In this document: piece after piece, positions 1-64,000 of the stretch
Layout of the letters: the number at the start of each line of letters is the position of its first letter
How positions within the stretch are numbered: position 1 is the first letter of the stretch
Source: an uncultured virus (IMG/VR IMGVR_UViG_3300042987_003191)
Lineage: Duplodnaviria; Heunggongvirae; Uroviricota; Caudoviricetes
Direction: 5' to 3' (one strand)
Length of the DNA: 64,000 nucleotides
Virus record (IMG/VR): IMGVR_UViG_3300042987_003191
Translations under genes and position numbers: made by a program
The notes under the pieces: model-generated
The model's input: only the letters and a program-made list of their open reading frames with translations
Told to the model about the DNA's origin: nothing
Database searches by the model: none

Positions 1-106
1 AACGATCATCGGCGCTGTAATCTTTCCATTTGTGGCGGGCATTGTCAGAAACCATTTTGGCAATGGCTTGTTGCGTGCGAGTGAGGGAAGAAGAGAGGGC
101 CATTGT

Positions 107-385
107 TCAGAAGACGAGCGTTTCACCGTTGGCTTTGATGCTTACGACGCGCTCACAATCAAACGAACGCCAAGCACCTTCTCCTTCCTTGCGAGCAATG
201 GAGAAATCACGACAACGGACAATGCTGGGCTTCTTTACTGCCGTGCCCGTGCCTTTGATTTCCTTGGTGTCCCAAGGATTGAATTGGAGCTTGCGAATGG
301 AACCATCAGCCTTGATGAATTCCACTGAAACAATGCTGTGACCAGCATTGAAAATGAACTGTTTGATTTTGTTGGTTTTGTCCAT
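107..385 (-). CDS. small SH3/WYL-like beta-barrel phage protein
   Basis: From ATG at 385: MDKTNKIKQF...VEFIKADGSIRKL...AWRSFDCERV. The F-x-K-x-DG-x-x-R and WRSF pattern is typical of this phage family. Confidence 0.6.
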   Translation of the reverse strand: MDKTNKIKQFIFNAGHSIVSVEFIKADGSIRKLQFNPWDTKEIKGTGTAVKKPSIVRCRDFSIARKEGEGAWRSFDCERVVSIKANGETLVF

Positions 386-471
386 GAGGAGCTGTCGCCA
401 GCGAAGGAACGAGGAAGAAAGGGGGAGCCTCTTGCGAGGCTCCTTTCCCATCGACCGAGGGGACTGTAGGC

Positions 472-660
472 CTATTTGGCTTGGCTGTCAAGCTTTGCCA
501 CGGGGAAACCGTTGGCAATGCGACAGTAGCGTTCGGGATGGATCTGCAGGCATTTGTCAAGGCCCTCCTTGTTGGCCATTACGTTAGGGGAGGCGATAAT
601 GGCAAATGCGCCGAGTCCAATGACTAGGTTTACCAGCAGGAATGAAGCTGCGTCTTTCAT
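472..660 (-). CDS. small membrane-anchored hypothetical protein
   Basis: 62 aa with a hydrophobic N-terminal segment and two Cys; overlaps the stop of the upstream rlpA-like gene (ATGA). Confidence 0.6.
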   Translation of the reverse strand: MKDAASFLLVNLVIGLGAFAIIASPNVMANKEGLDKCLQIHPERYCRIANGFPVAKLDSQAK

Positions 661-1007
661 AGTCTTGAGATGCAGATGGAAGCTTCGCCTTGAGAAGGGG
701 AAGCGATGCGAGCAAAGCTGCCGTAGGACAAGTCCAAGATTCGGCCTCCGTAGTATGGGCCGCGATCAACGACTGTCACTGTCACTGACTTTCCATTGTT
801 GCGGTTCTTCACACGCAGTCGCGTGCCAAATGGAAGCCAGGGGTGGGCAGCAGTCATGGAATAGGCATCGAACGTGGAGCCGCTTGCAGTGCGCTGGCCG
901 TGGAAGCCATCTGAGATTCCGTAGTGCGAGGCGTAGCCACATTCAAGAGCTGCTTGCGCTTGTAAAGGGCAAAGCAGTAGAAGGGAAAGAAAAAGACGTT
1001 TCATCAA
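657..1007 (-). CDS. rlpA: RlpA-like (DPBB) lytic transglycosylase with signal peptide
   Basis: ASHYG..FHGQRTASG..FD...TAAHPWLPFGT.LRV.N..NGKSV.V.V.DRGPY..GRILDLS motif; N-terminal signal peptide. Confidence 0.9.
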   Translation of the reverse strand: MMKRLFLSLLLLCPLQAQAALECGYASHYGISDGFHGQRTASGSTFDAYSMTAAHPWLPFGTRLRVKNRNNGKSVTVTVVDRGPYYGGRILDLSYGSFARIASPSQGEASICISRL

Positions 1008-1102
1008 TTAGTACGAAAGAACTAGCGAGGGCCATGTCGTCTCCGACAAGGCAATGCCCATTGTGCCATGAAACGAGCAGTTAGTGCCGAGCGGACAAAG
1101 CG

Positions 1103-1111
1103 TGTTATGAT
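1103..1111 (+). promoter_or_regulatory. extended -10 promoter (TGtTATGAT)
   Basis: TGnTATGAT about 6 nt upstream of the structured segment starting near 1117. Confidence 0.55.
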
Positions 1112-1116
1112 TTCTA

Positions 1117-1290
1117 GGCATTCGGTCCTGGCGGCTTAATTGCTGCTCTCGTCTTCGGGCGAGCCGTGAGGGTGGACGCCTCTGATGGTGCGGGCAAAGC
1201 CGTATGGCTTAGCCAAGGAGTTATGCATGGTCTCCTGCGAGGCGCATCATCTTCCTTGTATCTTTAGGGAAAGGGGCATCGGAGGATGTG
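1117..1290 (+). ncRNA. candidate structured ncRNA, family unassigned
   Basis: Nested helices including a cUUCGg hairpin (1148-1163), 1184-1192/1243-1251 and 1178-1183/1272-1277; own promoter and terminator; no ORF. Confidence 0.6.
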
Positions 1291-1320
1291 AAGAGAAGGG
1301 GCTGTAAGGCCCCTTTTCTT
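1291..1320 (+). terminator. intrinsic terminator
   Basis: AAGGGGC...GCCCCTT stem followed by a T-rich tract. Confidence 0.7.
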
Positions 1321-1351
1321 GTGTCTATGCTTAGAGAGCTAGGAGATTGTC

Positions 1352-1519
1352 ATGAAGCTTTCTGCAGAGCAGGAAAGAGAAAGGCTTAAGCGATGGATGG
1401 CAAGCGGGGAAGTTTATGATCCTCGCAACGAAGATGATTTTGATACATGGTCGCTAGGGATGGAGCCTCTTCCTGGTGATCGTTCTTGGGCAAAGAAAAA
1501 GCCCCTTAAGGGGCTTTAG
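1352..1519 (+). CDS. small hypothetical protein (55 aa)
   Basis: AGGAGA RBS, then MKLSAEQERERLKRWMASGEVYDPRN...; below the ORF-track length cut-off. Confidence 0.55.
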   Translation: MKLSAEQERERLKRWMASGEVYDPRNEDDFDTWSLGMEPLPGDRSWAKKKPLKGL

Positions 1520-1580
1520 TAGTAATCTCAATAAACGGCGTTTATTGGAAATACTAATAATTGTTGATTAGTTGATCGGA

Positions 1581-1916
1581 TTAAGAGGTTGCGTAGGTAA
1601 ACAGACTGTCCACAACATCTTCAGATGTGTGACCATTCCACTCCAATGCTTTTTCTACCACCTGCACGCCGGTTTTTTCGGCAATGTCCCACAAGCTTGC
1701 AGGAAGGTGATAGCTGATTTGGTCTCCCGTCGGAAGTTCCCCGATAACGATAAACCATTCGTGGCTACCAAAACACAATTTGCCGTCAGAATGAAATCGA
1801 CTCATTACGAAACACTCGGGCATGGTGCTCACGAGTGCAAGAAAGAGCGCATGACGGTGTTCGTAAAGCTCGGCAAAAGTGTGATAGCCATCGCTGATTT
1901 GTGATTTATCTTCCAT
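1581..1916 (-). CDS. conserved phage protein (WDGH-like family)
   Basis: SDGYHTFAELYEHR...QISYHLP...WNGHT motifs. Confidence 0.75.
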   Translation of the reverse strand: MEDKSQISDGYHTFAELYEHRHALFLALVSTMPECFVMSRFHSDGKLCFGSHEWFIVIGELPTGDQISYHLPASLWDIAEKTGVQVVEKALEWNGHTSEDVVDSLFTYATS

Positions 1917-1937
1917 ATGAGTGGTTAGTGAGGTGGA

Positions 1938-2156
1938 CTAAGGAGTGCGTACAAGCCAACGCTGGTAATCAAGGAATTTGTCCCACCCTTTGCCGGAAAT
2001 GTATTCGACATGATGTGGTTCCATGATTTGCTTGGCTTCTGGGTATTCAGGTGGAATGTCCCAGACAGCATGGAGCTTTACAAAATTGCCAGCACCATCG
2101 CTTTCTACGTCGTAAGTAGGCGAATAATCGCTGGGTGTGTAGAGGATTCTAGGCAT
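1938..2156 (-). CDS. hypothetical protein
   Basis: 72-aa ORF in a tightly packed minus-strand run. Confidence 0.55.
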   Translation of the reverse strand: MPRILYTPSDYSPTYDVESDGAGNFVKLHAVWDIPPEYPEAKQIMEPHHVEYISGKGWDKFLDYQRWLVRTP

Positions 2157-2170
2157 AGAGGTGATGCTGG

Positions 2171-2398
2171 CTACTGGGTTTTGATTGGATACATCTCCAT
2201 TGCTTGATCAATCAAATCATCAAGCGTTGGCAGTCCGTGGAAGCCTGTGTTAAATGCCGCCAATTCGTGAGTCACTGAATACTTTTCTCCTGTCTCTGTA
2301 GAAATCCAGAAGTGAGAGTCAGGCATCCTTTTGATGCATAATCTAGGAGCGGCCTTTATCCAGCGATAGCGGGCAGCGTCGCGTTCAATGTCAGTCAT
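2171..2398 (-). CDS. hypothetical phage protein
   Basis: RDAARYRWI...LDDLIDQAM pattern common in small phage proteins. Confidence 0.65.
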   Translation of the reverse strand: MTDIERDAARYRWIKAAPRLCIKRMPDSHFWISTETGEKYSVTHELAAFNTGFHGLPTLDDLIDQAMEMYPIKTQ

Positions 2399-2760
2399 GG
2401 CAGCAAGGGTTGAGGTTGTTCAAGCAGGGACGGCTGTGAGCCAGTGCCCTGCAGTTCTTCGCACCTGACCGAAACGGTCACCAATGCGCCAGGGTCAAAG
2501 TTGACCTGCGCCCAGGTGACGCAAAACATCCGACCCTGGGCAAAGAACTCGTGCCCGGCGAGACTCGGAATCATGTCTACCGCCGCGTCGGTGAGCGGCA
2601 CCAGCTCGGCCTCCATGCTGGTGCGGGTCGGGCGGCGCCATGAAGAACGCCACTCCAGCAGGTCGTTGTGATGCCAGATCGCGAGGTCCCGCAGCTTCCA
2701 GTCGGCTGGATCCAGCATTGGTCGCCGGGCCAGGTTGCTTGTGGGTGTGATGTCAGTCAT
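2395..2760 (-). CDS. hypothetical protein
   Basis: 121-aa ORF overlapping both neighbours; GC-rich codons. Confidence 0.55.
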   Translation of the reverse strand: MTDITPTSNLARRPMLDPADWKLRDLAIWHHNDLLEWRSSWRRPTRTSMEAELVPLTDAAVDMIPSLAGHEFFAQGRMFCVTWAQVNFDPGALVTVSVRCEELQGTGSQPSLLEQPQPLLP

Positions 2761-3109
2761 CGAGTTGATCCAGAGCGTGGCGGATGGCGGGCAATGCGTC
2801 AGAGGTAGTGATGCAGTCCCCCCTTAATATCGCGTCGTCTAACGCTGCCAGCGCCAACTCCTTCAAGCTCGGCGGCTTAGGGCGGCGGGCTGCGCGGAGT
2901 TGTTTAATCAGTAGCTCGGGATGGTCTAGCCACGGATACGCGGCAATCCACTCACAGCACACCTCCAGCTCGTGGTCTGCGCCCCATTGGGCGGCCATCG
3001 AGACAACATGCTCCTCTGCTTCTGGGATTGTGTACTGCCGGCGGTTGCTTTCTTCCCACCACTGCTGCACCAGCTCCGGCGGTGGGGTGATGGGATGTTG
3101 GTTAGTCAT
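2753..3109 (-). CDS. hypothetical cyanophage-type protein
   Basis: HPITPPPELVQQW...AAQWGAD.ELE.CCEW...LRAARRPKPPSLKE pattern. Confidence 0.7.
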   Translation of the reverse strand: MTNQHPITPPPELVQQWWEESNRRQYTIPEAEEHVVSMAAQWGADHELEVCCEWIAAYPWLDHPELLIKQLRAARRPKPPSLKELALAALDDAILRGDCITTSDALPAIRHALDQLDD

Positions 3110-3111
3110 GA

Positions 3112-3384
3112 TCAGATGGAAGTGATGAGACGATAGCGCTTGAGGATTTCCTCCTGTTCCTTTTCTCGCCAGTATTGAAGTCTGCGCTCAAGCTTTGCAG
3201 TAGCAAGCTGCATAACGCTTCGCTTGTCATGGTCCCAGTCAAGCTCAAAATGACTGGCCAAAGAGTTGTTCGTAGGCATGTGAAAGAGAGCGAAATTTCC
3301 TAAGATGATGATCCCGATCTTGCGCCAACAATTCCGCGAGATCTTTAATGAGTTGATCGCCATCGTCATTCTCAAAGTATTCAA
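3112..3384 (-). CDS. hypothetical protein (start uncertain)
   Basis: ORF in the minus-strand run; the true start may be downstream. Confidence 0.4.
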   Translation of the reverse strand: MNTLRMTMAINSLKISRNCWRKIGIIILGNFALFHMPTNNSLASHFELDWDHDKRSVMQLATAKLERRLQYWREKEQEEILKRYRLITSI

Positions 3385-3420
3385 AAATAGCGTCTGAAAG
3401 TCTATCTTTGGGAGTGGAAG

Positions 3421-3753
3421 TCACAGATTGCCTCCTTTAATTGCATTGTTGTAGTTCATCAAATATTCTTCAAAATCAGCACCAAGAGGAGCTTCTTTCT
3501 GAAGCTCTTCATGATTTTCCTTAAGCATTTCCAGGCTCACGACAAAGGCACAACGAATGCGCTCAAGAGCCATCTGTTGCACAAAATTAGGCTCTTCATC
3601 AATAGCCTTTTCAATGGTGCAAATGAATTCTTGCAGATCTGCCATAGAGAAGCTGCGCGTCACCATTGGCTGGCCAAAGAACATTGCCAGCTCTCCATCC
3701 TTAAAGGCACAGATTGGCTGATTAGGAAGCGTGTGACTGAACGTGGTGGTCAC
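3421..3753 (-). CDS. hypothetical protein
   Basis: Helical acidic ORF; GTG start at 3753 chosen, start uncertain. Confidence 0.6.
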   Translation of the reverse strand: MTTTFSHTLPNQPICAFKDGELAMFFGQPMVTRSFSMADLQEFICTIEKAIDEEPNFVQQMALERIRCAFVVSLEMLKENHEELQKEAPLGADFEEYLMNYNNAIKGGNL

Positions 3754-3809
3754 GATGGTGAAGCGGAGGACTAGCGACGTTCGCCGTCGCATGTGCATAG
3801 TGTGCCAGC

Positions 3810-3833
3810 AAAAAGGCCCCCATCAAGGGGGCC
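3810..3833 (-). terminator. intrinsic terminator
   Basis: GGCCCCC/GGGGGCC stem with a T5 tract on the minus strand. Confidence 0.65.
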
Positions 3834-3855
3834 GTTCTGATGTCGTAACATTTGT

Positions 3856-4278
3856 TCACAAAGCCTGCGATGGCTTGCGCAAAGCCTGAGTGGCGATGCT
3901 CAGGTTTTTGGTGATAGGCAAAGGCTTGTCTCGCCACTTGGTAGCAATGGCATGGCAGGAGCCCATAGGCTCCAGCTCGGCATGCCTGAACGCCCTGTCC
4001 AACAGAATCTGATAGGCCTGGCGCTTTGGCTTGCTCATTGGTCCTTCAGGCTCTTCAATGTTGGTGCGAGCAAAGTCTGCAAGCTCTGTGATGTCGTCAA
4101 GCTCATTAGTGGCAATCACGAAATGCTTTCCTCTGGCTTGAACCTTTCGCCATGCAGGATGAATGGGAGGATTTTCCATGGCCAAGGCTCGTGCTTCCTC
4201 TTGCAATTGCGGAGGAATGCAAATGTGAACCATGCGAGGAAGGGAATGCTCTTCAATAAGGGAGAGCTGAAAGTCCAT
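3856..4278 (-). CDS. hypothetical protein
   Basis: 140-aa ORF with ATG start, followed by a terminator. Confidence 0.65.
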   Translation of the reverse strand: MDFQLSLIEEHSLPRMVHICIPPQLQEEARALAMENPPIHPAWRKVQARGKHFVIATNELDDITELADFARTNIEEPEGPMSKPKRQAYQILLDRAFRHAELEPMGSCHAIATKWRDKPLPITKNLSIATQALRKPSQAL

Positions 4279-4450
4279 GATTAGGCGAAACGAAATTGTC
4301 CGAAATGGAAGGAGCGATTGCCGATGGTCAATTGGCTTTCGCCAAAACCGTCGTACATTGTGCCAAGGATAAAGCTATTGCGCCATTGAAAACAAAACTG
4401 TCCCATGCGGAGATGACCAGTTTTGTCAGTGCAATGGAAAGAAAAGGTCA

Positions 4451-4639
4451 TCACTGGCAAGGAGCGTCCTTTGTGACAGTGGCTTCAATTGCATCAGCAA
4501 GTTGAAGAGTGGTCAGATCAGGAAACTGCTGCACGCCAGTGCGAATCATCTCAACTGCAGCCATGATTCCCTGGTTCATTGACTCTTCAGTGATTTGCTT
4601 AATCACTGCAAACACTGCGGCTTCTTCAGCGGGGGTCAT
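4451..4639 (-). CDS. hypothetical protein
   Basis: 62-aa helical ORF coupled to the upstream ORF. Confidence 0.55.
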   Translation of the reverse strand: MTPAEEAAVFAVIKQITEESMNQGIMAAVEMIRTGVQQFPDLTTLQLADAIEATVTKDAPCQ

Positions 4640-4806
4640 AATTCAGGGTTTTCAGGAAGTGGAGGGATCTCCTCGATCATTGCAATTCTCACGTCAGGAC
4701 GCATTGCAAGCATAAAGTGTTCAGCTTGTTTTGCGGAAATCGCCCCCAAGGCGATTTTCCTCCCTTCGTAAGTGGTAATAAGAAAAGTGCGACAAGAAGA
4801 TGCCAT
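4636..4806 (-). CDS. small hypothetical protein (56 aa)
   Basis: MASSCRTFLITTYEGRKIALGA...; fills the gap between neighbours with start/stop overlaps. Confidence 0.5.
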   Translation of the reverse strand: MASSCRTFLITTYEGRKIALGAISAKQAEHFMLAMRPDVRIAMIEEIPPLPENPEL

Positions 4807-5231
4807 TACCAACGTTCCTCCTCAAGCTCTTCAAGAATGTGCTGACTGAGCGTTTCTTCAAGCATGATGCGCCATCCGCCATCGCCTCCAATGCTATTGA
4901 TTTCCGACAGAAGATGGAGAGCATCAGCGATGCGAGTGGCGTCCATCAGACAGCTACAGGCCATGCTGGGCTCTTCGCCAATCAGCTCCTCGAACATGCC
5001 AATGTGAGTCTCAAACCATTTGCCCAGACAGAACAGCGCAATTTGCCTGTAAGCTTCATCGCCGTGCTTCTGCAGCATGGTTTCAATGGTGCCAGCCAGT
5101 TTCGGCGGAACGCCTACGGTGCCATGATCCTGCAGATGAGGCGAAAGCGAAGCGCCAATGGCATGCCGCTTGCCGTCCTTGGCAGCTACTACCTGGCGAA
5201 GGAACTGGTCAACGGAATCAAAAGCGTCCAA
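4806..5231 (-). CDS. hypothetical protein
   Basis: 141-aa ORF. Confidence 0.6.
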   Translation of the reverse strand: MDAFDSVDQFLRQVVAAKDGKRHAIGASLSPHLQDHGTVGVPPKLAGTIETMLQKHGDEAYRQIALFCLGKWFETHIGMFEELIGEEPSMACSCLMDATRIADALHLLSEINSIGGDGGWRIMLEETLSQHILEELEEERW

Positions 5232-5279
5232 TGGAAGGAAGGGAAGATTGGCTCATAATGGTCCCGCAAGGGACCATTG

Positions 5280-6035
5280 TCAATAGTCGTTTTCGTTAAT
5301 TGTTTGTAAAGGCATGGCGTCAGGAAGCGGCTCGTTTTCCGGCTCCGCATCGAAACTAATGGTCTCAGCGGACGCAAGTAGAGAATTGCCCCTGCGCTCT
5401 TCCGTAGCCTTGGCCTCTTTCTCCTTTTCAATGGTGGAAGACAAATCTTTCAGGAACTTTCTGTAGGACGTGTCTTGATTCTCCACTTGCTTAATTTCAT
5501 TGAGGCCAAGCAGCTTCGCTTGTTCGACCAGGGAGTTCTTGGCCACGTTAAGGAACGATGCGTCGCCAGCGCTTTCTTCGATCTTCACCATTTCCTTCCC
5601 ACCATCGTCACCACCGTCCATAATGGTGACTGTTTTCTTGCGCTTACTATTTTCAAAGCTACGAAGAGCCAAGTCTTTCAGTTCCATTTGTTCTTTCAAG
5701 AGACGCGCTCTGTGCGTATCTTGATTCTTCAGAATTTCCTGCGTATATAAATCTCTGTTGAAATGACGATCACCATTAACTGTTTCTTTGCTTAGTTTTA
5801 GAACATTCGCAATCTGGCGATTGCTCATTTTTGCAGCAAGAAGCTCTTGTACCATCCATCGCCTAACGCCAAGCATTTCTTTGGTGTAGATGCCGGCGCC
5901 ACGGTTGCCACCATGTGATTTGTGTTCTCGAATGGCTTCGTATTGCGTGATTGGTACTCCCGCCTTCGCTAAAGCGTTTCTTGCATAGGCCTCTTCTTCT
6001 TCAGGCGTAGCAAATTCAATCTCAGGACGAGGCAT
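5280..6035 (-). CDS. HTH protein, probable terminase small subunit
   Basis: HTH (MSNRQIANVLKLSKETVNGD), helical core and GDASFLNVAKNSLVEQAKLLGL motif typical of TerS-like proteins; acidic tail. Confidence 0.55.
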   Translation of the reverse strand: MPRPEIEFATPEEEEAYARNALAKAGVPITQYEAIREHKSHGGNRGAGIYTKEMLGVRRWMVQELLAAKMSNRQIANVLKLSKETVNGDRHFNRDLYTQEILKNQDTHRARLLKEQMELKDLALRSFENSKRKKTVTIMDGGDDGGKEMVKIEESAGDASFLNVAKNSLVEQAKLLGLNEIKQVENQDTSYRKFLKDLSSTIEKEKEAKATEERRGNSLLASAETISFDAEPENEPLPDAMPLQTINENDY

Positions 6036-6041
6036 TCTTTA

Positions 6042-6230
6042 TCATTTTGCTTCTCGCATTGTATCCCCCTTTCCATGGAGAGTACGAACAAATAATTCTG
6101 TGAAGCGCTCCATGCGCGAGGCCACGACAGTGGCCGGAGCGTCATCAATGGCTCGTTTCAGCATGCAAAGCTCTTCCCATTCAGCTTGCGACAATGGCGA
6201 GGGAGTGTAATTCATGACGAAGCAATGCAA
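6042..6230 (-). CDS. hypothetical cyanophage-type protein
   Basis: LSQAEWEEL..LKRAI...PATV...MERFTEL pattern. Confidence 0.55.
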   Translation of the reverse strand: MHCFVMNYTPSPLSQAEWEELCMLKRAIDDAPATVVASRMERFTELFVRTLHGKGDTMREAK

Positions 6231-6357
6231 TTGCGTGAAACGTTCCTAGCAGAAGAGCGGCGCCTAAAGCGCCGCTCGTTATTGCCACTCTGATTTCATG
6301 ACGACGAATGGCATCGTCAATAAGACGTTGAAGATCGTCGCCTGATTCAATCATGAT

Positions 6358-6606
6358 TCAATGATACTGCCAGAAAGCTTTTTCTAGCAAGTCATCAAAT
6401 TCGTTTAGCTTTTTTGGGCAATACTTACGGATGAATTCTTCCATTTCTTTGTGGAAGCTATCGACAATTTCTGCATAAGCAGCATCGAGGCCGCGAGCGT
6501 CCATTTCATGCTCAGCTTCACGCTCGTAAGCGAGAGCCATGCAATCCTTTGGATTGGTGCAGAATTCACGCATTGGTCTGCTCCTGCACTGCGAAACCAC
6601 TATCAA
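6358..6606 (-). CDS. hypothetical protein
   Basis: ORF; likely start at the internal Met (MREFC). Confidence 0.55.
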   Translation of the reverse strand: MIVVSQCRSRPMREFCTNPKDCMALAYEREAEHEMDARGLDAAYAEIVDSFHKEMEEFIRKYCPKKLNEFDDLLEKAFWQYH

Positions 6607-6802
6607 TCAATTGCTGGATTTCATGCAGGCTCCCTCGCCAATGGCGTTCGCCATTGTTATCACGGGCTCCGTAGAGAGTACGGGCCGCTGGTTGCGGCCC
6701 TTTTGCTGGCTTTGAAAAACCGTGATGAACAATGGGCAGAATTTCTGCTCCATTGTGCTCTAGCAGAGGGAGCTTTTCTACTTGCTTGGGCGGAAGAAGC
6801 AT
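6566..6802 (-). CDS. hypothetical protein
   Basis: 78-aa ORF with ATG start. Confidence 0.6.
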   Translation of the reverse strand: MLLPPKQVEKLPLLEHNGAEILPIVHHGFSKPAKGPQPAARTLYGARDNNGERHWRGSLHEIQQLIDSGFAVQEQTNA

Positions 6803-7196
6803 TGCTTAGGAAGATTCCTTTGCAATGTTAATGACGTTCTTGCTGCTTGAAGGTTTCCTTTGCCTTCTGGCTTGAACGTTCCGCCCTTGGGGGCTCCACT
6901 CTGGCTTGAGCGGCATCGCGGAGGCCTTAGGCCTCATTTGGCCTGTTCTTTTCAGGGAATCTTGGCCTGGCGACTGAGTCGCTTCGCCCTAGGGGGCTCC
7001 GCTTGCCCTTGCTGGCCATGCAGCGTAGGCTTGCAGCTCTTGGAATGCCCGTCTGAGATCTCTTGGATACTCGCGGGACTTTCCGGAACCAGTGTACACA
7101 CCCCCGCCAAATTTTTACAAGAGGGCCAATTTTGAAACTGTCCATTTTGATAGGAGAACGGGATTCTGGTAGGATTTGCAGGCTTCGCAAGCAATC

Positions 7197-7355
7197 ATGA
7201 CCAACTCAGTTCCCAGCGGCTTCAAAGTCATCAAGCTTCCTCGTAATGGTCCCAAGCCAGGGCAAAGTACTAGAGCTTGGCTCTATGGCAAGGAGCAGGA
7301 GGCCAAAGAATTTCAGCGCAAGCTAGACGGACAGGACCAAGGCAAACGCAAATAA
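7197..7355 (+). CDS. small basic hypothetical protein (52 aa)
   Basis: MTNSVPSGFKVIKLPRNGPKPG...; followed directly by a terminator. Confidence 0.5.
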   Translation: MTNSVPSGFKVIKLPRNGPKPGQSTRAWLYGKEQEAKEFQRKLDGQDQGKRK

Positions 7356-7358
7356 AAC

Positions 7359-7383
7359 AAAGGGGCCATTAGGCCCCTTTCTT
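7359..7383. terminator. bidirectional terminator
   Basis: AAAGGGGCC-atta-GGCCCCTTT between convergent genes. Confidence 0.7.
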
Positions 7384-7465
7384 ATTAGCTTATACTGAAG
7401 AAAGCTGCTCGCTACGGTAGGCAGCAGGGAGGCCGCGCTAAAGCCTCCCTCCTATTGCGAGACAG

Positions 7466-9523
7466 TTAGAACCACTCGTCATCATCTTCCCCTTCGGGAA
7501 GATTTTCATTGGCAGCAGCAGAAATAGGCTCATTCTGAGGAGTCTCTTCCTGCTCGGGAATATTTTCATTTGCCTGATTTTCAACTTCCGTGAAAGTTGG
7601 CGCTGCCTGAAAATCAATGTCAGGGGCTTCATAGGCCCAGCTTTGATACATCCTAGTGCGCTCGCCATTGGGGCCAACAATGAAGCTGGTATCAATCAAG
7701 CCTTGACGACGTGCCACTTCCAGCAAACGCCCGATGCTTACGTCGTCCCATGCTCCAGCAGCATGAGCAGCGCTCTTCCTGTCAAAACGCTCGTGCTTGC
7801 GAGAATTGAGCATGTTGACAAGATTGTCCATGCTCTCATTGCCACCCACTGCAGGCCCTTTGTAATACCAGCCATAAGTGGCGGGATCACGCTGCATGAA
7901 ATGCTTACCAGCCAAACCGCTCCTGCTCTTGGTCCATTCAAACATGAACTGCGTTGAATCAGGATTATTGTCAGTGCGATAAAGCTTCACCACTTCGCTA
8001 ACGTTAGCTTCAAAGCTGGAGCTATCACGAATGCCACCATTTTTGTTCAAGTGATGAAGGATGACAATGGAGCAACCATATTGATTGGCGATATCCCGCA
8101 GTTCGTAGATGCAATTACCAGCATCAGAGCGGATGAGATCTACGTCCATGCCGGCTAGGCATGAAGTGAGACTGTCGATCATGATGAGCTGAGGCTGATG
8201 GCGCTGTACGTAAGAAAGGAGCTGTGGGATGTTACTAAAGCGCCAGCGATCAATGAAATCAATCTGACCATTGCCTAGAGCATCATCGTCATAACCAATG
8301 ATTTGCAGCTTTTCTGCGGCATCAACAACGGGCTCGTCGCATTGAATGATGAGCACTTTTCCTTTCTTGCAACGGCGATTGCTCCAGTCTTTGCCGGTGG
8401 CAACGTGCAGAGCCCAGTTGTAGACGATTGTGCTCTTGCCACTGCCAGGGGCTGCAGCAAGCAGCATTACGCTGCTTTCAGGAAGAATGCCGGCAATGGT
8501 CCACTTCCTGGAATCTTCAGACTGTGCAATGGCTTTTGCGTCGAGGATTTCCATTTCCTCTTTGCCATGCACGCGACCGCGTGCTTCAGAAAGCAACTTG
8601 TCAATCTCTTGTGAATTCAGCTTGACGCCATGAGCGTCCATCCATTGGCGGGCTTCATAGGCAATGCGAGCATCGTTGTTGTAGAGACCAACCATGCGCT
8701 CGAATGTGCCTATGATCTCCTCGTAAGAAGGAAGCCCATCTTTGCCTTCATGGCGATCTTTAGAAACAATGGAGGAAAGAATGGCATCTTGATCGGCACC
8801 ATCGTCCAGCCAGTCGGCTAAGTCATAGCCGCCTTTCTGAGGCAGATTGTCCCATTCAAAACTGCTTGGATCTGCGTAGCACCATTGCGCATTGGGATTG
8901 TCTGCAGCCACTTCCTTCATGAGAGCCACTCCAGGCTCATCACGATCAGGGCAGAGGACTACTTTCTGCCCACGAAACAGTTGCGAATAATCGCCATTGG
9001 CGCGATACTGTCCGCTGCCACCAAGAAACGTGCTAGAGGGCAAACCGATTTCCCAGAGCCTATCGGCGGTGAGTTCACCTTCAACAATAAAGATGGGGAG
9101 GCCTGAAGCTGCTGATGCTTCAATGGCATCGTAATAGCGATAGGGAAGAATGTTCTTCCGTAACTGCTTGACAACTTCAGAACGCTTCCCATTAGCATTA
9201 TTGGCAGTGGGATAGTCCTGAGAAATGCTTTTCTTTCCAGAACTATCATCTCGCGTGACGATAATCACGTCTTCGCGATTGCGGTTTTGATAGGGAAACG
9301 AATAGCGCCTCGCTTCACGCATGGGGCGCTCCCAGCGTTCTAGCGGCGCAAGAATGTTACGAATTTCTGCGCGATGCTTCGGGCTGTCGTCATTGAAGCA
9401 GTTATATGCTCCGTTCCCTTCGTTCACGGACAGATCATTGCCACCGCATGCAGGGCAGATGTATTTGCCTGCATGGTCGCTCGGCTCCAGCTTGGCGAGG
9501 TGTTCGAGGATGGAAAAAGCCAT
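7466..9523 (-). CDS. DNA primase-helicase (Zn finger + TOPRIM + RepA/AAA_25-type helicase)
   Basis: CPAC...C zinc finger; IVEGE...DRDEPG...DLADW TOPRIM; Walker A AAPGSGKS, Walker B IMIDS, ILHHLNK. Confidence 0.9.
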   Translation of the reverse strand: MAFSILEHLAKLEPSDHAGKYICPACGGNDLSVNEGNGAYNCFNDDSPKHRAEIRNILAPLERWERPMREARRYSFPYQNRNREDVIIVTRDDSSGKKSISQDYPTANNANGKRSEVVKQLRKNILPYRYYDAIEASAASGLPIFIVEGELTADRLWEIGLPSSTFLGGSGQYRANGDYSQLFRGQKVVLCPDRDEPGVALMKEVAADNPNAQWCYADPSSFEWDNLPQKGGYDLADWLDDGADQDAILSSIVSKDRHEGKDGLPSYEEIIGTFERMVGLYNNDARIAYEARQWMDAHGVKLNSQEIDKLLSEARGRVHGKEEMEILDAKAIAQSEDSRKWTIAGILPESSVMLLAAAPGSGKSTIVYNWALHVATGKDWSNRRCKKGKVLIIQCDEPVVDAAEKLQIIGYDDDALGNGQIDFIDRWRFSNIPQLLSYVQRHQPQLIMIDSLTSCLAGMDVDLIRSDAGNCIYELRDIANQYGCSIVILHHLNKNGGIRDSSSFEANVSEVVKLYRTDNNPDSTQFMFEWTKSRSGLAGKHFMQRDPATYGWYYKGPAVGGNESMDNLVNMLNSRKHERFDRKSAAHAAGAWDDVSIGRLLEVARRQGLIDTSFIVGPNGERTRMYQSWAYEAPDIDFQAAPTFTEVENQANENIPEQEETPQNEPISAAANENLPEGEDDDEWF

Positions 9524-9612
9524 GGGCGATGGTGAGACGGGGGTGTTCTAGCATCAGAATCCTGTTCTTGCAGCGCATTTACAATTCTTCATACAAACCT
9601 TGCTTTCAAGCC

Positions 9613-9640
9613 TTGACGGGCTGGCCATACCGGCTATATT
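9613..9640 (+). promoter_or_regulatory. sigma70-like promoter
   Basis: TTGACG-16 nt-TATATT upstream of the rightward replication genes. Confidence 0.5.
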
Positions 9641-9730
9641 GGCCATGTCCCTCGCAAGGCAAAACCATGGAGCTATTGCTGGCCGCCATCATCGGCTTCA
9701 GCATCGGCTACCTTCTCGGCCCTCTATTCT

Positions 9731-9976
9731 ATGACCATTGATCACGGCGAGCCGAAGAAAAGCCGCCATTTCACCATCACTGACACTGCCTACGACCACC
9801 TCAAGAACATTGCCCATGAAGCACGGCTAAGCCTCAGCGAGACTGTTGAACGCCTCATCCGCGTTACTCCCGTATGGGAAGGCAATGCAGTTCTTTCTGA
9901 TGGCGCATTCTCCTTGGTAGAAGACCAAGCTGTTCCCTCTGCCCCTATTGAAGACTATGAAGGTTTCTCAGCTTAA
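9731..9976 (+). CDS. ribbon-helix-helix (CopG-like) DNA-binding protein
   Basis: KSRHFTITDTAYDHLKNIA....LSLSETVERLIR. Confidence 0.6.
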   Translation: MTIDHGEPKKSRHFTITDTAYDHLKNIAHEARLSLSETVERLIRVTPVWEGNAVLSDGAFSLVEDQAVPSAPIEDYEGFSA

Positions 9977-10229
9977 ATTTGCTTGTGAAGAGTTTCTTCT
10001 GGAGCATCCCGATACTGAAGTGAAGCTGCTTTGGGAAGAAGGCGTGCTCACAGACAATTACAGCGCTGACCTCTTGGAAGAGCCCACTGACGTGAGGGCA
10101 ATCAACGACTGGCCACTTCCTGGTGACAGCTTGATTGTCAAAACCGAAATGCCTTCCAAGATGTTTGTCATCATGTATGGCGAATATCAACCAGCTTTCG
10201 GTTACAAAGCCGTGGCTTCCTTGGAATGA
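9948..10229 (+). CDS. hypothetical protein
   Basis: 93-aa ORF coupled to its neighbours. Confidence 0.6.
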   Translation: MKTMKVSQLKFACEEFLLEHPDTEVKLLWEEGVLTDNYSADLLEEPTDVRAINDWPLPGDSLIVKTEMPSKMFVIMYGEYQPAFGYKAVASLE

Positions 10230-11179
10230 ACCACACCATCTTTTCTTATTCCCCGTCCGACTTTTCCAGCATGGAAGATCCCGCAAAACAAGCAATGATT
10301 GAACGCTCTCTTGGCATGTTCACTCCGCTCGAAATCAGCGCTGAAGCATTTCGCGCTGCTTACGATACGCCGGACATCGGACCTCACATTGAAAAGGACT
10401 ACAAAGGCCTTTCCTATCTGTCGTGGCCTTTTGCCTTCCGCTATCTGAAAGAGCATTTCCCAACACTCTTCGTGGCCTTTGAAGAGAAGACTATTGGCTG
10501 GCCTGTATTTGGCGAGCCTGGTGCTTTCATCCTTCGTCCCTACCTCACGGACGGCGTGCGTCGCACGCCTGCTCTTGTGTTCCCTGTGATGGATAGGAAG
10601 CACAATTCCATTCAACAGCTTGATGGTCGTGCCATTAGCGACAACATCCAACGTGCGAGCGTCAAGGCCATCGCTACGTTCACGGGCCTTGGTCTTCGGC
10701 TCTATGCCGGAGAGGACATCCCTAAAGAAGAAGCGCCGAAACCGGCACTGCAGCAAGATGTCCCAAAGCCTGCTCGTGCGGCCAAGAAGGATGCGACGGC
10801 AACTACTGGTGGCACTTCTGATGCTGGAGCGGAAGGGGCTACTGCCGCCGCCGATACAGGGTCCGCTGAGCCCTTCGACGCAAAAGCAGCTCTCACAGCA
10901 GTTTGCAAAGCCAATCCGTTGAACTATGCCGACGAGAAAGCTTCTATGGCTGCAGGCAAAGCTGCTCTTGAAAGCATTGGACTTGCTCGCGCCACGGAAG
11001 TCAAAAGCTGGCAAGCCTTCGGAAACGTCGTCGCAGCAATGATGACGCTATGGGCCAAGCAGGAGCAGATTGTCATCAGCAAAGCTGAAATGACTGAAGA
11101 AATCAATGTCGTGCGCGGCCTTGAAGACACTGCTGCCATCATTGATGGTATGAAAGCTTTTGTAGCAAAAAAGCAATAG
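10226..11179 (+). CDS. Sak3/DUF1071-like single-strand annealing protein
   Basis: KGLSYLSWPFA...PVMDRKHNSI....ISDNIQRASVKAIA..GLGLRLYAGEDIP motif; Ala-rich linker. Confidence 0.8.
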   Translation: MNHTIFSYSPSDFSSMEDPAKQAMIERSLGMFTPLEISAEAFRAAYDTPDIGPHIEKDYKGLSYLSWPFAFRYLKEHFPTLFVAFEEKTIGWPVFGEPGAFILRPYLTDGVRRTPALVFPVMDRKHNSIQQLDGRAISDNIQRASVKAIATFTGLGLRLYAGEDIPKEEAPKPALQQDVPKPARAAKKDATATTGGTSDAGAEGATAAADTGSAEPFDAKAALTAVCKANPLNYADEKASMAAGKAALESIGLARATEVKSWQAFGNVVAAMMTLWAKQEQIVISKAEMTEEINVVRGLEDTAAIIDGMKAFVAKKQ

Positions 11180-11216
11180 ACCTGGCAGCGGCCCGCTTAG
11201 CGCGGGCCTTTGCTGG
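11167..11216 (+). promoter_or_regulatory. candidate -1 ribosomal frameshift signal
   Basis: In-frame A_AAA_AAG at 11167-11173 with a downstream stem-loop (GGCCCGC/GCGGGCC core); -1 frame open to 11283. Confidence 0.5.
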
Positions 11217-11367
11217 AGCAGTTTGCATTGATGATGATGCCATTCCCATTACTGAGCTTCCTGCCAAGCTATTTGGCGAATGACCCTCTCGGTTTGCTCC
11301 TTCTCGTTACCTTCACATGCCTAATCCTTGCTCTGTCAATTCTGGCCATTCTTTCCTTGATAGTCCC

Positions 11368-11580
11368 ATGAGCCGTTTCACTTTCATTTACGAAGAAGGA
11401 GAAACCAAGGTCTCCTATTCGTTCCACAACATCTACTGTCCTGAAATTACCGAACATTTTAAGCAGTTTGTTTTGGCCTGTGGCTTCTTTGAGACTTCGA
11501 TAATGTCTTCAATGGCGACCATGGTTGAAGAATACGAAACAATGGAAGATAAGCGTGCGCAATCATCGCTCTCTGATTGA
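11368..11580 (+). CDS. hypothetical phage protein
   Basis: MSRFTFIYEE...EITEHFKQFVLACGF pattern. Confidence 0.6.
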   Translation: MSRFTFIYEEGETKVSYSFHNIYCPEITEHFKQFVLACGFFETSIMSSMATMVEEYETMEDKRAQSSLSD

Positions 11581-11875
11581 TGCTTGTCATGAAGCGTTCT
11601 GGAGCTTTCCTGACCATTCGCTTAGCAGTAATCGTCGCATTGCTGCTGTTCTTGAGACCATTGCTAATCATCCTTTGGCTGACAAGCAATTTCTTCGCCA
11701 AACTGCTCGAACTATTCTCATGCCTGACATTGCAATGTGCTCGGGGGACGAATGCCCTGTCAAAGAAAACTGCTGGCGTTACATGGCGCCCGCTAATCGC
11801 TGGCAGAGCTATTTCGCTGCGCCTCCATACGATGAAGAAGGCTGCGACTATTTCTGGGACATGAATGAAAAATGA
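11525..11875 (+). CDS. hypothetical protein with Cys-rich C-terminal domain
   Basis: PDIAMCSGDECPVKENCWRY...QSYF...CDYFW small phage domain; start uncertain. Confidence 0.55.
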   Translation: MKNTKQWKISVRNHRSLIDACHEAFWSFPDHSLSSNRRIAAVLETIANHPLADKQFLRQTARTILMPDIAMCSGDECPVKENCWRYMAPANRWQSYFAAPPYDEEGCDYFWDMNEK

Positions 11876-12081
11876 AAACCAACAAAGAAACAGTTCTTGC
11901 ATCTGATGAACTCTCCCCTGAGGGGAGAATGATGGCCAAATGTTTAATGAAACAGAACGGCTTGAGTATTGAGCGACTGTTTAACCTTCTGGGAGACTTT
12001 CAGAGCGACATTATTAAACTTCAACGCCAACTAGATGATGAGCAATATGACATTAAGCCTGACATCGTGAACTATGACTGA
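11872..12081 (+). CDS. hypothetical protein
   Basis: 69-aa ORF, ATGA-coupled. Confidence 0.55.
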   Translation: MKTNKETVLASDELSPEGRMMAKCLMKQNGLSIERLFNLLGDFQSDIIKLQRQLDDEQYDIKPDIVNYD

Positions 12082-12119
12082 AAGTGGCTTGTTACGATCT
12101 ATGCCTTGCCTCCCTTCAA

Positions 12120-12884
12120 ATGCCAGCATTTCCCCGCTACGAACCCAACCGTCTACAGTTGAATCGCCGTCGTTATTACGTTTGCGACGATTTTCCCAAT
12201 GTTCCCGCAGGGTGTGTTTTGCCCTCTGTGACAACTATTGCGAGCGCGTGTTCATCGCCTGGCAAGATTGCGGCTCTCATGAACTGGCGCAGGAAAGTCG
12301 GGGATGAAGAGGCTAATCGTCGCACTCGTAATGCTGTGGATCGAGGCAATTGGCTTCACGGTGTTCTGGAAGATTTCTGGAATGGTGAAGACATTCAAGA
12401 GCATCTTGATTCTCACGAAAACTACGTGCCTTATTTTGAAAGCATTGTTGGTTTCCTTGAGCGCGTTGATAGTCCATTGCTCGTTGAAAGTGCCATTGCC
12501 TGGTACGATCCTGCGCAAGAAATTGGCTATTCAGGCACCTTTGATATGCTCGCCAAAATGAACAGCGGGCAATATGCTTTGCTGGATTGGAAGACGAGCT
12601 ATAAGGAAAAGCCTGATACACAGCTAGCCGATTATCGAATGCAACTTGGCGCTTATGTGCAAGCCATTGAACAGATGTATGACATCGAAGTGAATGAAGC
12701 ACATTGCGCCATTGCCATTCATGATCCTGATACTGGCCATTCCCAAGAAGCACAAATCGTGAGCCTTTCAGCAGGAGAGCTTGCGATGCAGGCAGGCATC
12801 ATGGTGCAAAAGGTGCAGCAGTTCTTCTTTGAACACTACCCCGGCGGACGCCCCTTAATGATTTCTATGGACCGTGGAGCTTGA
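12120..12884 (+). CDS. PD-(D/E)XK exonuclease
   Basis: LPSVTTI...LMNWR...RGNWLH...YSGTFDML...LLDWKTS...QLGAY. Confidence 0.85.
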   Translation: MPAFPRYEPNRLQLNRRRYYVCDDFPNVPAGCVLPSVTTIASACSSPGKIAALMNWRRKVGDEEANRRTRNAVDRGNWLHGVLEDFWNGEDIQEHLDSHENYVPYFESIVGFLERVDSPLLVESAIAWYDPAQEIGYSGTFDMLAKMNSGQYALLDWKTSYKEKPDTQLADYRMQLGAYVQAIEQMYDIEVNEAHCAIAIHDPDTGHSQEAQIVSLSAGELAMQAGIMVQKVQQFFFEHYPGGRPLMISMDRGA

Positions 12885-12909
12885 CCTCCTCTGTCCATAG
12901 CGCTATGCT
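12881..12909 (+). promoter_or_regulatory. sigma70-like promoter
   Basis: TTGACC-17 nt-TATGCT. Confidence 0.6.
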
Positions 12910-12956
12910 TCTGATGCCCCTTCCAGGGCTTACTACACTCCTCTGAGGACCACTCA

Positions 12957-13226
12957 ATGCCCGCTGGCAACTCTCCCGCTTTCTCTGGCACTGTCGATCT
13001 CACCCCCGACATCCTTAATGCCATGAAGAAGGCCGGTACCAACCCCCAAGGAAACTACTCCCTGCGTTTCGCTCTTTGGGACAATGACAAGCGTGATAAG
13101 GACACTGCTCCTCATTTCAAAGGGCAAGTGACTGTCAACAAGCTTGATAATTCTCCCAAGGCTTACGCTTCGATGTGGGACAATGGCAATAAGGCCAAGC
13201 AAAGCTTCTCTGATGATCCCTTCTGA
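12957..13226 (+). CDS. probable single-stranded DNA-binding protein
   Basis: Small beta-rich protein (K.KDTAPHFKGQV) with an acidic/aromatic tail DDPF, next to the annealase and exonuclease. Confidence 0.55.
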   Translation: MPAGNSPAFSGTVDLTPDILNAMKKAGTNPQGNYSLRFALWDNDKRDKDTAPHFKGQVTVNKLDNSPKAYASMWDNGNKAKQSFSDDPF

Positions 13227-13627
13227 TGATGCGTGATCGCGAGTTTCCACTCACTGCTGTAATCACAATTTCAGTGATTGGACTGGTTGCTTTCTATTTG
13301 ATTGGCGGCCCTCAATACAACGTGTGGCAGCAAAGTCTTAATGGCAAAGCAGAACTGCAAAAAGCTGAATACACCCGGCAAGTGGCAGTTCTAGAAGCTC
13401 AAGCAAAAATGGATTCCGCATCCAAGCTTGCTGATGCTGAAGTGGAACGGGCAAAGGGAGTTGCAGAGGCAAATCGCATTATTGGCGATAGCCTCAAAGA
13501 CAACCCCCGCTACCTTCAATACCTCTATATCACTGGTCTCCAAGAGGGCAGCGAAAAAGGGAATCGCACTATTTACGTGCCCACTGAAGGCGGCTTGCCA
13601 GTCCCAACTCTAGATGTAAGCAAATAG
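13226..13627 (+). CDS. membrane protein, SPFH/band-7-related
   Basis: TM helix, GPQYNVWQQ, AEVERAKGVAEANRIIGDSL..YLQYL, IYVPTEGGLP. Confidence 0.7.
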   Translation: MMRDREFPLTAVITISVIGLVAFYLIGGPQYNVWQQSLNGKAELQKAEYTRQVAVLEAQAKMDSASKLADAEVERAKGVAEANRIIGDSLKDNPRYLQYLYITGLQEGSEKGNRTIYVPTEGGLPVPTLDVSK

Positions 13628-13684
13628 CTTTCGTCTTTATTGTTCGCTAGGGCGCTAATGCGCCCTTTTCTTTTCTTCAAAACC

Positions 13685-14269
13685 ATGCTTCTTAATGACA
13701 AGGAAATCAGCATTCTTGCTGAAAATGATATTATTTTTCCTTTCGTCGGGGAGAAAACCAGAGAGCTTGACAATGGCACGAAAGCCCTCTCATACGGACT
13801 GAGCCATGCCGGATATGACCTTCGCCTTTCCCCGAAGGGCTTTATGGTCATTAACAACAACAAGCCTGTGGAAGCGCTTGATGTTAAAAGCTTCAACAAG
13901 GAGCTGATGTACGAGGCTTCTCCCATCGAAGAGAATGGTTCTACGTTCTTCGTGCTGCCTCCGTTCTCTTACGCTCTTGGCGTGAGTGTGGAGCTGCTGA
14001 CAATGCCGTCTAACATCATGGGGATCACAGACGGCAAAAGCACGTATGCCCGGCAAGGCACCATCATTAACGTTACGCCAATTGAGCCTGGCTGGAGTGG
14101 TCACCTTACTATCTCTATTGTCAATCCTTTGGCTTTCCCCGTGCGGGTGTACGCAAACGAAGGCATCGTTCAGGTCATGTTCCTGCGTCTCAATTCAGAC
14201 TCAGCTCAAGACTATGGAAACGGCAAGTATCAAAACCAAGGCGCTAACGTAGCGTTTGCTGCCGTCTGA
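13685..14269 (+). CDS. dcd: dCTP deaminase
   Basis: SYGLSHAGYDLRL, GKSTYARQG, TPIEPGWSGHLT, YANEGIVQ, GKYQNQ. Confidence 0.92.
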   Translation: MLLNDKEISILAENDIIFPFVGEKTRELDNGTKALSYGLSHAGYDLRLSPKGFMVINNNKPVEALDVKSFNKELMYEASPIEENGSTFFVLPPFSYALGVSVELLTMPSNIMGITDGKSTYARQGTIINVTPIEPGWSGHLTISIVNPLAFPVRVYANEGIVQVMFLRLNSDSAQDYGNGKYQNQGANVAFAAV

Positions 14270-14272
14270 TCA

Positions 14273-14635
14273 GTGAGCGCTCTTGAAGACCAGTTCCTCG
14301 GACTATGGCAGGCTCATTTTCCTGATCTCCCATTGATTAGAGAATTTAGTGACGTACCAACGTGGGAGGCTGATTTCCAAGAGCGCTACGCCAAGAGCAA
14401 GCGCTCCAAACGCTATAGAGCCGACTTTGCGCATCTCCCTTCTCGCTCTCTCATTGAAATTCAAGGAGGCACCTTCAGCAGGGGCCGTCACGTGACTGGC
14501 TCGGGCTATGAGCGTGATGCCCGCAAGTTCAATCTTGCCACCATTGGCGGTTGGAAAGTCTTTCTTCTTACCACCCAAACGGCCAAGGAAACTTTTTGGC
14601 TTGAGCAGATTGCTGCTTTTCTGCGAAGCGCGTAA
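14273..14635 (+). CDS. Vsr/DUF559-like endonuclease
   Basis: SALE..F, YRADFA, IEIQGG, GRH..G.GY.RD..K.NLA...GW. Confidence 0.75.
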   Translation: MSALEDQFLGLWQAHFPDLPLIREFSDVPTWEADFQERYAKSKRSKRYRADFAHLPSRSLIEIQGGTFSRGRHVTGSGYERDARKFNLATIGGWKVFLLTTQTAKETFWLEQIAAFLRSA

Positions 14636-14942
14636 CGGCTTCAGCCGCTTCACCCAGCAATTGATCGGCAGCTTCTAGATCACGCTCTTGAATGGTCATG
14701 GCTTGACGCAGCTCAAGATTCTCTCTGACTAGCGCAGTCACAGCTTCTTGCATATTGCTCCAGCCTTCCATCATCGTGCAAGCCACTTCTCGCAGCTTGT
14801 CAACGTCATTGCATTCGCTCAGTGCCTTTTTGTTGGCAACGAGAGCAAAGTCTCGTTCCATGCTCCGATCAAAAGGCCCCATAATGCCAATACAATCTTG
14901 ACCATTGTATTTTAGGCCTACTGGGATAGAGAAAGTGCTCAT
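14568..14942 (-). CDS. hypothetical coiled-coil protein
   Basis: 124-aa ORF with ATG start. Confidence 0.6.
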   Translation of the reverse strand: MSTFSIPVGLKYNGQDCIGIMGPFDRSMERDFALVANKKALSECNDVDKLREVACTMMEGWSNMQEAVTALVRENLELRQAMTIQERDLEAADQLLGEAAEAVTRFAEKQQSAQAKKFPWPFGW

Positions 14943-14972
14943 TGTCCTTGCATTGTTTCGTTTAGCCTAGCC

Positions 14973-15296
14973 ATGCAGCAGTTTGGCAAACGGTTTGTTT
15001 ATCGGGTGGACGATGGGAAGAATGCCGTAAGATGTGGAGCGGGCTACCGCCCCTACAAGCTCCCTCGCACGCCTCGTAACCATGAATGGCTTCCAGGACA
15101 GGATGTGGTGTACGTACAACGTACGTCCGCTGGGTGGATGCCCTCCTCCATTATTGGCACCATTGAAGGGTTTGATGCAAGCGCCAGAGCCAGAAAAGCA
15201 ATTGTACGCTGGCATTTGGCTACGGACATTGCTCCTACAATCAGTTTGCAACGACTTCGGCCCCTCTCGCTGATCAACAATGTCTACCCCCACTGA
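14973..15296 (+). CDS. hypothetical protein
   Basis: 107-aa ORF. Confidence 0.55.
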   Translation: MQQFGKRFVYRVDDGKNAVRCGAGYRPYKLPRTPRNHEWLPGQDVVYVQRTSAGWMPSSIIGTIEGFDASARARKAIVRWHLATDIAPTISLQRLRPLSLINNVYPH

Positions 15297-15489
15297 TGAT
15301 TCCATCAGAAAGATTTCAGAATTTCTTGGCAAGCTTCTCGGTTGGTTCGCCGCGCAGTGTCTTCGTGCTTGGCTCGTGAGCCTTTGTGTGCCACTTTTCT
15401 TTCCCAGTGTTGCGTTGGGATTTTGGGAGTGGGTGTTGGTGGTTTTGACCGTGCGCTTCCTTTTCGCTGAGCCCACTTCTGAATCATGA
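15280..15489 (+). CDS. small membrane protein
   Basis: Two hydrophobic segments; coupled to thyX. Confidence 0.55.
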   Translation: MSTPTDDSIRKISEFLGKLLGWFAAQCLRAWLVSLCVPLFFPSVALGFWEWVLVVLTVRFLFAEPTSES

Positions 15490-16193
15490 TGAGCAAAATT
15501 GATCCGCTGATGGATGGCATCAGCTTCGTGCGTCTCATTGATTGGATGGGCAGCTCGCTTGATATTGTTTGCGACGCCCGCCAAAGCTTTGACCAAACGA
15601 GCAGCGAATGGTCCGAAAAGGACCAGAAGCTTCTTAATTATCTTGTCAAGCATCAGCACACCAGTCCATTTCGTGGCGTGGTCACAAAATGGCAAGTGAA
15701 AGCTCCGCTGTATGTTTGTCGGCAATGGTGGAAGCATGTGATTGGTGGCACGTTCGCCAATGACACGCTTGGTTGGAACGAGAAAAGCTTTCGCTACTGC
15801 GAAGCTGACGATGACACGTACTACATGCCGCGTGAATTCCGTCAGCAAAGCGCCAGCAACAAGCAAGCTTCCAGCGGCGCCTTGGAGCCCAGCATGAACC
15901 AAGTGGCAATGATTGAATATGCCAAGGCTCTTGAGCAGGCAAAGCAGGCTTACAGGGCGCTGCTGACGCTAGGAGTGGCGAAGGAGCAGGCCAGGGGAAT
16001 CATGCCCATGGCGACCTTTTCCACTTTTACATGGACCTGTAGCTTGCAAGCTTTGCTACATTTCATTTCATTGCGAGACGAAGCTGGCAGTCAGTGGGAA
16101 ATCCAAGCCTACGCTCAAGCTTTGTCCTCTCTTGCCCGTCCATTGTTCAAGGAAGCTTTTGAAGCTTTCGACCTTCACCAATCTTCTTTCTAA
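15486..16193 (+). CDS. thyX: FAD-dependent thymidylate synthase
   Basis: HTSPF, APLYVCRQWWKH, WNEKSFRY, EQARGIMP, LR....QWEI. Confidence 0.93.
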   Translation: MMSKIDPLMDGISFVRLIDWMGSSLDIVCDARQSFDQTSSEWSEKDQKLLNYLVKHQHTSPFRGVVTKWQVKAPLYVCRQWWKHVIGGTFANDTLGWNEKSFRYCEADDDTYYMPREFRQQSASNKQASSGALEPSMNQVAMIEYAKALEQAKQAYRALLTLGVAKEQARGIMPMATFSTFTWTCSLQALLHFISLRDEAGSQWEIQAYAQALSSLARPLFKEAFEAFDLHQSSF

Positions 16194-16540
16194 TGACTGA
16201 CGCTGTGAATCATCCCCGTCATTATGCCAAGAATGGCGGCATTGAATGCATTGAAGCCATTGAAGCTTCAATGGACGCAGATGACTTTAGGGGCTTCCTG
16301 AAAGGGAACATTCTGAAATATGTTTGGCGCTATGAAGAAAAAAATGGCCTAGAAGATTTGAAGAAAGCCAGTTGGTATCTTGATCTTCTCATTTTTAATA
16401 TGGAAAACGAGCCACAACAAGAAGCAGTTGAGGCTATTGAAAATGCTTCTCAACAATGCGAAGGAGGATTCTGTCCGATGCCCGGCATTCGCTATGACCT
16501 CCCAGGAAAACAGGTGATGTTTGCTCCCGTCGAAAGCTAA
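16193..16540 (+). CDS. DUF3310 family protein
   Basis: [18 protein letters not shown]...[27 protein letters not shown]. Confidence 0.85.
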
Positions 16541-17019
16541 GCAGCACTACAACAAAGCCCCCATAAGGGGGCTTTTTCATGCTCAATTGATTGATGCAGC
16601 GGCAGAACAAGCCCTTTCTTCTCACACCATGCCTCAAGATCCTTCTGATCAGTATGGGCGCTGATAAAGCTATTGCAATACACCCATGCCATCAGAATCT
16701 CTTCGCGCTTTTCGGTCCAGAAAGGCTGCACTCGCCACCATTCCAGCATTGGCAGATCCCCTTTCCGCAAATTACAGCTCTTACATGCTGGAATCATGTT
16801 CCAACGCGAGAAATGCGGGCCGCCTTTACTCTTCGGGACAATGTGATCAATCGTAAGCTTTTCTTTCCATTCTCCGCAATATGCGCAGGCGCATTGCCCA
16901 AACGGTCCTCTCAAGAAATAGTCTTCAAAAATGCTCTTACGAAACTTACGTTTTGCGTCACCAGGGCGAAGTTCAATGAGAGAATAAAGCAGCTCATCAG
17001 GACCATTCGCTCTTGGCAT
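16537..17019 (-). CDS. HNH endonuclease (McrA-like)
   Basis: CAYCG...[13 protein letters not shown]....[14 protein letters not shown]. Confidence 0.88.
16554..16577 (+). terminator. intrinsic terminator
   Basis: AAAGCCCCC-ataa-GGGGGCTTT-TT. Confidence 0.65.
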
Positions 17020-17104
17020 GGCACTATTTAGTTGTCTTGTCCATAGTTTAACGCTAAATAATAGCTCGCGTTCTTCTATAGAATGAAGGTATTGATTGTT
17101 GGCT

Positions 17105-17314
17105 ATGGACAGTTTCAAGGACGGCCTTGCAAATTTCGTAGCCACCATTACGGCTGGCATGCTTCTATCAACTGGAGCTATGCTCATTGCAGTGGGCACT
17201 CAGCAAGCAAGAGTGGCAGTACAAATTGAAACCGTCACAGAAAAGCTTTCCACTCTCACAGATAAGATGAGCGAGATGGAAAGCAGAGTCCGTAATCTAG
17301 AGATTGAACGCTAG
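17105..17314 (+). CDS. membrane/coiled-coil protein (holin-like)
   Basis: TM helix followed by a coiled coil, upstream of the endolysin. Confidence 0.55.
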
Positions 17315-17344
17315 GCTATTTATATCTCCATTGCATCTCTCGTC

Positions 17345-17488
17345 ATGAGCGGCATTGAATGGTTCGTTATTGGTGGCATCATTGTTGCTGCTGCTGACCA
17401 AATTATCGAACGTACTCCCTACAAGGAAAACAACGTTATCCAGCTTTTGCTGACTGGTCTTAAGGCAATTTTTCGCGTGAAGGACTGA
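17345..17488 (+). CDS. small putative holin (47 aa)
   Basis: MSGIEWFVIGGIIVAAADQII..TPYKENNVIQLL; directly upstream of the endolysin. Confidence 0.55.
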   Translation: MSGIEWFVIGGIIVAAADQIIERTPYKENNVIQLLLTGLKAIFRVKD

Positions 17489-17492
17489 AGCC

Positions 17493-18437
17493 ATGTGGCC
17501 CTCTAATCGGGCATTCTGGGACGATTGCTTTCAGAATGCCCGTAGATATGGCGCTCGCTACCCTGAGCTGGTAGCGGCGCAATGCTGCTTAGAGAGTGGC
17601 TTCGGCAAGCACACGTCTGGCACTCACAATTACATCGGTGCAAAAGGCGAAGGCACTACTACCACCACGCAAGAATTTTACGATGGCCAATGGGTGACCA
17701 TCAAAGCTGGATTTATTGATTTTCCTAGTCTTGCTGCTTGCATTGAATATTTAATCACTCGCTGGTATAAAGACTATCGCCATTTCAAGGGCATTAATAA
17801 TGCCCCGAATCGTTATGCAGCAGCGCGAATGCTCAGGGAGCAATCGTATGCCACTGATCCCGATTACCCTGCAAAGTTGTCTAAGCTCATGAAGGAATAT
17901 GCTCCTGAGAGCACTGCTTTTACTATGGTTGGCCCTAAAAAACGTCCGCAAGATTTTGGCTTTAAGAAAGGCGATTCACATTTGATTGTGAACGATGCCG
18001 TGGAAACAATGAAAGCTTTCTCTTTTGAAGGAAAACTTTTGTGGGAAATCCCGTGTCTCGCTCGTGGGCAATACAGTGATTTTGAATGGAAAATCACAAA
18101 TTCTGATACACCAGTAGGCCTTTACAAAATCGGCACTATTTACAAGGATTACGAAAAAGTTGGCGAAAAACCTTCCTATGATCGTACGCTTATGGCTTAT
18201 GGATGGTATAGCTTTGACATGATTGAGCTAGAGAATCAAGAGGCAGGCAATGGGAGAGCAGGGATAATGATCCATGGAGGAGCTAGTGCCCTTGGCTGGC
18301 CAGGTGCATGGGCTCCAAACCAAGCTCTTTTCCCAACTCACGGCTGCGTTCGCTGTCGAAATATTGACCTTCGCGATAAAATTCTGCCGCTCACTAAAAC
18401 CGGCACAACCTTTGTTTCGGTTTTTCAAGAAGGCTAA
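17493..18437 (+). CDS. endolysin: glucosaminidase (GH73/FlgJ-like) + L,D-transpeptidase-like (YkuD) domain
   Basis: AAQCCLESGFG...NYIG.K...YATDPDY; C-terminal IMIHGG...THGCVR. Confidence 0.85.
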   Translation: MWPSNRAFWDDCFQNARRYGARYPELVAAQCCLESGFGKHTSGTHNYIGAKGEGTTTTTQEFYDGQWVTIKAGFIDFPSLAACIEYLITRWYKDYRHFKGINNAPNRYAAARMLREQSYATDPDYPAKLSKLMKEYAPESTAFTMVGPKKRPQDFGFKKGDSHLIVNDAVETMKAFSFEGKLLWEIPCLARGQYSDFEWKITNSDTPVGLYKIGTIYKDYEKVGEKPSYDRTLMAYGWYSFDMIELENQEAGNGRAGIMIHGGASALGWPGAWAPNQALFPTHGCVRCRNIDLRDKILPLTKTGTTFVSVFQEG

Positions 18438-18461
18438 TTATTTGCCATCCGCAAATAGCAA

Positions 18462-18866
18462 ATGAACTGGCAATCTTGGTTTAATGCACTTTGTTATGAA
18501 CTAGCCTTATGGGCCGCCTCAAGGTGGCCTTCTCTTGCATTGAAGCCATGGTTCAAAATGCTCATGGCTCATTGCCGCCCTGATTGGTCAGAATGGAAAA
18601 CCAAAGGAGTAATAAAGAAAATTGACCAGCAGGCAATCACACTGGTTAAACGATGGGAAGAGGATGAGCGGGAAACAAAAGCAAATGCTCTCGCCGAAAA
18701 AGCTCATGAGCTGTTTCCTGATGCCAAAGTCACGCCCCTTCCCAATGCTATTGTCCCGTCTGTTCTCATTGAAAAGGCCCCACCAGCGGAGGCTAGCGAG
18801 GCCGTAAAAGCCTTGGGAGGAGAGATGAGGATTACGTACCAGCTCCCAAGCCAAGAAGCGCCCTAA
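18462..18866 (+). CDS. hypothetical protein
   Basis: 134-aa ORF after the endolysin. Confidence 0.6.
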   Translation: MNWQSWFNALCYELALWAASRWPSLALKPWFKMLMAHCRPDWSEWKTKGVIKKIDQQAITLVKRWEEDERETKANALAEKAHELFPDAKVTPLPNAIVPSVLIEKAPPAEASEAVKALGGEMRITYQLPSQEAP

Positions 18867-19104
18867 GGCGCTTCCACTTAGTAAGCTCCTTCTCGTGGTA
18901 GTCCTCCCACGAGGCAATGGTTTCGCTCAGCGCTTTGCAAGCCATTGCCGGATCATCGTCCGTCAGTAGCTCAGCGAGAATGTCTGAAAGATGCTCGGTT
19001 TGTTGTTTGTACCAATCACTTTCTGCAACGAAAGGAAATGCCATGAAGAGGGGCGGCATGGTGCCGCCCAAGCATAGCTCTTTAGTACAGTTCGCGCCAG
19101 CCAA
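18832..19104 (-). CDS. hypothetical protein
   Basis: ORF; start probably internal. Confidence 0.5.
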   Translation of the reverse strand: MAGANCTKELCLGGTMPPLFMAFPFVAESDWYKQQTEHLSDILAELLTDDDPAMACKALSETIASWEDYHEKELTKWKRLRALLGLGAGT

Positions 19105-20302
19105 TCTGACCAGTAGCCTTCATTGCAGTTTCGCATTGAATAGTAAGCATTAAAATGTCACTATCACCGTTAGCAGTTTTGCCTAGCGAAAGAGCCAAAG
19201 AGCCTTCTGGAGAAAAAGCAGTATTGCTGCGTCCAGAAAGAAAACCTGTGCTGACAATAGTTCCGCCACTAAATGTACCACTTGCCATCACTTCAACATT
19301 ACCTCGTCCATTTTCAGCCGCATTCCATACGCCACTAACAGTGGGATTCAAATAAAGACGCCATTTTGCGATAGCATTACCATCGACTGCTACATCAATT
19401 TGAGCTGGCATCACTAAATTGTCTGTGCGACCACTTGCCATGCGGATGGCTGCAAATAAAGTTTCAGATGTAGTACTTTTAACTCCAGCAATTCCTGCGC
19501 CTCCTGTATAAATAGGGCCAGTAGGCTCATAGCCGCCTTCACTCATTGCAGAGCAGCAAATTTGCTTTAACGTTGCGGAAGAAGCAATAGTGGAACTATT
19601 GTGAATACGGTAAGACAATGGAAGAGTGGCAGATGTCATATACACTGCTGTCCTTGTATTTGCATGATTAAATTCATGGCACCATTTAATTTCACCATCA
19701 ACAACAAATCCGCAGCGCACTCTTCCAACACCAAGCCACTCAAGGTCAGTTATGAATATATTTGTCTTGTTAAACAACAAGGAAGAAAATGTATCAATAT
19801 TCCAAGAGGATTGATTGACTACTTCCTCTGCAACGCTGCCGCCCGCATAGCTGCGAATGACAAATTGAAGAGTTGTGCCGCTTGCTCGGAGGATCACGCC
19901 ATTTTCATCGTCAAAATATCCCACTTCTTGAATGAGGCCAGCAGTAAGAGCATTGCCGCAGAAGCTTTGCATCACTAGCAAGCTTTTACCAGGCTGATAA
20001 GGAAGGTCGCGCTTGGTACGACGCAAAGCTGTATCGCCAGATGCGGTGGTAGTTTTAAGTTCAAGCGAACTTTCATTGATTAGATAATTGACAGAGGCGC
20101 CGCCTGTTACAGCCTCAAACCATTGATCAGTGCGCTTTGTGTAACGAAGTGTACTATCAAAAAGCGTAAATGGTTCGCTGGTTCGTGCCCGCCCAAACGC
20201 ATCTACACTCCCGCTATCCGGACCTTTTTGAAGAATGCGCCCACGATGATCAGCCTCAATGCGAGTTTCAAACTGTTCGCCACCCGCAATAATTTGGCCC
20301 AT
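19082..20302 (-). CDS. conserved phage beta-rich protein, probably virion-associated
   Basis: DAFGR.R.SEPFTLFDS, YQPGKS, DLEWLGVGRVRCGF, LP..Y, SEGG motifs. Confidence 0.7.
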   Translation of the reverse strand: MGQIIAGGEQFETRIEADHRGRILQKGPDSGSVDAFGRARTSEPFTLFDSTLRYTKRTDQWFEAVTGGASVNYLINESSLELKTTTASGDTALRRTKRDLPYQPGKSLLVMQSFCGNALTAGLIQEVGYFDDENGVILRASGTTLQFVIRSYAGGSVAEEVVNQSSWNIDTFSSLLFNKTNIFITDLEWLGVGRVRCGFVVDGEIKWCHEFNHANTRTAVYMTSATLPLSYRIHNSSTIASSATLKQICCSAMSEGGYEPTGPIYTGGAGIAGVKSTTSETLFAAIRMASGRTDNLVMPAQIDVAVDGNAIAKWRLYLNPTVSGVWNAAENGRGNVEVMASGTFSGGTIVSTGFLSGRSNTAFSPEGSLALSLGKTANGDSDILMLTIQCETAMKATGQIGWRELY

Positions 20303-20336
20303 GATGAAAATGCTTTGTTTCCATTGTACTGTCATT

Positions 20337-20359
20337 AAAAAGGGGCCTTTCGGCCCCTT
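20337..20359 (-). terminator. intrinsic terminator
   Basis: AAGGGGCC-gaaa-GGCCCCTT-TTT on the minus strand. Confidence 0.7.
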
Positions 20360-20361
20360 GC

Positions 20362-20499
20362 TCATTTACCTTGTCCGCGTGTTTTCTTGCGGCCATGATT
20401 GGCTTTACTATTCTTGCCTTGTCCTTGCCTAGTGAGTTTAGGCTTACTAGGAGAAAACAATTTTTGTCCGCTAATGCCAATCTTTGACTTGGAAACCAT
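20362..20499 (-). CDS. small basic cyanophage-type protein (45 aa)
   Basis: KPKLTRQGQGKNSK...RKKTRGQGK motif. Confidence 0.65.
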   Translation of the reverse strand: MVSKSKIGISGQKLFSPSKPKLTRQGQGKNSKANHGRKKTRGQGK

Positions 20500-20524
20500 A
20501 AAGGAAAATCAATTCGCTCATAGC

Positions 20525-21034
20525 TTAGCTTCCCATGGTTGAAGCGTCTTCTTCAGGAGCGACGGGAAGAGGGGCGTACGGATCGCGTGGCCACACTGGA
20601 TATTCTTGTCCAGTGATATAAGCTGCAAGCTCAGGGGTGTCGACCGTCTCTTGAATGGCAATAATTTTCTCTTTAGATGCCAGTCGAATATCTTCGCGCC
20701 ACTGTTTTAACAATGGATCGGCAGGCTTTCCGTTATCAGCTTCGCGAATAATTGTCCAATCCGTGGGGGCTAAAAGAGAATTGGCAGTAGTGCGAGTTTG
20801 TTGACACCATAATTCAACAAGCTGTTCGTGGTCTTTAGGGATTGCATGTCCTTCATTGTCCCATCCCCAGTAAAAACGTTGATCCGGTGGGGCCGGAGGA
20901 TCTGGTACTTCGGTAATTCCAACGTTTGCCTTGTCTTGCGCAGAAGATAGCCTGAGCCAATTTGCTGGCAACAAAAGACCATCAAGATCTAATGGCGTGT
21001 CAAGAGGAAGAGAACGTCCCTTGTAAACAAACAT
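20525..21034 (-). CDS. tail fibre assembly chaperone
   Basis: PANWLRLS...GI.E..D...DQRFYW...LL.PTDW.IIR...W; lies downstream of the fibre gene. Confidence 0.75.
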   Translation of the reverse strand: MFVYKGRSLPLDTPLDLDGLLLPANWLRLSSAQDKANVGITEVPDPPAPPDQRFYWGWDNEGHAIPKDHEQLVELWCQQTRTTANSLLAPTDWTIIREADNGKPADPLLKQWREDIRLASKEKIIAIQETVDTPELAAYITGQEYPVWPRDPYAPLPVAPEEDASTMGS

Positions 21035-21060
21035 TGTTAAGAAATGCTACAAAACCGCAA

Positions 21061-21303
21061 TTAAGCAGTCTTTTGCTGTATTGTAGCCATCTTTGCTTTT
21101 GCGTTACTGACTTGGCGATTTTCCTCAGCGCCGCATCCACAGCTTTTGCTTTTGCCGGTGGTCAGGTTGTTGGTGTGCATTACTTTTGCATTACCGCAGT
21201 CGCAAATGCAGTGCCAACGAGTCTGCCAACGCGGACCATTTGGCGCACGGCTCACAGCCTTAAGTCGCCCAAACCGTTGACCAGTGAGATCTTTAATGGC
21301 CAT
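21061..21303 (-). CDS. isolated N-terminal Zn-binding module of HNH/AP2-type homing endonucleases (possible remnant)
   Basis: DLTGQRFGRL......W.C.CDCGN......L..G.SKSCGC with no nuclease domain. Confidence 0.65.
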   Translation of the reverse strand: MAIKDLTGQRFGRLKAVSRAPNGPRWQTRWHCICDCGNAKVMHTNNLTTGKSKSCGCGAEENRQVSNAKAKMATIQQKTA

Positions 21304-23651
21304 CAGCGAGCACGACTATAAGCAAAAGGCGCCTCTGCCCAAGCGTACCCAACGTATGTGGCTCCAGAAGAGTTCACGCTGGCATTAGTTGTGCGCAGTT
21401 TGAAGCCGTTGCTGGTGATGTCCAGCAGATCTGTAGTACCTTCGGCGTCGCTGAGGTTGGGATACAGCGGATCATTATCCACGTTGTAACCTTCGCGGGC
21501 TGTGTCTAACAGTGTCCAGTTTCCAGTAGTGCTAGAACACTTTAGAAGAATCAAACGTGGGCGGAATCCGAGATACACAAAGCTGCCATCTGTCGATCCA
21601 TTGCCTGTGTAACTGAACCCACTTGAGTACCCGACTACAGAACTCCACAAGTATGCAACGTAGGTGCCATTGTTTGTGTTGACATCTGCTGCCGTGCCCA
21701 GACTAAAGTTTGTGCTGGTGGGCGAGGTGCTGTTCCAGTAGGTGGCGCCAGTGGCTTTAGCTGCTGTGCTGTTGAGCAGCAGGTACTCCGTATTAGCAAG
21801 CGAGCTATGCCACACAGCCCAGTTGGTGGCAGAGGCAGCCGTACGCTGTTTGACGATCATGAACGATGGTGCCACTCCCAGAGAATGTGCAATCGTTCGG
21901 TTGGCACCGTTGCCGGTGTAAGTCACGATGTCAAAGCCATCGGCAACCGCCTCGTCCCAGCACCACGCCACATAGGTTGCGGCGTTGGTGTTGACCTGTG
22001 CCAGCGTGCCAAGCGTGAAGCCGTTGCTGTTGAACGCGGTGAGGCCGCCGTCGCTGGTGACTTCAGGGTCGGTGTTATTGGATTCCAGCCGTGCTTGGGT
22101 GCCGCGAACTGCGTCATAGATGGTGTGATCTGTTGCGGCAGAACGCGACTTGATCCACACCAAGTCTGGGCTAAATCCAAGCGAGCTAGTAGGTGTCAGC
22201 GTCGCGCCTGTGCCGGTATAAGTGACACAATCAAAGGCACTACTAGGCTTGGCGACTACTGGGGCGGGCAGGTTGGTATCGCACAGGGCCTTGAAGCCGC
22301 TTGGGGCGGTGTAGGCGAAGGCGCGTTGGCCGAAGTTGGCGGAGCATGATTGTCCACCCGAACCTGCCGACAGCGCAGGGCCTAACAATTTTCCAGACAG
22401 ACCAGTTATAGAGCTAGATGAACCACCAACCTTGGCGCCATTTCGGTAGAAGTTAACGGTTCCAGCGTCGCAATCAAAAGCAATACCAATAACGTCGTTG
22501 TTTGCATACGTATAAGTAATTGAGTCAGGAAATGCGGTGTTTACACCGTTAACTCTTAGCTGGCCGCTTGAGCCGTAATAGTAATAGGTTCCAGTGTTGG
22601 TGTACTCTTTTTTGCTGTTTATGGCAACGTCGTAGTCTGCAACACCTAGCATCAAGTATTGGCCTGTAACTGTAGTGATTTCGTAATACCACTTACCTGA
22701 CCTGACGGCCAGTGTTGCACCTAGCCAAGCGCCATTGGGGATTGACGCTGCTTCTAGGTTTCCATTACTCAAAACAGTAGTGGCGTCTTTTTCCAGCGGA
22801 TTCCAAGTGCAATAGTTACCCATCACCTCCCCACCAGCGCCTGTATCGGTGCCGTAAGAAGTCGGGGTGTCTACGAGGGAATCGTTGCCTACACCAGCGG
22901 TGACGCTGAGGTTGTTCGGCGTCCAGTTGTTGCTGCCCGCTCGATCCTTGCCAAGCGTGGTGGCAGTGGCGGCTGAGTTATCGCTGAAATCAAGCCTGAA
23001 CCCGTTGGTGCCGTATGTGCCGGTGTAAGCCTTGGGCACCCACTGGCCGGTGGTGGCGTTGGTTTCGGCGAAGCTGCTTGGGGTTAGGGCTTGGCCGTCG
23101 ATGAAGTGGATGTCGGCGAGGTAATCGTCTGTGTAATACCCACTGGCATATCGCCCTATGTAGTGCGTATCTGCATTATTCCAGAAAAGTTGATCGTTCT
23201 GACTTGGGTATGCATAGCTACCTGCAACGGAAGAGCCATTAACGTAAGCCTTAAACCTGTTTGCAGCAGTAGCCTGAGTTGTATCTACTGCCAATACAAT
23301 GTGATACCAAGCTGATGCGTCTCTGAAAACTCCCGTTGACGTTAGCCCAATGGATGTTCCAGTAGAGTTGCCATAGATATACAGTGCATTGGTTGAATCG
23401 AACATCACGCTGAATTGGTCAGTTCCGCCAGATCCATCGATGCCGAATACTCTGGGGTTTGAAGTACCCAGAATGGTACGCTTAATCCAGAAGGAAAAAG
23501 TAAACGTGCGTCTGTTACCCGCAGATGGGAAGTTTCTGGACAAGAAGGCACTGTCACTACTGTTGAAACGTAAAGACCTAGAGATACTATATGCTGCAGC
23601 ACCACCAGCTTCTTCGCCTAATAGTAAGGCATTAATACTTCCTGGAATCAT
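21303..23651 (-). CDS. tail fibre / receptor-binding protein (LamG/ConA-like + SPRY-like + repeats)
   Basis: SLRFNS.DSA.L.R, FRD.SAWYHIV.AVDTTQ, SGKWYYE, FSPDLVWIK.R, YTGNG repeats. Confidence 0.85.
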   Translation of the reverse strand: MIPGSINALLLGEEAGGAAAYSISRSLRFNSSDSAFLSRNFPSAGNRRTFTFSFWIKRTILGTSNPRVFGIDGSGGTDQFSVMFDSTNALYIYGNSTGTSIGLTSTGVFRDASAWYHIVLAVDTTQATAANRFKAYVNGSSVAGSYAYPSQNDQLFWNNADTHYIGRYASGYYTDDYLADIHFIDGQALTPSSFAETNATTGQWVPKAYTGTYGTNGFRLDFSDNSAATATTLGKDRAGSNNWTPNNLSVTAGVGNDSLVDTPTSYGTDTGAGGEVMGNYCTWNPLEKDATTVLSNGNLEAASIPNGAWLGATLAVRSGKWYYEITTVTGQYLMLGVADYDVAINSKKEYTNTGTYYYYGSSGQLRVNGVNTAFPDSITYTYANNDVIGIAFDCDAGTVNFYRNGAKVGGSSSSITGLSGKLLGPALSAGSGGQSCSANFGQRAFAYTAPSGFKALCDTNLPAPVVAKPSSAFDCVTYTGTGATLTPTSSLGFSPDLVWIKSRSAATDHTIYDAVRGTQARLESNNTDPEVTSDGGLTAFNSNGFTLGTLAQVNTNAATYVAWCWDEAVADGFDIVTYTGNGANRTIAHSLGVAPSFMIVKQRTAASATNWAVWHSSLANTEYLLLNSTAAKATGATYWNSTSPTSTNFSLGTAADVNTNNGTYVAYLWSSVVGYSSGFSYTGNGSTDGSFVYLGFRPRLILLKCSSTTGNWTLLDTAREGYNVDNDPLYPNLSDAEGTTDLLDITSNGFKLRTTNASVNSSGATYVGYAWAEAPFAYSRAR

Positions 23652-23661
23652 TTGCCTCTCC

Positions 23662-26619
23662 TTATTTCACATCATTGATCATGCGTGCGCTAATTCTAGA
23701 CGCACTTTCAACATAGTAAACAACAACATCAACTCCCGATGCGGTAGTGGTAGCTGTAGGAGCAGTGCCGCCAGGGAATTTCCAGCCAGAGAACGAAACA
23801 AGTCGGCTACCTGTGCCGTCTTGACTGAGAACCAAAGCACCACTTTGTCCCGCAGTAAGTCCAGATGGTAATGCAAAAGTAGTAGTGCCACTTAAAGTGG
23901 CTGCAAAATTATTTCCTAACGAAAGGTCAATAGTTACAGTGCCACTGCCTGCCACATTTACAACAGATCCTCTTTGGGCCGCTGTAAAACTTTGGGCAGC
24001 AGCAAGTTGTGCATAGCCACTAATTGTTTGTCCAGCGGCAAAAATAATAGCGCCAGTCATTGTGCCGCCAGATTTTGGCAGCGCAGCATTGGCTAAGTCA
24101 TAAGCAGCCTTCACTGCATTGGGAGTGGCAGCCGTAGTAATGCTTGTGCTATTTGTGCTATCAGTAAGCTGAAGCTTGCCTGCAACACTTGTACTACCAG
24201 CAATTACAGAAGTGACGCCTGAGTTAGTAATTGAAACATCGCCAGACAATGCCACTCCAGAAGCGACATTGCCAACAGTCCCAACAAAAATATTGGCATT
24301 GTCCAAGGCCTTAGGAAGAGCTGCAGCCGCAAGATCATTTGCAGTTTTGACAGCAGTAGCAGTTGCAGCAAGCACAGAACTAGTTGTGCCAACGCTATCA
24401 GTAAGCTGAACTACACCAGCAGCACTAGTGCTTGCAGCCGTAACGCTAATTGCTGGAGTTGTTGTGCCATTGCTCACTTGGATAGGGGCAGAGCCTGTGA
24501 CATTAGTCACTGTTCCTACGTAGTCAGCTCCCCATTCAACACCTGCTGCAGCGGCGCTGTTGGCCCTTAAAATTTGACCATTAGTACCAACGGCTAGCTT
24601 TGTTAAAACAGTGCCAGATGATGCAACTAAAATATCTCCTTTTGTATAGCTACTTGCGCCAGTGCCGCCATAGGCTTCATCTAGCACTCCAGAATTAATA
24701 TTACTTGCACTTCTTGATTCATTCGCCACTTCTTCAATGGCTAATTGCACTGTCGTGCTTGAAACGCCAGAAGCAGGCGTGAAAGAAACATTAGAAGCTG
24801 ATTGCGACGTATAAGTGGAGCTGACATCCACTTCCACCCATGCATTGCCATTGCAAAGCAAAATATCTGGCGGCTGCAACAGTGATTCAGGGGCAGGAGA
24901 AGTGCCAGTGCCGCCACTGTCAACAACTACGTAATAACGATTGAATACACTAGATGGAGAAGGGAGAGCTTCATTAATAGTGAAACCAACGGCAGATCCA
25001 TCAGAGCTAGTGCTTGAAACAATATTACCGCTTGCGTTGTAAGTACCAGCAAAGATAATTTCGCCAACACTAATTCCTACTGGGTTCCAAACGTTACCAT
25101 CCCAAAGATATAAATCCTTCTGCAATGGATTAAAGAAGAATTGTCCAATAAAATCAGCCACTGGCGGAGCTTCGCCAAATTGGCTCACAGAGTAATTAGC
25201 AAGCTTAGACGCGAGAATCGCATCATCGGCAATTAGCCCACTACCAAAGGTGCCTGTGGTGATTTTGCTTGCTGGAAGCCCAGGAATATCAGCCGCAACA
25301 AGAGAAGCTTCGCCAGCACTTACATGGCCTTGACTATCAACAGTTACCTTGTAATAACTGCCGGAAGCAACGGTATTACTATGATTAAAAGCCCCATTTA
25401 CGGCAACAAGACCGGAACCCGCTTGTGCCACCCCCAGTCCAGACCCAGTTGCCACGGGAAGATCAGTGGCAGCAATGGCACGAAAAGTGGGCACAGCGTC
25501 TGCAGCGCCACTCGCAGGACCAGCAAAAAATCTTGAAGCTACTTGCTCGCTTAGAGATGCGACAACTTCTGCGGTGTAATTATCTGGATACAAAGTAGCA
25601 AAACTATAAACTGCATCTCCCGAAAGAGTTATTGACGAAAGAGCAGACTGCCTTTGCCATGCAGATCCAGTCCAGCAATATTCGTATCCAGTGTTAGTGT
25701 TGAACCATTGTTGGCCAATAAATTCCCCGCTTCCTACGGGCGCAGATCCTGCGACAATGGAAGAAGAGTTGTCAGCAAGCTTAACTCCAGTGACGGCACC
25801 ATTGTCTAATTTTGCAGTGATGATAGCACTATCATTAATCTTCGCGGAAGTAACGGCGGAATTTGCGATGGTAGTAGAAAATCCTGCGGTACCAGTGCCA
25901 GTGACATCTCCAGAAAGCGTAATTGTCTGATCGCCAGTATTTGTACCGGAGGATGACCCCGAAAAGGTGCCGCTTTGTGTGGCTAACGTACCGAGACCAA
26001 GCGCAGTGCGTTGCGCTGCAACATCTGTGGCAGCAAGAATATCACGACCAGCCGCTGTCATTGAAATAGCTTCAACAGCACCGCTTCCGGCAGTGCTGCG
26101 CCCTAAAAGAATGTCAGTGGCAATAGATTGAATCTTTGCAAAGCTAACAGCGCCGTCTGCAATTTTTACTGACGTAACTCCACTGTCTGCAATCAATGCA
26201 GTGGTAATTGTGTCGCCAGTGGCGACTGCACCAAGGCCCAAAGTGGTACGAACTGCAGAAGCATCAGCGTCGTCCAGAAAAGAACGAGCAAAAGATGTAC
26301 AGTCAATCTCTTCTATAGTTCCAGACCCAGCGCTTGCTCTGCCAAGGATTTTGTCTGTAGCTGAAATATTTTGAATCTTTCCGTAGGAGACAACACCAGA
26401 TCCAATGGCATTGGCTCCAAGTTTTGTAGTGCTTGATTGGTTAATTTTGGCAATATCAAGAGTAGAGGCATCCGCCAGGTCAAAGCCTGCCTGAATAAGA
26501 TTCTTTACCTGTACCTTTTTTGTCTGGCTTGCGGTAACGTCTACAATAGGTAGAACGTCATTTGAAGCAACGCCCGCCTGAGAAAGTTCGACGAGTTCCG
26601 TAATTCTCTGATCGGCCAT
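23662..26619 (-). CDS. long tail fibre protein
   Basis: Gly/Ser/Ala/Thr-rich; KIADGAV repeats; AG.VQLTDS..STS...AATP.AVK.AYD fibre repeats. Confidence 0.85.
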   Translation of the reverse strand: MADQRITELVELSQAGVASNDVLPIVDVTASQTKKVQVKNLIQAGFDLADASTLDIAKINQSSTTKLGANAIGSGVVSYGKIQNISATDKILGRASAGSGTIEEIDCTSFARSFLDDADASAVRTTLGLGAVATGDTITTALIADSGVTSVKIADGAVSFAKIQSIATDILLGRSTAGSGAVEAISMTAAGRDILAATDVAAQRTALGLGTLATQSGTFSGSSSGTNTGDQTITLSGDVTGTGTAGFSTTIANSAVTSAKINDSAIITAKLDNGAVTGVKLADNSSSIVAGSAPVGSGEFIGQQWFNTNTGYEYCWTGSAWQRQSALSSITLSGDAVYSFATLYPDNYTAEVVASLSEQVASRFFAGPASGAADAVPTFRAIAATDLPVATGSGLGVAQAGSGLVAVNGAFNHSNTVASGSYYKVTVDSQGHVSAGEASLVAADIPGLPASKITTGTFGSGLIADDAILASKLANYSVSQFGEAPPVADFIGQFFFNPLQKDLYLWDGNVWNPVGISVGEIIFAGTYNASGNIVSSTSSDGSAVGFTINEALPSPSSVFNRYYVVVDSGGTGTSPAPESLLQPPDILLCNGNAWVEVDVSSTYTSQSASNVSFTPASGVSSTTVQLAIEEVANESRSASNINSGVLDEAYGGTGASSYTKGDILVASSGTVLTKLAVGTNGQILRANSAAAAGVEWGADYVGTVTNVTGSAPIQVSNGTTTPAISVTAASTSAAGVVQLTDSVGTTSSVLAATATAVKTANDLAAAALPKALDNANIFVGTVGNVASGVALSGDVSITNSGVTSVIAGSTSVAGKLQLTDSTNSTSITTAATPNAVKAAYDLANAALPKSGGTMTGAIIFAAGQTISGYAQLAAAQSFTAAQRGSVVNVAGSGTVTIDLSLGNNFAATLSGTTTFALPSGLTAGQSGALVLSQDGTGSRLVSFSGWKFPGGTAPTATTTASGVDVVVYYVESASRISARMINDVK

Positions 26620-26674
26620 TGCTTAGCAGATTCAATTCTAGATATAGTCTAATCTTAAACCACCGCTACCATTG

Positions 26675-27523
26675 TCAGTCTGTTACTTCCTGCAATAGGT
26701 AATCAAGGCTTTGCTCAAGATAGATGGCGTCGTCATCCTCCTTAAGGATGTAATCAGACGGAGCGCCAACTACAAGCTTGAACTCTCCAGTGGTTACAAA
26801 GTCAATAGAGCAAGCAACAAGGGCATCCGCCGTAACCGTCACTCCAGCTCTGGTGACAACAGCCTCAATGTCGTAGTAAACCTCCTCTGTAAAAGAAGCA
26901 ATTTTTTCAACAGAAGACAATGATAGCAGTGCTTTAAACGCACTGCCCACGTCAAGGCGATTAATAACCTGCAAAAGGAATAAAGGCACCTCCTCTGCAT
27001 TTAATGTTTCATAACTAAACAAGCACTCAATGCTACCGCCGCCGCTAAGAAGGCCAGCCGAATATTGCTGCCTGAAAACATCGCTAAGACTAGTGGTGTC
27101 TAGAGCAGCCCTGTCAGTATTCACTTGAAAAGAAGTGACAGAACCAAGCGTGTTGTGTCGAGTATCTTGAATTTCAACGATAATGCTTAACGGCTCGCCG
27201 CTAAAACTAGACAAAGAAATTTCCGCTGCACGATTGTTATTGATTGCGTCAGCAAAGTTATGAAATAGCCTTACACCACCTGCTGCGTTAATGTGGACAA
27301 ATGCACTAATGGCTTCTGGCGCAGAAGCTAAAAACTCTAGCCCACGAGCATCGTCCGTTGAAAACGAGACAAAATCTCCCGTAATTAAATTTGTATCGCC
27401 ACCATCAAAGCCAAAACGATTTAGCGATGTGTTGATATCATCTGGGGCAACTGACGAGACAAACTGATTATCCCCTCCCCTTTGGAGCCTCACTGCGCCA
27501 GTATGGCCAACAAAAAAAGTCAT
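26675..27523 (-). CDS. tail-tube-like protein with insertion domain
   Basis: Shares F..G..G..RL and DTT.L.D....GL.S..GS motifs with the adjacent 27546-27953 product. Confidence 0.55.
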   Translation of the reverse strand: MTFFVGHTGAVRLQRGGDNQFVSSVAPDDINTSLNRFGFDGGDTNLITGDFVSFSTDDARGLEFLASAPEAISAFVHINAAGGVRLFHNFADAINNNRAAEISLSSFSGEPLSIIVEIQDTRHNTLGSVTSFQVNTDRAALDTTSLSDVFRQQYSAGLLSGGGSIECLFSYETLNAEEVPLFLLQVINRLDVGSAFKALLSLSSVEKIASFTEEVYYDIEAVVTRAGVTVTADALVACSIDFVTTGEFKLVVGAPSDYILKEDDDAIYLEQSLDYLLQEVTD

Positions 27524-27545
27524 TGGATTATTTAACTCTCTGGTC

Positions 27546-27953
27546 TTAAATGGTTACTGTGGTCAACGGTCCATTAATGGTAAAATTAAACGATACTGTG
27601 GTAAGTTCGTCTGTGGACGAGGTGACACTTGCGCTATTAATGAATGCATTAGCAATAAAAAGCTGATCGCTCCCCACTTCAAAAGTGAGAGCCACTTCAT
27701 CAGTGTCCGTGATGGCACCAGTTTTTGTAATTCTTTCTAAAAGATTTGTCACGTCCGTCGTGTCGCCATTGTAATAGGACAAAGTGGCGCTCCCCGTAGC
27801 ACTAAACAGCCCAGGAGTGAAGGTGTTGGCAGTGTCCCCTAGCGCTGTGGTATCCAGCATGTTCACGGACGTATCTAGCGTCCAGTTGCGCACCTTCGAT
27901 ACCTCGCTTCCCCCAAGACGCAACTTGCCGGTGCGACCAGTGTAAAAAGGCAT
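27546..27953 (-). CDS. tail-tube-like minor tail protein
   Basis: GKLRLGG..V..VRNWTLD....LDTTALGD....PGL.SATGS...V.FNF..NG pattern. Confidence 0.65.
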   Translation of the reverse strand: MPFYTGRTGKLRLGGSEVSKVRNWTLDTSVNMLDTTALGDTANTFTPGLFSATGSATLSYYNGDTTDVTNLLERITKTGAITDTDEVALTFEVGSDQLFIANAFINSASVTSSTDELTTVSFNFTINGPLTTVTI

Positions 27954-27998
27954 TGCTTTAAAAGCTTTTCTTTATGCTAACAAGATTTGGCAATAGCT

Positions 27999-30900
27999 CT
28001 AGTCAATGGCAAAAGCATCATCAAAGTTAGCAATTTTGGAAAGTGTAGAGCCCCCACTCTCATCACATGGATGCTCAATGGCGCTGATTGTAATTTCGCC
28101 TTCTTCTTCCATGGACACTCCTGTCACGCGAAAGACGCGCTTTGTTGTCAGTTGAGTGCCAAGCACAAAAAGCCATCCCTCATAACTGGTTAGCGACGAA
28201 GACTGGTTATCACTAATAGAAACAGAGGAAAGCTTGGTTGGGCTGTCTTGGCCGTTGTAAAGCAATACTGTATAGGAGCCATTTACGGCATCTTCAGCTA
28301 GTGGAATATTGAGACGACCATCTTCTTCTACTATTCCACTTCTAATGTCGTCCCATTGATTTTGATCAAGCTGCACATAAATATATGAACCAGGCGAAAC
28401 AGGGCTTTCAGTGGGGAAAGTCTTGAATTCAATGGCTCGACGAGAAAAGCGTCTTTGCTGGCAAAGTAATTTGCCATATTTAATAGCCTGTTCTCTGCTG
28501 CTTACAAAAGCAGACAAATTAAACGTCTGTCGAATACTGTTTGCTTCAGCAAAATCCGGGTCACTCTTGTGAATTTGCACGCTAGTGTTCTGGGGAAACA
28601 CATTATCATTGGCCGTGTCTCTGTAAACAATTGTGGCAATCAAGTCCTGCGTATTATCTCCATAGTCAAGAAACTCTTCCTTGTAACTGTCCTCTAGTAT
28701 GTTGCCCTGATTAAACAAAGCCTCAATGCGCACCTGTCTAGAAATTTGGTAAAGACTGTCATAAGGCACAGCGGGAACTAGTGTTTCTCTTCCTCCAATG
28801 CGCGCAAATTCAAGCAGGCTAAAGGGAGCTGCTTCTGCCCAGAATTCTCGCCAAGCCCCTGGATCGGCAATCACTCCGTCCATGAAGAGTTCATTTTTTT
28901 TGCAAAAAGCCTGAGAAATGCTGAGCTGTTTTGTGTCAATTCCATTAATATTGGCATAAGCTTTGATGCCATTCTCTTCGTCTAGCACTGTATCAAGAAA
29001 AATCTCAGGAGCATAACTTGTTGAGCTAGAAGGGGAGTCTTCGTAACTACCATTGAAGTCTAAAAACTTCCTTACTTTCTTGCCTCTGTTCACCCATGTG
29101 CTAAGTGTACGCAAATCCCTCACTCCTTGCCCGCTGTAAATATTAAGACCAAGCATTGACATCCCATCGTAAATATCACTTGTCAAGGGCTGCTTCTGCT
29201 GCTCCGTAACGGCTACCAATGTAATTTCCGGGCCGCTCTCAAAAGAGAACGAAATCTGAGTGTCGCTACGAAGTGAAAAGAGTCCCCATTCGTCGACAAA
29301 TTTAGGAGTGCGGTTCAATGGCGGTCGACGACGAATTGTGCTTATAGGATTCCTTCCGCGATAAACAACCGAAAATCCATTCCCGAAAGACAACTGCTGT
29401 CCGCCAATGCTTCCCCCATAACCAGCGGTTCGCAAATAAATCATCTGCATATCGTTGCCAGAGTTGTGCGTGCGCAGCTCAGCAGCAAGATCGACAATTG
29501 GATCAAGCTTGAATTGCCATTTCTCCTTAGAAGGCGCAACAAATCTTAAATTAACATAGGAGTCAAGCTCTTTCCCATTTCTCACCCCAAACACGTATGG
29601 TACAAGCTTGTATTCCGTTTCCGTTGGTTTTTTGTACCAGAGCCAAAACATTGAGGTGCGATTGCGGACGCCATTGTCGCTATCTTTGTGTCCCTGTTGA
29701 TCCACTTCCGCATATTTATTCATGCGTCCCTGAATCCGCTGGAATATTTTAGCTTTAAAAGAAAAATTAACTACTTCGCACTTTGTGACGGCTTCGTATC
29801 TGATCTCATCCACTTTGGCGATACATTTCGTGTTGAAATAGTCATTCCAGGAATCTTCGTCTTTAAGCAGCCTGATTGTATTATTTAAATTACTATTTGC
29901 AGAATTGTATTGGCTTGTCCATGTAGCTTGCGCTGCCTGCTCTGCCGCGTAGTCTCGTTCAACAGTGGCCGCAATTTTTTCTCTCTGATTTTCAAGGCGA
30001 CGCTTCCTTTGTTTTAATGCACGCCGCTCTTCTTTTAAGTTGGTATTTTTATTATTGTCGTACAAACCCTGCTCGATTGCACGAGTAGAAAGTCTTGCAA
30101 ATTGGTCTCTGAGTTCAATTCTCTTTTCTTTTTTGTTTGCAATTTTTGTATTTTTTTCAGCTCTTGCGCTATCGAGTCGTCTCTTCTGTGAGTTGGTTCT
30201 TTGATTGGCTGGAGTATCTCTTATCTGGTCTATTTCGTTTTGTAACGCCTCAATCTCATCGTTTAATCTTTTAATCTGTTCCTCTAAAGTTTCAATGTCG
30301 CGCCTAATTCCTCCAAATGTACCTTCGTCTCTGACAACATTTAATAGCTCGGTGCCACTCAAGTCACCTTTGAGGATAGCAGTGGCATTTTCAATGTTAT
30401 TATCAATCTCTTCTAATTCGCGCTCAAACGCATCAATCCGATCGGCTCCAGGCCCTTTAAACCTTTCAGCAAAAGCAGCACCTTTTTCTGCGTTTAACGT
30501 TTCAATTGCCGATTCAAATTCACGCTTCTGCCTGCGCAAGTCTTCTTCATTTTGCTGGTAACGTTGAGTAGCATAATCCTCCTCGCACAACACGCCGCTT
30601 TCAAAACATTGAAAAATAAACGTGCCTTCAATATCACTGCCATTTTTTACATCATCGGAAATTAATTTAAACTTTGCCGCGCCTATTTTATAAGTACTAG
30701 CTGAATCAAAGGTTCCAATGTACGCACTGCGCAAGTCAATAGCAGCTCTCTCTACTCCATCGGTGGGTTTTTTATCATCCTCTTCAAAGATAATAGTGAG
30801 TTGATTACCAGCAGGGAAAGAGGGGCGCACTCCCGTGGTGGGCCATGTAGAAGGCCAGTATTCTCCTCGTCCCGATGAAACATTGATACCAAGAGAATCC

Positions 30901-31688
30901 TGCTTTAACTTGCCTTCATCATCTCTGTCTTCCACTTGCACTCGCAAGGGAACCACATCATACAGCCCTAATGATGAGCTAGTGGTAGGGGAAAATGCCT
31001 GACTATAACCTTGCGTTCTGTTGTAGGCATTATCAATTACACTGCAAATTAAATCACTGCTTGATGTATAAAGAGGATCAAGAGTAGAGTCGCCAGGAAG
31101 CTTTTTGTCGCCAAAGAAAAGCCTTCCTTCTCCTTCGTTGGCGTAAAGAAAGTAGCGCTGAGAAGCCAAGTCCCTTAATGGCGTCTGGCCAAACGCTGTG
31201 CGGCCATAGGCAAAGCTTTGAATAGGGCCAGCGCCCACCACTGCAAGCATTTGCATGTATTGACTGGTGCCAAAGCTATGAACGGCAGACCAAACAAGAG
31301 ACGTGTTGACGCGCAAGCCTCCTGCCAGTTTGTTCTCGTCAATGTTGGTATAGATGAGATTGACTGGCTCTCCATAGCGAGCCACTTCTTGGAAGGAATT
31401 AAAGCCGTAACGTGGGGCAAAGAATTGATTTCGGGACTGTCGCCCCATTGTTTGGTCAGGAGCTTGAGGCTTTGGTGCAAGCAAGGCGGCGCCCACTTGC
31501 GCCAAGGTGCCCACAATGGTGAGAATGAGGGCAATAGTTCCCGCTTCTAGGCCATTGCGTACATCAAGGATGGTGCCTTCTTTGTTATCGCGATAATTTA
31601 ATCGCGCCAAATAAAATTGCCAATATTCTTCTTCTGAAATTTGAAGAGCATCAATTAGAGCGCGTTCGTAGGGAAGGAGGCGTCTCAT
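27999..31688 (-). CDS. tail tip / central tail (J-like) protein
   Basis: 1229 aa following the M/L/K-like genes; YGEPV.L.Y, LFNQGNI..DSY.EEF, A..YGK motifs. Confidence 0.75.
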   Translation of the reverse strand: MRRLLPYERALIDALQISEEEYWQFYLARLNYRDNKEGTILDVRNGLEAGTIALILTIVGTLAQVGAALLAPKPQAPDQTMGRQSRNQFFAPRYGFNSFQEVARYGEPVNLIYTNIDENKLAGGLRVNTSLVWSAVHSFGTSQYMQMLAVVGAGPIQSFAYGRTAFGQTPLRDLASQRYFLYANEGEGRLFFGDKKLPGDSTLDPLYTSSSDLICSVIDNAYNRTQGYSQAFSPTTSSSLGLYDVVPLRVQVEDRDDEGKLKQDSLGINVSSGRGEYWPSTWPTTGVRPSFPAGNQLTIIFEEDDKKPTDGVERAAIDLRSAYIGTFDSASTYKIGAAKFKLISDDVKNGSDIEGTFIFQCFESGVLCEEDYATQRYQQNEEDLRRQKREFESAIETLNAEKGAAFAERFKGPGADRIDAFERELEEIDNNIENATAILKGDLSGTELLNVVRDEGTFGGIRRDIETLEEQIKRLNDEIEALQNEIDQIRDTPANQRTNSQKRRLDSARAEKNTKIANKKEKRIELRDQFARLSTRAIEQGLYDNNKNTNLKEERRALKQRKRRLENQREKIAATVERDYAAEQAAQATWTSQYNSANSNLNNTIRLLKDEDSWNDYFNTKCIAKVDEIRYEAVTKCEVVNFSFKAKIFQRIQGRMNKYAEVDQQGHKDSDNGVRNRTSMFWLWYKKPTETEYKLVPYVFGVRNGKELDSYVNLRFVAPSKEKWQFKLDPIVDLAAELRTHNSGNDMQMIYLRTAGYGGSIGGQQLSFGNGFSVVYRGRNPISTIRRRPPLNRTPKFVDEWGLFSLRSDTQISFSFESGPEITLVAVTEQQKQPLTSDIYDGMSMLGLNIYSGQGVRDLRTLSTWVNRGKKVRKFLDFNGSYEDSPSSSTSYAPEIFLDTVLDEENGIKAYANINGIDTKQLSISQAFCKKNELFMDGVIADPGAWREFWAEAAPFSLLEFARIGGRETLVPAVPYDSLYQISRQVRIEALFNQGNILEDSYKEEFLDYGDNTQDLIATIVYRDTANDNVFPQNTSVQIHKSDPDFAEANSIRQTFNLSAFVSSREQAIKYGKLLCQQRRFSRRAIEFKTFPTESPVSPGSYIYVQLDQNQWDDIRSGIVEEDGRLNIPLAEDAVNGSYTVLLYNGQDSPTKLSSVSISDNQSSSLTSYEGWLFVLGTQLTTKRVFRVTGVSMEEEGEITISAIEHPCDESGGSTLSKIANFDDAFAID

Positions 31689-32080
31689 TCTTTGATATCA
31701 GGCAGCATTTTAAACAGCTTTAAGGATGGAAAAGACGGCGACCAGTATGATCGCCCTCCCCGCGAAACTGTAAGTATTCCACCATCATAGGCCACGCCAA
31801 CTGCTATCTCCCCACCTGGCCTTGGAAGAATAACTGCTACGTTGCCATTGTCTTTTTTTATTGTTCTTTTGCCATTCTCAAACAACCATCTCACAATGCG
31901 CTTCATTGGCAAATTTCCTGAATCGTATTCATCATATGCCCATCTAAATTCATCCTCGTAATCGTGAAGACCAAGACGCCGCCTTACTTCACAGACAAGC
32001 ATGAAGCAATCGGTTTTGCCATTGCTCTCACGAAAACGAGCTCTACGTTCGTAAGAAAGTCCAATTAAGTCATTAATCAT
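31685..32080 (-). CDS. NlpC/P60-like tail assembly protein (K-like)
   Basis: DLIGLSY.........DCF.LV.EV...LG; position in the tail module. Confidence 0.7.
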   Translation of the reverse strand: MINDLIGLSYERRARFRESNGKTDCFMLVCEVRRRLGLHDYEDEFRWAYDEYDSGNLPMKRIVRWLFENGKRTIKKDNGNVAVILPRPGGEIAVGVAYDGGILTVSRGGRSYWSPSFPSLKLFKMLPDIKE

Positions 32081-32616
32081 CGCAAACTTACTTCTGCATT
32101 TAATGGCAAAATGCCAACATTTTTAGAAGTGAATGTACGACGAGGAAAACTTGCCCCTACGCTATCCATGGCAGAACGGAAGCGAAGTTCAACCGTTGTG
32201 TCATCAAACGAAGCTCCTACGCCCACGTAAAATTCTTCATATTGTGCCGTAGCGGAAGCAAGACTGTACGATGCGTAGTCTGTGATATCGCCAGTACTTG
32301 CCATCCATACTGTTTTTAAAGAAAGCTCGCTAAGTCTATTTCCGTCTCCTTCTTCTGCCATTGCAATGGTAAATTCACTATGGGGAAACAATAGACGCAG
32401 AATACTATTGTCTCCATTCAATGCAGCCAAAGCTCCTTCTGCTCGAAATGGAGCAAAGCGATAGCCAGGAGAAGCAGTTCCAGGTACTGCCACTTCTGCA
32501 AAATCCTTACCAAAGAAATAATTTTGATAACGATGCTCACGTCCCGCCGGGGCTGTTTCCGTTGGCCGCGTTTTAATGTAAGCAAAATTAGCAATATGAA
32601 CAGTAGTGGTTGCCAT
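32077..32616 (-). CDS. minor tail protein (L-like)
   Basis: Position; Y.F.PF...G and L...S..D.VG..FP.R motifs. Confidence 0.6.
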   Translation of the reverse strand: MATTTVHIANFAYIKTRPTETAPAGREHRYQNYFFGKDFAEVAVPGTASPGYRFAPFRAEGALAALNGDNSILRLLFPHSEFTIAMAEEGDGNRLSELSLKTVWMASTGDITDYASYSLASATAQYEEFYVGVGASFDDTTVELRFRSAMDSVGASFPRRTFTSKNVGILPLNAEVSLR

Positions 32617-32618
32617 GA

Positions 32619-33014
32619 TTAAACACCAGAATAATCAAGTTCACCAATAAGTCTCACTGTAACAGTGCTTCGCCCATTAAATACAGTTTCCACTTGAGGC
32701 GGTTCAGCATATTCCCAAAGAATATTAGTGGGAGCCTGTACAATACCTTTGAGCGTTGTGCTCATACCAGAAAATACGTCGTCCGGCAATGTAAATCGCG
32801 CATAGCTTCCATATTGCCCGTAATAATGATCGAGAATAGCTTTTGTATTTACATCATTAATGTTTTCAAATTGAAGATCTATGGAATGGCCAAATGAGCG
32901 ATTACCAAACACACGCTTGACAGTTGTTCCTGAAAGCCCGCGATAGGTTTTAGTGGGAAACTGCCCTGGTGTGTAAGCTCGTCCTGTTGGTCTGATAGAA
33001 GGAAATACTGCCAT
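32619..33014 (-). CDS. distal tail protein (M-like)
   Basis: Directly after the tape measure gene; L.F.N, HY..Q.G....F.LP, W.Y..PP. Confidence 0.65.
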   Translation of the reverse strand: MAVFPSIRPTGRAYTPGQFPTKTYRGLSGTTVKRVFGNRSFGHSIDLQFENINDVNTKAILDHYYGQYGSYARFTLPDDVFSGMSTTLKGIVQAPTNILWEYAEPPQVETVFNGRSTVTVRLIGELDYSGV

Positions 33015-36000
33015 TAGCGGATACCAATACTAGAGCGAGTGGAAGGGCTTTGCTTAATCTTATCTAGAGTCATTGACATGCCTCGTTGAGCACCGCCAGC
33101 AATGGAAGCACGACGAGTTTCTGCCATTGCTTGCTCTAATTGTTCCCTGCTAACGTATTCTACGCCATTAATCTTAGTCGTTTCAAACTTCATGCTCAGA
33201 GAAGGCGCCTGAGGCATGCCGGGGGCGCCATTGCCCATGAGGTCACGAGCAGAACGTCCACCGAGCTGCACGGGAATAGAACGACCGTCTGGGAGGGGGA
33301 CAATGGCTTCGTTGTACTTGCCTTCGCCTACAAGGCCAAGGGTTGGGCCGCTAACGGTTCCTCCATTTGCAAAAGCACGGAAGCCGCCAAAAGCGACGCC
33401 GCCATTGGCAAACTGCATTCCGGCAGGCATCTGAGCAATCGGAATATCAGTACCTTGCACGATGCTGCTAGCACCGCCTCCTCCGCCGAATAGACCCCCA
33501 AAGCTGCCCAGCAAGCTGCCAGCCATGGAAGCAATCATGCCAATGCCGCCAAGCACATTAGACGTGCCTCCTTCCTTGATTTGATTAATACCAGCGACAA
33601 TGCCCATGACAGCGCCAGCGGCCATGCCGAGCCCGCCAACTGCTTGTCCAAGACTTTCGTGCCACTTCTTGCCAGCAGCTCCTTCTTTCCCTAACTCTGT
33701 ACCAGCCGTACCAAGAGCATTTGCACTTTCAAACACTGAATTGTCCACCTTGCTTAGTTGCTCGGAATAAGCATTAGCACTTTCAGAAATTGAAGCAGAT
33801 AGTCCTTCGCCGTTGATCCCAATGGCAGATAAGAATCCTGTGTCTCCAGAGGTAAACGGAAGATTTTGAAGCATGCCTCCTGTTTGCCCATTGAAAGGAA
33901 GCGTTTGAAGAGCAGCAGTGCCAGTTAAGAATCCGCCAGAAGTGCCGGCTGCTGTTGTTTGACCAGGAGCAGGAGCAGCGCCTCCGGTTCCAGTTAACGC
34001 AGCAGTGTTAGCTTTAACGGCTTCTGTATTAAGCCTAGTTTCTTCGGTGTTTTTATCTTGAGCTTCAACAGGAGTAGTTGAAGGTTTTGTTCCTTCAGGC
34101 ATATTCTCAGCCGCGCCTTTCGGGAAGAAGTTTTCAATGGCAAACTGAGAAAGTCCTTCCTTGAAGAATTTCTCCACAGGCGCCATGGCAAAGTCAAGGA
34201 AGATTGTCAGCACCCTATCCTTGAGGCCCTCTTGGAATTTCTTAAGCGATTCCACTGCATCTTCGCCACTAATAACCTCCTTGAGGAAACCTTTGTAGTC
34301 GGAAGACGTATCAGTGACAAAGCTATCAATAGTCTCTCGAACAGCTTTAATATTGTCGCGAACTTTTTCAAGATCGTAAATGCGATTAAGTTCTTCATTT
34401 GATGCCCCTTTAAATTCTTGCGCAATTTTCAGCCTTTTCTGCTCTTCTTCTGTTATGCCTCGCAGCAATTCAATCTCATTGCGGAGATTAGAAAGAGTGT
34501 CTTTTACTCGTTTTTGCAGTTCTTGACGCTCTCGGATGGCATCATTTTGCTCTTTCTGTTTGGTAGTCAGCTCATCGACTGCCCTTGCTTCGCTTAGTAC
34601 AAGTTTAATTAATGGAGCAAGCGCCTCTTTCTGCTTATCATTGAGACCAAGAAGTGCTTGTTTGATTTCCGACTCGCGCTGCTCCACCCTGGTCATTTCT
34701 TCCTTGCCAGAAGCAAGAGAAGCAATACTCGCTTGCAGTTGGATTTGTGCTTTTCTGTCTTCGCCAAGCATTTCGCGAAGCGGTTTTGTAACGATTGCTT
34801 GATACCTTGCATCTATTTGATCTTGCTCAAGCTTGAAAAGTCTTTTCTGCTCGGCAAGATATTCCGCCAAGTTTGCAATATCCTTCGTATTCTGCTCTTT
34901 AATTTTCTCGTTATATTCTTCCTTAGCAATTGCATGTTCATATTGCCAAGAAATGGCAGCCTTTTGCAGCTCTTTTTGCCTGTCTGATATATTGGTATCC
35001 ATGTCAATATAGACAAGATAATTATCCAGTTCTTGCTTGTAAATTTTCGCCAATTCGCTAACAAGCTTTTTCTTCTTTTCGTTCTTTTCTTTACCTGCTT
35101 CTATTTCAACATCTCCCAATTCTGCTGTTTGTACTGTCACCGGCTCAGCTTGCTTCCTTGCGGCTGCCAACTGGCCTTCCAAGGCTTGGATGGCAGCGGG
35201 AACCATGGTAGGAGTGATAGTTCCTCGTCCATAAGCGCCAGTTTTTTGGTCTACAAGAGGACCAGTAAATGCTTGCCCTGGCGTCCCCCCTGCAGCCGCC
35301 ATCGCTGTCACTTCAGCAGCACTGGCTTCCACTGGTAAATCACCAAATTTCTTAGCTTGACCGTAAAATCTTTGTAGCAATGCAATTTGGCCTTCAATGG
35401 ACCGAGCCTTGACAGTCGCTTCTGTTTGGGACATCGAAGCAATTGATTGAGCCGCACCCTTAGCTCCGCGCTGAATGTCTAGCATTTTTTCGTAAACCGC
35501 GTTTAAGGCGTTTACAACACTAAAAATAGATGTGATTACTACAGATGCGCCAAGGCTTATCAAACCAAATTTTGCAAGAGCACTTGTCTTGATAAGCTCT
35601 TGCATTTGATAGACAGCAGCCTTTGTATTAAACGCAAAATTAATTAAAGCCGCAATTGCCTGTCCAAATCCAAGCTTGGCGAGTAATTGCAATCCTGATG
35701 TCAATAAAGCTGCCTGCACAACAACATTCGCAATGAATCCGCCAAGCGGAGTATTTACAAATTTTGAAACTTGATTTAATACTTGTAGTATTGATTGTCC
35801 TAAAATCGCGAAGGTTGGAGCGAGATTTTTGACTGTTATAGCTAATGCGCTAAAAATTTCTTTCAACTGCAGCAAGATGTCGTAAACATTGCGGGCGCCT
35901 CCCGTCAACATATTGGCGGCCCCTTCATTGCCTTCCATGGCAGAGCTGAAAGCTTTAATTGCAGCAGTTGCCTGTTTGAGTGTCTCCGTTAAAACTGGGA

Positions 36001-38740
36001 AAACAGTAATAGCTCCAAGTTTTACAATTGGCTCAAATGACTCGTAAAATTTAGTAGTTGAAGTGGTTAGCGCATTCATTGCGCCTTGCAATGTATTTGC
36101 CGCACCTGCGGCACCCTTGCCAAATTTACTTTCCAAAACAATAGGAACATTGCTCATAACTTGTTCGAATGCCTTGCCGACAAACGCACCATCTTCCATT
36201 GCTTTCTTAAATGTGGCAATGTCCATTCGCGCGGCTTCTGCCATAATTGACAAAGCGCCTGGAATTACGTCGCCCAATTGACCGCTAACTTCTTCACTCA
36301 TCAATTGGCCTTTGCTGGCCATTTGAGAGAACGCATAAGTAACGCGATCAACCTTGTCAGCACTAAGGCCAAGAGTCGCAGACGCTTTTGTGATTCCAGT
36401 GAAAAGATTTTCTATTTGCTCTGAGCTAAATCCGGCGGGCGCCATGGATGCGTAAAGTCTTACGAAGCCTTGGCGAGCGCTATCAAGAGGAACGTTAAAG
36501 CGGTTGGCCAGACTTTCAACAAAGCCAAAAGCCCTGTCAGCATTTGCAGCGCTGCCTGTAATGGCAATCAATTGATTTTCAAATGTCTGCAAAGCTTTTG
36601 AAGCTTCAAAAGCCTGTCCTGGTATTGACGTGATAAAAGCAAGCGCCTTATAGGCAGTGCCAAACAGCAAGACTTGCTTAACTGCATTGCCAAACTCGTC
36701 GCCTAACTCTCTAATTGCTCCAGAAAGCGGAATTTTAGATTGACTTAGGAATTTATCTGCTCCACGAAGGCTATTAATTAAATCTCTTTGCGCTAAATAA
36801 TTTTCAGGGAGCTTTGTAGATGGCGCAAATGGGACAATTGCGCCTCCTCTTGAAAAAGGCTGTCCGCTTCCAGTAACGCGATCTCGTCCTCCTCCAGAAA
36901 CAAAAGCATCTCCCATAAAAGTGGTACCAGGCAGTGCTGACTGTCTTTCTGACATGACACTGACGCCACGTAATGCAGAACGTGCATAAGCTTCTGCAGT
37001 GCGACGAGCCATCATTTGCTCGCGGGATTCTCCGCCCATGACATATCGACTTGGTTCTCGACCAACGCCGGCAGGGAGTAAGCCAGCAACGCGAGCAGAG
37101 GGTAATGCACCCTGCATGGAAGCTCCAATGCCAATTTGCACTTGCCGAACATTCACACGAGCAGCAGCTAGTCGTAATGCTGTTTCGATTCGGCTTATTA
37201 GCGAATCAACTTCCTCCGCAATGCGTGATTGCTTAGTACGCGCTTCTGCGTCTTTTAACGCTTGCGCTAAATACGCAAAAGTATCAAGACCGTCCTTTAA
37301 TCCCGCTCCAGTTTCGAAAACGCTAACTTCTAATACAGTAAACATGCGACGCAGCGCATTATCTAGATTTTTTTGAAGTTCTGCATAGATGCGTTTTGTA
37401 TCAACCAACGCCCCTCCTCCAGGCGGCAACATTCTTGGCCCCTGTTGGGCGATAAGCGCTTCCACAATCGCCTGTGTTTGGCTTCGCCCAGACATTGACG
37501 GCAGCAGTCCCACTGGAGCCTGCGCAGCGCCAATCATTCCTGCTGGGCCAGCGCCAGCAGAAAGAGCGCGCCCAGTTGAAGAAGGGCCAATGGAAACAGG
37601 ACGAAAAGGTACAGTCGCGGGGAAATTAACACCAGGCAACGCTCTCCGCTGCGCCGCTTGCTGCCGCATAGAAGCGACATCCATGCCAAGCATGTTGAAT
37701 AAGCCACGCGCAAAAGTGTCAAGCACTTTATTAAGTCCGCTCCTATCGGGATTGCGCATTACAGCCTGAGGATCGAGATATTTAGTGATCATCTCGATGG
37801 AAGCCTCTGTGACAATCCTCTCGATCAGATTTTGAGTGTTCCTGAACTTACCAACGCCAGCCACTCCTAATTGTTTTCCAATGTCTTTGAGTTCCCCGAT
37901 ATCTCGTCCTTGAAGAGACTGCCTAAGACTTTCTCTGCGAGCGGGTTCAGTAACGCCTCCTCCCATGCGCTCAGCGCCCATTTGCTGAATGCGCTCCAAT
38001 CCGGCTAATACTTCTTTTTCAATCTGCGCTTTTGTTTTGCCTCCTCCAATGGTTTCTAGTTCCGCGTTAATTTTTACGGTGATTCCAGATAGTTTGCTTT
38101 CTACCGCTTTCTTGAATGCCTTTATATCGGCGCTTAAGATTGATGGCTTAATGCTTGTCTTTGCAAGCAATGGTTTCTGTCGATTGATGCTTTTCTGAAG
38201 AGCCTTAAGCAGGTCTTCAACTTTAGGCACATCCAGCTTCGTTGGAATTTCTAACGCGCCAATTTTGCTCAGCTTGTCTTTTACTGCTTTTTTGAAAACA
38301 GCAATATCCTCATTCGTAATCGAAGGCTTGACGCTAGTTTCAATACGCAGCTTACCACCGCCTTGCTTAATTTGCTGATTTTGAGCAAGTCTTTCCTTGA
38401 TAGACGCAACAACTTTATCGACGTCCTTGCCAGTAGCGCCATTTTTAATGTTTACGGGAATTTCAACTTTCTTTGTTTTACTTAATGCCTCAAGTCGTCC
38501 TTGAATACGTTCAAGTTGATCTTTAGTTAATCCTCCCAGAAGGTTAAGCTCAATATTGATTTTCTTTTTTCCTAATGCGCGTTCTAAATTGCGCAGCTCT
38601 TTAGTAATAACAGAACGATCAAATTTGACATTGATGGGCATGTTGTAGCCCGCTGCCGCCTGCCCAAGCCCTGCTAATTGCTGCCTAAAAAATCCCAGGT
38701 CAAGACTTACCTTCAGCTTCAATTCGGCGTCTTGAGCCAT
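33014..38740 (-). CDS. tape measure protein
   Basis: 1908 aa; tape-measure domain (AFSQMASKGQLMSEEV.GQLGD..PGA) and C-terminal FA.GG...GE...EAIVPL. Confidence 0.93.
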   Translation of the reverse strand: MAQDAELKLKVSLDLGFFRQQLAGLGQAAAGYNMPINVKFDRSVITKELRNLERALGKKKINIELNLLGGLTKDQLERIQGRLEALSKTKKVEIPVNIKNGATGKDVDKVVASIKERLAQNQQIKQGGGKLRIETSVKPSITNEDIAVFKKAVKDKLSKIGALEIPTKLDVPKVEDLLKALQKSINRQKPLLAKTSIKPSILSADIKAFKKAVESKLSGITVKINAELETIGGGKTKAQIEKEVLAGLERIQQMGAERMGGGVTEPARRESLRQSLQGRDIGELKDIGKQLGVAGVGKFRNTQNLIERIVTEASIEMITKYLDPQAVMRNPDRSGLNKVLDTFARGLFNMLGMDVASMRQQAAQRRALPGVNFPATVPFRPVSIGPSSTGRALSAGAGPAGMIGAAQAPVGLLPSMSGRSQTQAIVEALIAQQGPRMLPPGGGALVDTKRIYAELQKNLDNALRRMFTVLEVSVFETGAGLKDGLDTFAYLAQALKDAEARTKQSRIAEEVDSLISRIETALRLAAARVNVRQVQIGIGASMQGALPSARVAGLLPAGVGREPSRYVMGGESREQMMARRTAEAYARSALRGVSVMSERQSALPGTTFMGDAFVSGGGRDRVTGSGQPFSRGGAIVPFAPSTKLPENYLAQRDLINSLRGADKFLSQSKIPLSGAIRELGDEFGNAVKQVLLFGTAYKALAFITSIPGQAFEASKALQTFENQLIAITGSAANADRAFGFVESLANRFNVPLDSARQGFVRLYASMAPAGFSSEQIENLFTGITKASATLGLSADKVDRVTYAFSQMASKGQLMSEEVSGQLGDVIPGALSIMAEAARMDIATFKKAMEDGAFVGKAFEQVMSNVPIVLESKFGKGAAGAANTLQGAMNALTTSTTKFYESFEPIVKLGAITVFPVLTETLKQATAAIKAFSSAMEGNEGAANMLTGGARNVYDILLQLKEIFSALAITVKNLAPTFAILGQSILQVLNQVSKFVNTPLGGFIANVVVQAALLTSGLQLLAKLGFGQAIAALINFAFNTKAAVYQMQELIKTSALAKFGLISLGASVVITSIFSVVNALNAVYEKMLDIQRGAKGAAQSIASMSQTEATVKARSIEGQIALLQRFYGQAKKFGDLPVEASAAEVTAMAAAGGTPGQAFTGPLVDQKTGAYGRGTITPTMVPAAIQALEGQLAAARKQAEPVTVQTAELGDVEIEAGKEKNEKKKKLVSELAKIYKQELDNYLVYIDMDTNISDRQKELQKAAISWQYEHAIAKEEYNEKIKEQNTKDIANLAEYLAEQKRLFKLEQDQIDARYQAIVTKPLREMLGEDRKAQIQLQASIASLASGKEEMTRVEQRESEIKQALLGLNDKQKEALAPLIKLVLSEARAVDELTTKQKEQNDAIRERQELQKRVKDTLSNLRNEIELLRGITEEEQKRLKIAQEFKGASNEELNRIYDLEKVRDNIKAVRETIDSFVTDTSSDYKGFLKEVISGEDAVESLKKFQEGLKDRVLTIFLDFAMAPVEKFFKEGLSQFAIENFFPKGAAENMPEGTKPSTTPVEAQDKNTEETRLNTEAVKANTAALTGTGGAAPAPGQTTAAGTSGGFLTGTAALQTLPFNGQTGGMLQNLPFTSGDTGFLSAIGINGEGLSASISESANAYSEQLSKVDNSVFESANALGTAGTELGKEGAAGKKWHESLGQAVGGLGMAAGAVMGIVAGINQIKEGGTSNVLGGIGMIASMAGSLLGSFGGLFGGGGGASSIVQGTDIPIAQMPAGMQFANGGVAFGGFRAFANGGTVSGPTLGLVGEGKYNEAIVPLPDGRSIPVQLGGRSARDLMGNGAPGMPQAPSLSMKFETTKINGVEYVSREQLEQAMAETRRASIAGGAQRGMSMTLDKIKQSPSTRSSIGIR

Positions 38741-38774
38741 CTGTCTTTACGTCTACATTCCCTTCATTCTATAA

Positions 38775-39241
38775 TCATTGTTCTTGGTTGCGCCCAGCAA
38801 AAGCCTTCATTTCATCGGCAAGCAATGCAATAACACGCCCGTCCATTCTTCTTGTCTTCATTAAACGCTGCAGAACAATCAAGCTTGCGTCCGTCACGCC
38901 ATCTTCTTTCTTAAGTTGTTTGGTATCAAACGGCAAGAAATCCTCAGGCTTTACTTTGCTCTTTCTTCCCGCCATCATCCCTGCTGCCATAGTGCCAAGC
39001 TTGGCCACGGCAACACTTGCGACATTGTATTTTGCAATGTCATGACGGTCAAGATATTTCAGCGCACGCTTAACGTCATCAAGCTTCTGGAGGCCAAAAT
39101 TTTTGGCGCTCCATCGCTCGTCATTGAAGTCAGAAGCTGAGAGCCTGAAATAGATTTCGTTCCAATCTGTCAAGCTCTTAAGCTGCTTCCTGGCTTGCGC
39201 TTCAAGCCTTTCTGCTACTGAGGGCCATTCCTCTTCGCTGC
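38775..39241 (-). CDS. tail assembly chaperone, -1 frameshift extension (T-like)
   Basis: -1 frame is open from the slippery site at 39242-39248 through LTDWNEIYFRL to the stop at 38775. Confidence 0.8.
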
Positions 39242-39748
39242 CTTTTTTGCTTCTACAGCCTCCTGCGTCTCAGCATTTTGCTCTTCAGCAATAAATTCAA
39301 CCACTTTTGCAATGGCTTTACGCGGAAGATTCTTGGTGTCTTCAATCTCCCAATCGCCAAGGTCCTGCCATTCGCCGTCAATGAGACCCTGCCCACGAGA
39401 GCGAATGAAGGCAGTGACCATGCGGGCATTAGTGGCTTCCACCGATGATCCGCTGGTGATCATGCTCAGCGTCTCCTCTGTGAACTCAGAGAGCAGCTCA
39501 GCTTCTGAAATGGAGCCACCGCCCTGTAGCAGTGCAAAGGCCTCGTCAAGAGGAATCTCACGCGAGGCAGCAATGCGCTTTGCGAGCTGAACGGCACGAA
39601 TGGTAGCTTGGCTTTGCAGCTTGCTGATCTCCTCCTGCTCAATGGATTCAGCAACAAGCCAACTGCCATATTTCTTCAGACGAATTTCAGGCAGCAGCTC
39701 GAAATAGCCTTCAGTCTTGGTTTGAACTAGGAAGCTGTATTTGCTCAT
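39215..39748 (-). CDS. tail assembly chaperone (G-like)
   Basis: Upstream of the tape measure gene; ends ..EAKK (GCA AAA AAG). Confidence 0.8.
   Translation of the reverse strand: MSKYSFLVQTKTEGYFELLPEIRLKKYGSWLVAESIEQEEISKLQSQATIRAVQLAKRIAASREIPLDEAFALLQGGGSISEAELLSEFTEETLSMITSGSSVEATNARMVTAFIRSRGQGLIDGEWQDLGDWEIEDTKNLPRKAIAKVVEFIAEEQNAETQEAVEAKKAAKRNGPQ
39242..39264 (-). promoter_or_regulatory. -1 frameshift site with upstream SD-like stimulator
   Basis: AGGAGG-10 nt-A_AAA_AAG, the dnaX-type arrangement. Confidence 0.8.
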
Positions 39749-39974
39749 GATCGAGAATGTTTAACAATGCGTTGAACACCTTCACTCGCTCGTGAGAAGA
39801 GCGAAATTCTGGTGGTACTTCAATCAGCATTGAATGATTTTCGTTGCTTATTCTAATGGTCGTTTCCCTACAAGAAACAAGACAAAGGATGCCTACTTCC
39901 AAGGCGGCGCCGTCAATTAAGCAATTAATGGCATGCACCGTATTGTCAGCGCTCCATAAATAGTCAATTTTCAT
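39711..39974 (-). CDS. hypothetical protein
   Basis: 87-aa ORF coupled within the tail operon. Confidence 0.55.
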   Translation of the reverse strand: MKIDYLWSADNTVHAINCLIDGAALEVGILCLVSCRETTIRISNENHSMLIEVPPEFRSSHERVKVFNALLNILDHEQIQLPSSNQD

Positions 39975-40432
39975 CGTCCCATTGCAGAACGAATGCGTTG
40001 TAAAAGCTGCTGCTTAATAGCGCTTTGCTCAAACCGGCTTGGAATGGCAACATCTTGAGTCCATGGCCTGGCAAATGGCACGTTCGTTCCTCTCAATGCG
40101 TCGTGTACATATCGAGCATAAGGCTGGCCACTGCTATTGGTGGCGTCCCAATTCCAAGTGGCCTCAGCGCCAGATGACGATAAAGACACGTCAAAACTGT
40201 CTCTTCCACTCTTGTAAAGATCGCCAAGATCATAAATATCACGAACGCCTGCATTGACAAAGTCTCCATTCTTCCTCTTCGTATCTCTGCCGTAATCCCA
40301 TTTCTCCTCAAAGAATTGATCGCGAAAGTGATCATTCACATCAAAGCGTGTCCAAGTTTCAAAAGCTTTTGCAAGCTTATTGACGAGGTCTTCAGGATTA
40401 ACAAAACTACCGCCAGTGATAATTGCCGACAT
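39971..40432 (-). CDS. tail completion / neck protein (HK97 gp10-like)
   Basis: RDIYDLG.L..S...YARYVH......ARPW motif. Confidence 0.7.
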   Translation of the reverse strand: MSAIITGGSFVNPEDLVNKLAKAFETWTRFDVNDHFRDQFFEEKWDYGRDTKRKNGDFVNAGVRDIYDLGDLYKSGRDSFDVSLSSSGAEATWNWDATNSSGQPYARYVHDALRGTNVPFARPWTQDVAIPSRFEQSAIKQQLLQRIRSAMGR

Positions 40433-40842
40433 TAGCCTGCTGGATACAATTGTTTAACAATGCGATCAGGAATGATAAATTTGCATTGCTCGTAGGCAAT
40501 ATCATCGCCAGGAAAATATGACGGAGTGCAATCAGGAAATCTCCTAACCATTCTTTCCATTGCTTCGTTTAACGTGGCACTGCTTGGCGTAAACTGGGCC
40601 AGTCTCACTTCCCACAATTGATTAACTTGCACCATTCCCACCATGGCGCGAGGTAGCCGATTCGGAAATTCCCGCATGGTCACTTCTAGCCCTTTCACTT
40701 TCCATTCCTTTGGCACGCTTTGCCTGCCCACTACATACACAGCAGGAAGCGTTGAATTATTTGGCAATGTATAAGTGCCAATAAGATTAGGCGATGCAGA
40801 AAGCAGCTCAGTAACTGTCTCGCGCAGTTGTGAAATGTTCAT
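40432..40842 (-). CDS. probable tail terminator protein
   Basis: Size and position next to the major tail gene. Confidence 0.55.
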   Translation of the reverse strand: MNISQLRETVTELLSASPNLIGTYTLPNNSTLPAVYVVGRQSVPKEWKVKGLEVTMREFPNRLPRAMVGMVQVNQLWEVRLAQFTPSSATLNEAMERMVRRFPDCTPSYFPGDDIAYEQCKFIIPDRIVKQLYPAG

Positions 40843-40843
40843 T

Positions 40844-40871
40844 AAAAAGCCTGTTCCCGTAGGAACAGGCT
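40844..40871 (-). terminator. intrinsic terminator after the major tail gene
   Basis: AGCCTGTTCC-tacg-GGAACAGGCT-TTTT. Confidence 0.75.
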
Positions 40872-40892
40872 AGCGAAGATTCAATAAAAGAA

Positions 40893-41471
40893 TCAGGAAT
40901 TAGGAGCGGTGGGGATGATGCTGCCAGTTTCGGAAGCATTCTGGTGAATACCAATGCGGCCACGGCTGGTCAGATCAAATGTCACTTCCACGAGGTTATC
41001 AGCAGGATAGCTCTCGTTGTAGTTCATCACGCAAGCAACAAATGCCACGCGATCGTAATAGTAAGTGTTGCCCGAAGCGCCAAGCTGCTTGTTGATTTCC
41101 ACATACACTTCGTGGTTCTTGTCGTAACGGCTAGCGCTTACCACTTGGAAAGCTTCGTCAAAGCTGTTCGGCAGGAACACGGTGCCATCAACATCCTTCT
41201 GGAAGTAGGAAGTGATCGAGGCAGTAGCTTGGCTGGTAGTGATCACGCTATCAGCGAAACCGCCACCACCCAGCAGGTAGAATTCTTGGTTGCCATCGTT
41301 GAAGGCAACAGAAGCAGTGGTAGCTGCTTGCAGAGTGTAGAGAGTGGGAGCGCCGCTAACAGTGAAAGTAGCGCCGCTTTGAGTGATAACAGGACGAGAA
41401 GTGCCGCCAATGGAGCCCACGCGGACAATCACGTCCTGGCTCTTCACTAGCTCAGTGGGATGGTAGAGCAT
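40893..41471 (-). CDS. major tail tube protein
   Basis: 192 aa beta-rich; PADNLVEVTFDL..RG; strongly biased codons; own terminator. Confidence 0.75.
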   Translation of the reverse strand: MLYHPTELVKSQDVIVRVGSIGGTSRPVITQSGATFTVSGAPTLYTLQAATTASVAFNDGNQEFYLLGGGGFADSVITTSQATASITSYFQKDVDGTVFLPNSFDEAFQVVSASRYDKNHEVYVEINKQLGASGNTYYYDRVAFVACVMNYNESYPADNLVEVTFDLTSRGRIGIHQNASETGSIIPTAPNS

Positions 41472-41498
41472 GAGAAATTCCTCAATGGGAGAAGAGAA

Positions 41499-41888
41499 TT
41501 AAGCGTTGTCCACGCTTCCTTTGCCAATCAGTCTAAAAATTCCCCTGACTGGTGTGCCTAAGAATTGCCAATAGTGAATAGCAATTTGTTCATTCGGCAA
41601 TAGTTCAAACCTTCCTTCCCTTCCATTGATAGTAGCCCTAGCGGAATCTCCAACGGTTACGCCAGACAAAGTAAGAGGACTGGTCATCCTGCCTTCCATG
41701 TAGACGGCAGTCAGATCAGCCCCCAGTAGTTGGTCGTACCGTGGATTTTGCTTCTGCTTCAACGTGGCATAGAAAGTAATACCAGTAGCCGCAGGCACGT
41801 AGTTGCCAGTTTCATTGTCAAGCACATAGCCCGAAGCCACATTAAACACCAAAGTGGCATTTGCAAGTGGCTCCAAGAAATTGCTCAC
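41499..41888 (-). CDS. head closure protein
   Basis: Size and position after the adaptor gene; D.ETGNYV motif. Confidence 0.55.
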   Translation of the reverse strand: MSNFLEPLANATLVFNVASGYVLDNETGNYVPAATGITFYATLKQKQNPRYDQLLGADLTAVYMEGRMTSPLTLSGVTVGDSARATINGREGRFELLPNEQIAIHYWQFLGTPVRGIFRLIGKGSVDNA

Positions 41889-42196
41889 ACCACAAACCCA
41901 ACAGAAGAAAGAGGAAGATTGTTGGTCATTCGTTTAAACTCCTGACCATATTGAGTGGCGTCAAGCCCCTCGCCATATACCTTGCCATCAGTGGCACCAA
42001 TTTGAATGCCCATTTGAGCAAGTTGAATGGCAATGATATGAGCAGCAAGGAATTTGACTGCTCTATCAGTTTGATCCCCAAACACATCGCTAGAAGCATC
42101 GTAAGAAGCTTCTGCAATGGCACCATTGACAATGCCAGAAGGATGTGGACTGAATTCAGGGAAGCGCTCAAGAAAGCTTGCGTAGGTAACTGCCAT
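41885..42196 (-). CDS. head-tail adaptor (DUF4054-like)
   Basis: F..RFPEF...AAH......T.YGQEF. Confidence 0.8.
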   Translation of the reverse strand: MAVTYASFLERFPEFSPHPSGIVNGAIAEASYDASSDVFGDQTDRAVKFLAAHIIAIQLAQMGIQIGATDGKVYGEGLDATQYGQEFKRMTNNLPLSSVGFVV

Positions 42197-42198
42197 AA

Positions 42199-42585
42199 TC
42201 AGGCTTTCCCAATGCGAATGGCTTCAACGCGCTTTGCAATGGCATTCCTTACGCGAATGCGCCCTTCGATCTTCTTCCAATCTGCCAGACGATCTGGATC
42301 ATGGATGAGTTCAATGGCGCGAATGGCTTGCGTAAGGGGAAGTTCGCTAAGGCTTTGAACATTTTCAGGCAGGTCTTCTACCATCACTTGTTCTTTCATT
42401 TCTTCAATGGCACCAATAGCAAGAAGCTTTTTAACAGTGCCGTTCTCCTTCGCTTCCTTCCATTTTTCATCAGGAATTTCCTGATTAAGACCAGGCGTCA
42501 GTTGAATGAGCCCGCTCTTGGTAATAATGCCAAACCCTGCATCGCGAGGGGGATTTTCAAGTTCGGGACGATAAGCAATCAGCAT
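42199..42585 (-). CDS. hypothetical head-module protein
   Basis: Follows the capsid gene; L.PG.N...W and E.R..VR.AI.KR pattern. Confidence 0.65.
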   Translation of the reverse strand: MLIAYRPELENPPRDAGFGIITKSGLIQLTPGLNQEIPDEKWKEAKENGTVKKLLAIGAIEEMKEQVMVEDLPENVQSLSELPLTQAIRAIELIHDPDRLADWKKIEGRIRVRNAIAKRVEAIRIGKA

Positions 42586-42641
42586 TGTTCAAGAAAAACA
42601 ATTGCTAATAGCTTAACGCCCCTCTTCTTGATTAACTATCC

Positions 42642-43550
42642 TCAGGCAGAGGCCTGCACGTAGATCATGCTCTTGGGATAGTACAGAGCAACGCCACCCA
42701 CGCGGGCATGAGCAGGAACGATGAATTCCAGACCACGCTGCTGGGGCGGGAACAGCTCAAGAGGCTGAGGAATGTGCAGTTGCACCTTCTCAGGATCACG
42801 CTTGTACACAACCATGCGGTCGGTGTTCAGCACGCTGTTGTCAGCTTCCAACTGGTTGATGGGCTCAACGTTGCGGATGTAGGGGTTGGTACGCAGGAAG
42901 TACTCAAGCACGGTCACGTCCGAAGAGTCGGAGTTACGAGTGGTGCTAATCTTGTTGTAGTCCGCGTACGACAGCAGAATGGTGTCGGGCTGCTCCTTCA
43001 TCTTCGAGCCGTTGATGATGGCAGTCACGCCATAGTTCAGCAGCTCCAGCATTTCCTGGGCAGTGGTGCCGGCAGTGGTGAACCACTTGTCAGCAGCAAC
43101 AACGTCAACAGTGGAGTTATTGAAGAAACCAGCGAGACCCACAGAGCTTTCGCCAAAGAAAGCCAGACTCTCCACTTTCTCTTCATAGGCACGACGCACA
43201 GCAGCAGCACGACGCTGCTCCAGGGCAATGTTGGCCATTTGAGCAGCACGCAGTTCCTGCACGGTGTAGCCAAAGCTGCCACCAAAGGAACGGATGTTGA
43301 TGCTCTTCTCCACTTGGCTGATGTCAGCACGGGGCAGATCATCAGCAGCGTCCGCAATCAGACGGAACTCACCAGTGGAGTCCATGATGCGATAGGTGAA
43401 GGTCTGGGCGCCAGGACCAGCTTCAGCAGTAACGGGCAGCACAGTGGGATATTTAATATCCGCATACTGCACTTCAAAAACTTGGGGGCGAATGTACTCA
43501 AGCTGACGCTCAAGGAACAGGCCCGCATCATCCATACGGAATTCAGACAT
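42642..43550 (-). CDS. major capsid protein (DUF2184 family)
   Basis: FLERQLEYI, ADDLPRAD, YTVQELRAA, AR.GGV..YYP; start MSEFRMDD. Confidence 0.92.
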   Translation of the reverse strand: MSEFRMDDAGLFLERQLEYIRPQVFEVQYADIKYPTVLPVTAEAGPGAQTFTYRIMDSTGEFRLIADAADDLPRADISQVEKSINIRSFGGSFGYTVQELRAAQMANIALEQRRAAAVRRAYEEKVESLAFFGESSVGLAGFFNNSTVDVVAADKWFTTAGTTAQEMLELLNYGVTAIINGSKMKEQPDTILLSYADYNKISTTRNSDSSDVTVLEYFLRTNPYIRNVEPINQLEADNSVLNTDRMVVYKRDPEKVQLHIPQPLELFPPQQRGLEFIVPAHARVGGVALYYPKSMIYVQASA

Positions 43551-43566
43551 TTTTAAGAGCCTCCTA

Positions 43567-44127
43567 TCAAGAATCAGCAGAGAGGGTGAAGCTCGGACCA
43601 TTCAGCTCCAGAACAGCGAGACCGCTGCCAGTCGTGGAGGTAAGGAAACGAGCGTTTGCGAGGCGAACAGTTTTGCCCGATGCGAAAGCATGGGAGAACT
43701 GACCAACCTTGCCAGTGCCGCTAGCGGAATACAGCACGCGCACGGGAGATGCGGGAGTAACAGCGCCAGTCACATAAACAGCAACTGCACCTTCATTGGC
43801 CACGTTCATGGCTTGCTGGTTCTTCACGCCAGGACGGCTATTTGCATCCAGAGCGGTTTCATCAACATAGGTGAGGACGTTAACGCCCAGCACAGTGTCA
43901 GAAGCGCCAGAGATGGTAGTAGCAGAATTAGCAACGGTACCAGCAGTGTTGTAAACGACAAGATTGCCGAACGGAATAACAGCGCCGGTCTCGTTGAGCC
44001 GAGTGGTGATAGTGTTGTCGCGGATGTCAGACAGTTGACCTTCCAGCAGTGCATTGTGCTGCAGGCTATAAGCCTGTTGCACGCCGCCAGCGGAGGCAGT
44101 GCCCGAAGCAGAGAAAGTTACGGCCAT
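43567..44127 (-). CDS. capsid decoration/cement protein
   Basis: IPFG..V, G.V.V, A.F.TS......A..EL; directly upstream of the capsid gene. Confidence 0.8.
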   Translation of the reverse strand: MAVTFSASGTASAGGVQQAYSLQHNALLEGQLSDIRDNTITTRLNETGAVIPFGNLVVYNTAGTVANSATTISGASDTVLGVNVLTYVDETALDANSRPGVKNQQAMNVANEGAVAVYVTGAVTPASPVRVLYSASGTGKVGQFSHAFASGKTVRLANARFLTSTTGSGLAVLELNGPSFTLSADS

Positions 44128-44129
44128 AA

Positions 44130-45323
44130 TTACTTAGCCTCCTTGGAGATGGAAAGGGGCTTCTTCCAAGCATTCTGCAGCATGTCCATATAAGACGAAG
44201 GTGCAGACTTGGGAGAAGCAATGGAAGCTACGGCTTTACGCAGCTCGTCAGTGGTGACAGAATCTTTGCGGCCCTCAGAGAGAGTATCAAACATTGCCTG
44301 CACGTAGTCGTCGCTCTTCTCAGAAAGATCAAGCTCATCGCCACGCACTGCTTTGATGGAATCAACCATCACTTCACGGGCAGTTTTGCCAGCGAAAGCA
44401 TAAGCAGCATCGAGAACAGGCTTAGCCTTCTCGATGAGAGCCACACGCTCTTCTACCATGGAATCAAGATTGATCTCCTTGGCGGCAGCCAGTTCGGCAG
44501 TCAGTTCTTCAACTTGTTCTGCCAGGGCATCGGCACGACCCTCAGCGGAATCGCACTTGCCCTTCATTTCCTTTTCCATGGCGTCCATCTCAGACTTAAG
44601 CTTTTCAGCCTGTGCCATGGCATCTTCATATTGACGCTTCATATCGGCATAGCTACCTTTCGCGTCTTCACGCTCGGCAGCGATAGCAGCAGCAAGAGCT
44701 GCATCAGCCTCATACGAAACGCCGTCAAACGCAATGTTGGCGGTCATTTTTACTCCTGTAGAGGATAGAAGGTCTTCGACAGCGGCATCCGCTGAATCAA
44801 GCATGAGACGCACTTGCGCCCCACCTCTAGCCCTGTTGACAATAGCAACGTGATTACCACGAATGTTACGCTGAATGCCATCGTAATGCTGGCCATCAGG
44901 AGTAATCCCTGGTTCGGGGCTATAGTCTACCCTGTAACCACACGACACTTCACGCACGTCTCCGCGCATAATTGAGTCGATGGTCTCTTTGTCAGTGACA
45001 GTCAGGGTGCTTTCAACAAAGCCATCGGAGTAGGAGACATCCGCGCTGGTAAAACCAACTGCGTAGTCTTTTGTGTTCAATGCGTCAAGAAGCACCGGAG
45101 GATGTTCTTTAGTGACACATTTCTCCCGAAAACTGTCTAGCGCCTCAACGGCAGCCACTTCCTCTTCGGGCCTGTACTCCAAGCGGACGCCTCCGTTCGC
45201 GTCCGTATAAGACTGAATACCAGTGCGAGCTATCCGCGCTTTAACGCGCAGATAGCCCTCATCCGTGAACGTGTAGTTCTGGATGGTGGAAACGTCGTAA
45301 CGGAAGCCGTTTAAGGTGTCCAT
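44130..45323 (-). CDS. prohead protease/scaffold (DUF2213)
   Basis: EGYL....IARTGIQ.Y, RP.EEV, HPP, EVSCGY, Q.NI.GNHVAIV.RARGG; coiled-coil C-terminus. Confidence 0.92.
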   Translation of the reverse strand: MDTLNGFRYDVSTIQNYTFTDEGYLRVKARIARTGIQSYTDANGGVRLEYRPEEEVAAVEALDSFREKCVTKEHPPVLLDALNTKDYAVGFTSADVSYSDGFVESTLTVTDKETIDSIMRGDVREVSCGYRVDYSPEPGITPDGQHYDGIQRNIRGNHVAIVNRARGGAQVRLMLDSADAAVEDLLSSTGVKMTANIAFDGVSYEADAALAAAIAAEREDAKGSYADMKRQYEDAMAQAEKLKSEMDAMEKEMKGKCDSAEGRADALAEQVEELTAELAAAKEINLDSMVEERVALIEKAKPVLDAAYAFAGKTAREVMVDSIKAVRGDELDLSEKSDDYVQAMFDTLSEGRKDSVTTDELRKAVASIASPKSAPSSYMDMLQNAWKKPLSISKEAK

Positions 45324-45385
45324 GTATTCACTTTACCAATAAATGTCATTTATAATTTATACAACTATTCAGAACTGACTAGAAA

Positions 45386-45670
45386 ATGATGTTCCTCAAG
45401 AAGAGCAATGCCGATGTGCTTAAAATGCCGCATCAGCAAGCTCGTCTTCTCATCGCTTCTCGCATTAAAGAAGCCCGCCTTAACAGCGGGCTTTCACAGA
45501 AGAATGTAGCAGAAGCTTTGCATACAAGTCAGAGTTCTTATTCTCGAATGGAACGCGCAGAACTCGCTCCTGACTGCGTGCAAATTCGCACTCTCAGTGG
45601 ACTCTATGGAATTAGCGTGCTGTGGCTGATGGGCTACCCATCGTTCATTCTTAATGCGAAGCGCGATTAA
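45386..45670 (+). CDS. XRE-family HTH regulator
   Basis: RIKEARLNSGLSQKNVAEAL..SQSSYSRMER...LY.IS..WL.G. Confidence 0.88.
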   Translation: MMFLKKSNADVLKMPHQQARLLIASRIKEARLNSGLSQKNVAEALHTSQSSYSRMERAELAPDCVQIRTLSGLYGISVLWLMGYPSFILNAKRD

Positions 45671-45981
45671 TCCTCTTCTTCATCATCATCGCCACGAAGG
45701 TCGCGCAGTTGATCCTCAATGCCTTCCATAATATATGACTTGGCCATTGCCTCAATTTCAAAAGTAAGGAATTTGGTTGGATCAAAATGAGGGTCAGGCT
45801 TGTCGTAAGCACTCATCACATAGATGTGAGTTTCGTCGAGACGGCCATTCTTGAAGCATTGCTTTTCAACAAGCTCCCAGCGTGAAGTGTTGCGATGTTC
45901 GTTGGCGGAAAGAATGGACAAAGCCTGCATTAGACCAATGCCTTCATCCTCCTGCTCGATAACGCGCACGTATTCGCTCAT
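45667..45981 (-). CDS. hypothetical protein
   Basis: 104-aa ORF with acidic tail, ATGA-coupled. Confidence 0.65.
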   Translation of the reverse strand: MSEYVRVIEQEDEGIGLMQALSILSANEHRNTSRWELVEKQCFKNGRLDETHIYVMSAYDKPDPHFDPTKFLTFEIEAMAKSYIMEGIEDQLRDLRGDDDEEED

Positions 45982-46330
45982 TGATCTTTGTTCCGACTTT
46001 CCACCATCTTAATGATGCGATTTGCCCATGCCCTCCCGGCATCGCCTCCCCATAAAAGCCAAGCAATATATCCAGCATCATTTTCTCCTCCACTTTTGTT
46101 CTTTTCGTGGCGAGAAAAGAATGCAGACATGCGCTTGATAGTGGCGTAGCTAATTTTGCTGCCGCCAGCAAGATCGCCAGCCCTTGCCACGCCACTACCA
46201 ATACCCTGCTTCCCCGCCTCCTGCGTCGTCAAGCCGCCTTTGCCATGCTTCTTGCGCAGCTCTAAACCTCGACGGGCGGCACTCCTTACGGCAGCAGGAG
46301 GGGAGAAGCTTTCAGCGTCTCCCCTCGGCG
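45978..46330 (-). CDS. phage head-associated domain, probably expressed as a -1 frameshift fusion
   Basis: PP.AV...A.RGLELR...G.ARA..LA....S..TIKRM..FF.RH...GYIAWLLWGGDAG..WA domain; no convincing start of its own. Confidence 0.7.
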
Positions 46331-46603
46331 CTTTTTTCCGCAGCTCCCATCCATTTCCTCTTCCATACCATTCTCTTCCTCGGGCTCCTCTACTTCCATG
46401 CACATCATGGTATCAATGTAGGCATCAATGTACGCATCGCTTTTACCTTTCATTGACATACCGGCCTCGGAAAGAGCAATAGCAATTGCGCGGCGTCGGT
46501 CTTTGATTTTCTCTCCGCTACTACTTTTCAGGGTTCCAGCTTTGAATTCCCGTAAAACTTTTGCAACTTTTGCTTGTTTTTGTTTTTTGCTCAGTTGCGC
46601 CAT
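46286..46603 (-). CDS. small basic/acidic protein (DUF6496-like)
   Basis: KVAKVLREFKAGTLKSSSG.K.KDR..AIAIALSEAG. Confidence 0.8.
   Translation of the reverse strand: MAQLSKKQKQAKVAKVLREFKAGTLKSSSGEKIKDRRRAIAIALSEAGMSMKGKSDAYIDAYIDTMMCMEVEEPEEENGMEEEMDGSCGKKRRGETLKASPLLLP
46298..46337 (-). promoter_or_regulatory. candidate -1 ribosomal frameshift signal
   Basis: In-frame A_AAA_AAG (46337-46331), 4-nt spacer, perfect 9-bp stem GAGGGGAGA/TCTCCCCTC. Confidence 0.7.
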
Positions 46604-46646
46604 GACTCAGAAACTGCTATAGTGATAAGGACTGCTAAATTTAAAA

Positions 46647-47174
46647 ATGGAAGCAAGGCCTTGTTTAAACTGTAACAACTTTTTCAAGCCAAGAAGAACC
46701 TCCAATGTTTACTGCTGCAGAACATGCCAAGTGCAGCATCTGCGAAAAACAAAAAAAATAAAAGACAGAGTTAAGCAGGGAACTTTATGTAAATGCGATG
46801 TGTGCCATCAAGATTTCTACGTTCCTCAATATAGAAAAAATACGGCAAAATACTGCTCCCGGAGATGCCTGGCTCTTGGTAATCCACAGAATCTGGAAAA
46901 GGCGCAACAAAGCTCGCCAATCATGGCAAGAGCTGCCGCAATGAAAGGCAATAATGCCCCCAAGAAATACAAACAAATCTCTGTAAATGGCAAGCAAGTC
47001 AGGGAGCATAGGTGGCTAATGGAGCAGCATTTAGGAAGAAAGCTAGAAAGCTGGGAGCATGTGCATCATATAGATGGTAATCATTTAAATAATGCCATCG
47101 AAAACTTAGCAATATTGTCAAACGCGGAGCATCAAAGAGAAGAATTAAAGCAATGGCAAAAATTCAATGAATGA
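46647..47174 (+). CDS. HNH homing endonuclease with Zn-finger repeats
   Basis: C..C...F....YCS..C repeats; EHR..ME..LGRKL...EHVHHIDGN..NN..ENL; AT-rich and in opposite orientation to neighbours. Confidence 0.88.
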   Translation: MEARPCLNCNNFFKPRRTSNVYCCRTCQVQHLRKTKKIKDRVKQGTLCKCDVCHQDFYVPQYRKNTAKYCSRRCLALGNPQNLEKAQQSSPIMARAAAMKGNNAPKKYKQISVNGKQVREHRWLMEQHLGRKLESWEHVHHIDGNHLNNAIENLAILSNAEHQREELKQWQKFNE

Positions 47175-47880
47175 ATCCTATAGGAGCGGTGGCAATATTC
47201 ATGTCTGGAAAAAGTTTGTCACGATACAAGACCATGCCAGTAATGAGACGTTCAGCAATAAAAGCTAACGCCCGCTTGTCGTAGCCTCCAATGCGAAGAA
47301 ACTGCTCTTCATGCTTGTGCCAAATAGGCGCCAATGCCACAAATAGTGCGCTCATGAATTGCTTGTACTGAACATTGCTTCCTCTTGCCATGTTGCAGCC
47401 GATAAAGCTATTCTGCTTCCAAATGGCATCAATTTCTTCCCTTGAAAAAATCCAGCTCCCTGAATCCGCAATTTCCCTGGTGATCGCAGGGGCGTCAAAA
47501 GCGGAATGTCCACCATAGAACTGCTGCTCAAGTGTGCAATTAAACAATGCAGGCTCTGGAAAGTACAAGGTATTTTCGTCGTACCATTGATCATTTGGCT
47601 CCAGCCAATTGCGCCTGTATTGCGCATTGCCAATGTTCTTTTCGTTTGCATTAAGAATCATCCAAGAAATACAGGACAATTCTCCCCATCGACTATTGCG
47701 AGTGGAAAGAGAAGCATTCTCATCGTCAAACACATAACCTTGCGCACGGAGCGTTTCACGCTCCTCGCTAGACAAAACATGCGCTCCTCCCATAATGGGA
47801 ACGATGCGAGAGCGGGCTTCGTATCTCACTTTCTCACCTGGAATGCACACGGCATAAATGGTGCAGTCAGACGGTTGCAT
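47164..47880 (-). CDS. DUF4422-like glycosyltransferase
   Basis: D...S..N..WGELS...W.....IG..QYRR...H...NM...R..AFIAERL. Confidence 0.75.
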   Translation of the reverse strand: MQPSDCTIYAVCIPGEKVRYEARSRIVPIMGGAHVLSSEERETLRAQGYVFDDENASLSTRNSRWGELSCISWMILNANEKNIGNAQYRRNWLEPNDQWYDENTLYFPEPALFNCTLEQQFYGGHSAFDAPAITREIADSGSWIFSREEIDAIWKQNSFIGCNMARGSNVQYKQFMSALFVALAPIWHKHEEQFLRIGGYDKRALAFIAERLITGMVLYRDKLFPDMNIATAPIGFIH

Positions 47881-48583
47881 AGACTTTCCTCGCAGACCAC
47901 AGCTCGTTGTAATTGTTCACGCCCTTAGCACCAAGACCAGTGAGATCGCCGCCTCCTGCAGGCTTGCTCCAAGCCATGATCGTGCCATCAGGAAGCACGA
48001 ATGCTCGGTTCTTCTGCCCATGCGTCGGCGTCAACTCAAGATAATCACCATAGACAAAGTTAGCTTGGCTGCCATTTACAGCAAGCGCCTTGCCTAAAAG
48101 CGTCGGACCAGTGGGGCACAATGGCGTGATGCCATAGTATTGCGTTTTGCAATTTTCCACAATCATGTCAATGGCAGCTTGCAGCGCTGCATTGTTTGGT
48201 TTGGAATAGAGCACAGTTGTAGCACAGGCCCAGCTTGTGTAGCTAAAGCGTTGAATATCACGAAAAGCCAAGAATTCAATGCGATCACCAAGGTCCACTG
48301 CATTGAAGGCTCTCACGCCAATATCAAAATACCAGCCGCCAAGCTTGTTCAGCAAGCAGAATCGGCCAAGATCCGCCTTGTAAGAGAATGGTGCTAGACA
48401 ATCATATGCCCATACCACTTCTTCTTCATAGTTCTCGACAATGAAAGAACGAAGCGCATGGCTGTTGTAAATGACATGCTCAGCATCGGGAAAGCATGCG
48501 TCAATGGTTCCCGTGGCATGCTTGAGAAATGGACTCAGCTCTTCTGCTGGATCAGTAGAAAGAAAAATTTGTGAAATCTGCAT
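47867..48583 (-). CDS. glycosyltransferase (GT32/DXD-type)
   Basis: YKADLGRFCLL..LGGWYFDI...TGPTLL. Confidence 0.85.
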   Translation of the reverse strand: MQISQIFLSTDPAEELSPFLKHATGTIDACFPDAEHVIYNSHALRSFIVENYEEEVVWAYDCLAPFSYKADLGRFCLLNKLGGWYFDIGVRAFNAVDLGDRIEFLAFRDIQRFSYTSWACATTVLYSKPNNAALQAAIDMIVENCKTQYYGITPLCPTGPTLLGKALAVNGSQANFVYGDYLELTPTHGQKNRAFVLPDGTIMAWSKPAGGGDLTGLGAKGVNNYNELWSARKVYATV

Positions 48584-48588
48584 GGCAA

Positions 48589-49812
48589 TCAAACAATCTT
48601 GGCGGGAGTACCAAAGCCCTTGAATTCAGGCTCTGCAGGCTTGGCGGCAAGCGTTTCATTCACTACATCTTTAAGCTGCTGTTGAATGTAGGGCCATGTA
48701 AACGGCTCCTCATGGAGACGCTTGTAGCACCATTGTCCATGCTGCTTGAGAATGTCGCGGTTCTCGTAGTAGTAAGTGAGAATATTTGCGGCGCATTCAG
48801 GATCTGGAAGTAAACGCTCCAAGCCATAATTTCGATCTGTTTCGCTGGCGTTGCATTCAATGCGAGGCATCTCATCAAAGATTTCAGCCAAGCTTGTATG
48901 GTCTGGAACCACTTGCGCCACGCCAGTGGCACCATGCTCCGAGTTGACCAGGCCCCATCCCTCGCCAATGCAAGTATTAATGCCAATATCGGCAGCGTTA
49001 TACACTTGGTTCAACTGCTCAATGGGAAGACAGTTATCCACTGAATAGTGCGGACTTGTCAAGATGAGCTTGCTTGTTGGGTCAAAGCCTTCATCACGCG
49101 CCACGCGCTTAAAGAGCGGCACCAATTCCCACCCCAAATCCTTGCTGCCCATATTGAGCCATAGACGAGCGTCGTCCTTATCTTTGGCAAATTTGATGAA
49201 CGCCTTAATTGTTAAGTCAATGCGCTTACGTGGCTGGTTCCTATTGCCATTGAACACGACGAACACATCATCTGGCACGCCAAGCTTCTTGCGACATTCT
49301 TCCTTGTCCATAGGGAAGAATTTCGCAAAGTCGGTGCCATGGCCAATAATACGCACGGGCTTTGTGTAGCCCATTAGCTCAAGCTCTTTCTTCGCAAATT
49401 CCGTATAAGTGGCAAGCCCATCCCATTCCATCATGGGCTTAGCCAAGTCTGGGAACAAGCCGTAGGAATCAATGGGAGTGTAGACAAACCATTTGAAGCC
49501 AAGCTGCTCCTTCAACGGCTTCGCCTTTTCCCATAGCTGCAAGGCAATCCAAATGTCATTGGTCACCCATACAAGGTCCGGCTTGAATGCTTGAATGACG
49601 CCTGCAATGCGATGGGAACCAAATGGGTCATTGCCATGCAGCATGGCAGGATAAACCGTATAGTTCTTCGCTTCTGGATGGGGGTCACCATGGAAGTTTA
49701 CGGCTAATACAGCCACTTCATGCTCTTCCGCTAATGCAGAAAGCAAATATTGCGCCACTCGTCCAAAGCCTGTCTCTACAAAGGCATCGCCACAATACAG
49801 AATGCGGGCCAT
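48589..49812 (-). CDS. GT-B glycosyltransferase (GT4-like)
   Basis: TGFGRV, NRNQPRKRIDL, YNAADIG.NT..GEGWGL...EH.A.G. Confidence 0.9.
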   Translation of the reverse strand: MARILYCGDAFVETGFGRVAQYLLSALAEEHEVAVLAVNFHGDPHPEAKNYTVYPAMLHGNDPFGSHRIAGVIQAFKPDLVWVTNDIWIALQLWEKAKPLKEQLGFKWFVYTPIDSYGLFPDLAKPMMEWDGLATYTEFAKKELELMGYTKPVRIIGHGTDFAKFFPMDKEECRKKLGVPDDVFVVFNGNRNQPRKRIDLTIKAFIKFAKDKDDARLWLNMGSKDLGWELVPLFKRVARDEGFDPTSKLILTSPHYSVDNCLPIEQLNQVYNAADIGINTCIGEGWGLVNSEHGATGVAQVVPDHTSLAEIFDEMPRIECNASETDRNYGLERLLPDPECAANILTYYYENRDILKQHGQWCYKRLHEEPFTWPYIQQQLKDVVNETLAAKPAEPEFKGFGTPAKIV

Positions 49813-49872
49813 AGTCTCCCCTGAATCTTCGTCATCTTAAGGGGCTTTTATACTGATGGCAAAAGGAGGCAA

Positions 49873-50568
49873 ATGACATTACCACTTGGTTCAATACGCT
49901 TTTGCATTAGTACGTGCAAGAAATTTGCCCCGCATACAATTCCCGTCATCATTCCTAGCTTGCTTGCTGCTGGCATCAAGCAAGAGGAAATTTTAATCGT
50001 CAATGGCGGTCAAGCTGTTCGCGCCAATACAAGCTACAAAGGCGTGCCGATGCTGCTGACGCAGCAGAATTCCTTTGAATACACGCCGCTCATTGAAATT
50101 GTTGAACATTCAATGGAGAGCCAGTATTGGTTTCTCCTTCATGACACATGCATTGCAGGCCCCCTCTTCAAGGCACTGGCTTATGAGCCTCCTGTAGAGG
50201 CTCCAGAGAAGGTGGCAATGAAGCAAACGCCTTCGATGAGCATTGGCCTTTATCGCCACGACTACCTCATGGCTCATAAGGATCGTTTGATGGCTATCAA
50301 GAACTTGGACAGCTCTCCCGAGGCGCTGCAGCGCTGGAAGCAGTGGGGCGTACCAAACGAGGACTATATGCTCTGGAAGCTCCAGGACGTGCCTTGCCAC
50401 ATTTATCATCTCGACAAGCACGGTCCTGATGAATGGAACTATCAGGGGCACGCCGATCCATATGGCACTGGCATGCAGCGCCGCATTGAATATTTTCCGC
50501 AATTGCACCTCGCTAAAGCCAAAAGCAACTGGCAAGGCGTTCAACCACACCTTTGCATTGACATCTGA
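49873..50568 (+). CDS. putative GT-A glycosyltransferase-like protein
   Basis: ISTC......IP..I.SL...G, NSFEYT.LI, YWFLLHDTC; inside the GT cluster. Confidence 0.55.
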   Translation: MTLPLGSIRFCISTCKKFAPHTIPVIIPSLLAAGIKQEEILIVNGGQAVRANTSYKGVPMLLTQQNSFEYTPLIEIVEHSMESQYWFLLHDTCIAGPLFKALAYEPPVEAPEKVAMKQTPSMSIGLYRHDYLMAHKDRLMAIKNLDSSPEALQRWKQWGVPNEDYMLWKLQDVPCHIYHLDKHGPDEWNYQGHADPYGTGMQRRIEYFPQLHLAKAKSNWQGVQPHLCIDI

Positions 50569-51521
50569 TGAAGCGTTTGGCAATTATCGGCGGAGGCTGG
50601 GTGGGATGTCATTTGGCAATGGCATTCCGCGATGAGATGGAAGTGACGTTGTATGAAAAGAATCATACGCTCATTTCAGAAACTTCTTTTATCAATCAAA
50701 ACCGTTTGCACTATGGCTACCACTATGCCAGAAATGCTGCAACTCGCCGCTTGTGCGCCACTACTTTTGTGCGCTTCATGGAGGATTATGGCGATCTCGT
50801 TCATGACGTAGAGAATAATTATTACGCAGTGTCAGAAGATGAAAGTCTTCTTGATGCTGAAACCATTTCAATTATTTTCGGAAAGGGTCCGCACACTCAT
50901 TTGAATCCACGAGCTTTTAACCACACATCGCTTTTGCTGGCCACTCCCGAAAAGCGCATTGATGCCATTGGAGCAAGCCTGTATTTTCAATGGCGCCTAG
51001 AACCGTTGGTCAAAAGAGAAAAAATTCAGCAATGCAATCTGCAAGCATTGAAGCAAGATTACGATTTTGTTTTCGACTGTACCAACAATGCTCTCTTGGA
51101 GCCATTGCCCTCTCATTTCTTTGAGGCAGTAACAATGTTTGTTTACCGCCCCAAGGCTCCTCTTCCGTTCGGTGCCCTCACCTATATTGATGGAAGTCTA
51201 TTCTCCATCTATCCATATAACGATAAATGCTTCTCATTGAGCCATGTCAAGTATGGCATCATGAACGGCAATTCGCTCGACAATGCGGACAATGCAAGGC
51301 AATTAACTGAACAGCACGTGGAGCGTTACTGGCCGGACTTCGCCGATAGCTTTGACTATCTATTTCCCACTCTTTCAATTAAAGCGAAGACAAAAGACTG
51401 CAGCGCTAATCGCACGCCATTGATGCGTCAAGATGAAAATCTATTCTCTTTCTTCACGGGCAAAATTCAAGGCATCTATGCCATTGAAAGCATGGCTAAG
51501 CAAATTATTGCTCAGCCATAA
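50568..51521 (+). CDS. FAD-dependent oxidoreductase
   Basis: IIGGGWVGC...V.LYEK.....S..NQNRLH.GYHY.R...GKI. Confidence 0.85.
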   Translation: MKRLAIIGGGWVGCHLAMAFRDEMEVTLYEKNHTLISETSFINQNRLHYGYHYARNAATRRLCATTFVRFMEDYGDLVHDVENNYYAVSEDESLLDAETISIIFGKGPHTHLNPRAFNHTSLLLATPEKRIDAIGASLYFQWRLEPLVKREKIQQCNLQALKQDYDFVFDCTNNALLEPLPSHFFEAVTMFVYRPKAPLPFGALTYIDGSLFSIYPYNDKCFSLSHVKYGIMNGNSLDNADNARQLTEQHVERYWPDFADSFDYLFPTLSIKAKTKDCSANRTPLMRQDENLFSFFTGKIQGIYAIESMAKQIIAQP

Positions 51522-52252
51522 AGCTGCCTAAACAGCGGATACTCTCGATGGTGCTGAGAAGCATTCACAAGCTCGCGCGTAATTCCGCCTTGGTAGCTAC
51601 TTGCGACTAAGAGCCGTTTGATTTGCTTGTGCTCATACTGGTTTAAAATGGGACCATTGTCAGTGTCGCTGATATGGACGTGAGCAATAAAGCGAAAGTA
51701 ATGTTTGATAATCTTTGTTGGACTATCGCCCTGTAACCAAGCATTATTTGTATCAAGCATTGTCTTTACGTTGCGCAAATTGTAAAAGTCAATGTGATTG
51801 ATAATCTCCTCAACTGTATAAAAATACTTTCCACCAAATGCTTTTGCAATCGGCTCAATACAAAGAATGGCATCATTGGCGTTCAATATTGAATCCATGC
51901 GCCTCAAAACCTCCATCAAGCTTGACGGGCTTCCCCTGCGCAAGGCGGGACTGCCAAGGACGAAGCGCTTAATGCCCATTAGGGAGCCAAGCTTCACCAC
52001 TCGCAATAAATGCTCTTGCGTGGCAGCAGTGTCCTCAAAACTTTGAACGGCGCTGTCGTAGAACAGCGCCTGAGCTGAATAGGCCCAAAGCCCATAATGC
52101 TCCCTATAGCGCTTTGCAATGTCGCCAAAGTCTTCGTTTCTAGCAAAGATGCGAGACGGTACCAGCTCAATGAAATTAAAAGCGCCGGCATTGGCGCTTA
52201 AGATTTCATGCTCTTCTTCATCTTTCCAGCCAATCGCACTAATTCCAATCAT
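51512..52252 (-). CDS. sugar phosphate isomerase/epimerase (xylose-isomerase-like TIM barrel)
   Basis: IS.IGW, IEL.P, S.QAL.Y, V.GSP..R, LCIEP, LDT, HVHIS. Confidence 0.8.
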   Translation of the reverse strand: MIGISAIGWKDEEEHEILSANAGAFNFIELVPSRIFARNEDFGDIAKRYREHYGLWAYSAQALFYDSAVQSFEDTAATQEHLLRVVKLGSLMGIKRFVLGSPALRRGSPSSLMEVLRRMDSILNANDAILCIEPIAKAFGGKYFYTVEEIINHIDFYNLRNVKTMLDTNNAWLQGDSPTKIIKHYFRFIAHVHISDTDNGPILNQYEHKQIKRLLVASSYQGGITRELVNASQHHREYPLFRQLYG

Positions 52253-52964
52253 TAACAAATGCCTCCATCTTTTTCAAAGTAGTTTCTTTGCTGGCAAAAT
52301 AAGGCCCATAGCTATATTCAATTCGTGGTCCGCAATCGACGATTGTCTTCGCCCACGGGAACCACCGGTCAATAATTTCTAAAGTTTCAATGGGCTCAGA
52401 AAACCATTGATGCTCCCCGCCTTTTTGACAGGCTTCAGTGTGAAGCCATAAGTCCTTCAAGTCGTACCATTGGTAACAAGAATTGGCGTTAATTTTCTCA
52501 ATGTTGTTGCCATTAAGAAGATCAAACAGAATGTTTTTCTTAATGCGCTTATGGAACAATGCAGGGAGGCGAATGATGGTAATTACGGATTCCGGGAATG
52601 TGGTCTTAACTAGCAGCTCAAAAATATATCGCGTGGACCCATAATTAATGCCATGGATTTCTGGAAAGTTTTCCACATATTTATAAGTTTGACTATAGAT
52701 GTCAATAGTGGAATAAAGGATGATTTCCTTCGGCTTCCACAGTTTGATCTTCGTCAAAACGTGATACATATTGTCAAAATCCGCCATCGGCGCTTGATTC
52801 GCCTTCCACTTCTCCGCCGGTAAACAAGCCAAATAAAGCCTATCAATATCCTGTTTCAGCGACGGCGCTAAATGAATGTTTTCGGAATTGAAAAGGTAAC
52901 CAAAGTCATGATGCTCGCGCAACACTCTTCCAATTAAGCCCGTGCTTCCAACCAGGACATCCAT
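52239..52964 (-). CDS. NAD(P)-dependent epimerase/dehydratase-like protein
   Basis: LVGSTGLIG, A.KW.AN..P..D, STIDIY, YG..R..FE, IIRLPALF...KKN..FDLLN. Confidence 0.8.
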   Translation of the reverse strand: MDVLVGSTGLIGRVLREHHDFGYLFNSENIHLAPSLKQDIDRLYLACLPAEKWKANQAPMADFDNMYHVLTKIKLWKPKEIILYSTIDIYSQTYKYVENFPEIHGINYGSTRYIFELLVKTTFPESVITIIRLPALFHKRIKKNILFDLLNGNNIEKINANSCYQWYDLKDLWLHTEACQKGGEHQWFSEPIETLEIIDRWFPWAKTIVDCGPRIEYSYGPYFASKETTLKKMEAFVNDWN

Positions 52965-52966
52965 GC

Positions 52967-53650
52967 TCACACTGCCACGACTGGCGCTTGTTGACGCATG
53001 TATTTTACGCTGCATTTGCAATTGGACATACAAGCACACCGCTGGCCTGGCATGGGCAGACTTCCAATGGGAACAGCTCCTCGCCCTGCATAGCGCAAGC
53101 AGTCGTCACAATGCTTCGCCTGTGGATCGAGGATGCGTCGCATCAAGCTATATCCTTGCTTCTCCTGGCGAATTGTGGTGCCTTCCCAGTAAGAGCCTCG
53201 CACAGCTTGAGCGTACATGCCGATACGAGCAAGAGCCATGGGAGTAGAAACGCTCCCAGCCAGAAGATCACGAGCAAAACTTTCCAAATAACGGTATTCC
53301 GCACGAAGGCGTTGACCGATGCGCCCCCAGTCTGAAGCTTGCATCGTATCCCGTCCACCATTGCCAATGATTGCTGCTTGTACATGCGCAAGCTTAAGCG
53401 CTTCCCTTACGCTTTCCTGCCATTGAACCAGCGTAATATCGCCGTTGCTAAGCATGTTTGTAAGACGACGTAGCAAAGTGCCAAGCTTGTTAATTCGACC
53501 ATCAACCAAAGCTTCAACGGCAGACTGACTAAGGAAGCGTCCGTTACTTCCGCGATAACGGCCAGCAACGGGGTCGTAGCGCCATGAGGATTCATCAAGA
53601 CGCAGTTCAAGAGCGGCAGCGAACGTTGATAGATCATTCAGGCCTTGCAT
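52967..53650 (-). CDS. minor head / head morphogenesis protein
   Basis: Directly after the portal gene; RYR..NGRF, R.L...A.HC.DC...PG..C.C..NC.C. Confidence 0.7.
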   Translation of the reverse strand: MQGLNDLSTFAAALELRLDESSWRYDPVAGRYRGSNGRFLSQSAVEALVDGRINKLGTLLRRLTNMLSNGDITLVQWQESVREALKLAHVQAAIIGNGGRDTMQASDWGRIGQRLRAEYRYLESFARDLLAGSVSTPMALARIGMYAQAVRGSYWEGTTIRQEKQGYSLMRRILDPQAKHCDDCLRYAGRGAVPIGSLPMPGQRCACMSNCKCSVKYMRQQAPVVAV

Positions 53651-55721
53651 CTTCAGCCTCCAGAATATCCTTGAAACGCTCAGGAGCTTCCTCCTTCCAT
53701 TGATTCAATGCAGCGTCAATGTCTTCTGGACTAATCAGCGATGCTTCGTCCACGTCAGAAAGGATGAGACCTTCCACTTTCATGGGCTCAAGCGCATCCA
53801 CTTTGCTGCTGACATTCTTTGCTGGCCCTTTACGTTCTGGATTGGGATCGGCTTTGCGCTTGCGAGCCACAATTGTTTGCCGTTCTTCTTTGCTCATGGC
53901 TTGAGCCTTGGCTTCGGGAAGGCACTTGGGTTTGCCTTCTTTCTCTTCACGAGCGCCACATGGACCAAGGATTTCGCCATTAGCGCCAATCCTCACCCAT
54001 TTCTCCTTAAACCACTTATCAAGATCATCGGCATGAAGCTCCTGCTCGTCGCTCTTGAAAGCTCCGCTCAGTGAGCCATGCTTCTTCTTGTACATTTGCT
54101 TGTACTGTTGCACGACGTAACCACTGGCATAAGCAGACGGCCACACTTTGAACTTAGCCTTGGCAGCGCTCACTGCTCGTGAATGCAATGCTTCGTCCGT
54201 GAATTTTACGTCGCCACGCACTTTCTCAAGATCGCCCGACAGATGAAGCGAAGCTGAGTCTACCACTTCCCTGCTTCCATCCATGGGAAGAGTGCCATTC
54301 TCCTCATTCATGGGATCGCGGCCGCCAGGAGGCACTGCAAGCTTGCCTTTTCCACCCCCATCTTGAGTGGAGCCACCCCCAGCTTGAGCAGGAAGTTCCC
54401 GCACTACGGACGGATCGAGCGTAAGCTCCATGCTCCACTCAGAACCGCCATAACGGGCATCCGCCACCTCCTTGGGACTCAGCACACCTAGCTGGATGTA
54501 ACGGCCGTCTACAGCCGCCACGCGCGCCCGTACGTCAGCCATTTCGCGCTCATTAAGCTCGAACAATGGATTAAAGGAGATGCGCCATGATTCGGGCAGC
54601 TCTCCTTTCGTCGGACCTTCTTTGCTGAGCATGATGTATTCAAGCAGCTTCTTCATCGGACGCTTGAAATTGACGCTTTGATAATCGGCAAGCATCTTGG
54701 CAAAGTCACGCTCTTCGCTGCGACCAGTGGAACCAAGACCACTCGGGCTTTCGCCAAACAAAACAGTGTGAGGAATCTTGCTGGCACCAATAATATCAAC
54801 GCGCAGTTTTTCTAAGATTTCTCCAATGCCACCAAAGTTGCGACTAATAAATTCAAGCTCTTCTTTCTCTGCATCAATCGCGTAGCCGCGATAAATGCTT
54901 TTACTCATATCATTCACTTGCAGGCGATCACGAATGGAACTTTCCTTGCCAGCAGCAAGCATCGCTGCCAGGCCCCTCACTTTGTGAACAAAAATATCAA
55001 ACTCGGTGAGAAGCGTTGCCGCTGAATTCAATCCCGTCCAGTAATGCCTGAAGCTGTCATAAACAGTCTGCAAGCTGCTCATGCCCCATCCATAGTTCCT
55101 TTGCCGAATGCGATAAGGAAGCCAATCCCCGTCAAAGCGAAGAATCCTATCCTTGTGAATGTAGGACAATTGTGGCTGGTTAATTAAATCTCCAGAGATG
55201 ATCTGATAATAAGTGGCTTTTGAATAGTCGTAGAGGTTTTCTTCGTTGATAACGGGAGCAATTTGCCATCTATCCAAACATTCAATGTCTTCGACGCGAC
55301 GTATATTACGTTTATCGACAGGCATGTAAGCGGGACGCCCATCGTCAATAAAAAGAAGTAGACAAGCACCCCCATAAAGGCGGGAGTTTTTGGCTGCGAG
55401 GTTGAGATGTTCAAGGATGTATAGGTCTTCAATTACTTGTTCAATGCCTTGTACTTCCTCGGCCCTAACGCCCTCTCCGCCAAACAGTACTTTGAAGCCT
55501 TTTCGTGTGGCTTGGTCAGCATAGATGTCAACAATACGACGAGGGAGCCATTCACCATAAAGATTTTCTAGTTCTTCTTGCGCAAGAAAAACAGTGGCCG
55601 TAGTTTTAGTATATTGCGCCTTGTCACGACCAGTGCCCATGCCAATGAGCACGTTCTGGAGGCCGTCAGCTCTCACTCCGCCGCTGCCAACGTGGCCAAG
55701 ATCAATTCCTTCGCTTTCCAT
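53634..55721 (-). CDS. portal protein (DUF1073 family) with C-terminal extra domains
   Basis: RRIVD..A..ATR.G, RLYGGA, IH..R, GWG.S.L, IP.T.LFG.SP.GL.STG, F.PL. Confidence 0.9.
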   Translation of the reverse strand: MESEGIDLGHVGSGGVRADGLQNVLIGMGTGRDKAQYTKTTATVFLAQEELENLYGEWLPRRIVDIYADQATRKGFKVLFGGEGVRAEEVQGIEQVIEDLYILEHLNLAAKNSRLYGGACLLLFIDDGRPAYMPVDKRNIRRVEDIECLDRWQIAPVINEENLYDYSKATYYQIISGDLINQPQLSYIHKDRILRFDGDWLPYRIRQRNYGWGMSSLQTVYDSFRHYWTGLNSAATLLTEFDIFVHKVRGLAAMLAAGKESSIRDRLQVNDMSKSIYRGYAIDAEKEELEFISRNFGGIGEILEKLRVDIIGASKIPHTVLFGESPSGLGSTGRSEERDFAKMLADYQSVNFKRPMKKLLEYIMLSKEGPTKGELPESWRISFNPLFELNEREMADVRARVAAVDGRYIQLGVLSPKEVADARYGGSEWSMELTLDPSVVRELPAQAGGGSTQDGGGKGKLAVPPGGRDPMNEENGTLPMDGSREVVDSASLHLSGDLEKVRGDVKFTDEALHSRAVSAAKAKFKVWPSAYASGYVVQQYKQMYKKKHGSLSGAFKSDEQELHADDLDKWFKEKWVRIGANGEILGPCGAREEKEGKPKCLPEAKAQAMSKEERQTIVARKRKADPNPERKGPAKNVSSKVDALEPMKVEGLILSDVDEASLISPEDIDAALNQWKEEAPERFKDILEAEDARPE

Positions 55722-55787
55722 AAGCTTTATTTATGGCCATAATGTGTTGCTTTTATTCTAGAACCCGGCTACATTGTCACGTAGCCT

Positions 55788-56294
55788 ATGCACACCATGG
55801 CCAGCTCTCCGCTTGTTTTTGGCTTTAGCGAGGAAGACAAGGAGCTTGTACGGAGGGAAGCCCTCCGCAGGCAGCGCGTAAACGAGCGAAAGGGCTTGAA
55901 AGGACGCAATGGAGGACCGGCAGATGGTGGCAAAGCACTGCTTTTTCACAAGCTTGGCGCTGCTGGTGAGCTAGCAGTGGCAGATTATCTCCATCTACGG
56001 GAGTTTCTCTATCAAGAAACAGAAGCAAAGCGAGGGTCTTTTGATCTTCCTCCCGATATTGACGTGAAGACGCGCTCTCGCCATGACTACGATCTCATTT
56101 GCCAACTAGACGAGAAGCCTGGAAAAACCTTAGTGCTGGTTACAATTCAAAACAAAATCACTCTTCTCCATGGTTGGATAAAGAGTGAAGACGCGATGAG
56201 GCAACAATGGAGAAAGGATCCAGCGGGAGGCCGTATGGCTTATTTTGTTCCTAAGGCTGAGCTATTATCCTTAAGCACCCTGAGAGCGTCATGA
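55788..56294 (+). CDS. hypothetical protein, PD-(D/E)XK-like
   Basis: G..GE.AVA..L ... D...IDVKT ... GW ... YFVP. Confidence 0.55.
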   Translation: MHTMASSPLVFGFSEEDKELVRREALRRQRVNERKGLKGRNGGPADGGKALLFHKLGAAGELAVADYLHLREFLYQETEAKRGSFDLPPDIDVKTRSRHDYDLICQLDEKPGKTLVLVTIQNKITLLHGWIKSEDAMRQQWRKDPAGGRMAYFVPKAELLSLSTLRAS

Positions 56295-56980
56295 CAAAAG
56301 ATCCTCGGCGCTTTTACGTTTACGCATTCTTAAGAGAAAAAGACTCGGCACGCGGCAAGCGCATGAGTCCTTATTACATTGGCAAAGGAGCACGAGATCG
56401 CGCCACTTCGAAATGTCGCACCATCCCAAGACCTAGCAATTCTTCGTTCATCGTTTTTGTGCAAGAAGGCTTAACTGAACAAGAGGCGTTTGATTTAGAA
56501 AAGTATTGCATTGCCCTCTATGGACGCATTGATAAAGGCACTGGTATTCTTCGCAATCTTGGTGATGGTGGCGATGGAGCATCTGGCGTAATTTACTCCC
56601 CTGAACGCAGGAAGCAAATATCAGAAGCAAATAAAGGGCGCGTTCACACAGAAGAGACAAAGCGCAAGATCGGAGAAAAGCAAAAAGGCGAAAAAAATCA
56701 CATGTGGAGAAAAGATGTATCCCAAGAAACCCGCGATAAGATTTCCCGAGCTAATAAAGGACTAAAGCGATCAGAAGAGGCTCGTCGCAATATCGCCCAA
56801 GGAAAGGTGAAGTACCTCTGCGAACTGGTTGATCCGCAAGGTAATGTACATAAAGTAGATAACTTGTGGGCCTTTGCTAATGAAAATAACTTGCACTACA
56901 CAATGCTAAGCTGGTTAGTTAAAGGCAAGAAGAAGCAGTATAAAAAGTGGATTTGCAAAAGTTGCATTGAGGTACGATGA
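56291..56980 (+). CDS. GIY-YIG-type homing endonuclease with NUMOD3 repeats
   Basis: FYVYA.LR....PYYIGKG...R...E...I..YGR...G.L.N..DGG.G; HTEETKRKI repeats. Confidence 0.88.
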   Translation: MTKDPRRFYVYAFLREKDSARGKRMSPYYIGKGARDRATSKCRTIPRPSNSSFIVFVQEGLTEQEAFDLEKYCIALYGRIDKGTGILRNLGDGGDGASGVIYSPERRKQISEANKGRVHTEETKRKIGEKQKGEKNHMWRKDVSQETRDKISRANKGLKRSEEARRNIAQGKVKYLCELVDPQGNVHKVDNLWAFANENNLHYTMLSWLVKGKKKQYKKWICKSCIEVR

Positions 56981-58350
56981 GTCAACTTAAATGTTCGGAT
57001 TTTGCGAAGCACGCGTTGGGCCTGGATCTCTATCCAATGCAGGCAAAAATACTGGATAAATTTTTTAGTCCTGGCATCTCCAATGCAATCTGGGCGCTCG
57101 GTAGACGTAGCGGCAAGACGCTCATGGCTGCGGTCGCCTGTGTTTATATGTGCTTTGTTCTTGAAGAAGACTACAGAAGAAAAGTGCGAAAAGGAGAAAA
57201 GTTTTATATCGTTGCAGTGGCCAACTCGCAAGATCAGGCTCGCATTGCGCTAAATAATATTCGCCAGCTCATTCTTGATAGCCCCTTTGCAAAAGAAATT
57301 GTCAGAGAAACAGCAGACATCATTGAAATCAGCAATGGATGCGTATTTAAAGCCGTCCCCACGTCTGGTCGCGCCGCCCGTGGCCTTGCTTGCGCGGGAG
57401 CCGTATTTGACGAGCTAGCCTTCGCTACTGAGGGCGACGCAAATAGCGGGGGCAGGGGTATTTATGACGCATTGTCACCTGCTATTGCCCAGTTTGGCGG
57501 GAAAGGTCGCATTCTCGAACTTTCATCGCCATGGTTAGGGCAAGGTCTTTTTTGGGAGCATTTCAAAGAGGCATCTTCAGGAAGATTTCCGTTTATGGCG
57601 GCAGAGAATCACCCTACATGGGTGATGAATCCAAATATTTCACAAGAATTCTTGGATACTGAAAGGCAGCGTGACCCAGACAAGTTCGCCGTTGAATATG
57701 GCGCTCAATTTGCCAACAATCTTTCAGCCCTTGTTGCAAGCGATGTTGTTGATGCCTGTATTGATGACCGCAGAGCGGCTCTACCACCCCGTCCTGAATT
57801 CCAAGGCGCCTATGTACTTGCCCTTGACCCCGCCCGTGGTGGCGTTGGCCGTGACGACTACACTGCTTGTATTGTTCACTATGAGAACGGCACGCTAGTC
57901 GTAGACAAATTCCACTCCTTCGTCGCTGATTTTGAAATCAATGGAAGAATGGAAGTGAATATTAATGCAGTGGAAGATTGGATTAAGGAACAGCATCGTC
58001 TGTACGTCTTCGACACCATCGTGATGGACCAGTTCAACAGTGCTGGCACCATTCAAAGCTTGGCGAGCGATTTGCCCATCACGGAACTCACCTGGACTGT
58101 CAGCTCCAAGATGAAAGCATTCAGCAAGATGCGGGAATTGTTTAATGCAGGGCAAATCAATGTATATCGTCACGAGAAAGCAATTATGCAGCTCAAGAAT
58201 CTCACTGTTATTTATAAACCCAGTGGACAATGGAGTGTAACTGGTGGCAAGGCTTCTGGAATTGACGACTTAGCGTTTGCAATGGCAGGCGCAATTCTTG
58301 CTGCTAGCAAAGATGATGACATTGGTTGGATCGAAAGCCTCATCTCCTAG
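56977..58350 (+). CDS. terL: terminase large subunit
   Basis: GRRSGKT Walker A, AVFDELAF Walker B, SSP coupling motif, ALDPA and DDLA nuclease aspartates. Confidence 0.92.
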   Translation: MSQLKCSDFAKHALGLDLYPMQAKILDKFFSPGISNAIWALGRRSGKTLMAAVACVYMCFVLEEDYRRKVRKGEKFYIVAVANSQDQARIALNNIRQLILDSPFAKEIVRETADIIEISNGCVFKAVPTSGRAARGLACAGAVFDELAFATEGDANSGGRGIYDALSPAIAQFGGKGRILELSSPWLGQGLFWEHFKEASSGRFPFMAAENHPTWVMNPNISQEFLDTERQRDPDKFAVEYGAQFANNLSALVASDVVDACIDDRRAALPPRPEFQGAYVLALDPARGGVGRDDYTACIVHYENGTLVVDKFHSFVADFEINGRMEVNINAVEDWIKEQHRLYVFDTIVMDQFNSAGTIQSLASDLPITELTWTVSSKMKAFSKMRELFNAGQINVYRHEKAIMQLKNLTVIYKPSGQWSVTGGKASGIDDLAFAMAGAILAASKDDDIGWIESLIS

Positions 58351-58384
58351 TATGATTTTCAAGCAATAGTCCTGCTATAACGCG

Positions 58385-58639
58385 ATGAACTGCAATTTAA
58401 CTATGCAAGAGACTCAGTTTCTCACTGCACTTCTTGGCAATGCTTCCATCAGCAAGCAAACATGCCTTCAACTCCTCGCAGCCGAACATCTATACATTCC
58501 CACGCTCTTTCCTAAGCTCCAGGCCCACGCCAAGGCCCTTAAGCAAGCTGAGGAGGAGGAAGAATATGAGAAGGCCACGCTTGACGACTACTGCCGTGAA
58601 TACCCTGGAGATCAATGCTGCAAAGAATACGACGTTTGA
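58385..58639 (+). CDS. protein with CP12-like C-terminal motif
   Basis: TLDDYCREYPGDQCCKEYDV resembles the CP12 C-x3-P-x4-C..YD tail; the AWD.VEEL core is absent. Confidence 0.55.
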   Translation: MNCNLTMQETQFLTALLGNASISKQTCLQLLAAEHLYIPTLFPKLQAHAKALKQAEEEEEYEKATLDDYCREYPGDQCCKEYDV

Positions 58640-58672
58640 AGCTTGGTGGGCGTTTCAAAACATGCTATGCTT

Positions 58673-58872
58673 CTGGAGCTTTCGCGAAGCACGCTGGCCA
58701 GCGTTAGTTCAAAAGGGGCAATGGTTTCAGGCGCCATTGTTTCAGAAAAGCGATGTTGCACATCGCGGCCCTGTGCAACAGGGCTCCCAGGGGAAGAGGG
58801 GAGCAGGCCCACCTGCTCTGAAATGCTGTACAAGGCGGATTGAAGCCCCGCCCAGCGCCCTCAACTTCCTCT
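58673..58872 (+). ncRNA. candidate structured ncRNA, family unassigned
   Basis: TGcTATGCT promoter at 58663-58671; at least seven hairpins in two closed domains; no credible ORF. Confidence 0.6.
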
Positions 58873-58897
58873 AGCCTCCCTTTTGTTACACTAATGG

Positions 58898-58950
58898 TAC
58901 GTTCACCCCGCAAGGGGCGCATGACTCGCTGGTACGGAACGGGACCAGCA
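58898..58950 (+). promoter_or_regulatory. glutamine-II riboswitch (Downstream-peptide RNA motif)
   Basis: CGTTCA-CCCC-gcaa-GGGG-CGCA...GGAACG with pseudoknot GCTGGT/ACCAGC; upstream TGtTACACT promoter. Confidence 0.85.
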
Positions 58951-58965
58951 TCATCGGGAACCATC

Positions 58966-59085
58966 ATGAACCCACTCGCCCTCATCAAGCAGCAGCTTGA
59001 GAAAGCAGCTCGTCTGCGCGAAGCACAGCATGCAAGCCTCGTTTATCGCGGCATTGCTTACGTGCCTAAGCCCCACTGGTTCTGA
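58966..59085 (+). CDS. DUF4278-like small protein (39 aa)
   Basis: LVYRGIAY motif directly downstream of the riboswitch. Confidence 0.8.
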   Translation: MNPLALIKQQLEKAARLREAQHASLVYRGIAYVPKPHWF

Positions 59086-59092
59086 GCTGATC

Positions 59093-59117
59093 AAAGGGAG
59101 CTTAAGCTCCCTTTTTT
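59093..59117. terminator. bidirectional terminator
   Basis: AAAGGGAGC-ttaa-GCTCCCTTTTTT. Confidence 0.7.
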
Positions 59118-59311
59118 AATGTCTGAACGCAACCAGATGGTTGCTTTTCCCAATGTCTAGCTGCATTGGCCACGATGGCAATATTGGTAATCAAATACGA
59201 TGCGAAAATCAACGTGCGAATGATCGCCACAGTATCAGCTTCATGGTCATGCTTGCTTGCCTTCTCCCCTAACGCCTTCGCCCACACTCTCCATACGTTC
59301 TTCCTGCTCAT
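59102..59311 (-). CDS. conserved small phage membrane protein
   Basis: WR.WAKALGEKA...D.EAD.VA.IRT.I...Y.ITN..IVA...RHW. Confidence 0.7.
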   Translation of the reverse strand: MSRKNVWRVWAKALGEKASKHDHEADTVAIIRTLIFASYLITNIAIVANAARHWEKQPSGCVQTLKKGA

Positions 59312-59489
59312 AAATCCAAGCCTTTAGCTCTCTGACATATTGCCTAATGATGGCAGCTTTTTCAAGATGCCACTGGTCCATGGTGAGAAAATACTGGGCA
59401 TTGTGCCAGTCAATAGCTCGTAACGATTGATAAATAATGGGATTGAGCGGTTCACGCAGGGGCGTGTTGAAGGTGCGGCGCTCGGTCAT
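59247..59489 (-). CDS. conserved cyanophage-type protein
   Basis: R.FNTP.REP.NPII...L.AID.HN......WH...A...R.YV..LK.WI. Confidence 0.7.
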   Translation of the reverse strand: MTERRTFNTPLREPLNPIIYQSLRAIDWHNAQYFLTMDQWHLEKAAIIRQYVRELKAWIYEQEERMESVGEGVRGEGKQA

Positions 59490-60009
59490 TGGAGGAGAAA
59501 TAAAGCATCGCCTCGTCCCAATGAATGGGCGCGAAGTTGTGTTGTTCTACACAACAATTAAGATAGCGCCTGTCCAAGCTTCCATCAGGAAGCCTTACGT
59601 TATGACTATGTAAATGCCCGTGAATATTTCCTTTAAATCTTTGTTCAAACAATTCTGGATGGAGGGGAATATGACTCAGCATAAATTCATGGTGATAAAA
59701 GCATCCACGGATGTCATCAAAATACTTCGCATAGTCTTGTAGCTTGAAAATATCGTGATTACCTCTTACTAATACTTTCCTGCCATTGAGCCTCTCTAGC
59801 ATCTTCAGTCCACGACGAGCAATTGCCACGTCACCCAATACGTAAATGCGATCCTTGGGCTTTACTCGCTTGTTCCATTGTTCCACCATGAAAGCATCGC
59901 CCTCTTCCGAATTCTGAAATGGACGCACTTTCTCTCCGTCTGGACGTAGAAAACTATACATTTTCTCGTGACAGAAGTGGTTGTCCGATGTGAGCCAGCA
60001 GTTGATCAC
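59452..60009 (-). CDS. calcineurin-like metallophosphoesterase
   Basis: SD.HF.H, LGD, GNHD, SH.P, HGH.H motifs. Confidence 0.9.
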   Translation of the reverse strand: MINCWLTSDNHFCHEKMYSFLRPDGEKVRPFQNSEEGDAFMVEQWNKRVKPKDRIYVLGDVAIARRGLKMLERLNGRKVLVRGNHDIFKLQDYAKYFDDIRGCFYHHEFMLSHIPLHPELFEQRFKGNIHGHLHSHNVRLPDGSLDRRYLNCCVEQHNFAPIHWDEAMLYFSSNDRAPHLQHAPA

Positions 60010-60383
60010 GTGTGCTCTCCAGTCCCGATAAATTTCATGGCTTCATATTGAGGAGCATGCGCTAGCAAGTACTCAAAATATTTTCCATCTAATGATTGAA
60101 GCTGCCAAGCCATTTCTCCAGCGTGCCACTGAATAACGCGCCATTGCATTGTTTTGAGCTTCATTCTTCCCCTCTCTTTTACCTCTGTCTCAAATTCCCA
60201 AATGTCGCCAACTTTTAGACAGTCAGGGCGATTACATATTTTTGTAGTCTTGTCCGTCTCTTGCTGTATCCAGCCCCATGCAGAAGCCTTGACGGCAACT
60301 TGATGAACAATATCTACAACGTCAGAGCCGCCACAGCCGTCCATCCACCTCAACACCAATTCACGACTTGGAGCAGGAATCAT
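60006..60383 (-). CDS. hypothetical protein
   Basis: 125-aa ORF in a coupled run. Confidence 0.55.
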   Translation of the reverse strand: MIPAPSRELVLRWMDGCGGSDVVDIVHQVAVKASAWGWIQQETDKTTKICNRPDCLKVGDIWEFETEVKERGRMKLKTMQWRVIQWHAGEMAWQLQSLDGKYFEYLLAHAPQYEAMKFIGTGEHT

Positions 60384-60586
60384 TAGTTGAATTCCTCCAC
60401 CACTTTTGTTTTTACCACGCCTTTTCTATCCGCCTCTTGCAACTCAAGACCACGCTTAAAAGCTTCCGCAAACGTACCAAATAATCCAGCGTATTCCCAC
60501 CAAAACCACACCCTTTTCTCTACAGCAAAAATGGGCTCACTTGGATCTGCAAAAGAAGGCTTTTCAACAATGCGATAGCGAGCCAT
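60383..60586 (-). CDS. hypothetical protein (MARYRIV paralog 1)
   Basis: 67 aa. Confidence 0.6.
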   Translation of the reverse strand: MARYRIVEKPSFADPSEPIFAVEKRVWFWWEYAGLFGTFAEAFKRGLELQEADRKGVVKTKVVEEFN

Positions 60587-60795
60587 TAGTCAATCTCCGC
60601 AACAACAAAACGATTCTTTGCTAACGCTGCCACATATTCTTGTGCGTCTTCAACGGAACCGAAATCATCGACGTAGCTCCAGTATTTTGCCGTTGATCCA
60701 TCGAGAAATTCCATCGACAGGCGTTCTTCTACGTCGTAAAGGCTTTGTTTAAGATCAAACCGCAATGGGCGGCTGACAATGCGATAGCGGGCCAT
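60586..60795 (-). CDS. hypothetical protein (MARYRIV paralog 2)
   Basis: Starts MARYRIV like its neighbour. Confidence 0.6.
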   Translation of the reverse strand: MARYRIVSRPLRFDLKQSLYDVEERLSMEFLDGSTAKYWSYVDDFGSVEDAQEYVAALAKNRFVVAEID

Positions 60796-60798
60796 GAA

Positions 60799-60868
60799 AA
60801 CCACTTCCGGGAATCGAACCACAGGATTCTAGGCTATGTGCCTAGCGTGTACCACACACTTAAGCGGC
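60799..60868 (-). ncRNA. tRNA-like element (degenerate cloverleaf, CAU at anticodon position)
   Basis: GCCGCTT/AAGTGGT acceptor stem, GTGT/ACAC D-stem, CTAGG/CCTAG stem with loop CACATAG, GGTTCGATTCC T-loop. Confidence 0.55.
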
Positions 60869-60869
60869 A

Positions 60870-61095
60870 GGAGCCCCCTGTTTGAGCATCATTGATAACT
60901 GGTGAGGATGCCTGCAAGCCTGTGCGCACAGTGTAAAGCCGTCCTCGTTATCAAGCTAAGCTTGGGGGCGAATCACGCAAACCAGGAAAGGCTACCCATA
61001 ACCAACGATGGACCTCAGAACTGGCTGCTCTCCACTGACAGAGCAATGGAGGGAAAGAACAGCACGCCCTTGACACGTGCCAAGCTTGCGCTGTC
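60870..61095 (-). ncRNA. candidate structured RNA between the tRNA and the tRNA-like element
   Basis: TGcTATAGT promoter just after the tRNA; several helices and a long imperfect hairpin (60873-60969); strand not certain. Confidence 0.4.
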
Positions 61096-61115
61096 TCGAA
61101 ACTATAGCATCAAAA

Positions 61116-61188
61116 TGGCGGAGACAGGACTTGAACCTGCGACCTCCAGGGTATGAACCTGGCGAGCTACCAACTGCTCTACTCCACT
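61116..61188 (-). tRNA. tRNA-Met(CAU), initiator-like
   Basis: Full cloverleaf; anticodon CAT; 1:72 mismatch and A11:U24 initiator hallmarks; no encoded CCA. Confidence 0.9.
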
Positions 61189-61292
61189 GTAATGGCTTAA
61201 GCGTGAAGCGATTAACAAGCGCTAATCGCTTCAGAGGCTTAAGCTCTGTCTGCCCGATGCTAACGCAGAGCGGGAACTTGTTCAATATAGCA

Positions 61293-62024
61293 CTAAGCCT
61301 TGCCGTAGGCAGGTAAATTTAGCGCATTTGTTTCAAAAAAAGCTGGGACAGTTGAGGCTCTGGTCTCATTCAGCTCAGGAGCCCTTCCATTGATGAACAA
61401 CGCATCACTCTGGCGCAGCCAAAAATCTTTATCAAGATATTTATTAGACGACGCGCCAAGCTTGTCATAAATCCATAGCGCCGTCATCTTGCGCAGTTTA
61501 TTCAAGCTTTCGCCATATTTCTCTCCAGCTTCTTCGCAGATTTTGGTGTGGCAATAAGCGTGACAGATCTCGTCGCGAGAAATGTCAGTTGCCACAGTAC
61601 GCAGTCCTTTATCTCCATTGAAGCGGAAGAAAGGAAGAATGGTAAAGAATAGACTCCGCTCAAGCACAGCCACTTTTGCCATGGGGTGAGCAGGATGTTC
61701 AGTCCATGCTTGGCGAATCTTAAGAGCTTCTTGTTCTGCTTTCTCATCTACGCCATGAGCAGCCGCCACATAATTCAACGCCTCATCATGACGCTCTTCA
61801 TCCTTGATGTTGCTATAAATGCTCTCCACTAGGCCCGGCGTATTGGGGAGCTCACGCTCAAGCCCTTCCAGCAGCATATCCTTCACGGGAAGCTCAAGAT
61901 GACGAATGGCCAATGCACGAAAAATGGTCTCTTCCGAGCCATTGACAAATTCCCCTTTAGTAACAGGCACTGCCTGCCAAGGGCGCTTGCGAGCAACTGC
62001 CGAGAAATAATCTTGAACTGCCAT
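61293..62024 (-). CDS. nrdB: ribonucleotide reductase class I beta subunit (short ferritin-like)
   Basis: ELPV, DEERH, LE..LFF, DE..H carboxylate/His ligands; directly downstream of the alpha subunit. Confidence 0.75.
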   Translation of the reverse strand: MAVQDYFSAVARKRPWQAVPVTKGEFVNGSEETIFRALAIRHLELPVKDMLLEGLERELPNTPGLVESIYSNIKDEERHDEALNYVAAAHGVDEKAEQEALKIRQAWTEHPAHPMAKVAVLERSLFFTILPFFRFNGDKGLRTVATDISRDEICHAYCHTKICEEAGEKYGESLNKLRKMTALWIYDKLGASSNKYLDKDFWLRQSDALFINGRAPELNETRASTVPAFFETNALNLPAYGKA

Positions 62025-62059
62025 TTTGATTACAAACGATGGTGAAAAGAGACAACAAA

Positions 62060-62077
62060 GGGCAGCAAAAGCTGCCC
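62060..62077 (-). terminator. intergenic hairpin between RNR genes
   Basis: GGGCAGC-tttt-GCTGCCC followed by TTTGTT on the minus strand. Confidence 0.45.
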
Positions 62078-62092
62078 GTTAATCAATCGGGA

Positions 62093-63523
62093 CTACTCAG
62101 CGCAAGAGCTGCAGAAGCCCCCATCCAATGAACAACTTTCGCTCTCCTCAAGGGAAAAGAAGCTGCTCAGGCTCTCCCCTAATTCTACTCCAACATCGTC
62201 TTTAGCTTGAGTGCCAGCTTGCACTTGAAGGGCGTAATAAACAGAAGTTTGCGGACTATCAAGCCACTCTTGAATGAAACTTTCATCACAAGAAACAAGA
62301 TCAGACCACCAATTCATTGAATAACCATGGAACAAACCAGTGCGGTGGAAAAGTTCGCAAATGCCATCAGCGACTTTACGGAAAGTAGTCCAGCCAACTT
62401 CTTCAGCGATCTCCACCGGTCCATATTCAAAACGCTCTACGCCCATGGTTTCGCTATCGCGATCCACAAGGCGATCAATGGGAGGAGCGATTTCCGGGGC
62501 TGCAGTAAAGCCGCGAGTGTCTAGGTAGCGATAGGAGCAGGAGGCAGTGGGAGCAATGCAGAATGCACGCTCCATGCCGTGCTCGCGGGCAATGTCAGCA
62601 GCAGTATCAATGCCTTGATACAAAGCGTGGACGGCTTTTCCGGCCACGGTGTCTGTCCAATGGTGAACCCAGGGATGTGGGTCTTCCATTAGGAAGGCAT
62701 CAAGAGCCTCGCCAAATTCTTTGTAGCTAATTCCATGGATGGAAAGAAAATTAGCAAGGCCAAGTATCCCAAGACCCACCTGCTTATCAATGGAAGGAGA
62801 AAGATATTCTCCGGTATCGCCAACGCCAGTATTTGGATGGAGAGCACAAAGCTGGCTCATTCCTTCAGCAAAAGCTCCCGCAACGCCATCCAACGTGCAT
62901 GCACCCAAATTAACGTGCTGAAGAAGACAAGTACCGCGATGCGGAAGATATACTTCAAGGCAAACGTTTGGTCGCAGCCGCTTTCCATTATTGTCGTGGC
63001 GGATTTTGTTGAGCCAGAGATCGCCAGAAGAGATGGCACGAAGACAGGCATTGATCAGCTCAGGAGACGATGCGGAAAGAAAATTATTGTCAACGTTTAA
63101 ACAACGCTTCGCCCATGGCAATTCACTCCTGGAGGTGGAAACAAATTCAATGGCATCAGGATGCGTATAGTCCAAGTGCAACGTAACTGCACCATTGCGA
63201 AATTTTCCACCACGACGAAGAATTTCATTGAGTTTGCTATAAATTTTTGCAAAGCTTACTGGTCCGCTAGCAATCAGTCCTTTGCCATTGTCTTCACCCT
63301 TGGGGCGCAGTTCAGAAAGATGCACTGCAGCGCCAGCAGCATTACGTAGAGCATGGCTCACAAAACGCCACGAGGCCTCAATGCCATCCGGCCCCTCCAT
63401 TGAATCATCTACGACAAACGTGGTGCAGCTAACGGCAAGCCTGCTTTCAGGATCATCAAGCCAATCTTGCACCCTGCCAGTACGAGCAATCGGCTCACAT
63501 TTTGCCTTTTCCTTCAGCTTCAT
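62093..63523 (-). CDS. nrdA: ribonucleotide reductase alpha subunit (compact cyanophage type)
   Basis: VSC, ASGPVSF, NVCLE catalytic loop, IAPTASCS, YY pair, C-terminal CSSCAE. Confidence 0.88.
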   Translation of the reverse strand: MKLKEKAKCEPIARTGRVQDWLDDPESRLAVSCTTFVVDDSMEGPDGIEASWRFVSHALRNAAGAAVHLSELRPKGEDNGKGLIASGPVSFAKIYSKLNEILRRGGKFRNGAVTLHLDYTHPDAIEFVSTSRSELPWAKRCLNVDNNFLSASSPELINACLRAISSGDLWLNKIRHDNNGKRLRPNVCLEVYLPHRGTCLLQHVNLGACTLDGVAGAFAEGMSQLCALHPNTGVGDTGEYLSPSIDKQVGLGILGLANFLSIHGISYKEFGEALDAFLMEDPHPWVHHWTDTVAGKAVHALYQGIDTAADIAREHGMERAFCIAPTASCSYRYLDTRGFTAAPEIAPPIDRLVDRDSETMGVERFEYGPVEIAEEVGWTTFRKVADGICELFHRTGLFHGYSMNWWSDLVSCDESFIQEWLDSPQTSVYYALQVQAGTQAKDDVGVELGESLSSFFSLEESESCSLDGGFCSSCAE

Positions 63524-63608
63524 AAGACGACAAAGGCCCGCATCGCGGGCCGAGAATCAACCAAGGCAGGCTAGCGCAAGAAGACCATGGAAAAGAGAAA
63601 GGAAAGCT

Positions 63609-63800
63609 TTAATCGCAAAGCCCCTCTGGGTCATCCGTTGTCAACAAGTCCTTCACAAACAATTTGGCTTCATTAGTGGTGCGGAAATAATGAGGCTGGC
63701 CATTAATGGCAGCAAACCATTGAAACTCTGGCTTGCTAAAGCATGGCCATAATTTATACGGACCAATATTAAATGGTTGACGATCAGGCAGGCCCCACAT
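63609..63800 (-). CDS. hypothetical protein
   Basis: 63-aa ORF with ATG start. Confidence 0.55.
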   Translation of the reverse strand: MWGLPDRQPFNIGPYKLWPCFSKPEFQWFAAINGQPHYFRTTNEAKLFVKDLLTTDDPEGLCD

Positions 63801-64000
63801 AATGCTTTTGCGAAGATCATCTTACGCTAGTTCTTTTCTATGAAATGAAAAGCAGCATTTAATACAATCTTTCTTTTTAATCAAGTCTTAAGCTTCTTGC
63901 GCTTTTGCGTTTCTGCGTATTTTCCTTTTCTGTCTTGATAAGCTCGCTTTCACCTTTTGGAAGCAAGGCAAACGTTTTGCCAGGCTTTTTCGCAATCATT

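Follow-up and report, generated by a model that had tools for sequence, protein, structure and literature searches.

The virus analysed here carries, at positions 1118 to 1289 on the plus strand of the window (the whole 64,000-nt stretch of DNA), a gene for a compact, multi-branched RNA that appears to be transcribed as a unit of its own. The original prediction, made from the letters alone, had put forward an independently transcribed, structured, non-coding RNA, and comparison with homologs supports it: the start and stop signals are kept, the fold covaries, no ORF is shared and the neighbouring genes change. As far as we can tell, the RNA matches no catalogued family and is shared by the cultured phage S-CBS4 and uncultured phages like it. 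We propose, with a probability of about 0.5, that it is a compact trans-acting RNA which binds a specific host or phage protein.

The window virus and its setting

The large ORFs of the window encode a portal, a large terminase, a head protease, a major capsid protein, a 1908-aa tape measure, tail fibre proteins, a primase/helicase and a ribonucleotide reductase; a lambda-J-like tail protein is encoded as well. By its portal, the closest isolate is Synechococcus phage S-CBS4 (67% identity), all others being far more distant, and this identity together with the siphovirus gene set places the virus, judged by its genes, among the cyanosiphoviruses of the S-CBS4 group. The bulk of the stretch is contained in DNA runs from freshwater, drinking-water, aquatic and marine metagenomes; an exact 31-mer from the window gave 0 matches in IMG/VR. 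No RNA polymerase gene was seen among the window ORFs, so that the host enzyme would have to transcribe the RNA gene.

Architecture of the RNA

The features of the locus are as follows (A1, A2 and A4 are the alignments described below).

657..1007, minus strand: RlpA-like DPBB lipoprotein gene (Pfam DPBB_1, E 2e-22), divergent, the most constant neighbour
1103..1111, plus strand: predicted extended -10 promoter TGTTATGAT (TGnTAnnnT), no good -35; from the sequence and the conserved motif
1118..1289, plus strand: structured RNA core, closed by P1 (GCATTC 1118-1123 / GGATGT 1284-1289); cmsearch match 1112-1292, 199.5 bits
1125..1177, plus strand: Domain 1, a four-way junction of P2, P2a, P2b and P2c; P2 covariation, GNRA loop
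1125-1128 / 1174-1177, plus strand: P2, GUCC/GGAC, covaries
1130-1147, plus strand: P2a hairpin (GGCGGC-ttaatt-GCTGCT), loop UUAAUU, from the fold
1148-1163, plus strand: P2b hairpin (CTCGTC-TTCG-GGCGAG), loop UUCG, from the fold
1164-1171, plus strand: mini-hairpin P2c, CC-GUGA-GG, two base pairs and a GNRA loop; loop kept
1172-1173, plus strand: linker GU after P2c, from the fold
1178..1277, plus strand: Domain 2, a three-way junction of P3, P4 (with P4a and P4b) and P5; compensatory pairs
1178-1183 / 1272-1277, plus strand: P3 (GCCTCT/AGGGGC), 6/6 pairs compensatory
1184-1192 / 1243-1251, plus strand: P4, 9 bp (GATGGTGCG/CGCATCATC), compensatory pairs 6/9 (A1), 7/9 (A2) and 8/9 (A4)
1193-1214, plus strand: P4a hairpin carried by P4, from the fold
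1216-1236, plus strand: P4b hairpin, loop UUAUGCAUGGU, from the fold
1237-1242, plus strand: linker GCGAGG after P4b, from the fold
1252-1270, plus strand: P5 hairpin, variable; hairpin kept despite changes in sequence and length
1278..1283, plus strand: joining strand AUCGGA from P3 to the 3' strand of P1, invariant in A1
1291..1320, plus strand: predicted intrinsic terminator, 13-bp stem AAGAGAAGGGGCU/GGCCCCUUUUCUU, loop GUAA, from the fold
1352..1519, plus strand: ORF55, a conserved 55-aa protein, outside the RNA unit

Each helix that the original prediction had drawn is present, the GGAG/CTCC pairing and the TTCCT/AGGGA arm included, and RNAfold returns the same architecture, which most homologs also adopt when folded singly. 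The RNA is ~175 nt long, or ~200 nt with the terminator hairpin, whose U tract pairs with an A-rich run upstream in the window copy (RNAfold).

The anticipated advantage over shuffled sequence stood for the plus strand with the terminator (1110-1320; z = -3.64, 0/200 shuffles as good; minus strand, z = -2.06) and was modest for the core alone (1118-1290; z = -1.96, 6/200 shuffles as good; minus strand, z = -0.86). Folding energy alone would not carry the claim of a structured RNA; the comparative evidence is decisive.

Several additional contacts were considered. Pairing of UCC 1126-1128 as an extension of P1 is disfavoured, as P2 GUCC/GGAC shows both U-A to C-G and C-G to U-A exchanges, the latter in 35/77 rows of A2. 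A search for pseudoknots and tertiary pairs, i.e. stacks of at least 3 pairs with variation among unpaired columns, returned only the known helices. Three base pairs, GUG:CAU, could conceivably join the domain-1 linker to the P4b loop, both sides being nearly invariant and so giving no covariation signal. Docking of the GNRA loop on P1 is unsupported: in the close set, GNAA loops go with GUGG- or GCGG-type P1 in 13/15 cases and GNGA loops with GCA-type P1 in 63/64, but the divergent set, by eye, has both loop types with one P1 type. Self-complementary loops as dimer contacts were likewise rejected, since the UUAA of P2a becomes GAAA in three divergent lineages and 4-nt palindromes are frequent by chance.

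Homologs of the RNA

First homologs were obtained by fetching IMG/VR loci through the two flanking proteins, RlpA-like (657-1007) and ORF55 (1352-1519), which gave 32 + 44 loci. By blastn the RNA is present in 74 of these 76, and the other 2 loci break off at a contig end immediately upstream of the rlpA-like gene. From 45 upstream regions, 33 distinct sequences were aligned with MAFFT, no structure being used (A1). Degenerate patterns built from invariant columns then retrieved 51 and 49 IMG/VR stretches plus 63 from metagenomes, and a looser pattern 107 IMG/VR stretches, 80 of which were turned into loci; the two wider pattern scans required ATCGGA, and their loci thus contain AUCGGA by construction. 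The strict pattern found none in 185,579 prokaryote genomes (one per species), a weak negative since it required the P2a loop, which is absent from divergent members.

A covariance model, R1, gave one match in each of 100/100 sources, three of which are cut or rearranged contigs, and matched 8/9 and then 37/38 sources in further sets; in the 64-kb window the match at 1112-1292 is the sole one. Altogether the family comprises 113 distinct sequences, 110 of them at least 150 nt long and spanning 161-204 nt, with a lowest identity to the window of 58%.

The RNA also occurs in a cultured phage. In S-CBS4, 416 nt between gp092 (the ORF55 homolog) and gp093 ('lipoprotein precursor', RlpA-like) carry no annotation, and within this gap R1 matches the minus strand at 64539-64732 of the record (105.3 bits, E 8e-35). 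TGCTACTAT lies upstream of the match, and a terminator follows it. A blastn search of isolated phages with 1000-1560 had no match, though R1 found this copy.

Covariation and invariant bases

As the check asked for alongside the original prediction, homologs were examined for covariation. A 58-pair test structure, written from the window's own fold together with visible covariation, was scored in each alignment against slid controls, in which the partner strand is shifted. A2 to A4 were fitted to the model structure, so that their counts lean to the model, and A1 provides the clean test.

A1 by RNAalifold, 33 rows: 44 predicted pairs, 19 with changes on both sides, 2 broken cells in all
A1, full structure, 33 rows: 95.5% of cells paired, 28/58 pairs changed on both sides; slid, 41.7-51.1% and 7-9 pairs
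A2, model-fitted, 77 rows: 95.6% of cells paired, 33/58 changed on both sides; slid, 40.9-52.0% and 7-11 pairs
A4, model-fitted and divergent, 32 rows: 95.7% of cells paired, 49/58 changed on both sides; slid, 40.9-46.7% and 17-26 pairs

Thus 28/58 pairs are compensatory even in the structure-blind A1. In P1 all 6 pairs vary, with 4 compensatory in the close set and 6/6 in the divergent set. In these alignments the helices change sequence freely provided that pairing holds.

In contrast to the drifting helices, about 40 bases never or almost never change, located in the two junctions, the GNRA loop, the P4b loop (..CAUGG..) and the AUCGGA strand. Constant family-wide are GGYYCU, GCCG-NRA-GGNUGRRC, CAUGG or CAU in the P4b loop, the purine-rich linker after P4b, and AUCGGA, which is kept in nearly all aligned rows (one locus, L186, has AUCGGC). 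The P2c loop is GNRA in 81/81 parsed sequences: a script assigned GUGA to 60, GUAA to 13, GCGA to 4 and GCAA to 2, and the remaining 2, mis-parsed by the script, were read by eye as GUAA and GCAA. The P4b loop nearly always contains a 4-nt palindrome, CAUG or CUAG. Close relatives all share the P2a loop UUAAUU and the P2b tetraloop, but divergent members have GAAA or others, the lengths of P2a and P2b are not conserved there, and P2b can vanish.

The prediction that G-U pairs work on the plus strand only is confirmed by the homologs, in which pair 41/48 is U-G in 77/77 rows and pair 22/33 G-U in 72/77 (A2). Such conserved G-U pairs, together with the poor minus-strand fold, indicate that the element works as a plus-strand RNA. 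It is likely also non-coding, the longest plus-strand ORFs in 80 homologs being 11-63 aa long and in differing frames, with 1-nt indels visible in A1.

Transcription signals

The promoter proposed in the original prediction, TGTTATGAT at 1103-1111, recurs as TGNTANNNT in 80/80 distinct close homologs, with its end 6 nt upstream of P1 in 78 and 7 nt in 2; it was not among the hits of a simple sigma-70 scan, which depends on a -35. The proposed terminator, a hairpin with a U tract, is similarly retained, a hairpin following right after P1 in 80/80 close homologs; 78 of these satisfy a U-run test, and in the other 2 a strong hairpin is followed by an interrupted U tract; the stem sequence differs among lineages. 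From these conserved start and stop signals we infer a stand-alone transcription unit.

Six RNA runs contain part of the stretch, and contigs of the four best, from two studies, are 85-99% alike and cover 700-1562 including the RNA. Several end at 1307 and others begin at 1278, which look like assembly-graph breaks. These contigs have one depth figure each, DNA carry-over is possible, and locus and flanks are covered alike, and ends, strand and level are unreadable; the contigs are neutral on a discrete transcript.

Comparison with catalogued families

The original prediction had not recognised the family, and neither does Rfam 15: with its 4227 models run over the full 64 kb at gathering score, tRNA and Glutamine-II are the sole matches, both elsewhere. 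Scanned at E up to 10, the window copy, the S-CBS4 copy and a divergent copy yield nothing but spurious terminator-like hits, which lie at the edge of the core or beyond it. A tRNA or tmRNA was rejected, the only gene found by ARAGORN being the tRNA-Met at 61116-61188, in agreement with Rfam. 6S RNA (RF00013) was rejected too, having no Rfam match here and the fold being multi-branched, not a rod with a central bubble. Searches of the S-CBS4 literature, by title or abstract, found none on an RNA, and literature searches found nothing on this RNA.

Proposed function

We propose that the RNA operates as follows. Host RNA polymerase would start at ~1118 (range ~1117-1119) from the extended -10 promoter, and the intrinsic terminator would stop transcription, giving a discrete stable RNA. 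The plus-strand RNA folds, as the comparison shows, into two multi-helix domains clamped by the closing helix P1, with GNRA and UUCG-type loops capping helices. It would then act in trans through the shape it adopts in three dimensions: the conserved bases at junctions and in loops would build a defined surface or pocket, for which a host or phage protein is the likeliest partner and a small ligand a less likely one. It would act neither by base pairing nor as the leader of the next gene. The location of the invariant bases in the junctions, the GNRA loop and one further loop, along with the drifting helices, points to shape-based action and not to a pairing seed. Time and again, RNAs that combine a complex fold with numerous invariant bases at their junctions have proved to be riboswitches, ribozymes or ribonucleoprotein cores. 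Nothing in the present evidence distinguishes protein binding, ligand binding, catalysis and self-assembly.

Alternatively, the RNA may dispense with a protein platform and be an RNA-only device, i.e. a trans-acting ligand-sensing aptamer, a ribozyme or a self-assembling unit, a reading that we consider possible yet clearly less probable than protein binding. Dense invariant bases at multi-helix junctions and an always kept GNRA loop are the pattern of riboswitch aptamers and ribozymes, no protein partner co-varies in presence with the RNA, and the P4b palindrome is near-constant. However, no ribozyme or riboswitch model matched even at E up to 10, the P4b palindrome is of a length common by chance, that of P2a is lost in divergent members, and no covarying pseudoknot was found. 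A new class of compact RNA device, employed by cyanosiphoviruses in the course of infection and with this RNA as its first member, is tentative to the same degree. Its invariant junction core would bind a metabolite or ion or catalyse a reaction, and it would act in trans as a free RNA without a dedicated protein; if true, the phage would possess an aptamer or ribozyme encoded as a gene of its own.

It is unlikely that the RNA is a base-pairing regulator, either a phage small RNA or an RNA repressor, with a host or phage mRNA as its pairing target. The c4 RNA of P1 and the CI RNA of P4 are phage regulators of this type, classical trans-acting sRNAs likewise have their own promoter and terminator, and the invariant single-stranded AUCGGA and GGNUG are potential seeds. 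Against this, ~115 of the 172 nt are locked in covarying helices, and the unpaired bases that are conserved form short stretches at five separate places, with no single accessible seed.

Neighbouring genes and autonomy of the RNA

The position of ORF55 raises the question of a cis-regulatory leader, i.e. a riboswitch or attenuator of ORF55 with the terminator as expression platform. In the window and in 67/78 close pattern-derived loci ORF55 lies on the same strand, 58-134 nt after the RNA, and the order promoter, RNA, terminator, gene is the layout of a transcription-terminating riboswitch. Of the other 11 close loci, six end too early to be judged, one is a rearranged contig, and four (L178, L182, L189 and L132) have an endonuclease VII/HNH-like gene (~200 aa) on the opposite strand after the RNA terminator, which separates the RNA from ORF55 in L178, L182 and L189, L132 being without ORF55 within 784 nt. 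The arrangement changes further in the divergent loci (n=37): 16 have ORF55 on the same strand as the RNA, 12 have it convergent and 9 have none within 1.5 kb, and yet the RNA, promoter motif and terminator persist where it is inverted or absent. Extra hairpins and varying spacers lie between terminator and ORF55. Conversely, homologs of ORF55 occur in 85 Synechococcus cyanomyovirus (T4-like) records directly after nrdB, with no room for the RNA, for which the best match in ORF55-bearing cyanomyoviruses is 5 bits with filters off. No alternative aptamer-terminator pairing, specifically no conserved pairing of the terminator 5' half with the RNA body, was seen by eye in 80 aligned 3' regions, an inspection that was not exhaustive. 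With no constant same-strand position upstream of one gene, a leader function is very improbable.

The RlpA-like gene is a steadier neighbour, being upstream and divergent in 33/37 divergent loci; among the close loci whose upstream DNA is long enough, only the rearranged contig L138 departs from this order. Furthermore, among the best 80 portal relatives the RNA is found in 8/9 contigs of at least 60 kb; the ninth, without the RNA, is also without the rlpA-like gene, so that the region is probably uncovered. The RNA thus stands as a core, autonomous gene of the S-CBS4-type phage group and not as a leader.

Still less probable is a type III toxin-antitoxin-like pair, in which the RNA would be the antitoxin and the terminator would set its ratio to the toxin ORF55. 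Although toxIN-type loci have the same order of promoter, RNA, terminator and small gene, the tandem direct repeats that mark such antitoxin RNAs are missing here (Tandem Repeats Finder, 0 rows for 1000-1600), and ORF55 is an acidic 55-aa protein without an assigned family that occurs alone in cyanomyoviruses and is convergent or absent in many family members. A DNA element (replication origin, packaging site or protein-binding array) or a hidden small protein gene, suggested by the intergenic switch region near replication genes and by 33-40 aa ORFs in the window copy, is just as improbable, given G-U pairs (A-C on the other strand) that are kept, an RNA-like compensatory pattern, a minus strand that folds no better than shuffles, a GC-skew profile across the window with nothing special at the RNA locus, and an ORF frame and length that differ among homologs.

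Relation to known phage RNAs

The proposed protein-binding RNA resembles several known systems in part. The stable RNAs C and D of phage T4 are orphan stand-alone structured phage RNAs, and ROOL and GOLLD, both in Rfam, are reportedly orphan structured RNAs of phages and prophages. There is also a cryo-EM preprint on the latter two (10.1101/2024.12.08.627333). Like all of these, the RNA is phage-borne and non-coding, with its own signals, an elaborate covarying fold and no known function; unlike them, it lacks any sequence or model similarity (Rfam, E up to 10), is much smaller than ROOL or GOLLD, is seen only in S-CBS4-like cyanosiphoviruses and has no adjoining tRNA genes.

The phi29 pRNA (RF00044) is a ~170 nt phage RNA with its own promoter, multi-branched and trans-acting by its shape. 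The present RNA is alike in size (~170 nt), own promoter and multi-branched fold, trans action being a proposal here. A phi29-type pRNA was nevertheless rejected: there is no RF00044 match, the virus is a siphovirus with tape measure, lambda-J-like tail protein, large terminase and S-CBS4-type portal, not a phi29-like podovirus, and no pair of complementary loops is conserved.

In size, invariant junction bases, GNRA loop and the succession of P1 and terminator, the RNA is like a riboswitch aptamer with terminator (lysine, cobalamin, glmS-sized); unlike such an aptamer, it is not consistently upstream of any same-strand gene, matches no riboswitch model and has no anti-terminator pairing that we found. 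The viral csRNAs of Fremin, Bhatt and Kyrpides (2023) are, in the accessible part of that report, 29-151 nt long, taken from IMG/VR intergenic regions and based on covariation (PMC10690425); our RNA shares the IMG/VR source and the covariation evidence but as a whole, at 172 nt, exceeds their 151-nt maximum, a distinction by length only, and a sub-helix might be one of them.

As far as we can tell, what is new is the divergent set, which shows which loops are dispensable, and the non-leader status indicated by inverted or missing ORF55. The RNA is a core gene in a widespread group of viruses of freshwater and estuarine picocyanobacteria, and its exceptionally clean covariation makes it a ready seed for an Rfam family. 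Its presence in a laboratory-growable phage (S-CBS4 on Synechococcus sp. CB0101) renders the function directly testable. The annotation of S-CBS4 is corrected as well, in that the empty 416-nt gap contains an RNA gene.

Other observations in the window

No recognisable RNA-binding or RNA-processing protein was found near the RNA gene in the window. A single PHROG name underlies the 'Rnase E' label given to the homolog of S-CBS4 gp086 (5280-6035). For p114 (107-451), whose true start is probably at 385, the predicted structure was poor (pLDDT 67.8) and no fold match fell below E 0.7, and p62 (472-660) has, by reading of the sequence, a hydrophobic N-terminal stretch. Apart from the RNA, the window also contains a Glutamine-II riboswitch (Rfam), and a scan of prokaryote genomes with the ribonucleotide reductase found one contig, from a Methylacidiphilales MAG.

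Insertions and repeats flanking the RNA

In a few relatives, a free-standing endonuclease VII/HNH-like gene (phrog_1035, E 1e-19) is inserted directly 3' of the terminator of the structured non-coding RNA (contigs L178 and L132, as follows, and also L182 and L189).

L178 594-1205, minus strand: endonuclease VII/HNH-like gene, free-standing
L132 1096-1701, minus strand: free-standing gene of the same kind

This arrangement resembles homing next to a highly conserved target. A different insertion, of ~45 nt, is located just 3' of the terminator in L048, L063, L066, L168, L176 and L209, where it forms two hairpins with loops complementary to each other (CCACTGTTGCACAGTGG / GAGCTTGTGCAACAAGCTC type). 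It recurs at the same position across different lineages; a small element with a mobile or regulatory role is one possibility.

Many relatives (e.g. L058 and L043) also carry two ~18-nt direct repeats of the CTATACAAGNNCAGCCGA type between the terminator and the following gene, ORF55, which may represent promoters or protein-binding sites; the corresponding spacer of the window is shorter, with a single CTATGCTTAGAG unit at 1324-1335. On the other side, ~50 nt upstream of the promoter of the RNA, the motif CCATTGTGCCATG (window 1058-1070) is kept in close as well as moderately divergent relatives. It could serve as a divergent promoter of the operon of the rlpA-like lipoprotein gene, or as a regulator site.

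Neighboring genes and further RNA elements

Window 1352-1519, plus strand: ORF55, acidic, 55 aa, adjoining the RNA (also L243 2001-2141)
Window 5280-6035, minus strand: homolog of gp086 of the Synechococcus phage S-CBS4 (57% identity), gp086 being annotated 'Rnase E'
Window 58897-58949, plus strand: aptamer of a Glutamine-II riboswitch (Rfam RF01704), scoring 38.6 bits vs a gathering score of 33
Window 61116-61188, minus strand: tRNA-Met, anticodon CAT, the sole tRNA of the window

ORF55 also has homologs in T4-like cyanomyoviruses of Synechococcus (85 records); their coding sequences there overlap with the end of nrdB and with the gene that follows it. ORF55 is thus a small, widespread cyanophage protein. 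The 3' end of its gene in the window overlaps a perfect palindromic hairpin, AAAGCCCCTTAAGGGGCTTT (window 1498-1517), which faces convergent minus-strand genes and is probably a bidirectional terminator.

PHROG 645 is the sole basis for the 'Rnase E' label of the gp086 homolog, and a Pfam search of its product yielded no match. The stretch MSNRQIANVLKLSKETV in this protein resembles a helix-turn-helix, rendering the nuclease name doubtful. The Glutamine-II riboswitch fits a picocyanobacterial phage.

Anomalous contigs

L191, a genome contig of 17437 bases assigned to a Methylacidiphilales MAG, carries a gene for a ribonucleotide reductase that shares 76% identity with that of the phage. The contig itself is probably of phage origin and was placed in this MAG by mis-binning; our covariance model of the RNA gave no match on 2.4 kb of L191. 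In the metagenome contig L138, the RNA breaks off after its first 75 nt and gives way to unrelated sequence, and the order of the rlpA-like operon is inverted; this contig is probably an assembly chimera.

Follow-up and report, generated by a model that had tools for sequence, protein, structure and literature searches.

A probable programmed −1 ribosomal frameshift among the head genes of an S-CBS4-like cyanosiphovirus

We analyzed a 64,000-nucleotide stretch of DNA (the window) from a freshwater S-CBS4-like cyanosiphovirus, in which a two-part cassette lies on the minus strand within the head-gene block, with the portal region on one side and the DUF2213 protease on the other in the window's gene order. 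Its first part, ORF1 (46603..46286, minus strand), encodes a zero-frame product of 105 aa and matches the Pfam family DUF6496 (PF20106) with residues 7-47 (46463..46585, minus strand; E 7.5e-8, 33.1 bits, above the gathering cut-off of 24). Alignment of 29 ORF1 variants reveals a basic N-terminal DUF6496 module, followed by a KSDAYIDAYIDTMM helix and by an acidic Glu-rich linker (the pI is 9.9 for residues 1-68 and 4.05 for the linker). The ORF1 profile returned no match among PDB sequences, phrog_530 was matched by 9 of the 29 variants at a best E of 0.0014, which is too weak for use, and a two-copy complex prediction for residues 1-70 scored 0.00, giving no verdict either way. We also compared ORF1 with the C-terminus of the DUF2213 protease/scaffold in search of a shared capsid-targeting or cleavage motif (KSDAYIDAYIDTM versus KSDDYVQAMFDTL) and rejected the candidate as too weak (BLASTP E 0.03 over 18 residues, hhalign probability 4.5%).

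ORF1 contains the codons TGC GGA AAA AAG (GGA at 46339-46337, AAA at 46336-46334, and AAG at 46333-46331), which place a slippery heptamer of the X_XXY_YYZ type, A_AAA_AAG, in phase with ORF1 at 46337..46331 (minus strand). The run consists of six A's (46337-46332) followed by G46331. A 4-nt spacer, CGCC (5 nt to the conserved 8-bp core), separates the heptamer from a putative stimulatory stem-loop (46326..46298, minus strand), whose 9-bp stem is formed by the arms GAGGGGAGA (46326-46318) and TCTCCCCTC (46306-46298) around an 11-nt loop, with GCT/AGC pairing possible inside the loop, around GAA. A spacer of 4-5 nt lies at the short end of the range for efficient bacterial −1 sites. The 66-nt piece carrying the hairpin folds at −28.2 kcal/mol (z = −2.53), and 3 of 200 shuffled sequences are equally stable. 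AAAAAAG is rarer in the window than expected (14 copies versus 25.6). A weak, possibly Shine-Dalgarno-like element, GGGAG (46344..46348, minus strand), lies 6 nt upstream of the heptamer.

Read from G46331, the −1 frame continues as APRGDAESFSPPAAVRSAARRGLELR...GYIAWLLWGGDAG... for 117 aa plus a stop codon at 45980-45978 (extension 46331..45978, minus strand) and matches phrog_2859 (E 6.4e-17). The predicted products are thus the 105-aa zero-frame protein, of which 14 residues form a tail past the slip site, and a fusion of 91 + 117 = 208 aa that begins with ORF1 residues 1-91. The ATG of the next gene (45667..45981, minus strand; 104 aa, without a family match, syntenic with S-CBS4 gp020) overlaps the −1 frame stop as ATGA. 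An earlier, sequence-only reading of this DNA had proposed the slippery run, the 9-bp stem 4 nt on with its GCT/AGC extension, and products of 105 and 208 aa, and all of these details are confirmed.

We compared the locus with two sets of IMG/VR relatives, the best 80 of 383 and the best 80 of 536. The first set yielded 81 sequences with both parts (79 IMG/VR loci, S-CBS4, and the window), and the second, for which S-CBS4 served as query, contributed 66 loci after 14 duplicates of the first set had been removed from its 80, one of the 66 being the IMG/VR copy of S-CBS4 itself. The second domain lies in the −1 frame in 76 of the 81 first-set sequences, and in all 76 the overlap contains, in phase, a heptamer of the X_XXY_YYZ type (72 A_AAA_AAG and 4 G_GGA_AAG); the remaining 5 are continuous in-frame fusions. 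The second set shows the −1 layout with an in-phase heptamer in 44 of 66 loci (34 A_AAA_AAG, 8 G_GGA_AAG, and 2 C_CCA_AAG), together with 18 in-frame fusions, 2 loci in the +1 frame, 1 at a contig end, and 1 without a frame call (L139), which by eye reads G_GGA_AAG followed by CGC TGA. In total the −1 layout is shared by 120 of the 147 entries, which stem from a wide range of metagenomes and one cultured isolate, and in-frame fusions are found at 23 loci with several junction types; since many loci are closely related, fewer independent events lie behind these counts than the numbers suggest. Identity of the domain is 87-100% across 80 loci, and a further representative (P0001) is another in-frame fusion. 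The heptamer is absent in all but one of the 23 fusions, and their stem is mostly weakened.

This distribution bears on the idea that a single in-frame gene has been split by a homopolymer assembly or sequencing error, or by a recent inactivating mutation. The A-run is indeed prone to changes in length: L064 has A7 and is in frame, and the two +1-frame loci reflect the loss of one base at the run, L114 having A5 and L143 keeping A6 but lacking a G just before it. There are also genuine in-frame fusions. Against the idea, 120 of 147 entries share one and the same −1 layout, and most of the lineages in frame have no heptamer at all rather than A7. In the window itself, an independently assembled Logan contig from a different study (run X7, record 22; 208 nt, depth 122.6), which spans 46219-46426, crosses the run with 0 gaps, and no inserted or deleted letters relative to the window are listed in the contigs of the 4 runs compared. 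At the level of assembled contigs, the run is thus A6 rather than A7, as the sequence-only reading had taken it; contigs of the RNA run X15 cover 45900-46311, a stretch beyond the heptamer. We consider an error or a decayed gene extremely improbable.

A second possibility is that the two parts are separate genes, the downstream domain being translated by itself, with initiation either at an internal or non-canonical codon or through termination-reinitiation close to where ORF1 stops. The RefSeq annotation of S-CBS4 takes this form, with gp018 and gp019 as separate genes, gp019 starting from GTG, and no frameshift annotated. In 42 of 46 distinct junctions the zero-frame stop lies 2 codons past the heptamer, a position from which coupling is possible in principle, and in Limnohabitans phage DC31 the module stands at the N-terminus of a 265-aa protein with a start of its own. 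The annotated gp019 start (codon 15), however, is not conserved (GTA 20, GTG 16, and GTT 10), and the variation among GTA, GTG, and GTT indicates that it acts as a Val codon. It lies inside the conserved domain, after an F-PP motif, and homology of the second domain starts upstream of it. In 29 of the 46 junctions neither ATG, GTG, nor TTG occurs within the first 15 −1-frame codons, which bears out the earlier remark that the domain has no good start. Five loci carry a TGA directly before the heptamer, so that the −1 frame opens at the heptamer itself (13-nt overlaps). The window and one relative (L003) have their zero-frame stop 42 nt farther on, in the window 14 codons past the heptamer as against 2 codons in most relatives, and still keep heptamer and stem. 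The 23 in-frame fusions likewise speak against independent translation, and separate genes would leave unexplained a conserved, in-phase heptamer that occurs in three interchangeable forms. Independent translation of the second part is therefore, in our judgment, very unlikely.

In the aligned stem columns 90% of cells are paired, and one pair (col18-col34), which joins the third position of a Gly codon to the first position of a Ser/Ala codon, covaries (AU 22, CG 13, GU 3, UG 3, and unpaired 4). The core stem retains 8 of 8 pairs in 66 and 7 of 8 in 12 of the 78 distinct frameshift junctions, with a mean minimum free energy of −17.6 kcal/mol. The 11 distinct in-frame junctions keep the peptide R(G/D)D(A/S)ESF, yet their means are only 6.45 pairs and −9.0 kcal/mol. 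Across these alignments, conservation of the stem is tied to the frameshift layout. An upstream Shine-Dalgarno-like stimulator, on the other hand, is not conserved among the relatives: GGAGGA occurs 12 nt before the site in about 20 of 54 distinct upstream sequences and is absent from S-CBS4 and several others, and motifs of this kind are expected by default, since the region encodes poly-Glu.

The same results can be set against transcriptional slippage, in which RNA polymerase would stutter on the A-run and add an A to some transcripts while the ribosome itself does not slip. Slippage of this type is known on A-runs in bacteria and in IS elements, and the run comprises six A's here and seven or eight in some relatives. 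Yet 13 loci have G_GGA_AAG (4 in the first set, 8 in the second, and L139) and 2 have C_CCA_AAG, leaving only three A's, too few for polymerase slippage. The conserved hairpin 4-5 nt downstream, weaker once the frame is fused, fits a pause signal for ribosomes. Polymerase stuttering thus appears a quite improbable source of the long product.

We conclude that the locus is very probably a programmed −1 ribosomal frameshift cassette of the dnaX, IS3, or lambda G/GT type. A −1 frameshift fusing the DUF6496 ORF to the downstream domain, which had been proposed from the window by itself, gains strong support from the comparative evidence; a comparison of homologs for heptamer plus stem versus in-frame fusions, suggested at the same time, finds the heptamer in 120 of 120 −1 loci and a weakened stem in most of the fusions. 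We infer the slipping itself, at whatever rate it may occur, from the sequences compared. On A_AAA_AAG, ribosomes translating the DUF6496 ORF would have the stem-loop, 4-5 nt farther on, at their mRNA entry channel. Most would stay in frame and then terminate, giving the short protein of 105 aa. A fraction would slip back by one base, AAA-AAG re-pairing as AAA-AAA, and would read on in the −1 frame, adding the 117-residue helical module to give the long protein of 208 aa. The N-terminal DUF6496 module and the acidic linker would be common to both forms.

Two further proposals of the sequence-only reading found no support. An RGD-A site was proposed to be new and to let the protease free the second domain, but it is not created by the junction: it is wholly encoded in the −1 frame downstream of the slip and is kept in most natural in-frame fusions (as RGDA, RDDA, or RGDS). 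Recoding was also proposed to fix the ratio of the two proteins. Such a ratio cannot be essential, because 23 loci have one continuous ORF from which no short form is made by termination. To judge from these loci, some lineages can do without the short form, and the claim that the ratio matters is weakened accordingly.

The E. coli dnaX tau/gamma cassette uses A_AAA_AAG in the same phase, with a stem-loop a few nucleotides downstream. Our locus shares the identical heptamer and phase and the downstream stem-loop, and some relatives add a GGAGG-like element about 12 nt upstream. It differs in that the shifted dnaX ribosome stops almost at once, yielding the shorter product, whereas here the shift would add a domain of 117 residues; in that the upstream Shine-Dalgarno-like element is not conserved, the window's GGGAG being only 6 nt away as compared with about 10-14 nt in the dnaX type; and in that a phage head-region gene takes the place of a polymerase subunit. 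The slippery site of phage lambda G/GT is G_GGA_AAG, the form found in 13 of our relatives, and there too a short and a long form have a common N-terminus. In T7 the frameshifted coat gene is 10A/10B, and Lactobacillus phage A2 reportedly carries a frameshift in its major head protein. Our cassette resembles these two in placing a −1 frameshift in a head-module gene, with a C-terminally extended minor form as the predicted outcome; in A2 and T7 the capsid protein itself is extended, whereas here it would be a small DUF6496 protein that receives a mobile module. In the parts of the two sources considered here, a T7 coat-gene frameshift signal is mentioned in PMC12846349 and capsid genes are listed among the phage frameshift cases in PMC10885494. 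The same parts describe −1 frameshifts in phage tail assembly chaperones in general terms, and in PMC12846349, a cyanophage-related paper, the frameshift is in the tail chaperone. As with the chaperone genes, annotation routinely makes of the second ORF, wrongly, a hypothetical gene of its own. We rejected a chaperone identity for our locus: it belongs to the head module rather than lying between tail tube and tape measure, is not directly upstream of the tape measure, and has no sequence relation to the chaperones. The true chaperone site of this phage is separate, at 39248..39242, within a chaperone-type pair (39748..38775) that adjoins a 1,908-aa ORF (38740..33014). That site uses the same heptamer, in phase, at the expected position, and so provides an internal positive control for A_AAA_AAG.

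The added module, of 105-110 residues, is basic (pI 10.4) and all-helical, with a predicted structure at pLDDT 92.7. At least 3,731 protein clusters (50% identity) of bacterial and haloarchaeal tailed viruses contain it. It has no Pfam match in the window protein or the 53 members scanned and no NCBIfam match. Sequence comparison with PDB chains gave no match, Foldseek found none in the PDB at E ≤ 0.001 (the best being 1.0), and the best VIA-align Z was 4.3 among 48,161 chains. ESM Atlas neighbors are unnamed viral clusters, with DUF6321 scoring only 0.86 there; in the family scan DUF6321 matched 3 of the 53 members weakly. Glycine-rich turns resembling a helix-hairpin-helix, G(K/R)GG and GIGSGV-RA, are seen by eye only, and no Pfam HhH family matched among the 53 members.

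The partners of the module are more informative. Among the best 150 representatives, 53 carry Pfam co-domains that include Phage_portal_3, Phage_capsid, the XkdF protease, InPase, 2H phosphoesterase, and ddrB-ParB, and in other phages a methyltransferase domain also shares polypeptides with the module. BFVD yields structural matches with prohead protease, portal, and Mu gp29-like proteins. In the genomes of cultured phages, the match coincides with features whose annotation reads major capsid protein, prohead protease, or head morphogenesis, and S-CBS1 has the module at the N-terminus of an 836-aa "major head protein" whose gene comes right behind that of the portal. As the module is fused elsewhere to portal, prohead protease, or protease-capsid polyproteins, it is probably a head-interior protein, and it possibly resides inside the capsid as a minor, perhaps DNA-bound or ejected protein. 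That both products are internal head proteins, as the sequence-only reading held, we may reasonably infer from such fusions.

A further comparison is with the virion-packaged "polyvalent" or cargo proteins of phages, which combine several domains of disparate enzymatic activity. In the part of Iyer et al. 2017 (PMC5512222) considered here, fusion partners such as portal and protease are taken as signs of packaging and injection. The module shares this pattern, being fused elsewhere to portal, protease, capsid, InPase, 2H phosphoesterase, and ddrB-ParB and lying here among head genes. It departs from it in that the 208-aa product would comprise two small, non-enzymatic modules, with no enzymatic family matched; in that no Pfam model covers the module, including the models built from PMC5512222; and in that attachment would occur by recoding instead of gene fusion, which the considered part of that paper does not describe. 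We regard it as possible, though rather doubtful, that this is an unnamed, structurally new capsid-interior module attached to proteins that enter the procapsid, with the frameshift acting as a dial for the number of copies of a protein that is DNA-bound or ejected. The attachment points under that reading are the portal C-terminus, the N-terminus of protease-scaffold-capsid polyproteins, and, in S-CBS4-like cyanophages, the DUF6496 "address" module.

As a mechanism the frameshift is textbook rather than new, and the gene family alone is new to it. Literature on S-CBS4, DUF6496, and cyanophage slippery-site frameshifts, covered through titles and the openings of abstracts and with the original S-CBS4 genome paper outside this scope, held no account of this frameshift; with the S-CBS4 RefSeq annotation, this agrees with the earlier remark that it had not been described. 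The annotations of S-CBS4 gp018 and gp019, and of their many metagenomic relatives, should be merged into a single recoded gene; at present gene callers either overlook the second half or assign it a spurious internal start. Frameshift lineages with three heptamers beside in-frame fusions with a decayed hairpin form a natural experiment, and make a clean case, by comparison, for selection acting on a frameshift stimulator within coding sequence. The locus also draws attention to a module that is very widespread among phages, whose fold is predicted with confidence and which has no assigned function; its partners suggest that it travels inside the capsid, and S-CBS4 offers a cultured phage in which this idea can be tested.

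ORF1 (46603..46286, minus strand; 105 aa) carries a basic DUF6496 module at its N-terminal end (Pfam PF20106, E 7.5e-8, residues 7-47), followed by a short helix motif, KSDAYIDAYIDTMM, a Glu-rich acidic linker and the codons TGC GGA AAA AAG. The A-run and the following G form a slippery heptamer A_AAA_AAG in the ORF1 frame (46337..46331, minus strand). A stem starts 4 nt after the heptamer, in which GAGGGGAGA (46326-46318) pairs with TCTCCCCTC (46306-46298) around an 11-nt loop, and GCT/AGC pairing is possible within this loop. The -1 frame, entered at G46331, encodes APRGDAESFSPPAAVRSAARRGLELR... and stays open for 117 codons, here termed the extension, up to a stop at 45980-45978; the predicted products are 105 aa and 91 + 117 = 208 aa long. 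These details had been put forward in a sequence-only reading, and all were correct when we read them again. The fold of a 66-nt piece has a minimum free energy (MFE) of -28.2 kcal/mol (z -2.53), equaled by 3 of 200 shuffles. AAAAAAG is rarer than expected on the two strands of the window (14 copies versus 25.6, with at least 14 in 100/100 shuffles), and two of the 14 copies are frameshift sites. The second one (39242-39248, minus strand) lies in phase 25 nt before the stop of a 177-aa ORF (39748..39215), and the -1 frame is open there to 38775, directly upstream of a 1,908-aa tape-measure-sized ORF. Judged by sequence and position, this putative site is the expected tail-assembly-chaperone frameshift and provides an internal control. 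With an in-phase heptamer at both sites, the phage thus appears to use A_AAA_AAG twice.

An assembly error in the A6 run could mimic such a frame break. We checked the run in Logan contigs, which are assembled contigs rather than raw reads. At this level the run holds: a 208-nt contig of run X7, from a different study than the likely source sample, covers 46219-46426 gap-free and thus crosses the A6 run, and a comparison of four runs with the window listed no insertions or deletions. The same frame break was found again in many independent assemblies.

We next compared homologs for a conserved heptamer and stem versus in-frame fusions, as the sequence-only reading had proposed. A first set was drawn from an IMG/VR scan with the window extension (best 80 of 383 relatives) and comprises 81 sequences with both parts, including the window and Synechococcus phage S-CBS4, the closest cultured phage (78.8% identity over the extension, identical gene order); L027, truncated at the end of its contig, and phage DC31, which has no ORF1, were left out. 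The extension lies in the -1 frame of ORF1 in 76/81 sequences, and all 76 contain an in-phase X_XXY_YYZ heptamer inside the frame overlap (72 A_AAA_AAG and 4 G_GGA_AAG). A seeming A7 in four loci (L003, L037, L053 and L058) is a GGA-to-GAA change in the preceding codon that leaves the length unchanged. The remaining 5/81 are continuous in-frame fusions; in four of them the heptamer is missing and the acidic linker runs straight into R(G/D)DAESF, and the fifth (L064, 1198-1845) has a true A7 that places both parts in one frame. A second set, from a scan with the S-CBS4 extension (best 80 of 536 relatives), shares 14 members with the first, leaving 66 to be counted, among them L084, the IMG/VR copy of S-CBS4 itself. 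Here 44/66 have the -1 layout and an in-phase heptamer (A_AAA_AAG in 34, G_GGA_AAG in 8 and, as a third type, C_CCA_AAG in 2), and 18/66 are in-frame fusions with junctions of several different types. One further locus, to which our script assigned no frame link (L139), has G_GGA_AAG by eye, and one is cut by a contig end. In the other two the extension is in the +1 frame, with one base lost at the run (A5 in L114; in L143 the G directly before the A6 run is missing). The length differences in L064, L114 and L143 stem either from genuine indels or from misassembly at a homopolymer. A functional recoding site predicts what is seen here, three heptamers that replace one another without a change of phase alongside fused forms that recur; neither an error nor a pseudogene would yield this pattern.

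Evaluated on 46 junctions, the stem has 90% of its cells paired, and eight core pairs are nearly always kept. One pair, linking the third position of a Gly codon with the first position of a Ser/Ala codon, covaries (AU 22, CG 13, GU 3, UG 3, unpaired 4); conservation is lower for the outermost G-C pair and for the inner GCT/AGC pairing. Among 78 distinct frameshift junctions from both sets, 66 keep 8/8 and 12 keep 7/8 core pairs, and the MFE averages -17.6 kcal/mol. For the in-frame junctions, 11 of them distinct, the averages are 6.45 core pairs and -9.0 kcal/mol, yet these junctions still encode R(G/D)D(A/S)ESF (Mann-Whitney p 7e-6, indicative only as the sequences are related). With the stem weaker despite a retained peptide, the hairpin is thus conserved as an RNA feature chiefly in loci that depend on the frameshift. 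A Shine-Dalgarno-like GGAGGA is found 12 nt upstream of the site in some relatives and is absent from others, including S-CBS4; the window has just GGGAG, 6 nt upstream of the heptamer.

Alternatively, the extension could be translated from its own start, in line with the S-CBS4 record, which lists two separate hypothetical proteins at this locus. No ATG, GTG or TTG is present within the first 15 -1-frame codons in 29/46 distinct junction sequences. The codon taken by RefSeq as the start of S-CBS4 gp019 lies past the F-PP motif conserved in the extension and is GTA in 20, GTG in 16 and GTT in 10 of the 46 junctions, and thus behaves as a valine codon. The earlier view that the extension has no good start is borne out. 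In five loci a TGA shuts the -1 frame directly before the heptamer (13-nt overlaps), making the heptamer the sole entry to this frame. In 42/46 junctions the zero frame closes at the second codon past the heptamer; in the window and L003 a TGA-to-CGA change displaces this stop 42 nt downstream with heptamer and stem unchanged, so the signal is separable from the stop codon.

Taken together, a programmed frameshift yielding the 105-aa and 208-aa products is the most likely reading. The majority of ribosomes would terminate at the ORF1 stop and release the short product, and a minority would stall at the hairpin, slip on A_AAA_AAG and make the fusion. In frameshift lineages the slip could plausibly set a fixed ratio between two internal head proteins, as had been suggested, but the ratio cannot be essential, because 23 loci produce solely the fused form. 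The RGD-A site, thought to be new and a possible protease target, does not arise from the junction: the -1 frame encodes all of it, and in-frame fusions have it as well. In the first set, relatives differ much more in ORF1 than in the extension (47-84% versus 87-100% identity, L003-L082), and metagenome contigs often break off or diverge shortly before the slip site, with loose ends at 46342-46360, so the site also marks a mosaic or recombination boundary. The length of the Glu-rich linker varies among relatives.

Both parts sit within the head-gene block on the same (minus) strand. A 104-aa ORF follows, its ATG overlapping the extension stop, and the block contains a DUF2213 protease/scaffold (45323..44130), a cement protein (44127..43567) and the major capsid protein (43601..42642), all on the minus strand. 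Plus-strand HNH endonuclease (HNH_3, 46647-47174) and HTH_3 repressor-like (45386-45670) genes lie inside this block and are syntenic with S-CBS4 gp017 and gp021. A sugar-modifying block (47164-53650), partly present in S-CBS4 as well, separates the head genes from the portal and encodes a group-1 and a DXD-motif glycosyltransferase, a DUF4422 protein, a xylose-isomerase-like TIM barrel and an FAD oxidoreductase. The portal (Phage_portal_3; 55721..53634, minus strand) ends in DUF5872 (residues 508-620), a small module that elsewhere co-occurs with the frameshift-added domain. ORF1 residues 49-66 and DUF2213 protein residues 331-348 have a KSD-Y---A--DT motif in common; the likeness has little statistical support (E 0.03, hhalign probability 4.5%) and could reflect a capsid-binding or cleavage motif, or chance. 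The sole tRNA found in the 64-kb window is a tRNA-Met (CAT; 61116-61188, minus strand), with no tRNA-Lys gene among the tRNAs found.

Pfam and NCBIfam searches assigned the extension to no family; it belongs to phrog_2859 (function unassigned). An exhaustive HMMER search returned 3,731 clusters at E <= 0.001 (1,621 at <= 1e-10), with the module N-terminal, central or C-terminal in proteins 115-1,588 residues long, some of which carry 2-3 copies. Pfam co-domains, scanned in 53 of the 150 best matches, include InPase, 2H/LigT (Acb1-like) phosphoesterase, XkdF protease, ddrB-ParB, topoisomerase IB, Phage_portal_3, Phage_capsid and the small modules DUF5661, DUF6582, DUF5824, DUF5872 and ChaB. In cultured phages the match overlaps features annotated as major capsid protein, capsid maturation/prohead protease, head morphogenesis, DNA methyltransferase and ParB-like; in S-CBS1 the module forms the N terminus of an 836-aa 'major head protein' encoded next after the portal. 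AlphaFold2 (53-row alignment) gave a confident seven-helix model (pLDDT 92.7, pTM 0.84), for which we found no convincing solved relative (best Foldseek PDB E-value 1.0, best VIA Z 4.3). BFVD returned 57 matches at E <= 0.001, with names including prohead protease, portal, XkdF, Mu gp29-like and ParB. Fusion to portal or MuF and a place among virion genes are taken as signs of head packaging and injection by Iyer et al. 2017 (PMC5512222); by this argument, the module is probably a head-interior protein. DNA or nucleotide binding is a reasonable guess from its basic sequence (pI 10.4), two glycine-rich turns and invariant Arg/His residues.

The frameshift mechanism itself is textbook, and phage genes for chaperones and capsid proteins are known to use it (PMC10885494, PMC12846349); in the literature searched, we found no published account of one in the DUF6496/extension gene family. 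For this family, our analysis adds the C_CCA_AAG heptamer, the displaced stop in the window and the decay of the stem in in-frame lineages, along with the size and diversity of those lineages, the spectrum of fusion partners of the module and a confidently predicted fold without structural match.

What the first reader, a model, noticed from the sequence alone, without database searches (positions are those of the whole stretch)
58663..58872. Second ~200-nt two-domain structured RNA, directly upstream of the glutamine riboswitch unit
Seen: after TGcTATGCT, domain 1 is closed by CTGG(58673-76)/CCAG(58787-90). It holds GCTT/AAGC, ACGCT/AGCGT, GGGCAATGGT/GCCATTGTTT, GCGATGT/ACATCGC and GCCCTGT/ACAGGGC hairpins. 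Domain 2 is closed by GGAAG/CTTCC and GAGGG/CCCTC and holds GAGCAGG/CCTGCTC and GCTG-GGCGG/CCGCC-CAGC. The overlapping ORFs look spurious. Inference: a discrete ncRNA similar in style to the one at 1117-1290, suggesting a set of phage structured RNAs. Known cyanophage motifs such as manA and wcaG need to be excluded.
Basis: partly seen in the sequence, partly recalled or inferred. Interest (0 to 1): 0.75.

Follow-up and report, generated by a model that had tools for sequence, protein, structure and literature searches.

The report
New structured RNA of cyanophages
This stretch encodes a conserved, intricately folded non-coding RNA of S-CBS4-like cyanobacterial viruses; it matches no catalogued RNA family, usually sits directly in front of a viral leucine tRNA gene, and its job is unknown.

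Summary

- **Conservation:** it is present in 75 of 80 related viral contigs chosen by their terminase. The other 5 end before the site.
- **Structure:** on 76 distinct sequences, 96.7% of predicted pairs form, against 36-56% in slid controls. 26 of 40 pairs show changes on both sides.
- **Strand:** G·U pairs outnumber A·C pairs 297 to 41, which favours the + strand.
- **Known families:** no Rfam family matches, and no reading frame is kept open.
- **Architecture:** a 28-nt invariant twin hairpin (P1, P2), a variable hairpin (P3), and a three-way junction (P4, P5) with an invariant AUUGAAGCC loop.
the two middle hairpins are an insertion found in 6 of 75 sequences. The CTGG/CCAG closure is not conserved.
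- **Context:** a conserved extended -10-like box precedes the RNA. In 59 of 75 relatives a tRNA-Leu(UAA) follows within a few bases, then the glutamine-II riboswitch and its peptide. The window has lost the tRNA.
- **Relatives:** phage S-CBS4 carries a divergent, also covarying, RNA at the same place.

Function is unknown. My best reading is a stable, trans-acting RNA released from an RNA-tRNA precursor.

The parts
58663..58671 (+). Extended -10-like promoter box TGCTATGCT. It ends 6 nt before P1, so the predicted transcript start is about 58676-58678.
   Evidence: TGnTAnnnT lies at this fixed distance in 52 of 53 distinct upstream flanks, with TATGAT in 28, TATGCT in 23 and TAATAT in 1. The simple promoter scan did not list it, because there is no good -35. 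Its promoter role is inferred.
58677..58873 (+). Whole structured RNA as matched by the family model. Relatives without the insertion are about 148-165 nt.
   Evidence: Model R1 matches 58672-58873 at 136.3 bits, E 1e-39. It is the only full-length match in the 64-kb window.
58678..58690 (+). P1 hairpin GCUUUCGCGAAGC, with the self-complementary UCGCGA at its apex.
   Evidence: Invariant in the 75 distinct window-clade sequences. In the S-CBS4 clade the stem is GCAU/AUGC or GGUAU/AUACC around the same UUCGCGA.
58691..58704 (+). P2 hairpin ACGCU-GGCC-AGCGU, which is also a perfect 14-bp DNA palindrome.
   Evidence: Invariant except for one U.G in 75 sequences. It therefore gives no covariation for or against pairing.
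58716..58742 (+). P3 variable hairpin with loop UUCAGGC.
   Evidence: The stem sequence is replaced wholesale between subgroups while pairing is kept. 5 of 6 modelled pairs change on both sides. The S-CBS4 clade also has a UCAGG-type loop.
58750..58784 (+). Two extra hairpins (58750-58766 and 58768-58784). This is a lineage-specific insertion.
   Evidence: Present in 6 of 75 distinct sequences. Contigs of two RNA-library runs skip 58741-58790 and 58743-58787.
58790..58800 (+). 5' strand of the helix closing the three-way junction (GGGGAA + GAGGG).
   Evidence: Pairs with 58858-58871. All 3 outer pairs and 4 of the 5 inner pairs change on both sides (helices 4 and 5).
58801..58818 (+). P4 hairpin, 7 bp with loop CCCA (CCNA in the family).
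   Evidence: 99.6% of cells paired. 6 of 7 pairs change on both sides, with up to 6 pair types (helix 6).
58819..58824 (+). Conserved junction linker UGAAAU (UUAAAW in other subgroups).
   Evidence: Alignment A2.
58825..58856 (+). P5: GCUG/CAGC, an internal loop, GGCGG/CCGCC, and a 9-nt loop AUUGAAGCC (58839-58847).
   Evidence: Helices 7 and 8 are 100% and 98.7% paired, and 5 of 9 pairs change on both sides. The loop is invariant apart from isolated single-base changes.
58858..58871 (+). 3' strand of the closing helix (CCCUC, AAC, UUCCUC).
   Evidence: helices 4 and 5.
58874..58880 (+). GCCTCCC, a possible remnant of the 5' end of a deleted tRNA-Leu(UAA).
   Evidence: In 59 of 75 relatives a tRNA starts here. 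Some of those begin GCCTCCATGG. The remnant reading is inferred.
58884..58892 (+). Context: a second extended -10-like box, TGTTACACT, 6 nt before the riboswitch.
   Evidence: Equivalent boxes (TGCTAAGCT, TGCTACACT) lie at the same spacing in relatives. Promoter role inferred.
58897..58949 (+). Context: glutamine-II riboswitch aptamer.
   Evidence: RF01704, 38.6 bits against a gathering score of 33.
58966..59085 (+). Context: 39-aa downstream-peptide ORF. A terminator-like hairpin follows at 59093-59114.
   Evidence: no Pfam family. About 80% DNA identity to S-CBS4 gp007.

Best explanation
This is a gene for a structured non-coding RNA that is not in Rfam and is specific to S-CBS4-like cyanosiphoviruses.

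Shown:
- The + strand folds into a conserved architecture. It has two invariant 5' hairpins (P1, P2), a variable hairpin (P3), and a three-way junction (closing helix, P4, P5) with an invariant AUUGAAGCC loop.
- The fold is maintained by compensatory changes across more than 100 viral contigs.

Inferred:
- The RNA is transcribed from its own extended -10 promoter (58663-58671).
- It is the first product of a cluster made of RNA, tRNA-Leu(UAA), glutamine-II riboswitch and small peptide.
- Where the tRNA is present, RNase P cutting at the tRNA 5' end would create the RNA's 3' end a few bases after the closing helix.
- The released, stable RNA acts in trans. It would present its invariant elements (the P1 UCGCGA apex, P2, the UCAGG-type P3 loop and the AUUGAAG loop) to a protein or RNA partner during infection.
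- It is not merely a leader for the tRNA or the riboswitch.
For: **Conservation**
- The element is in 75 of the 80 terL-selected loci. The 5 without it end at most 327 nt after terL.
- The 23-mer of its 5' block occurs in at least 120 viral stretches. 117 of those hold the full element.

**Structure**
- RNAalifold predicts 34 pairs, 18 of them with compensatory changes.
- On the model-fitted alignment of 76 distinct sequences, 96.7% of cells pair against 36-56% when partners are slid. 26 of 40 pairs change on both sides, and 0 of 500 shuffles reach any measure.

**Strand**
- 297 G.U cells against 41 A.C cells, giving 96.6% paired on + and 88.1% on -.
- Single-sequence fold z is -3.04 on + and -1.33 on -.

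**Not coding**
- The best of six frames is open in only 25 of 75 sequences.
- Lengths modulo 3 are spread 34/17/24.

**Promoter**
- TGnTAnnnT sits at a fixed distance in 52 of 53 distinct flanks, and its inner bases vary.

**tRNA linkage and independence from it**
- ARAGORN finds tRNA-Leu(UAA) within a few bases in 59 of 75 sequences.
- The RNA is fully retained in the 16 without a tRNA, including the window.

**A divergent counterpart in the S-CBS4 clade**
- It occupies the same position. On 14 sequences it is 89.8% paired against 42-57% slid, 27 of 50 pairs change on both sides, and 0 of 500 shuffles reach four of the five measures (2 of 500 for the fifth).
- The models cross-detect weakly at the right place. 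R1 finds 13 of 32 S-CBS4-clade loci at 13-21 bits. R2 finds 4 of 5 window-clade sources at 14-19 bits.

**Presence in RNA libraries**
- Contigs of three runs from three studies, 95-99% alike, cover the element and run on into the tRNA.
Against: - No transcript ends are known. The runs were available only as contigs, so presence in RNA libraries does not prove transcription. One contig starts 33 nt upstream of the predicted start.
- The promoter is a consensus resemblance, and the simple scan did not call it.
- No terminator lies between the RNA and the riboswitch unit. In the window, which lacks the tRNA, nothing obvious defines a 3' end.
- P1 and P2 never vary within the window clade, so their pairing is untested there. 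P2 is a perfect DNA palindrome, which would also suit a DNA-binding protein.
- Action in trans and the nature of any partner are pure inference. No neighbouring gene suggests an RNA-binding protein.
- Cross-clade model scores of 13-21 bits are no higher than an unrelated sequence earns from a short identical block (15.7-18.2 bits). Homology between the two clades therefore rests on position and shared motifs.
Confidence: 0.55

Rival explanations
1. It is a cis-acting leader (5' external transcribed spacer). The folded RNA exists to control or assist expression, processing or stability of what follows on the same transcript, meaning the tRNA and/or the glutamine-II riboswitch-peptide unit. It has no life of its own.
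For: - It is always directly upstream and on the same strand.
- The tRNA starts within a few bases in 59 of 75 sequences.
- No terminator-like site lies between them.
- Contigs from RNA libraries join the element to the tRNA. One joins its 3' part, about 110 other letters, the riboswitch and the peptide ORF.
- The order RNA, then tRNA (where present), then riboswitch is kept across both phage clades.
Against: - The RNA is kept intact in 16 of 75 sequences that lack the tRNA.
- There is no expression platform. The closing helix abuts the tRNA.
- The riboswitch has its own -10-like box at a conserved spacing.
- A 28-nt invariant block and invariant loops are more constraint than a processing spacer normally shows (inference).
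Confidence: 0.2
2. It is a DNA-level signal. The invariant palindromes (TTCGCGAA and ACGCTGGCCAGCGT) next to the terminase genes would be an operator for a dimeric regulator, or part of a packaging or replication site. The RNA fold would be incidental.
For: - P2 is a perfect 14-bp palindrome, and the 28-nt block is invariant while terL differs by 3-11% at protein level.
- It lies about 330 nt after terL.
- Inverted-repeat arms that change symmetrically are also expected for an operator that co-evolves with its dimeric binding protein.
Against: - The bulk of the element is not palindromic DNA. It is a nested multi-helix fold with 26 of 40 pairs changed on both sides.
- G.U exceeds A.C by 297 to 41, which a duplex DNA site would not produce.
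- A promoter-like box precedes it.
- Relatives occur in contigs of RNA libraries.

This reading could hold for the 5' block only, as a second role.
Confidence: 0.07
3. It is protein-coding. One of the overlapping ORFs would be a real small gene: 58643..58843 +, 58434..58874 +, 58612..58833 - or 58704..58988 -.
For: ORFs of 66-146 aa overlap the region in the window.
Against: - No frame is open in more than 25 of 75 relatives, and 23 of 75 have stops in all six frames.
- Element lengths differ by non-multiples of three.
- P3 is replaced by unrelated sequence that keeps pairing.
Confidence: 0.01

Closest known systems
[quoted passage not shown]
   Same: They are phage-encoded small RNAs made from the same region as phage tRNAs, and their biological role is unknown (PMC3014915, passage read). 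That they are matured from tRNA precursors is my recollection.
   Different: The phage group and host differ. I did not compare the sequences. Here a single RNA precedes a single tRNA, and it persists where that tRNA is lost.
GOLLD and ROOL RNAs, large ornate phage and prophage RNAs near tRNA islands
   Same: They are encoded by phages, often beside tRNA genes, have elaborate covarying structures, and have no known function or protein partner. Kissing loops build their RNA-only assemblies (bioRxiv 10.1101/2024.12.08.627333, passages read).
   Different: Those RNAs are far larger: many GOLLD RNAs exceed 800 nt, and about 580 nt for ROOL is my recollection. This RNA is about 150-200 nt. It does not match their Rfam models. 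Its oligomeric state is unknown.
Glutamine-II riboswitch (Downstream-peptide motif, RF01704), its immediate neighbour
   Same: It is a cyanobacterial/cyanophage structured RNA in the same cluster and on the same strand.
   Different: It is a separate element at 58897-58949, with its own model match and its own -10-like box. The RNA studied here shares no model match with it. In most relatives a tRNA separates the two.
The unannotated RNA at the same locus of the isolate Synechococcus phage S-CBS4 (L001 2746 to about 2929)
   Same: It occupies the same position after terL and two small ORFs. It has the same -10 spacing, a P1 hairpin around UUCGCGA and a UCAGG-type hairpin loop. Some clade members have an AUUGAAG-type loop. 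A closing three-way junction is followed by a tRNA and then the glutamine-II riboswitch.
   Different: P2 is different (GGGACGCC apex). There is an extra middle domain, and the 3' junction is different (CCGCA and UAAUGC loops). The tRNA is Thr(UGU). Cross-model scores are only 13-21 bits.

Membership tests
Any Rfam 15 family (manA, wcaG and the PhotoRC motifs are in Rfam by my recollection) | Covariance-model score at or above the family's gathering score | tested here: not met
   The whole-window scan found only a tRNA (61116-61188, - strand) and Glutamine-II (58897-58949). The permissive scan of 58350-59150 up to E = 10 gave nothing on the + strand of the element. The - strand gave HOXB13-AS1_1 (15.8 bits against 60), leuA-Halobacteria (13 against 47.9) and Six3os1_5 (7.7 against 50).
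tRNA, tmRNA or tRNA-like gene | Cloverleaf, or a tRNA-like domain recognised by ARAGORN or the Rfam tRNA/tmRNA models | tested here: not met
   ARAGORN finds one tRNA in the window, at 61116-61188. No tRNA or tmRNA match overlaps 58663-58872, even at E up to 10.
GOLLD / ROOL class of tRNA-island phage RNAs | Match to the GOLLD or ROOL model | tested here: not met
GOLLD / ROOL class of tRNA-island phage RNAs | Encoded by phages next to tRNA genes | tested here: met
   A tRNA-Leu(UAA) follows within a few bases in 59 of 75 distinct relatives. The window itself lacks it.
GOLLD / ROOL class of tRNA-island phage RNAs | RNA-only multimer held together by kissing loops | not testable with these tools
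   The only hint is that the invariant apical sequences UCGCGA (P1) and GGCC (P2) are self-complementary.
phi29-type packaging RNA (pRNA) | Match to the pRNA model, and a phage whose packaging motor lacks a conventional large terminase | tested here: not met
   No Rfam match. The phage has a conventional TerL, 75.5% identical to S-CBS4 terL, with a weak Terminase_6N hit. That pRNA is held in Rfam is my recollection.
T4 RNAC/RNAD-type RNAs of a phage tRNA transcription unit | Co-transcribed with the phage tRNA and released by tRNA processing | tested here: inconclusive
   The RNA abuts the tRNA without a terminator. Contigs of RNA libraries bridge the element and the tRNA. Contigs cannot show a single transcript or its ends.
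T4 RNAC/RNAD-type RNAs of a phage tRNA transcription unit | Sequence or structure homology to RNAC or RNAD | not tested
   No T4 sequence was fetched.
Protein-coding gene | A reading frame kept open across relatives, with indels in multiples of three | tested here: not met
   At most 25 of 75 open in any one frame. Lengths modulo 3 are 34/17/24.
The S-CBS4-like phage locus RNA defined here (models R1 and R2) | Position after terL and small ORFs; -10-like box 5-6 nt before P1; P1 around UUCGCGA; G-rich P3 loop; 3' multi-helix junction; then tRNA and/or the glutamine-II riboswitch | tested here: met
   R1 gives 136.3 bits in the window and 131-162 bits in 74 further distinct relatives.

The most novel reading that the evidence does not exclude
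The RNA is a miniature counterpart of the large tRNA-island RNAs of phages (GOLLD, ROOL). At about 160 nt it would self-associate through its invariant self-complementary apical sequences (UCGCGA on the covarying P1 stem, GGCC on P2). A contact between the 5' GCUUU/UUCG and the invariant AUUGAAGC loop might contribute. The assembled RNA would act on tRNA or the translation machinery during infection, for example by handling or shielding the fast-evolving phage tRNA-Leu(UAA) that it is made with.
Probability: 0.1. Interest if true: 0.8.

Novelty: new variant of a known kind. Interest (0 to 1): 0.55.

Why it matters
Phages carry structured RNAs next to their tRNA genes whose purpose has stayed unknown for decades (T4 RNAC/RNAD, GOLLD, ROOL). 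This RNA is short, about 150-200 nt, and has unusually clean covariation.

It is abundant in viral metagenome contigs. A cultured relative, S-CBS4 on Synechococcus CB0101, carries a divergent version, so the locus is experimentally tractable.

Several features give concrete handles for finding a partner:
- a 28-nt invariant block and palindromic apical loops;
- natural variants with and without the tRNA;
- natural variants with and without a 43-48-nt insertion.

It also corrects annotation. The overlapping ORFs here are spurious. In the S-CBS4 reference record this RNA, the tRNA-Thr and the riboswitch are not among the 12 listed features, which are all CDS.

Tried and rejected
- **Exact 24-mer of P3 in viral contigs:** 0 hits. 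P3 is too variable to serve as a probe.
- **blastn against isolated phages:** only the riboswitch and peptide part matches S-CBS4, and nothing matches the element.
- **Own genome:** none is held for this window.
- **Cellular genomes:** the 26-mer of the 5' block gave 0 hits. The 19-mer of P5 gave 6 hits in unrelated taxa, and model R1 matched only the 19-mer itself there. I read these as chance.
- **Two of the 120 23-mer hits (L129, L133):** these are unrelated GC-rich coding sequence.
- **RNA-seq:**
  - Only assembled contigs were available, so no starts, ends, strand or expression level could be read.
  - Parts of the 751-nt stretch without cover say nothing.
- **Extra pseudoknots:** a column-pair scan of A3 found no run of covarying non-nested pairs. 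The GCUUU/GAAGC alternative pairing involves only invariant bases and cannot be tested by covariation.
- **Relation to the candidate at 1117-1290:** neither R1 nor R2 matches it.
- **Earlier notes of this scan:** nothing was on record by place, by sequence or by words.
- **PMC10690425 (10,006 candidate structured RNAs of viruses, many from IMG/VR):**
  - I searched passages of the main text, the readable supplements, and mmc7 for the motif and six contig ids. There were no occurrences.
  - The alignment archives (mmc4 and mmc5) could not be read. I therefore cannot exclude that this motif is one of their unnamed candidates.
- **'S-CBS4' search:** 19 papers hold the term and 15 were listed. None of the 15 concerns an RNA gene, judged by title and abstract only. 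One search was a badly framed query and gave nothing useful.
- **Not used:** Complex prediction, structure prediction and the protein homology searches, since no protein claim is made.

Full report
**Setting.** The window comes from an uncultured relative of Synechococcus siphovirus S-CBS4.
- The ORF at 56977..58350 is a large terminase, 75.5% identical to S-CBS4 terL. S-CBS4 is the only isolate with a close match. Pfam gives only a weak Terminase_6N hit.
- After terL comes an 84-aa ORF with no Pfam family (58385..58639). The element under study follows.
- Next is a glutamine-II riboswitch (RF01704, 58897-58949, 38.6 bits), then a 39-aa peptide ORF (58966..59085).
- A terminator-like hairpin lies at 59093-59114. 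Beyond it the genes run on the opposite strand, including a metallophosphoesterase.

**The observation.**
- The + strand of 58640-58896 folds to -106 kcal/mol, z = -3.04, and 0 of 200 shuffles do as well.
- The - strand gives z = -1.33, with 21 of 200 shuffles as good.

**Conservation.**
- A search of viral contigs with the terminase found 153 relatives. The best 80 were fetched, with terL 89-97% identical.
- The element's 5' block is present in 75 of these 80 loci. The 5 without it end at most 327 nt after terL, before the element would begin.
Of these, 117 hold the full element, 1 is cut by a contig end, and 2 are unrelated GC-rich coding sequence.
- One-per-species bacterial and archaeal genomes hold no copy of the 26-mer. 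They hold 6 copies of the P5 19-mer, in unrelated taxa, and the family model matched nothing there beyond the 19-mer. The RNA therefore looks phage-specific.

**Structure.**
- I collected 75 distinct sequences, 148-205 nt long, and aligned them.
- RNAalifold predicts 34 pairs, 18 of them with compensatory changes.
- I built covariance model R1 (159 positions, 40 pairs) and realigned the sequences to it. The S-CBS4 match was the 76th row.
- On that alignment 96.7% of cells form standard pairs, against 36-56% when partners are slid by 1-3 columns. 26 of 40 pairs change on both sides, and none of 500 shuffles reaches any of the five measures. The alignment is fitted to the model, which favours it somewhat. 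The plain MAFFT alignment already showed the same helices.
- The conserved architecture has three parts.
  1. P1 (58678-58690) and P2 (58691-58704) form an abutting pair of hairpins, a 28-nt block that is invariant in the clade.
  2. P3 (58716-58742) is a hairpin whose stem sequence is replaced wholesale between subgroups. Its loop is UUCAGGC, GCAGG or GGGG(G).
  3. A three-way junction is made of a closing helix (58790-58800 with 58858-58871), P4 (58801-18, loop CCNA), a conserved linker, and P5 (58825-56). The 9-nt P5 loop AUUGAAGCC is invariant apart from isolated single-base changes.
- G.U cells outnumber A.C cells 297 to 41. The same pairs would be 96.6% formed on the + strand and 88.1% on the - strand. 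This points to a + strand RNA.

- The CTGG/CCAG helix said to close 'domain 1' pairs in only 20-37 of 75 sequences per position. It also lies at the probable transcript start.
- The two hairpins at 58750-58766 and 58768-58784 occur in 6 of 75 distinct sequences and hardly vary. They are a lineage-specific insertion.
- Contigs in two RNA-library runs carry the short form, skipping 58741-58790 and 58743-58787.

**Not coding, not a known family.**
- No frame is open in more than 25 of 75 sequences, and 23 of 75 have stops in all six frames. Lengths modulo 3 are 34/17/24.
- Rfam 15 gives no match at gathering thresholds.
- Up to E = 10 it gives nothing on the + strand of the element. The only overlaps there are three far-sub-threshold matches on the - strand.
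- ARAGORN sees no tRNA or tmRNA here.

**Transcription unit (inferred).**
- An extended -10-like box, TGnTAnnnT, ends 6 nt before P1 in 52 of 53 distinct upstream flanks. Its inner bases vary: TATGAT in 28, TATGCT in 23, TAATAT in 1.
- In 59 of 75 distinct sequences ARAGORN finds a tRNA-Leu(UAA) that starts within a few bases of the closing helix. A second -10-like box and the riboswitch follow.
- In the other 16, including the window, there is no tRNA call and the riboswitch-like motif follows about 30-45 nt later in 15 of them. The window keeps GCCTCCC (58874-80), which resembles the first bases of one tRNA type.
- Retention of the full RNA without the tRNA argues that it is more than a tRNA leader.

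**Expression evidence is weak.**
- Three RNA-library runs from three studies, plus one run that is probably DNA, hold contigs 95-99% alike. These cover the element and continue into the tRNA.
- Contigs cannot show starts, ends or strand. One contig begins 33 nt upstream of the predicted start.

**A wider family.**
- S-CBS4 itself has 349 nt between gp008 and a tRNA-Thr(UGU). Neither that tRNA nor the riboswitch is among the 12 listed features of the record.
- R1 matches there weakly (19.8 bits). It also matches 13 of 32 S-CBS4-clade loci at 13-21 bits, always at the equivalent place.
- The S-CBS4-clade RNAs start the same way: a -10 box (TATAGT or TATACT), then 5-6 nt, then P1 around the same UUCGCGA. 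The stem differs: GCAU/AUGC or GGUAU/AUACC, against GCUU/AAGC in the window clade.
- They have a hairpin with a UCAGG-type loop. Some have a hairpin with an AUUGAAG loop. They end in a different three-way junction.
- On a plain alignment of 14 sequences their structure is 89.8% paired against 42-57% slid. 27 of 50 pairs change on both sides, with 0 of 500 shuffles on four of the five measures and 2 of 500 on the fifth.
- Model R2 built from them finds the other S-CBS4 subclades at 29-46 bits. It finds the window clade weakly at the correct place in 4 of 5 sources: L011 19.3, L078 16.9, L035 16.5, window 58675-58820 14.0 bits with E 0.012, and L055 not found.
- A caution applies. An unrelated sequence with a short identical block also scores 16-18 bits with R1. 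Common ancestry of the two types therefore rests on position and shared motifs, not on score.

**How it probably works.**
- What is shown is a conserved, covarying + strand fold with invariant loops, fixed next to a promoter-like box and, usually, a tRNA.
- I infer a stable RNA transcribed from its own promoter. RNase P cutting at the tRNA would free it from a precursor, and it would act in trans through its invariant elements.
- The cis-leader reading keeps a real share, about 0.2. Adjacency is absolute and no terminator intervenes.
- A DNA-level role, such as an operator, is possible for the 28-nt palindromic block only.
- Two unexplained features are worth testing.
  - The apical sequences of P1 (UCGCGA) and P2 (GGCC) are self-complementary, and that of P1 stays invariant on a covarying stem.
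  - The 5' strand of P1 (GCUUU) can also pair with the GAAGC of the invariant P5 loop. RNAalifold pairs the equivalent 5' GCAUUCGCG with a distal invariant CGAUGAAGC in the S-CBS4 clade.

**Comparison and novelty.**
- The nearest known things are phage RNAs made beside tRNAs whose function is unknown.
  - T4 RNAC and RNAD (PMC3014915, passage).
  - The much larger GOLLD and ROOL RNAs, which form RNA-only cages held by kissing loops (bioRxiv 10.1101/2024.12.08.627333, passages).
- This RNA matches none of their models and is far smaller.
- I found no description of it in print. Of the 19 papers that mention S-CBS4, 15 were listed, and none concerns an RNA gene by title and abstract.
- The large catalogue of viral candidate RNAs (PMC10690425) did not contain the motif or six of the contig ids in the files I could read. 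Its alignment archives were unreadable, so prior listing as an unnamed candidate cannot be excluded.
- I rate it a new family within a known kind: phage structured RNAs of unknown function next to tRNA genes.

Noticed in passing
Relatives L002-L199, directly after the element; absent from the window (58874-58883): The tRNA after the RNA always has anticodon UAA (59 of 59), but its body is very diverse. There are 43 distinct sequences in about 17 clusters at 85% identity. 39 are short (74-78 nt, no long variable arm, unusual for a Leu tRNA) and 20 are long (82-90 nt). Most begin GCCC or GCCT and end in a matching 3' strand. The cause, rapid evolution or repeated replacement, is unexplained.
   Followed up: partly
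window 1103-1320: The other candidate RNA (1117-1290) is preceded by TGTTATGAT. That is the same extended -10-like box found before many relatives of the RNA studied here. It ends in a terminator-like hairpin at about 1296-1320. TGYTATGMTT occurs only twice in the 64-kb window, once before each candidate, but 26 of 100 shuffles also gave two or more matches. Models R1 and R2 do not match it.
   Followed up: partly
L001 (S-CBS4, NC_016766) 2581-3086: In the reference record of the isolate S-CBS4, the 12 listed features of this stretch are all CDS. The tRNA-Thr(UGU) at locus 2930-3001, the glutamine-II riboswitch at 3016-3072 and the structured RNA upstream are not among them.
   Followed up: yes
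window 58884-58892, and relatives: The glutamine-II riboswitch has its own TGnTAnnnT box 6-7 nt before its first conserved base (TGTTACACT here; TGCTAAGCT or TGCTACACT in relatives). The riboswitch-peptide unit can therefore probably be transcribed independently of the RNA-tRNA unit. The count was not quantified.
   Followed up: partly
window 58678-58682 and 58843-58847: The pentamer GAAGC in the invariant P5 loop repeats the 3' strand of P1, so the 5' GCUUU has two mutually exclusive partners. All the bases are invariant, so covariation cannot decide. In the S-CBS4 clade RNAalifold prefers a long-range pairing of 5' GCAUUCGCG with the distal CGAUGAAGC.
   Followed up: partly
L129 and L133 (viral contigs): An exact 23-base match to the invariant block lies inside an unrelated GC-rich coding region of another phage type. 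It scores 18.2 bits with model R1. This is a useful reminder of how little a 13-21 bit hit means on its own.
   Followed up: yes
window 58385-58639: The 84-aa ORF between terL and the RNA has no Pfam family. S-CBS4 has an annotated 80-aa hypothetical protein (gp008) at the same place, and the end of the ORF aligns across relatives. It was not investigated further.
   Followed up: no
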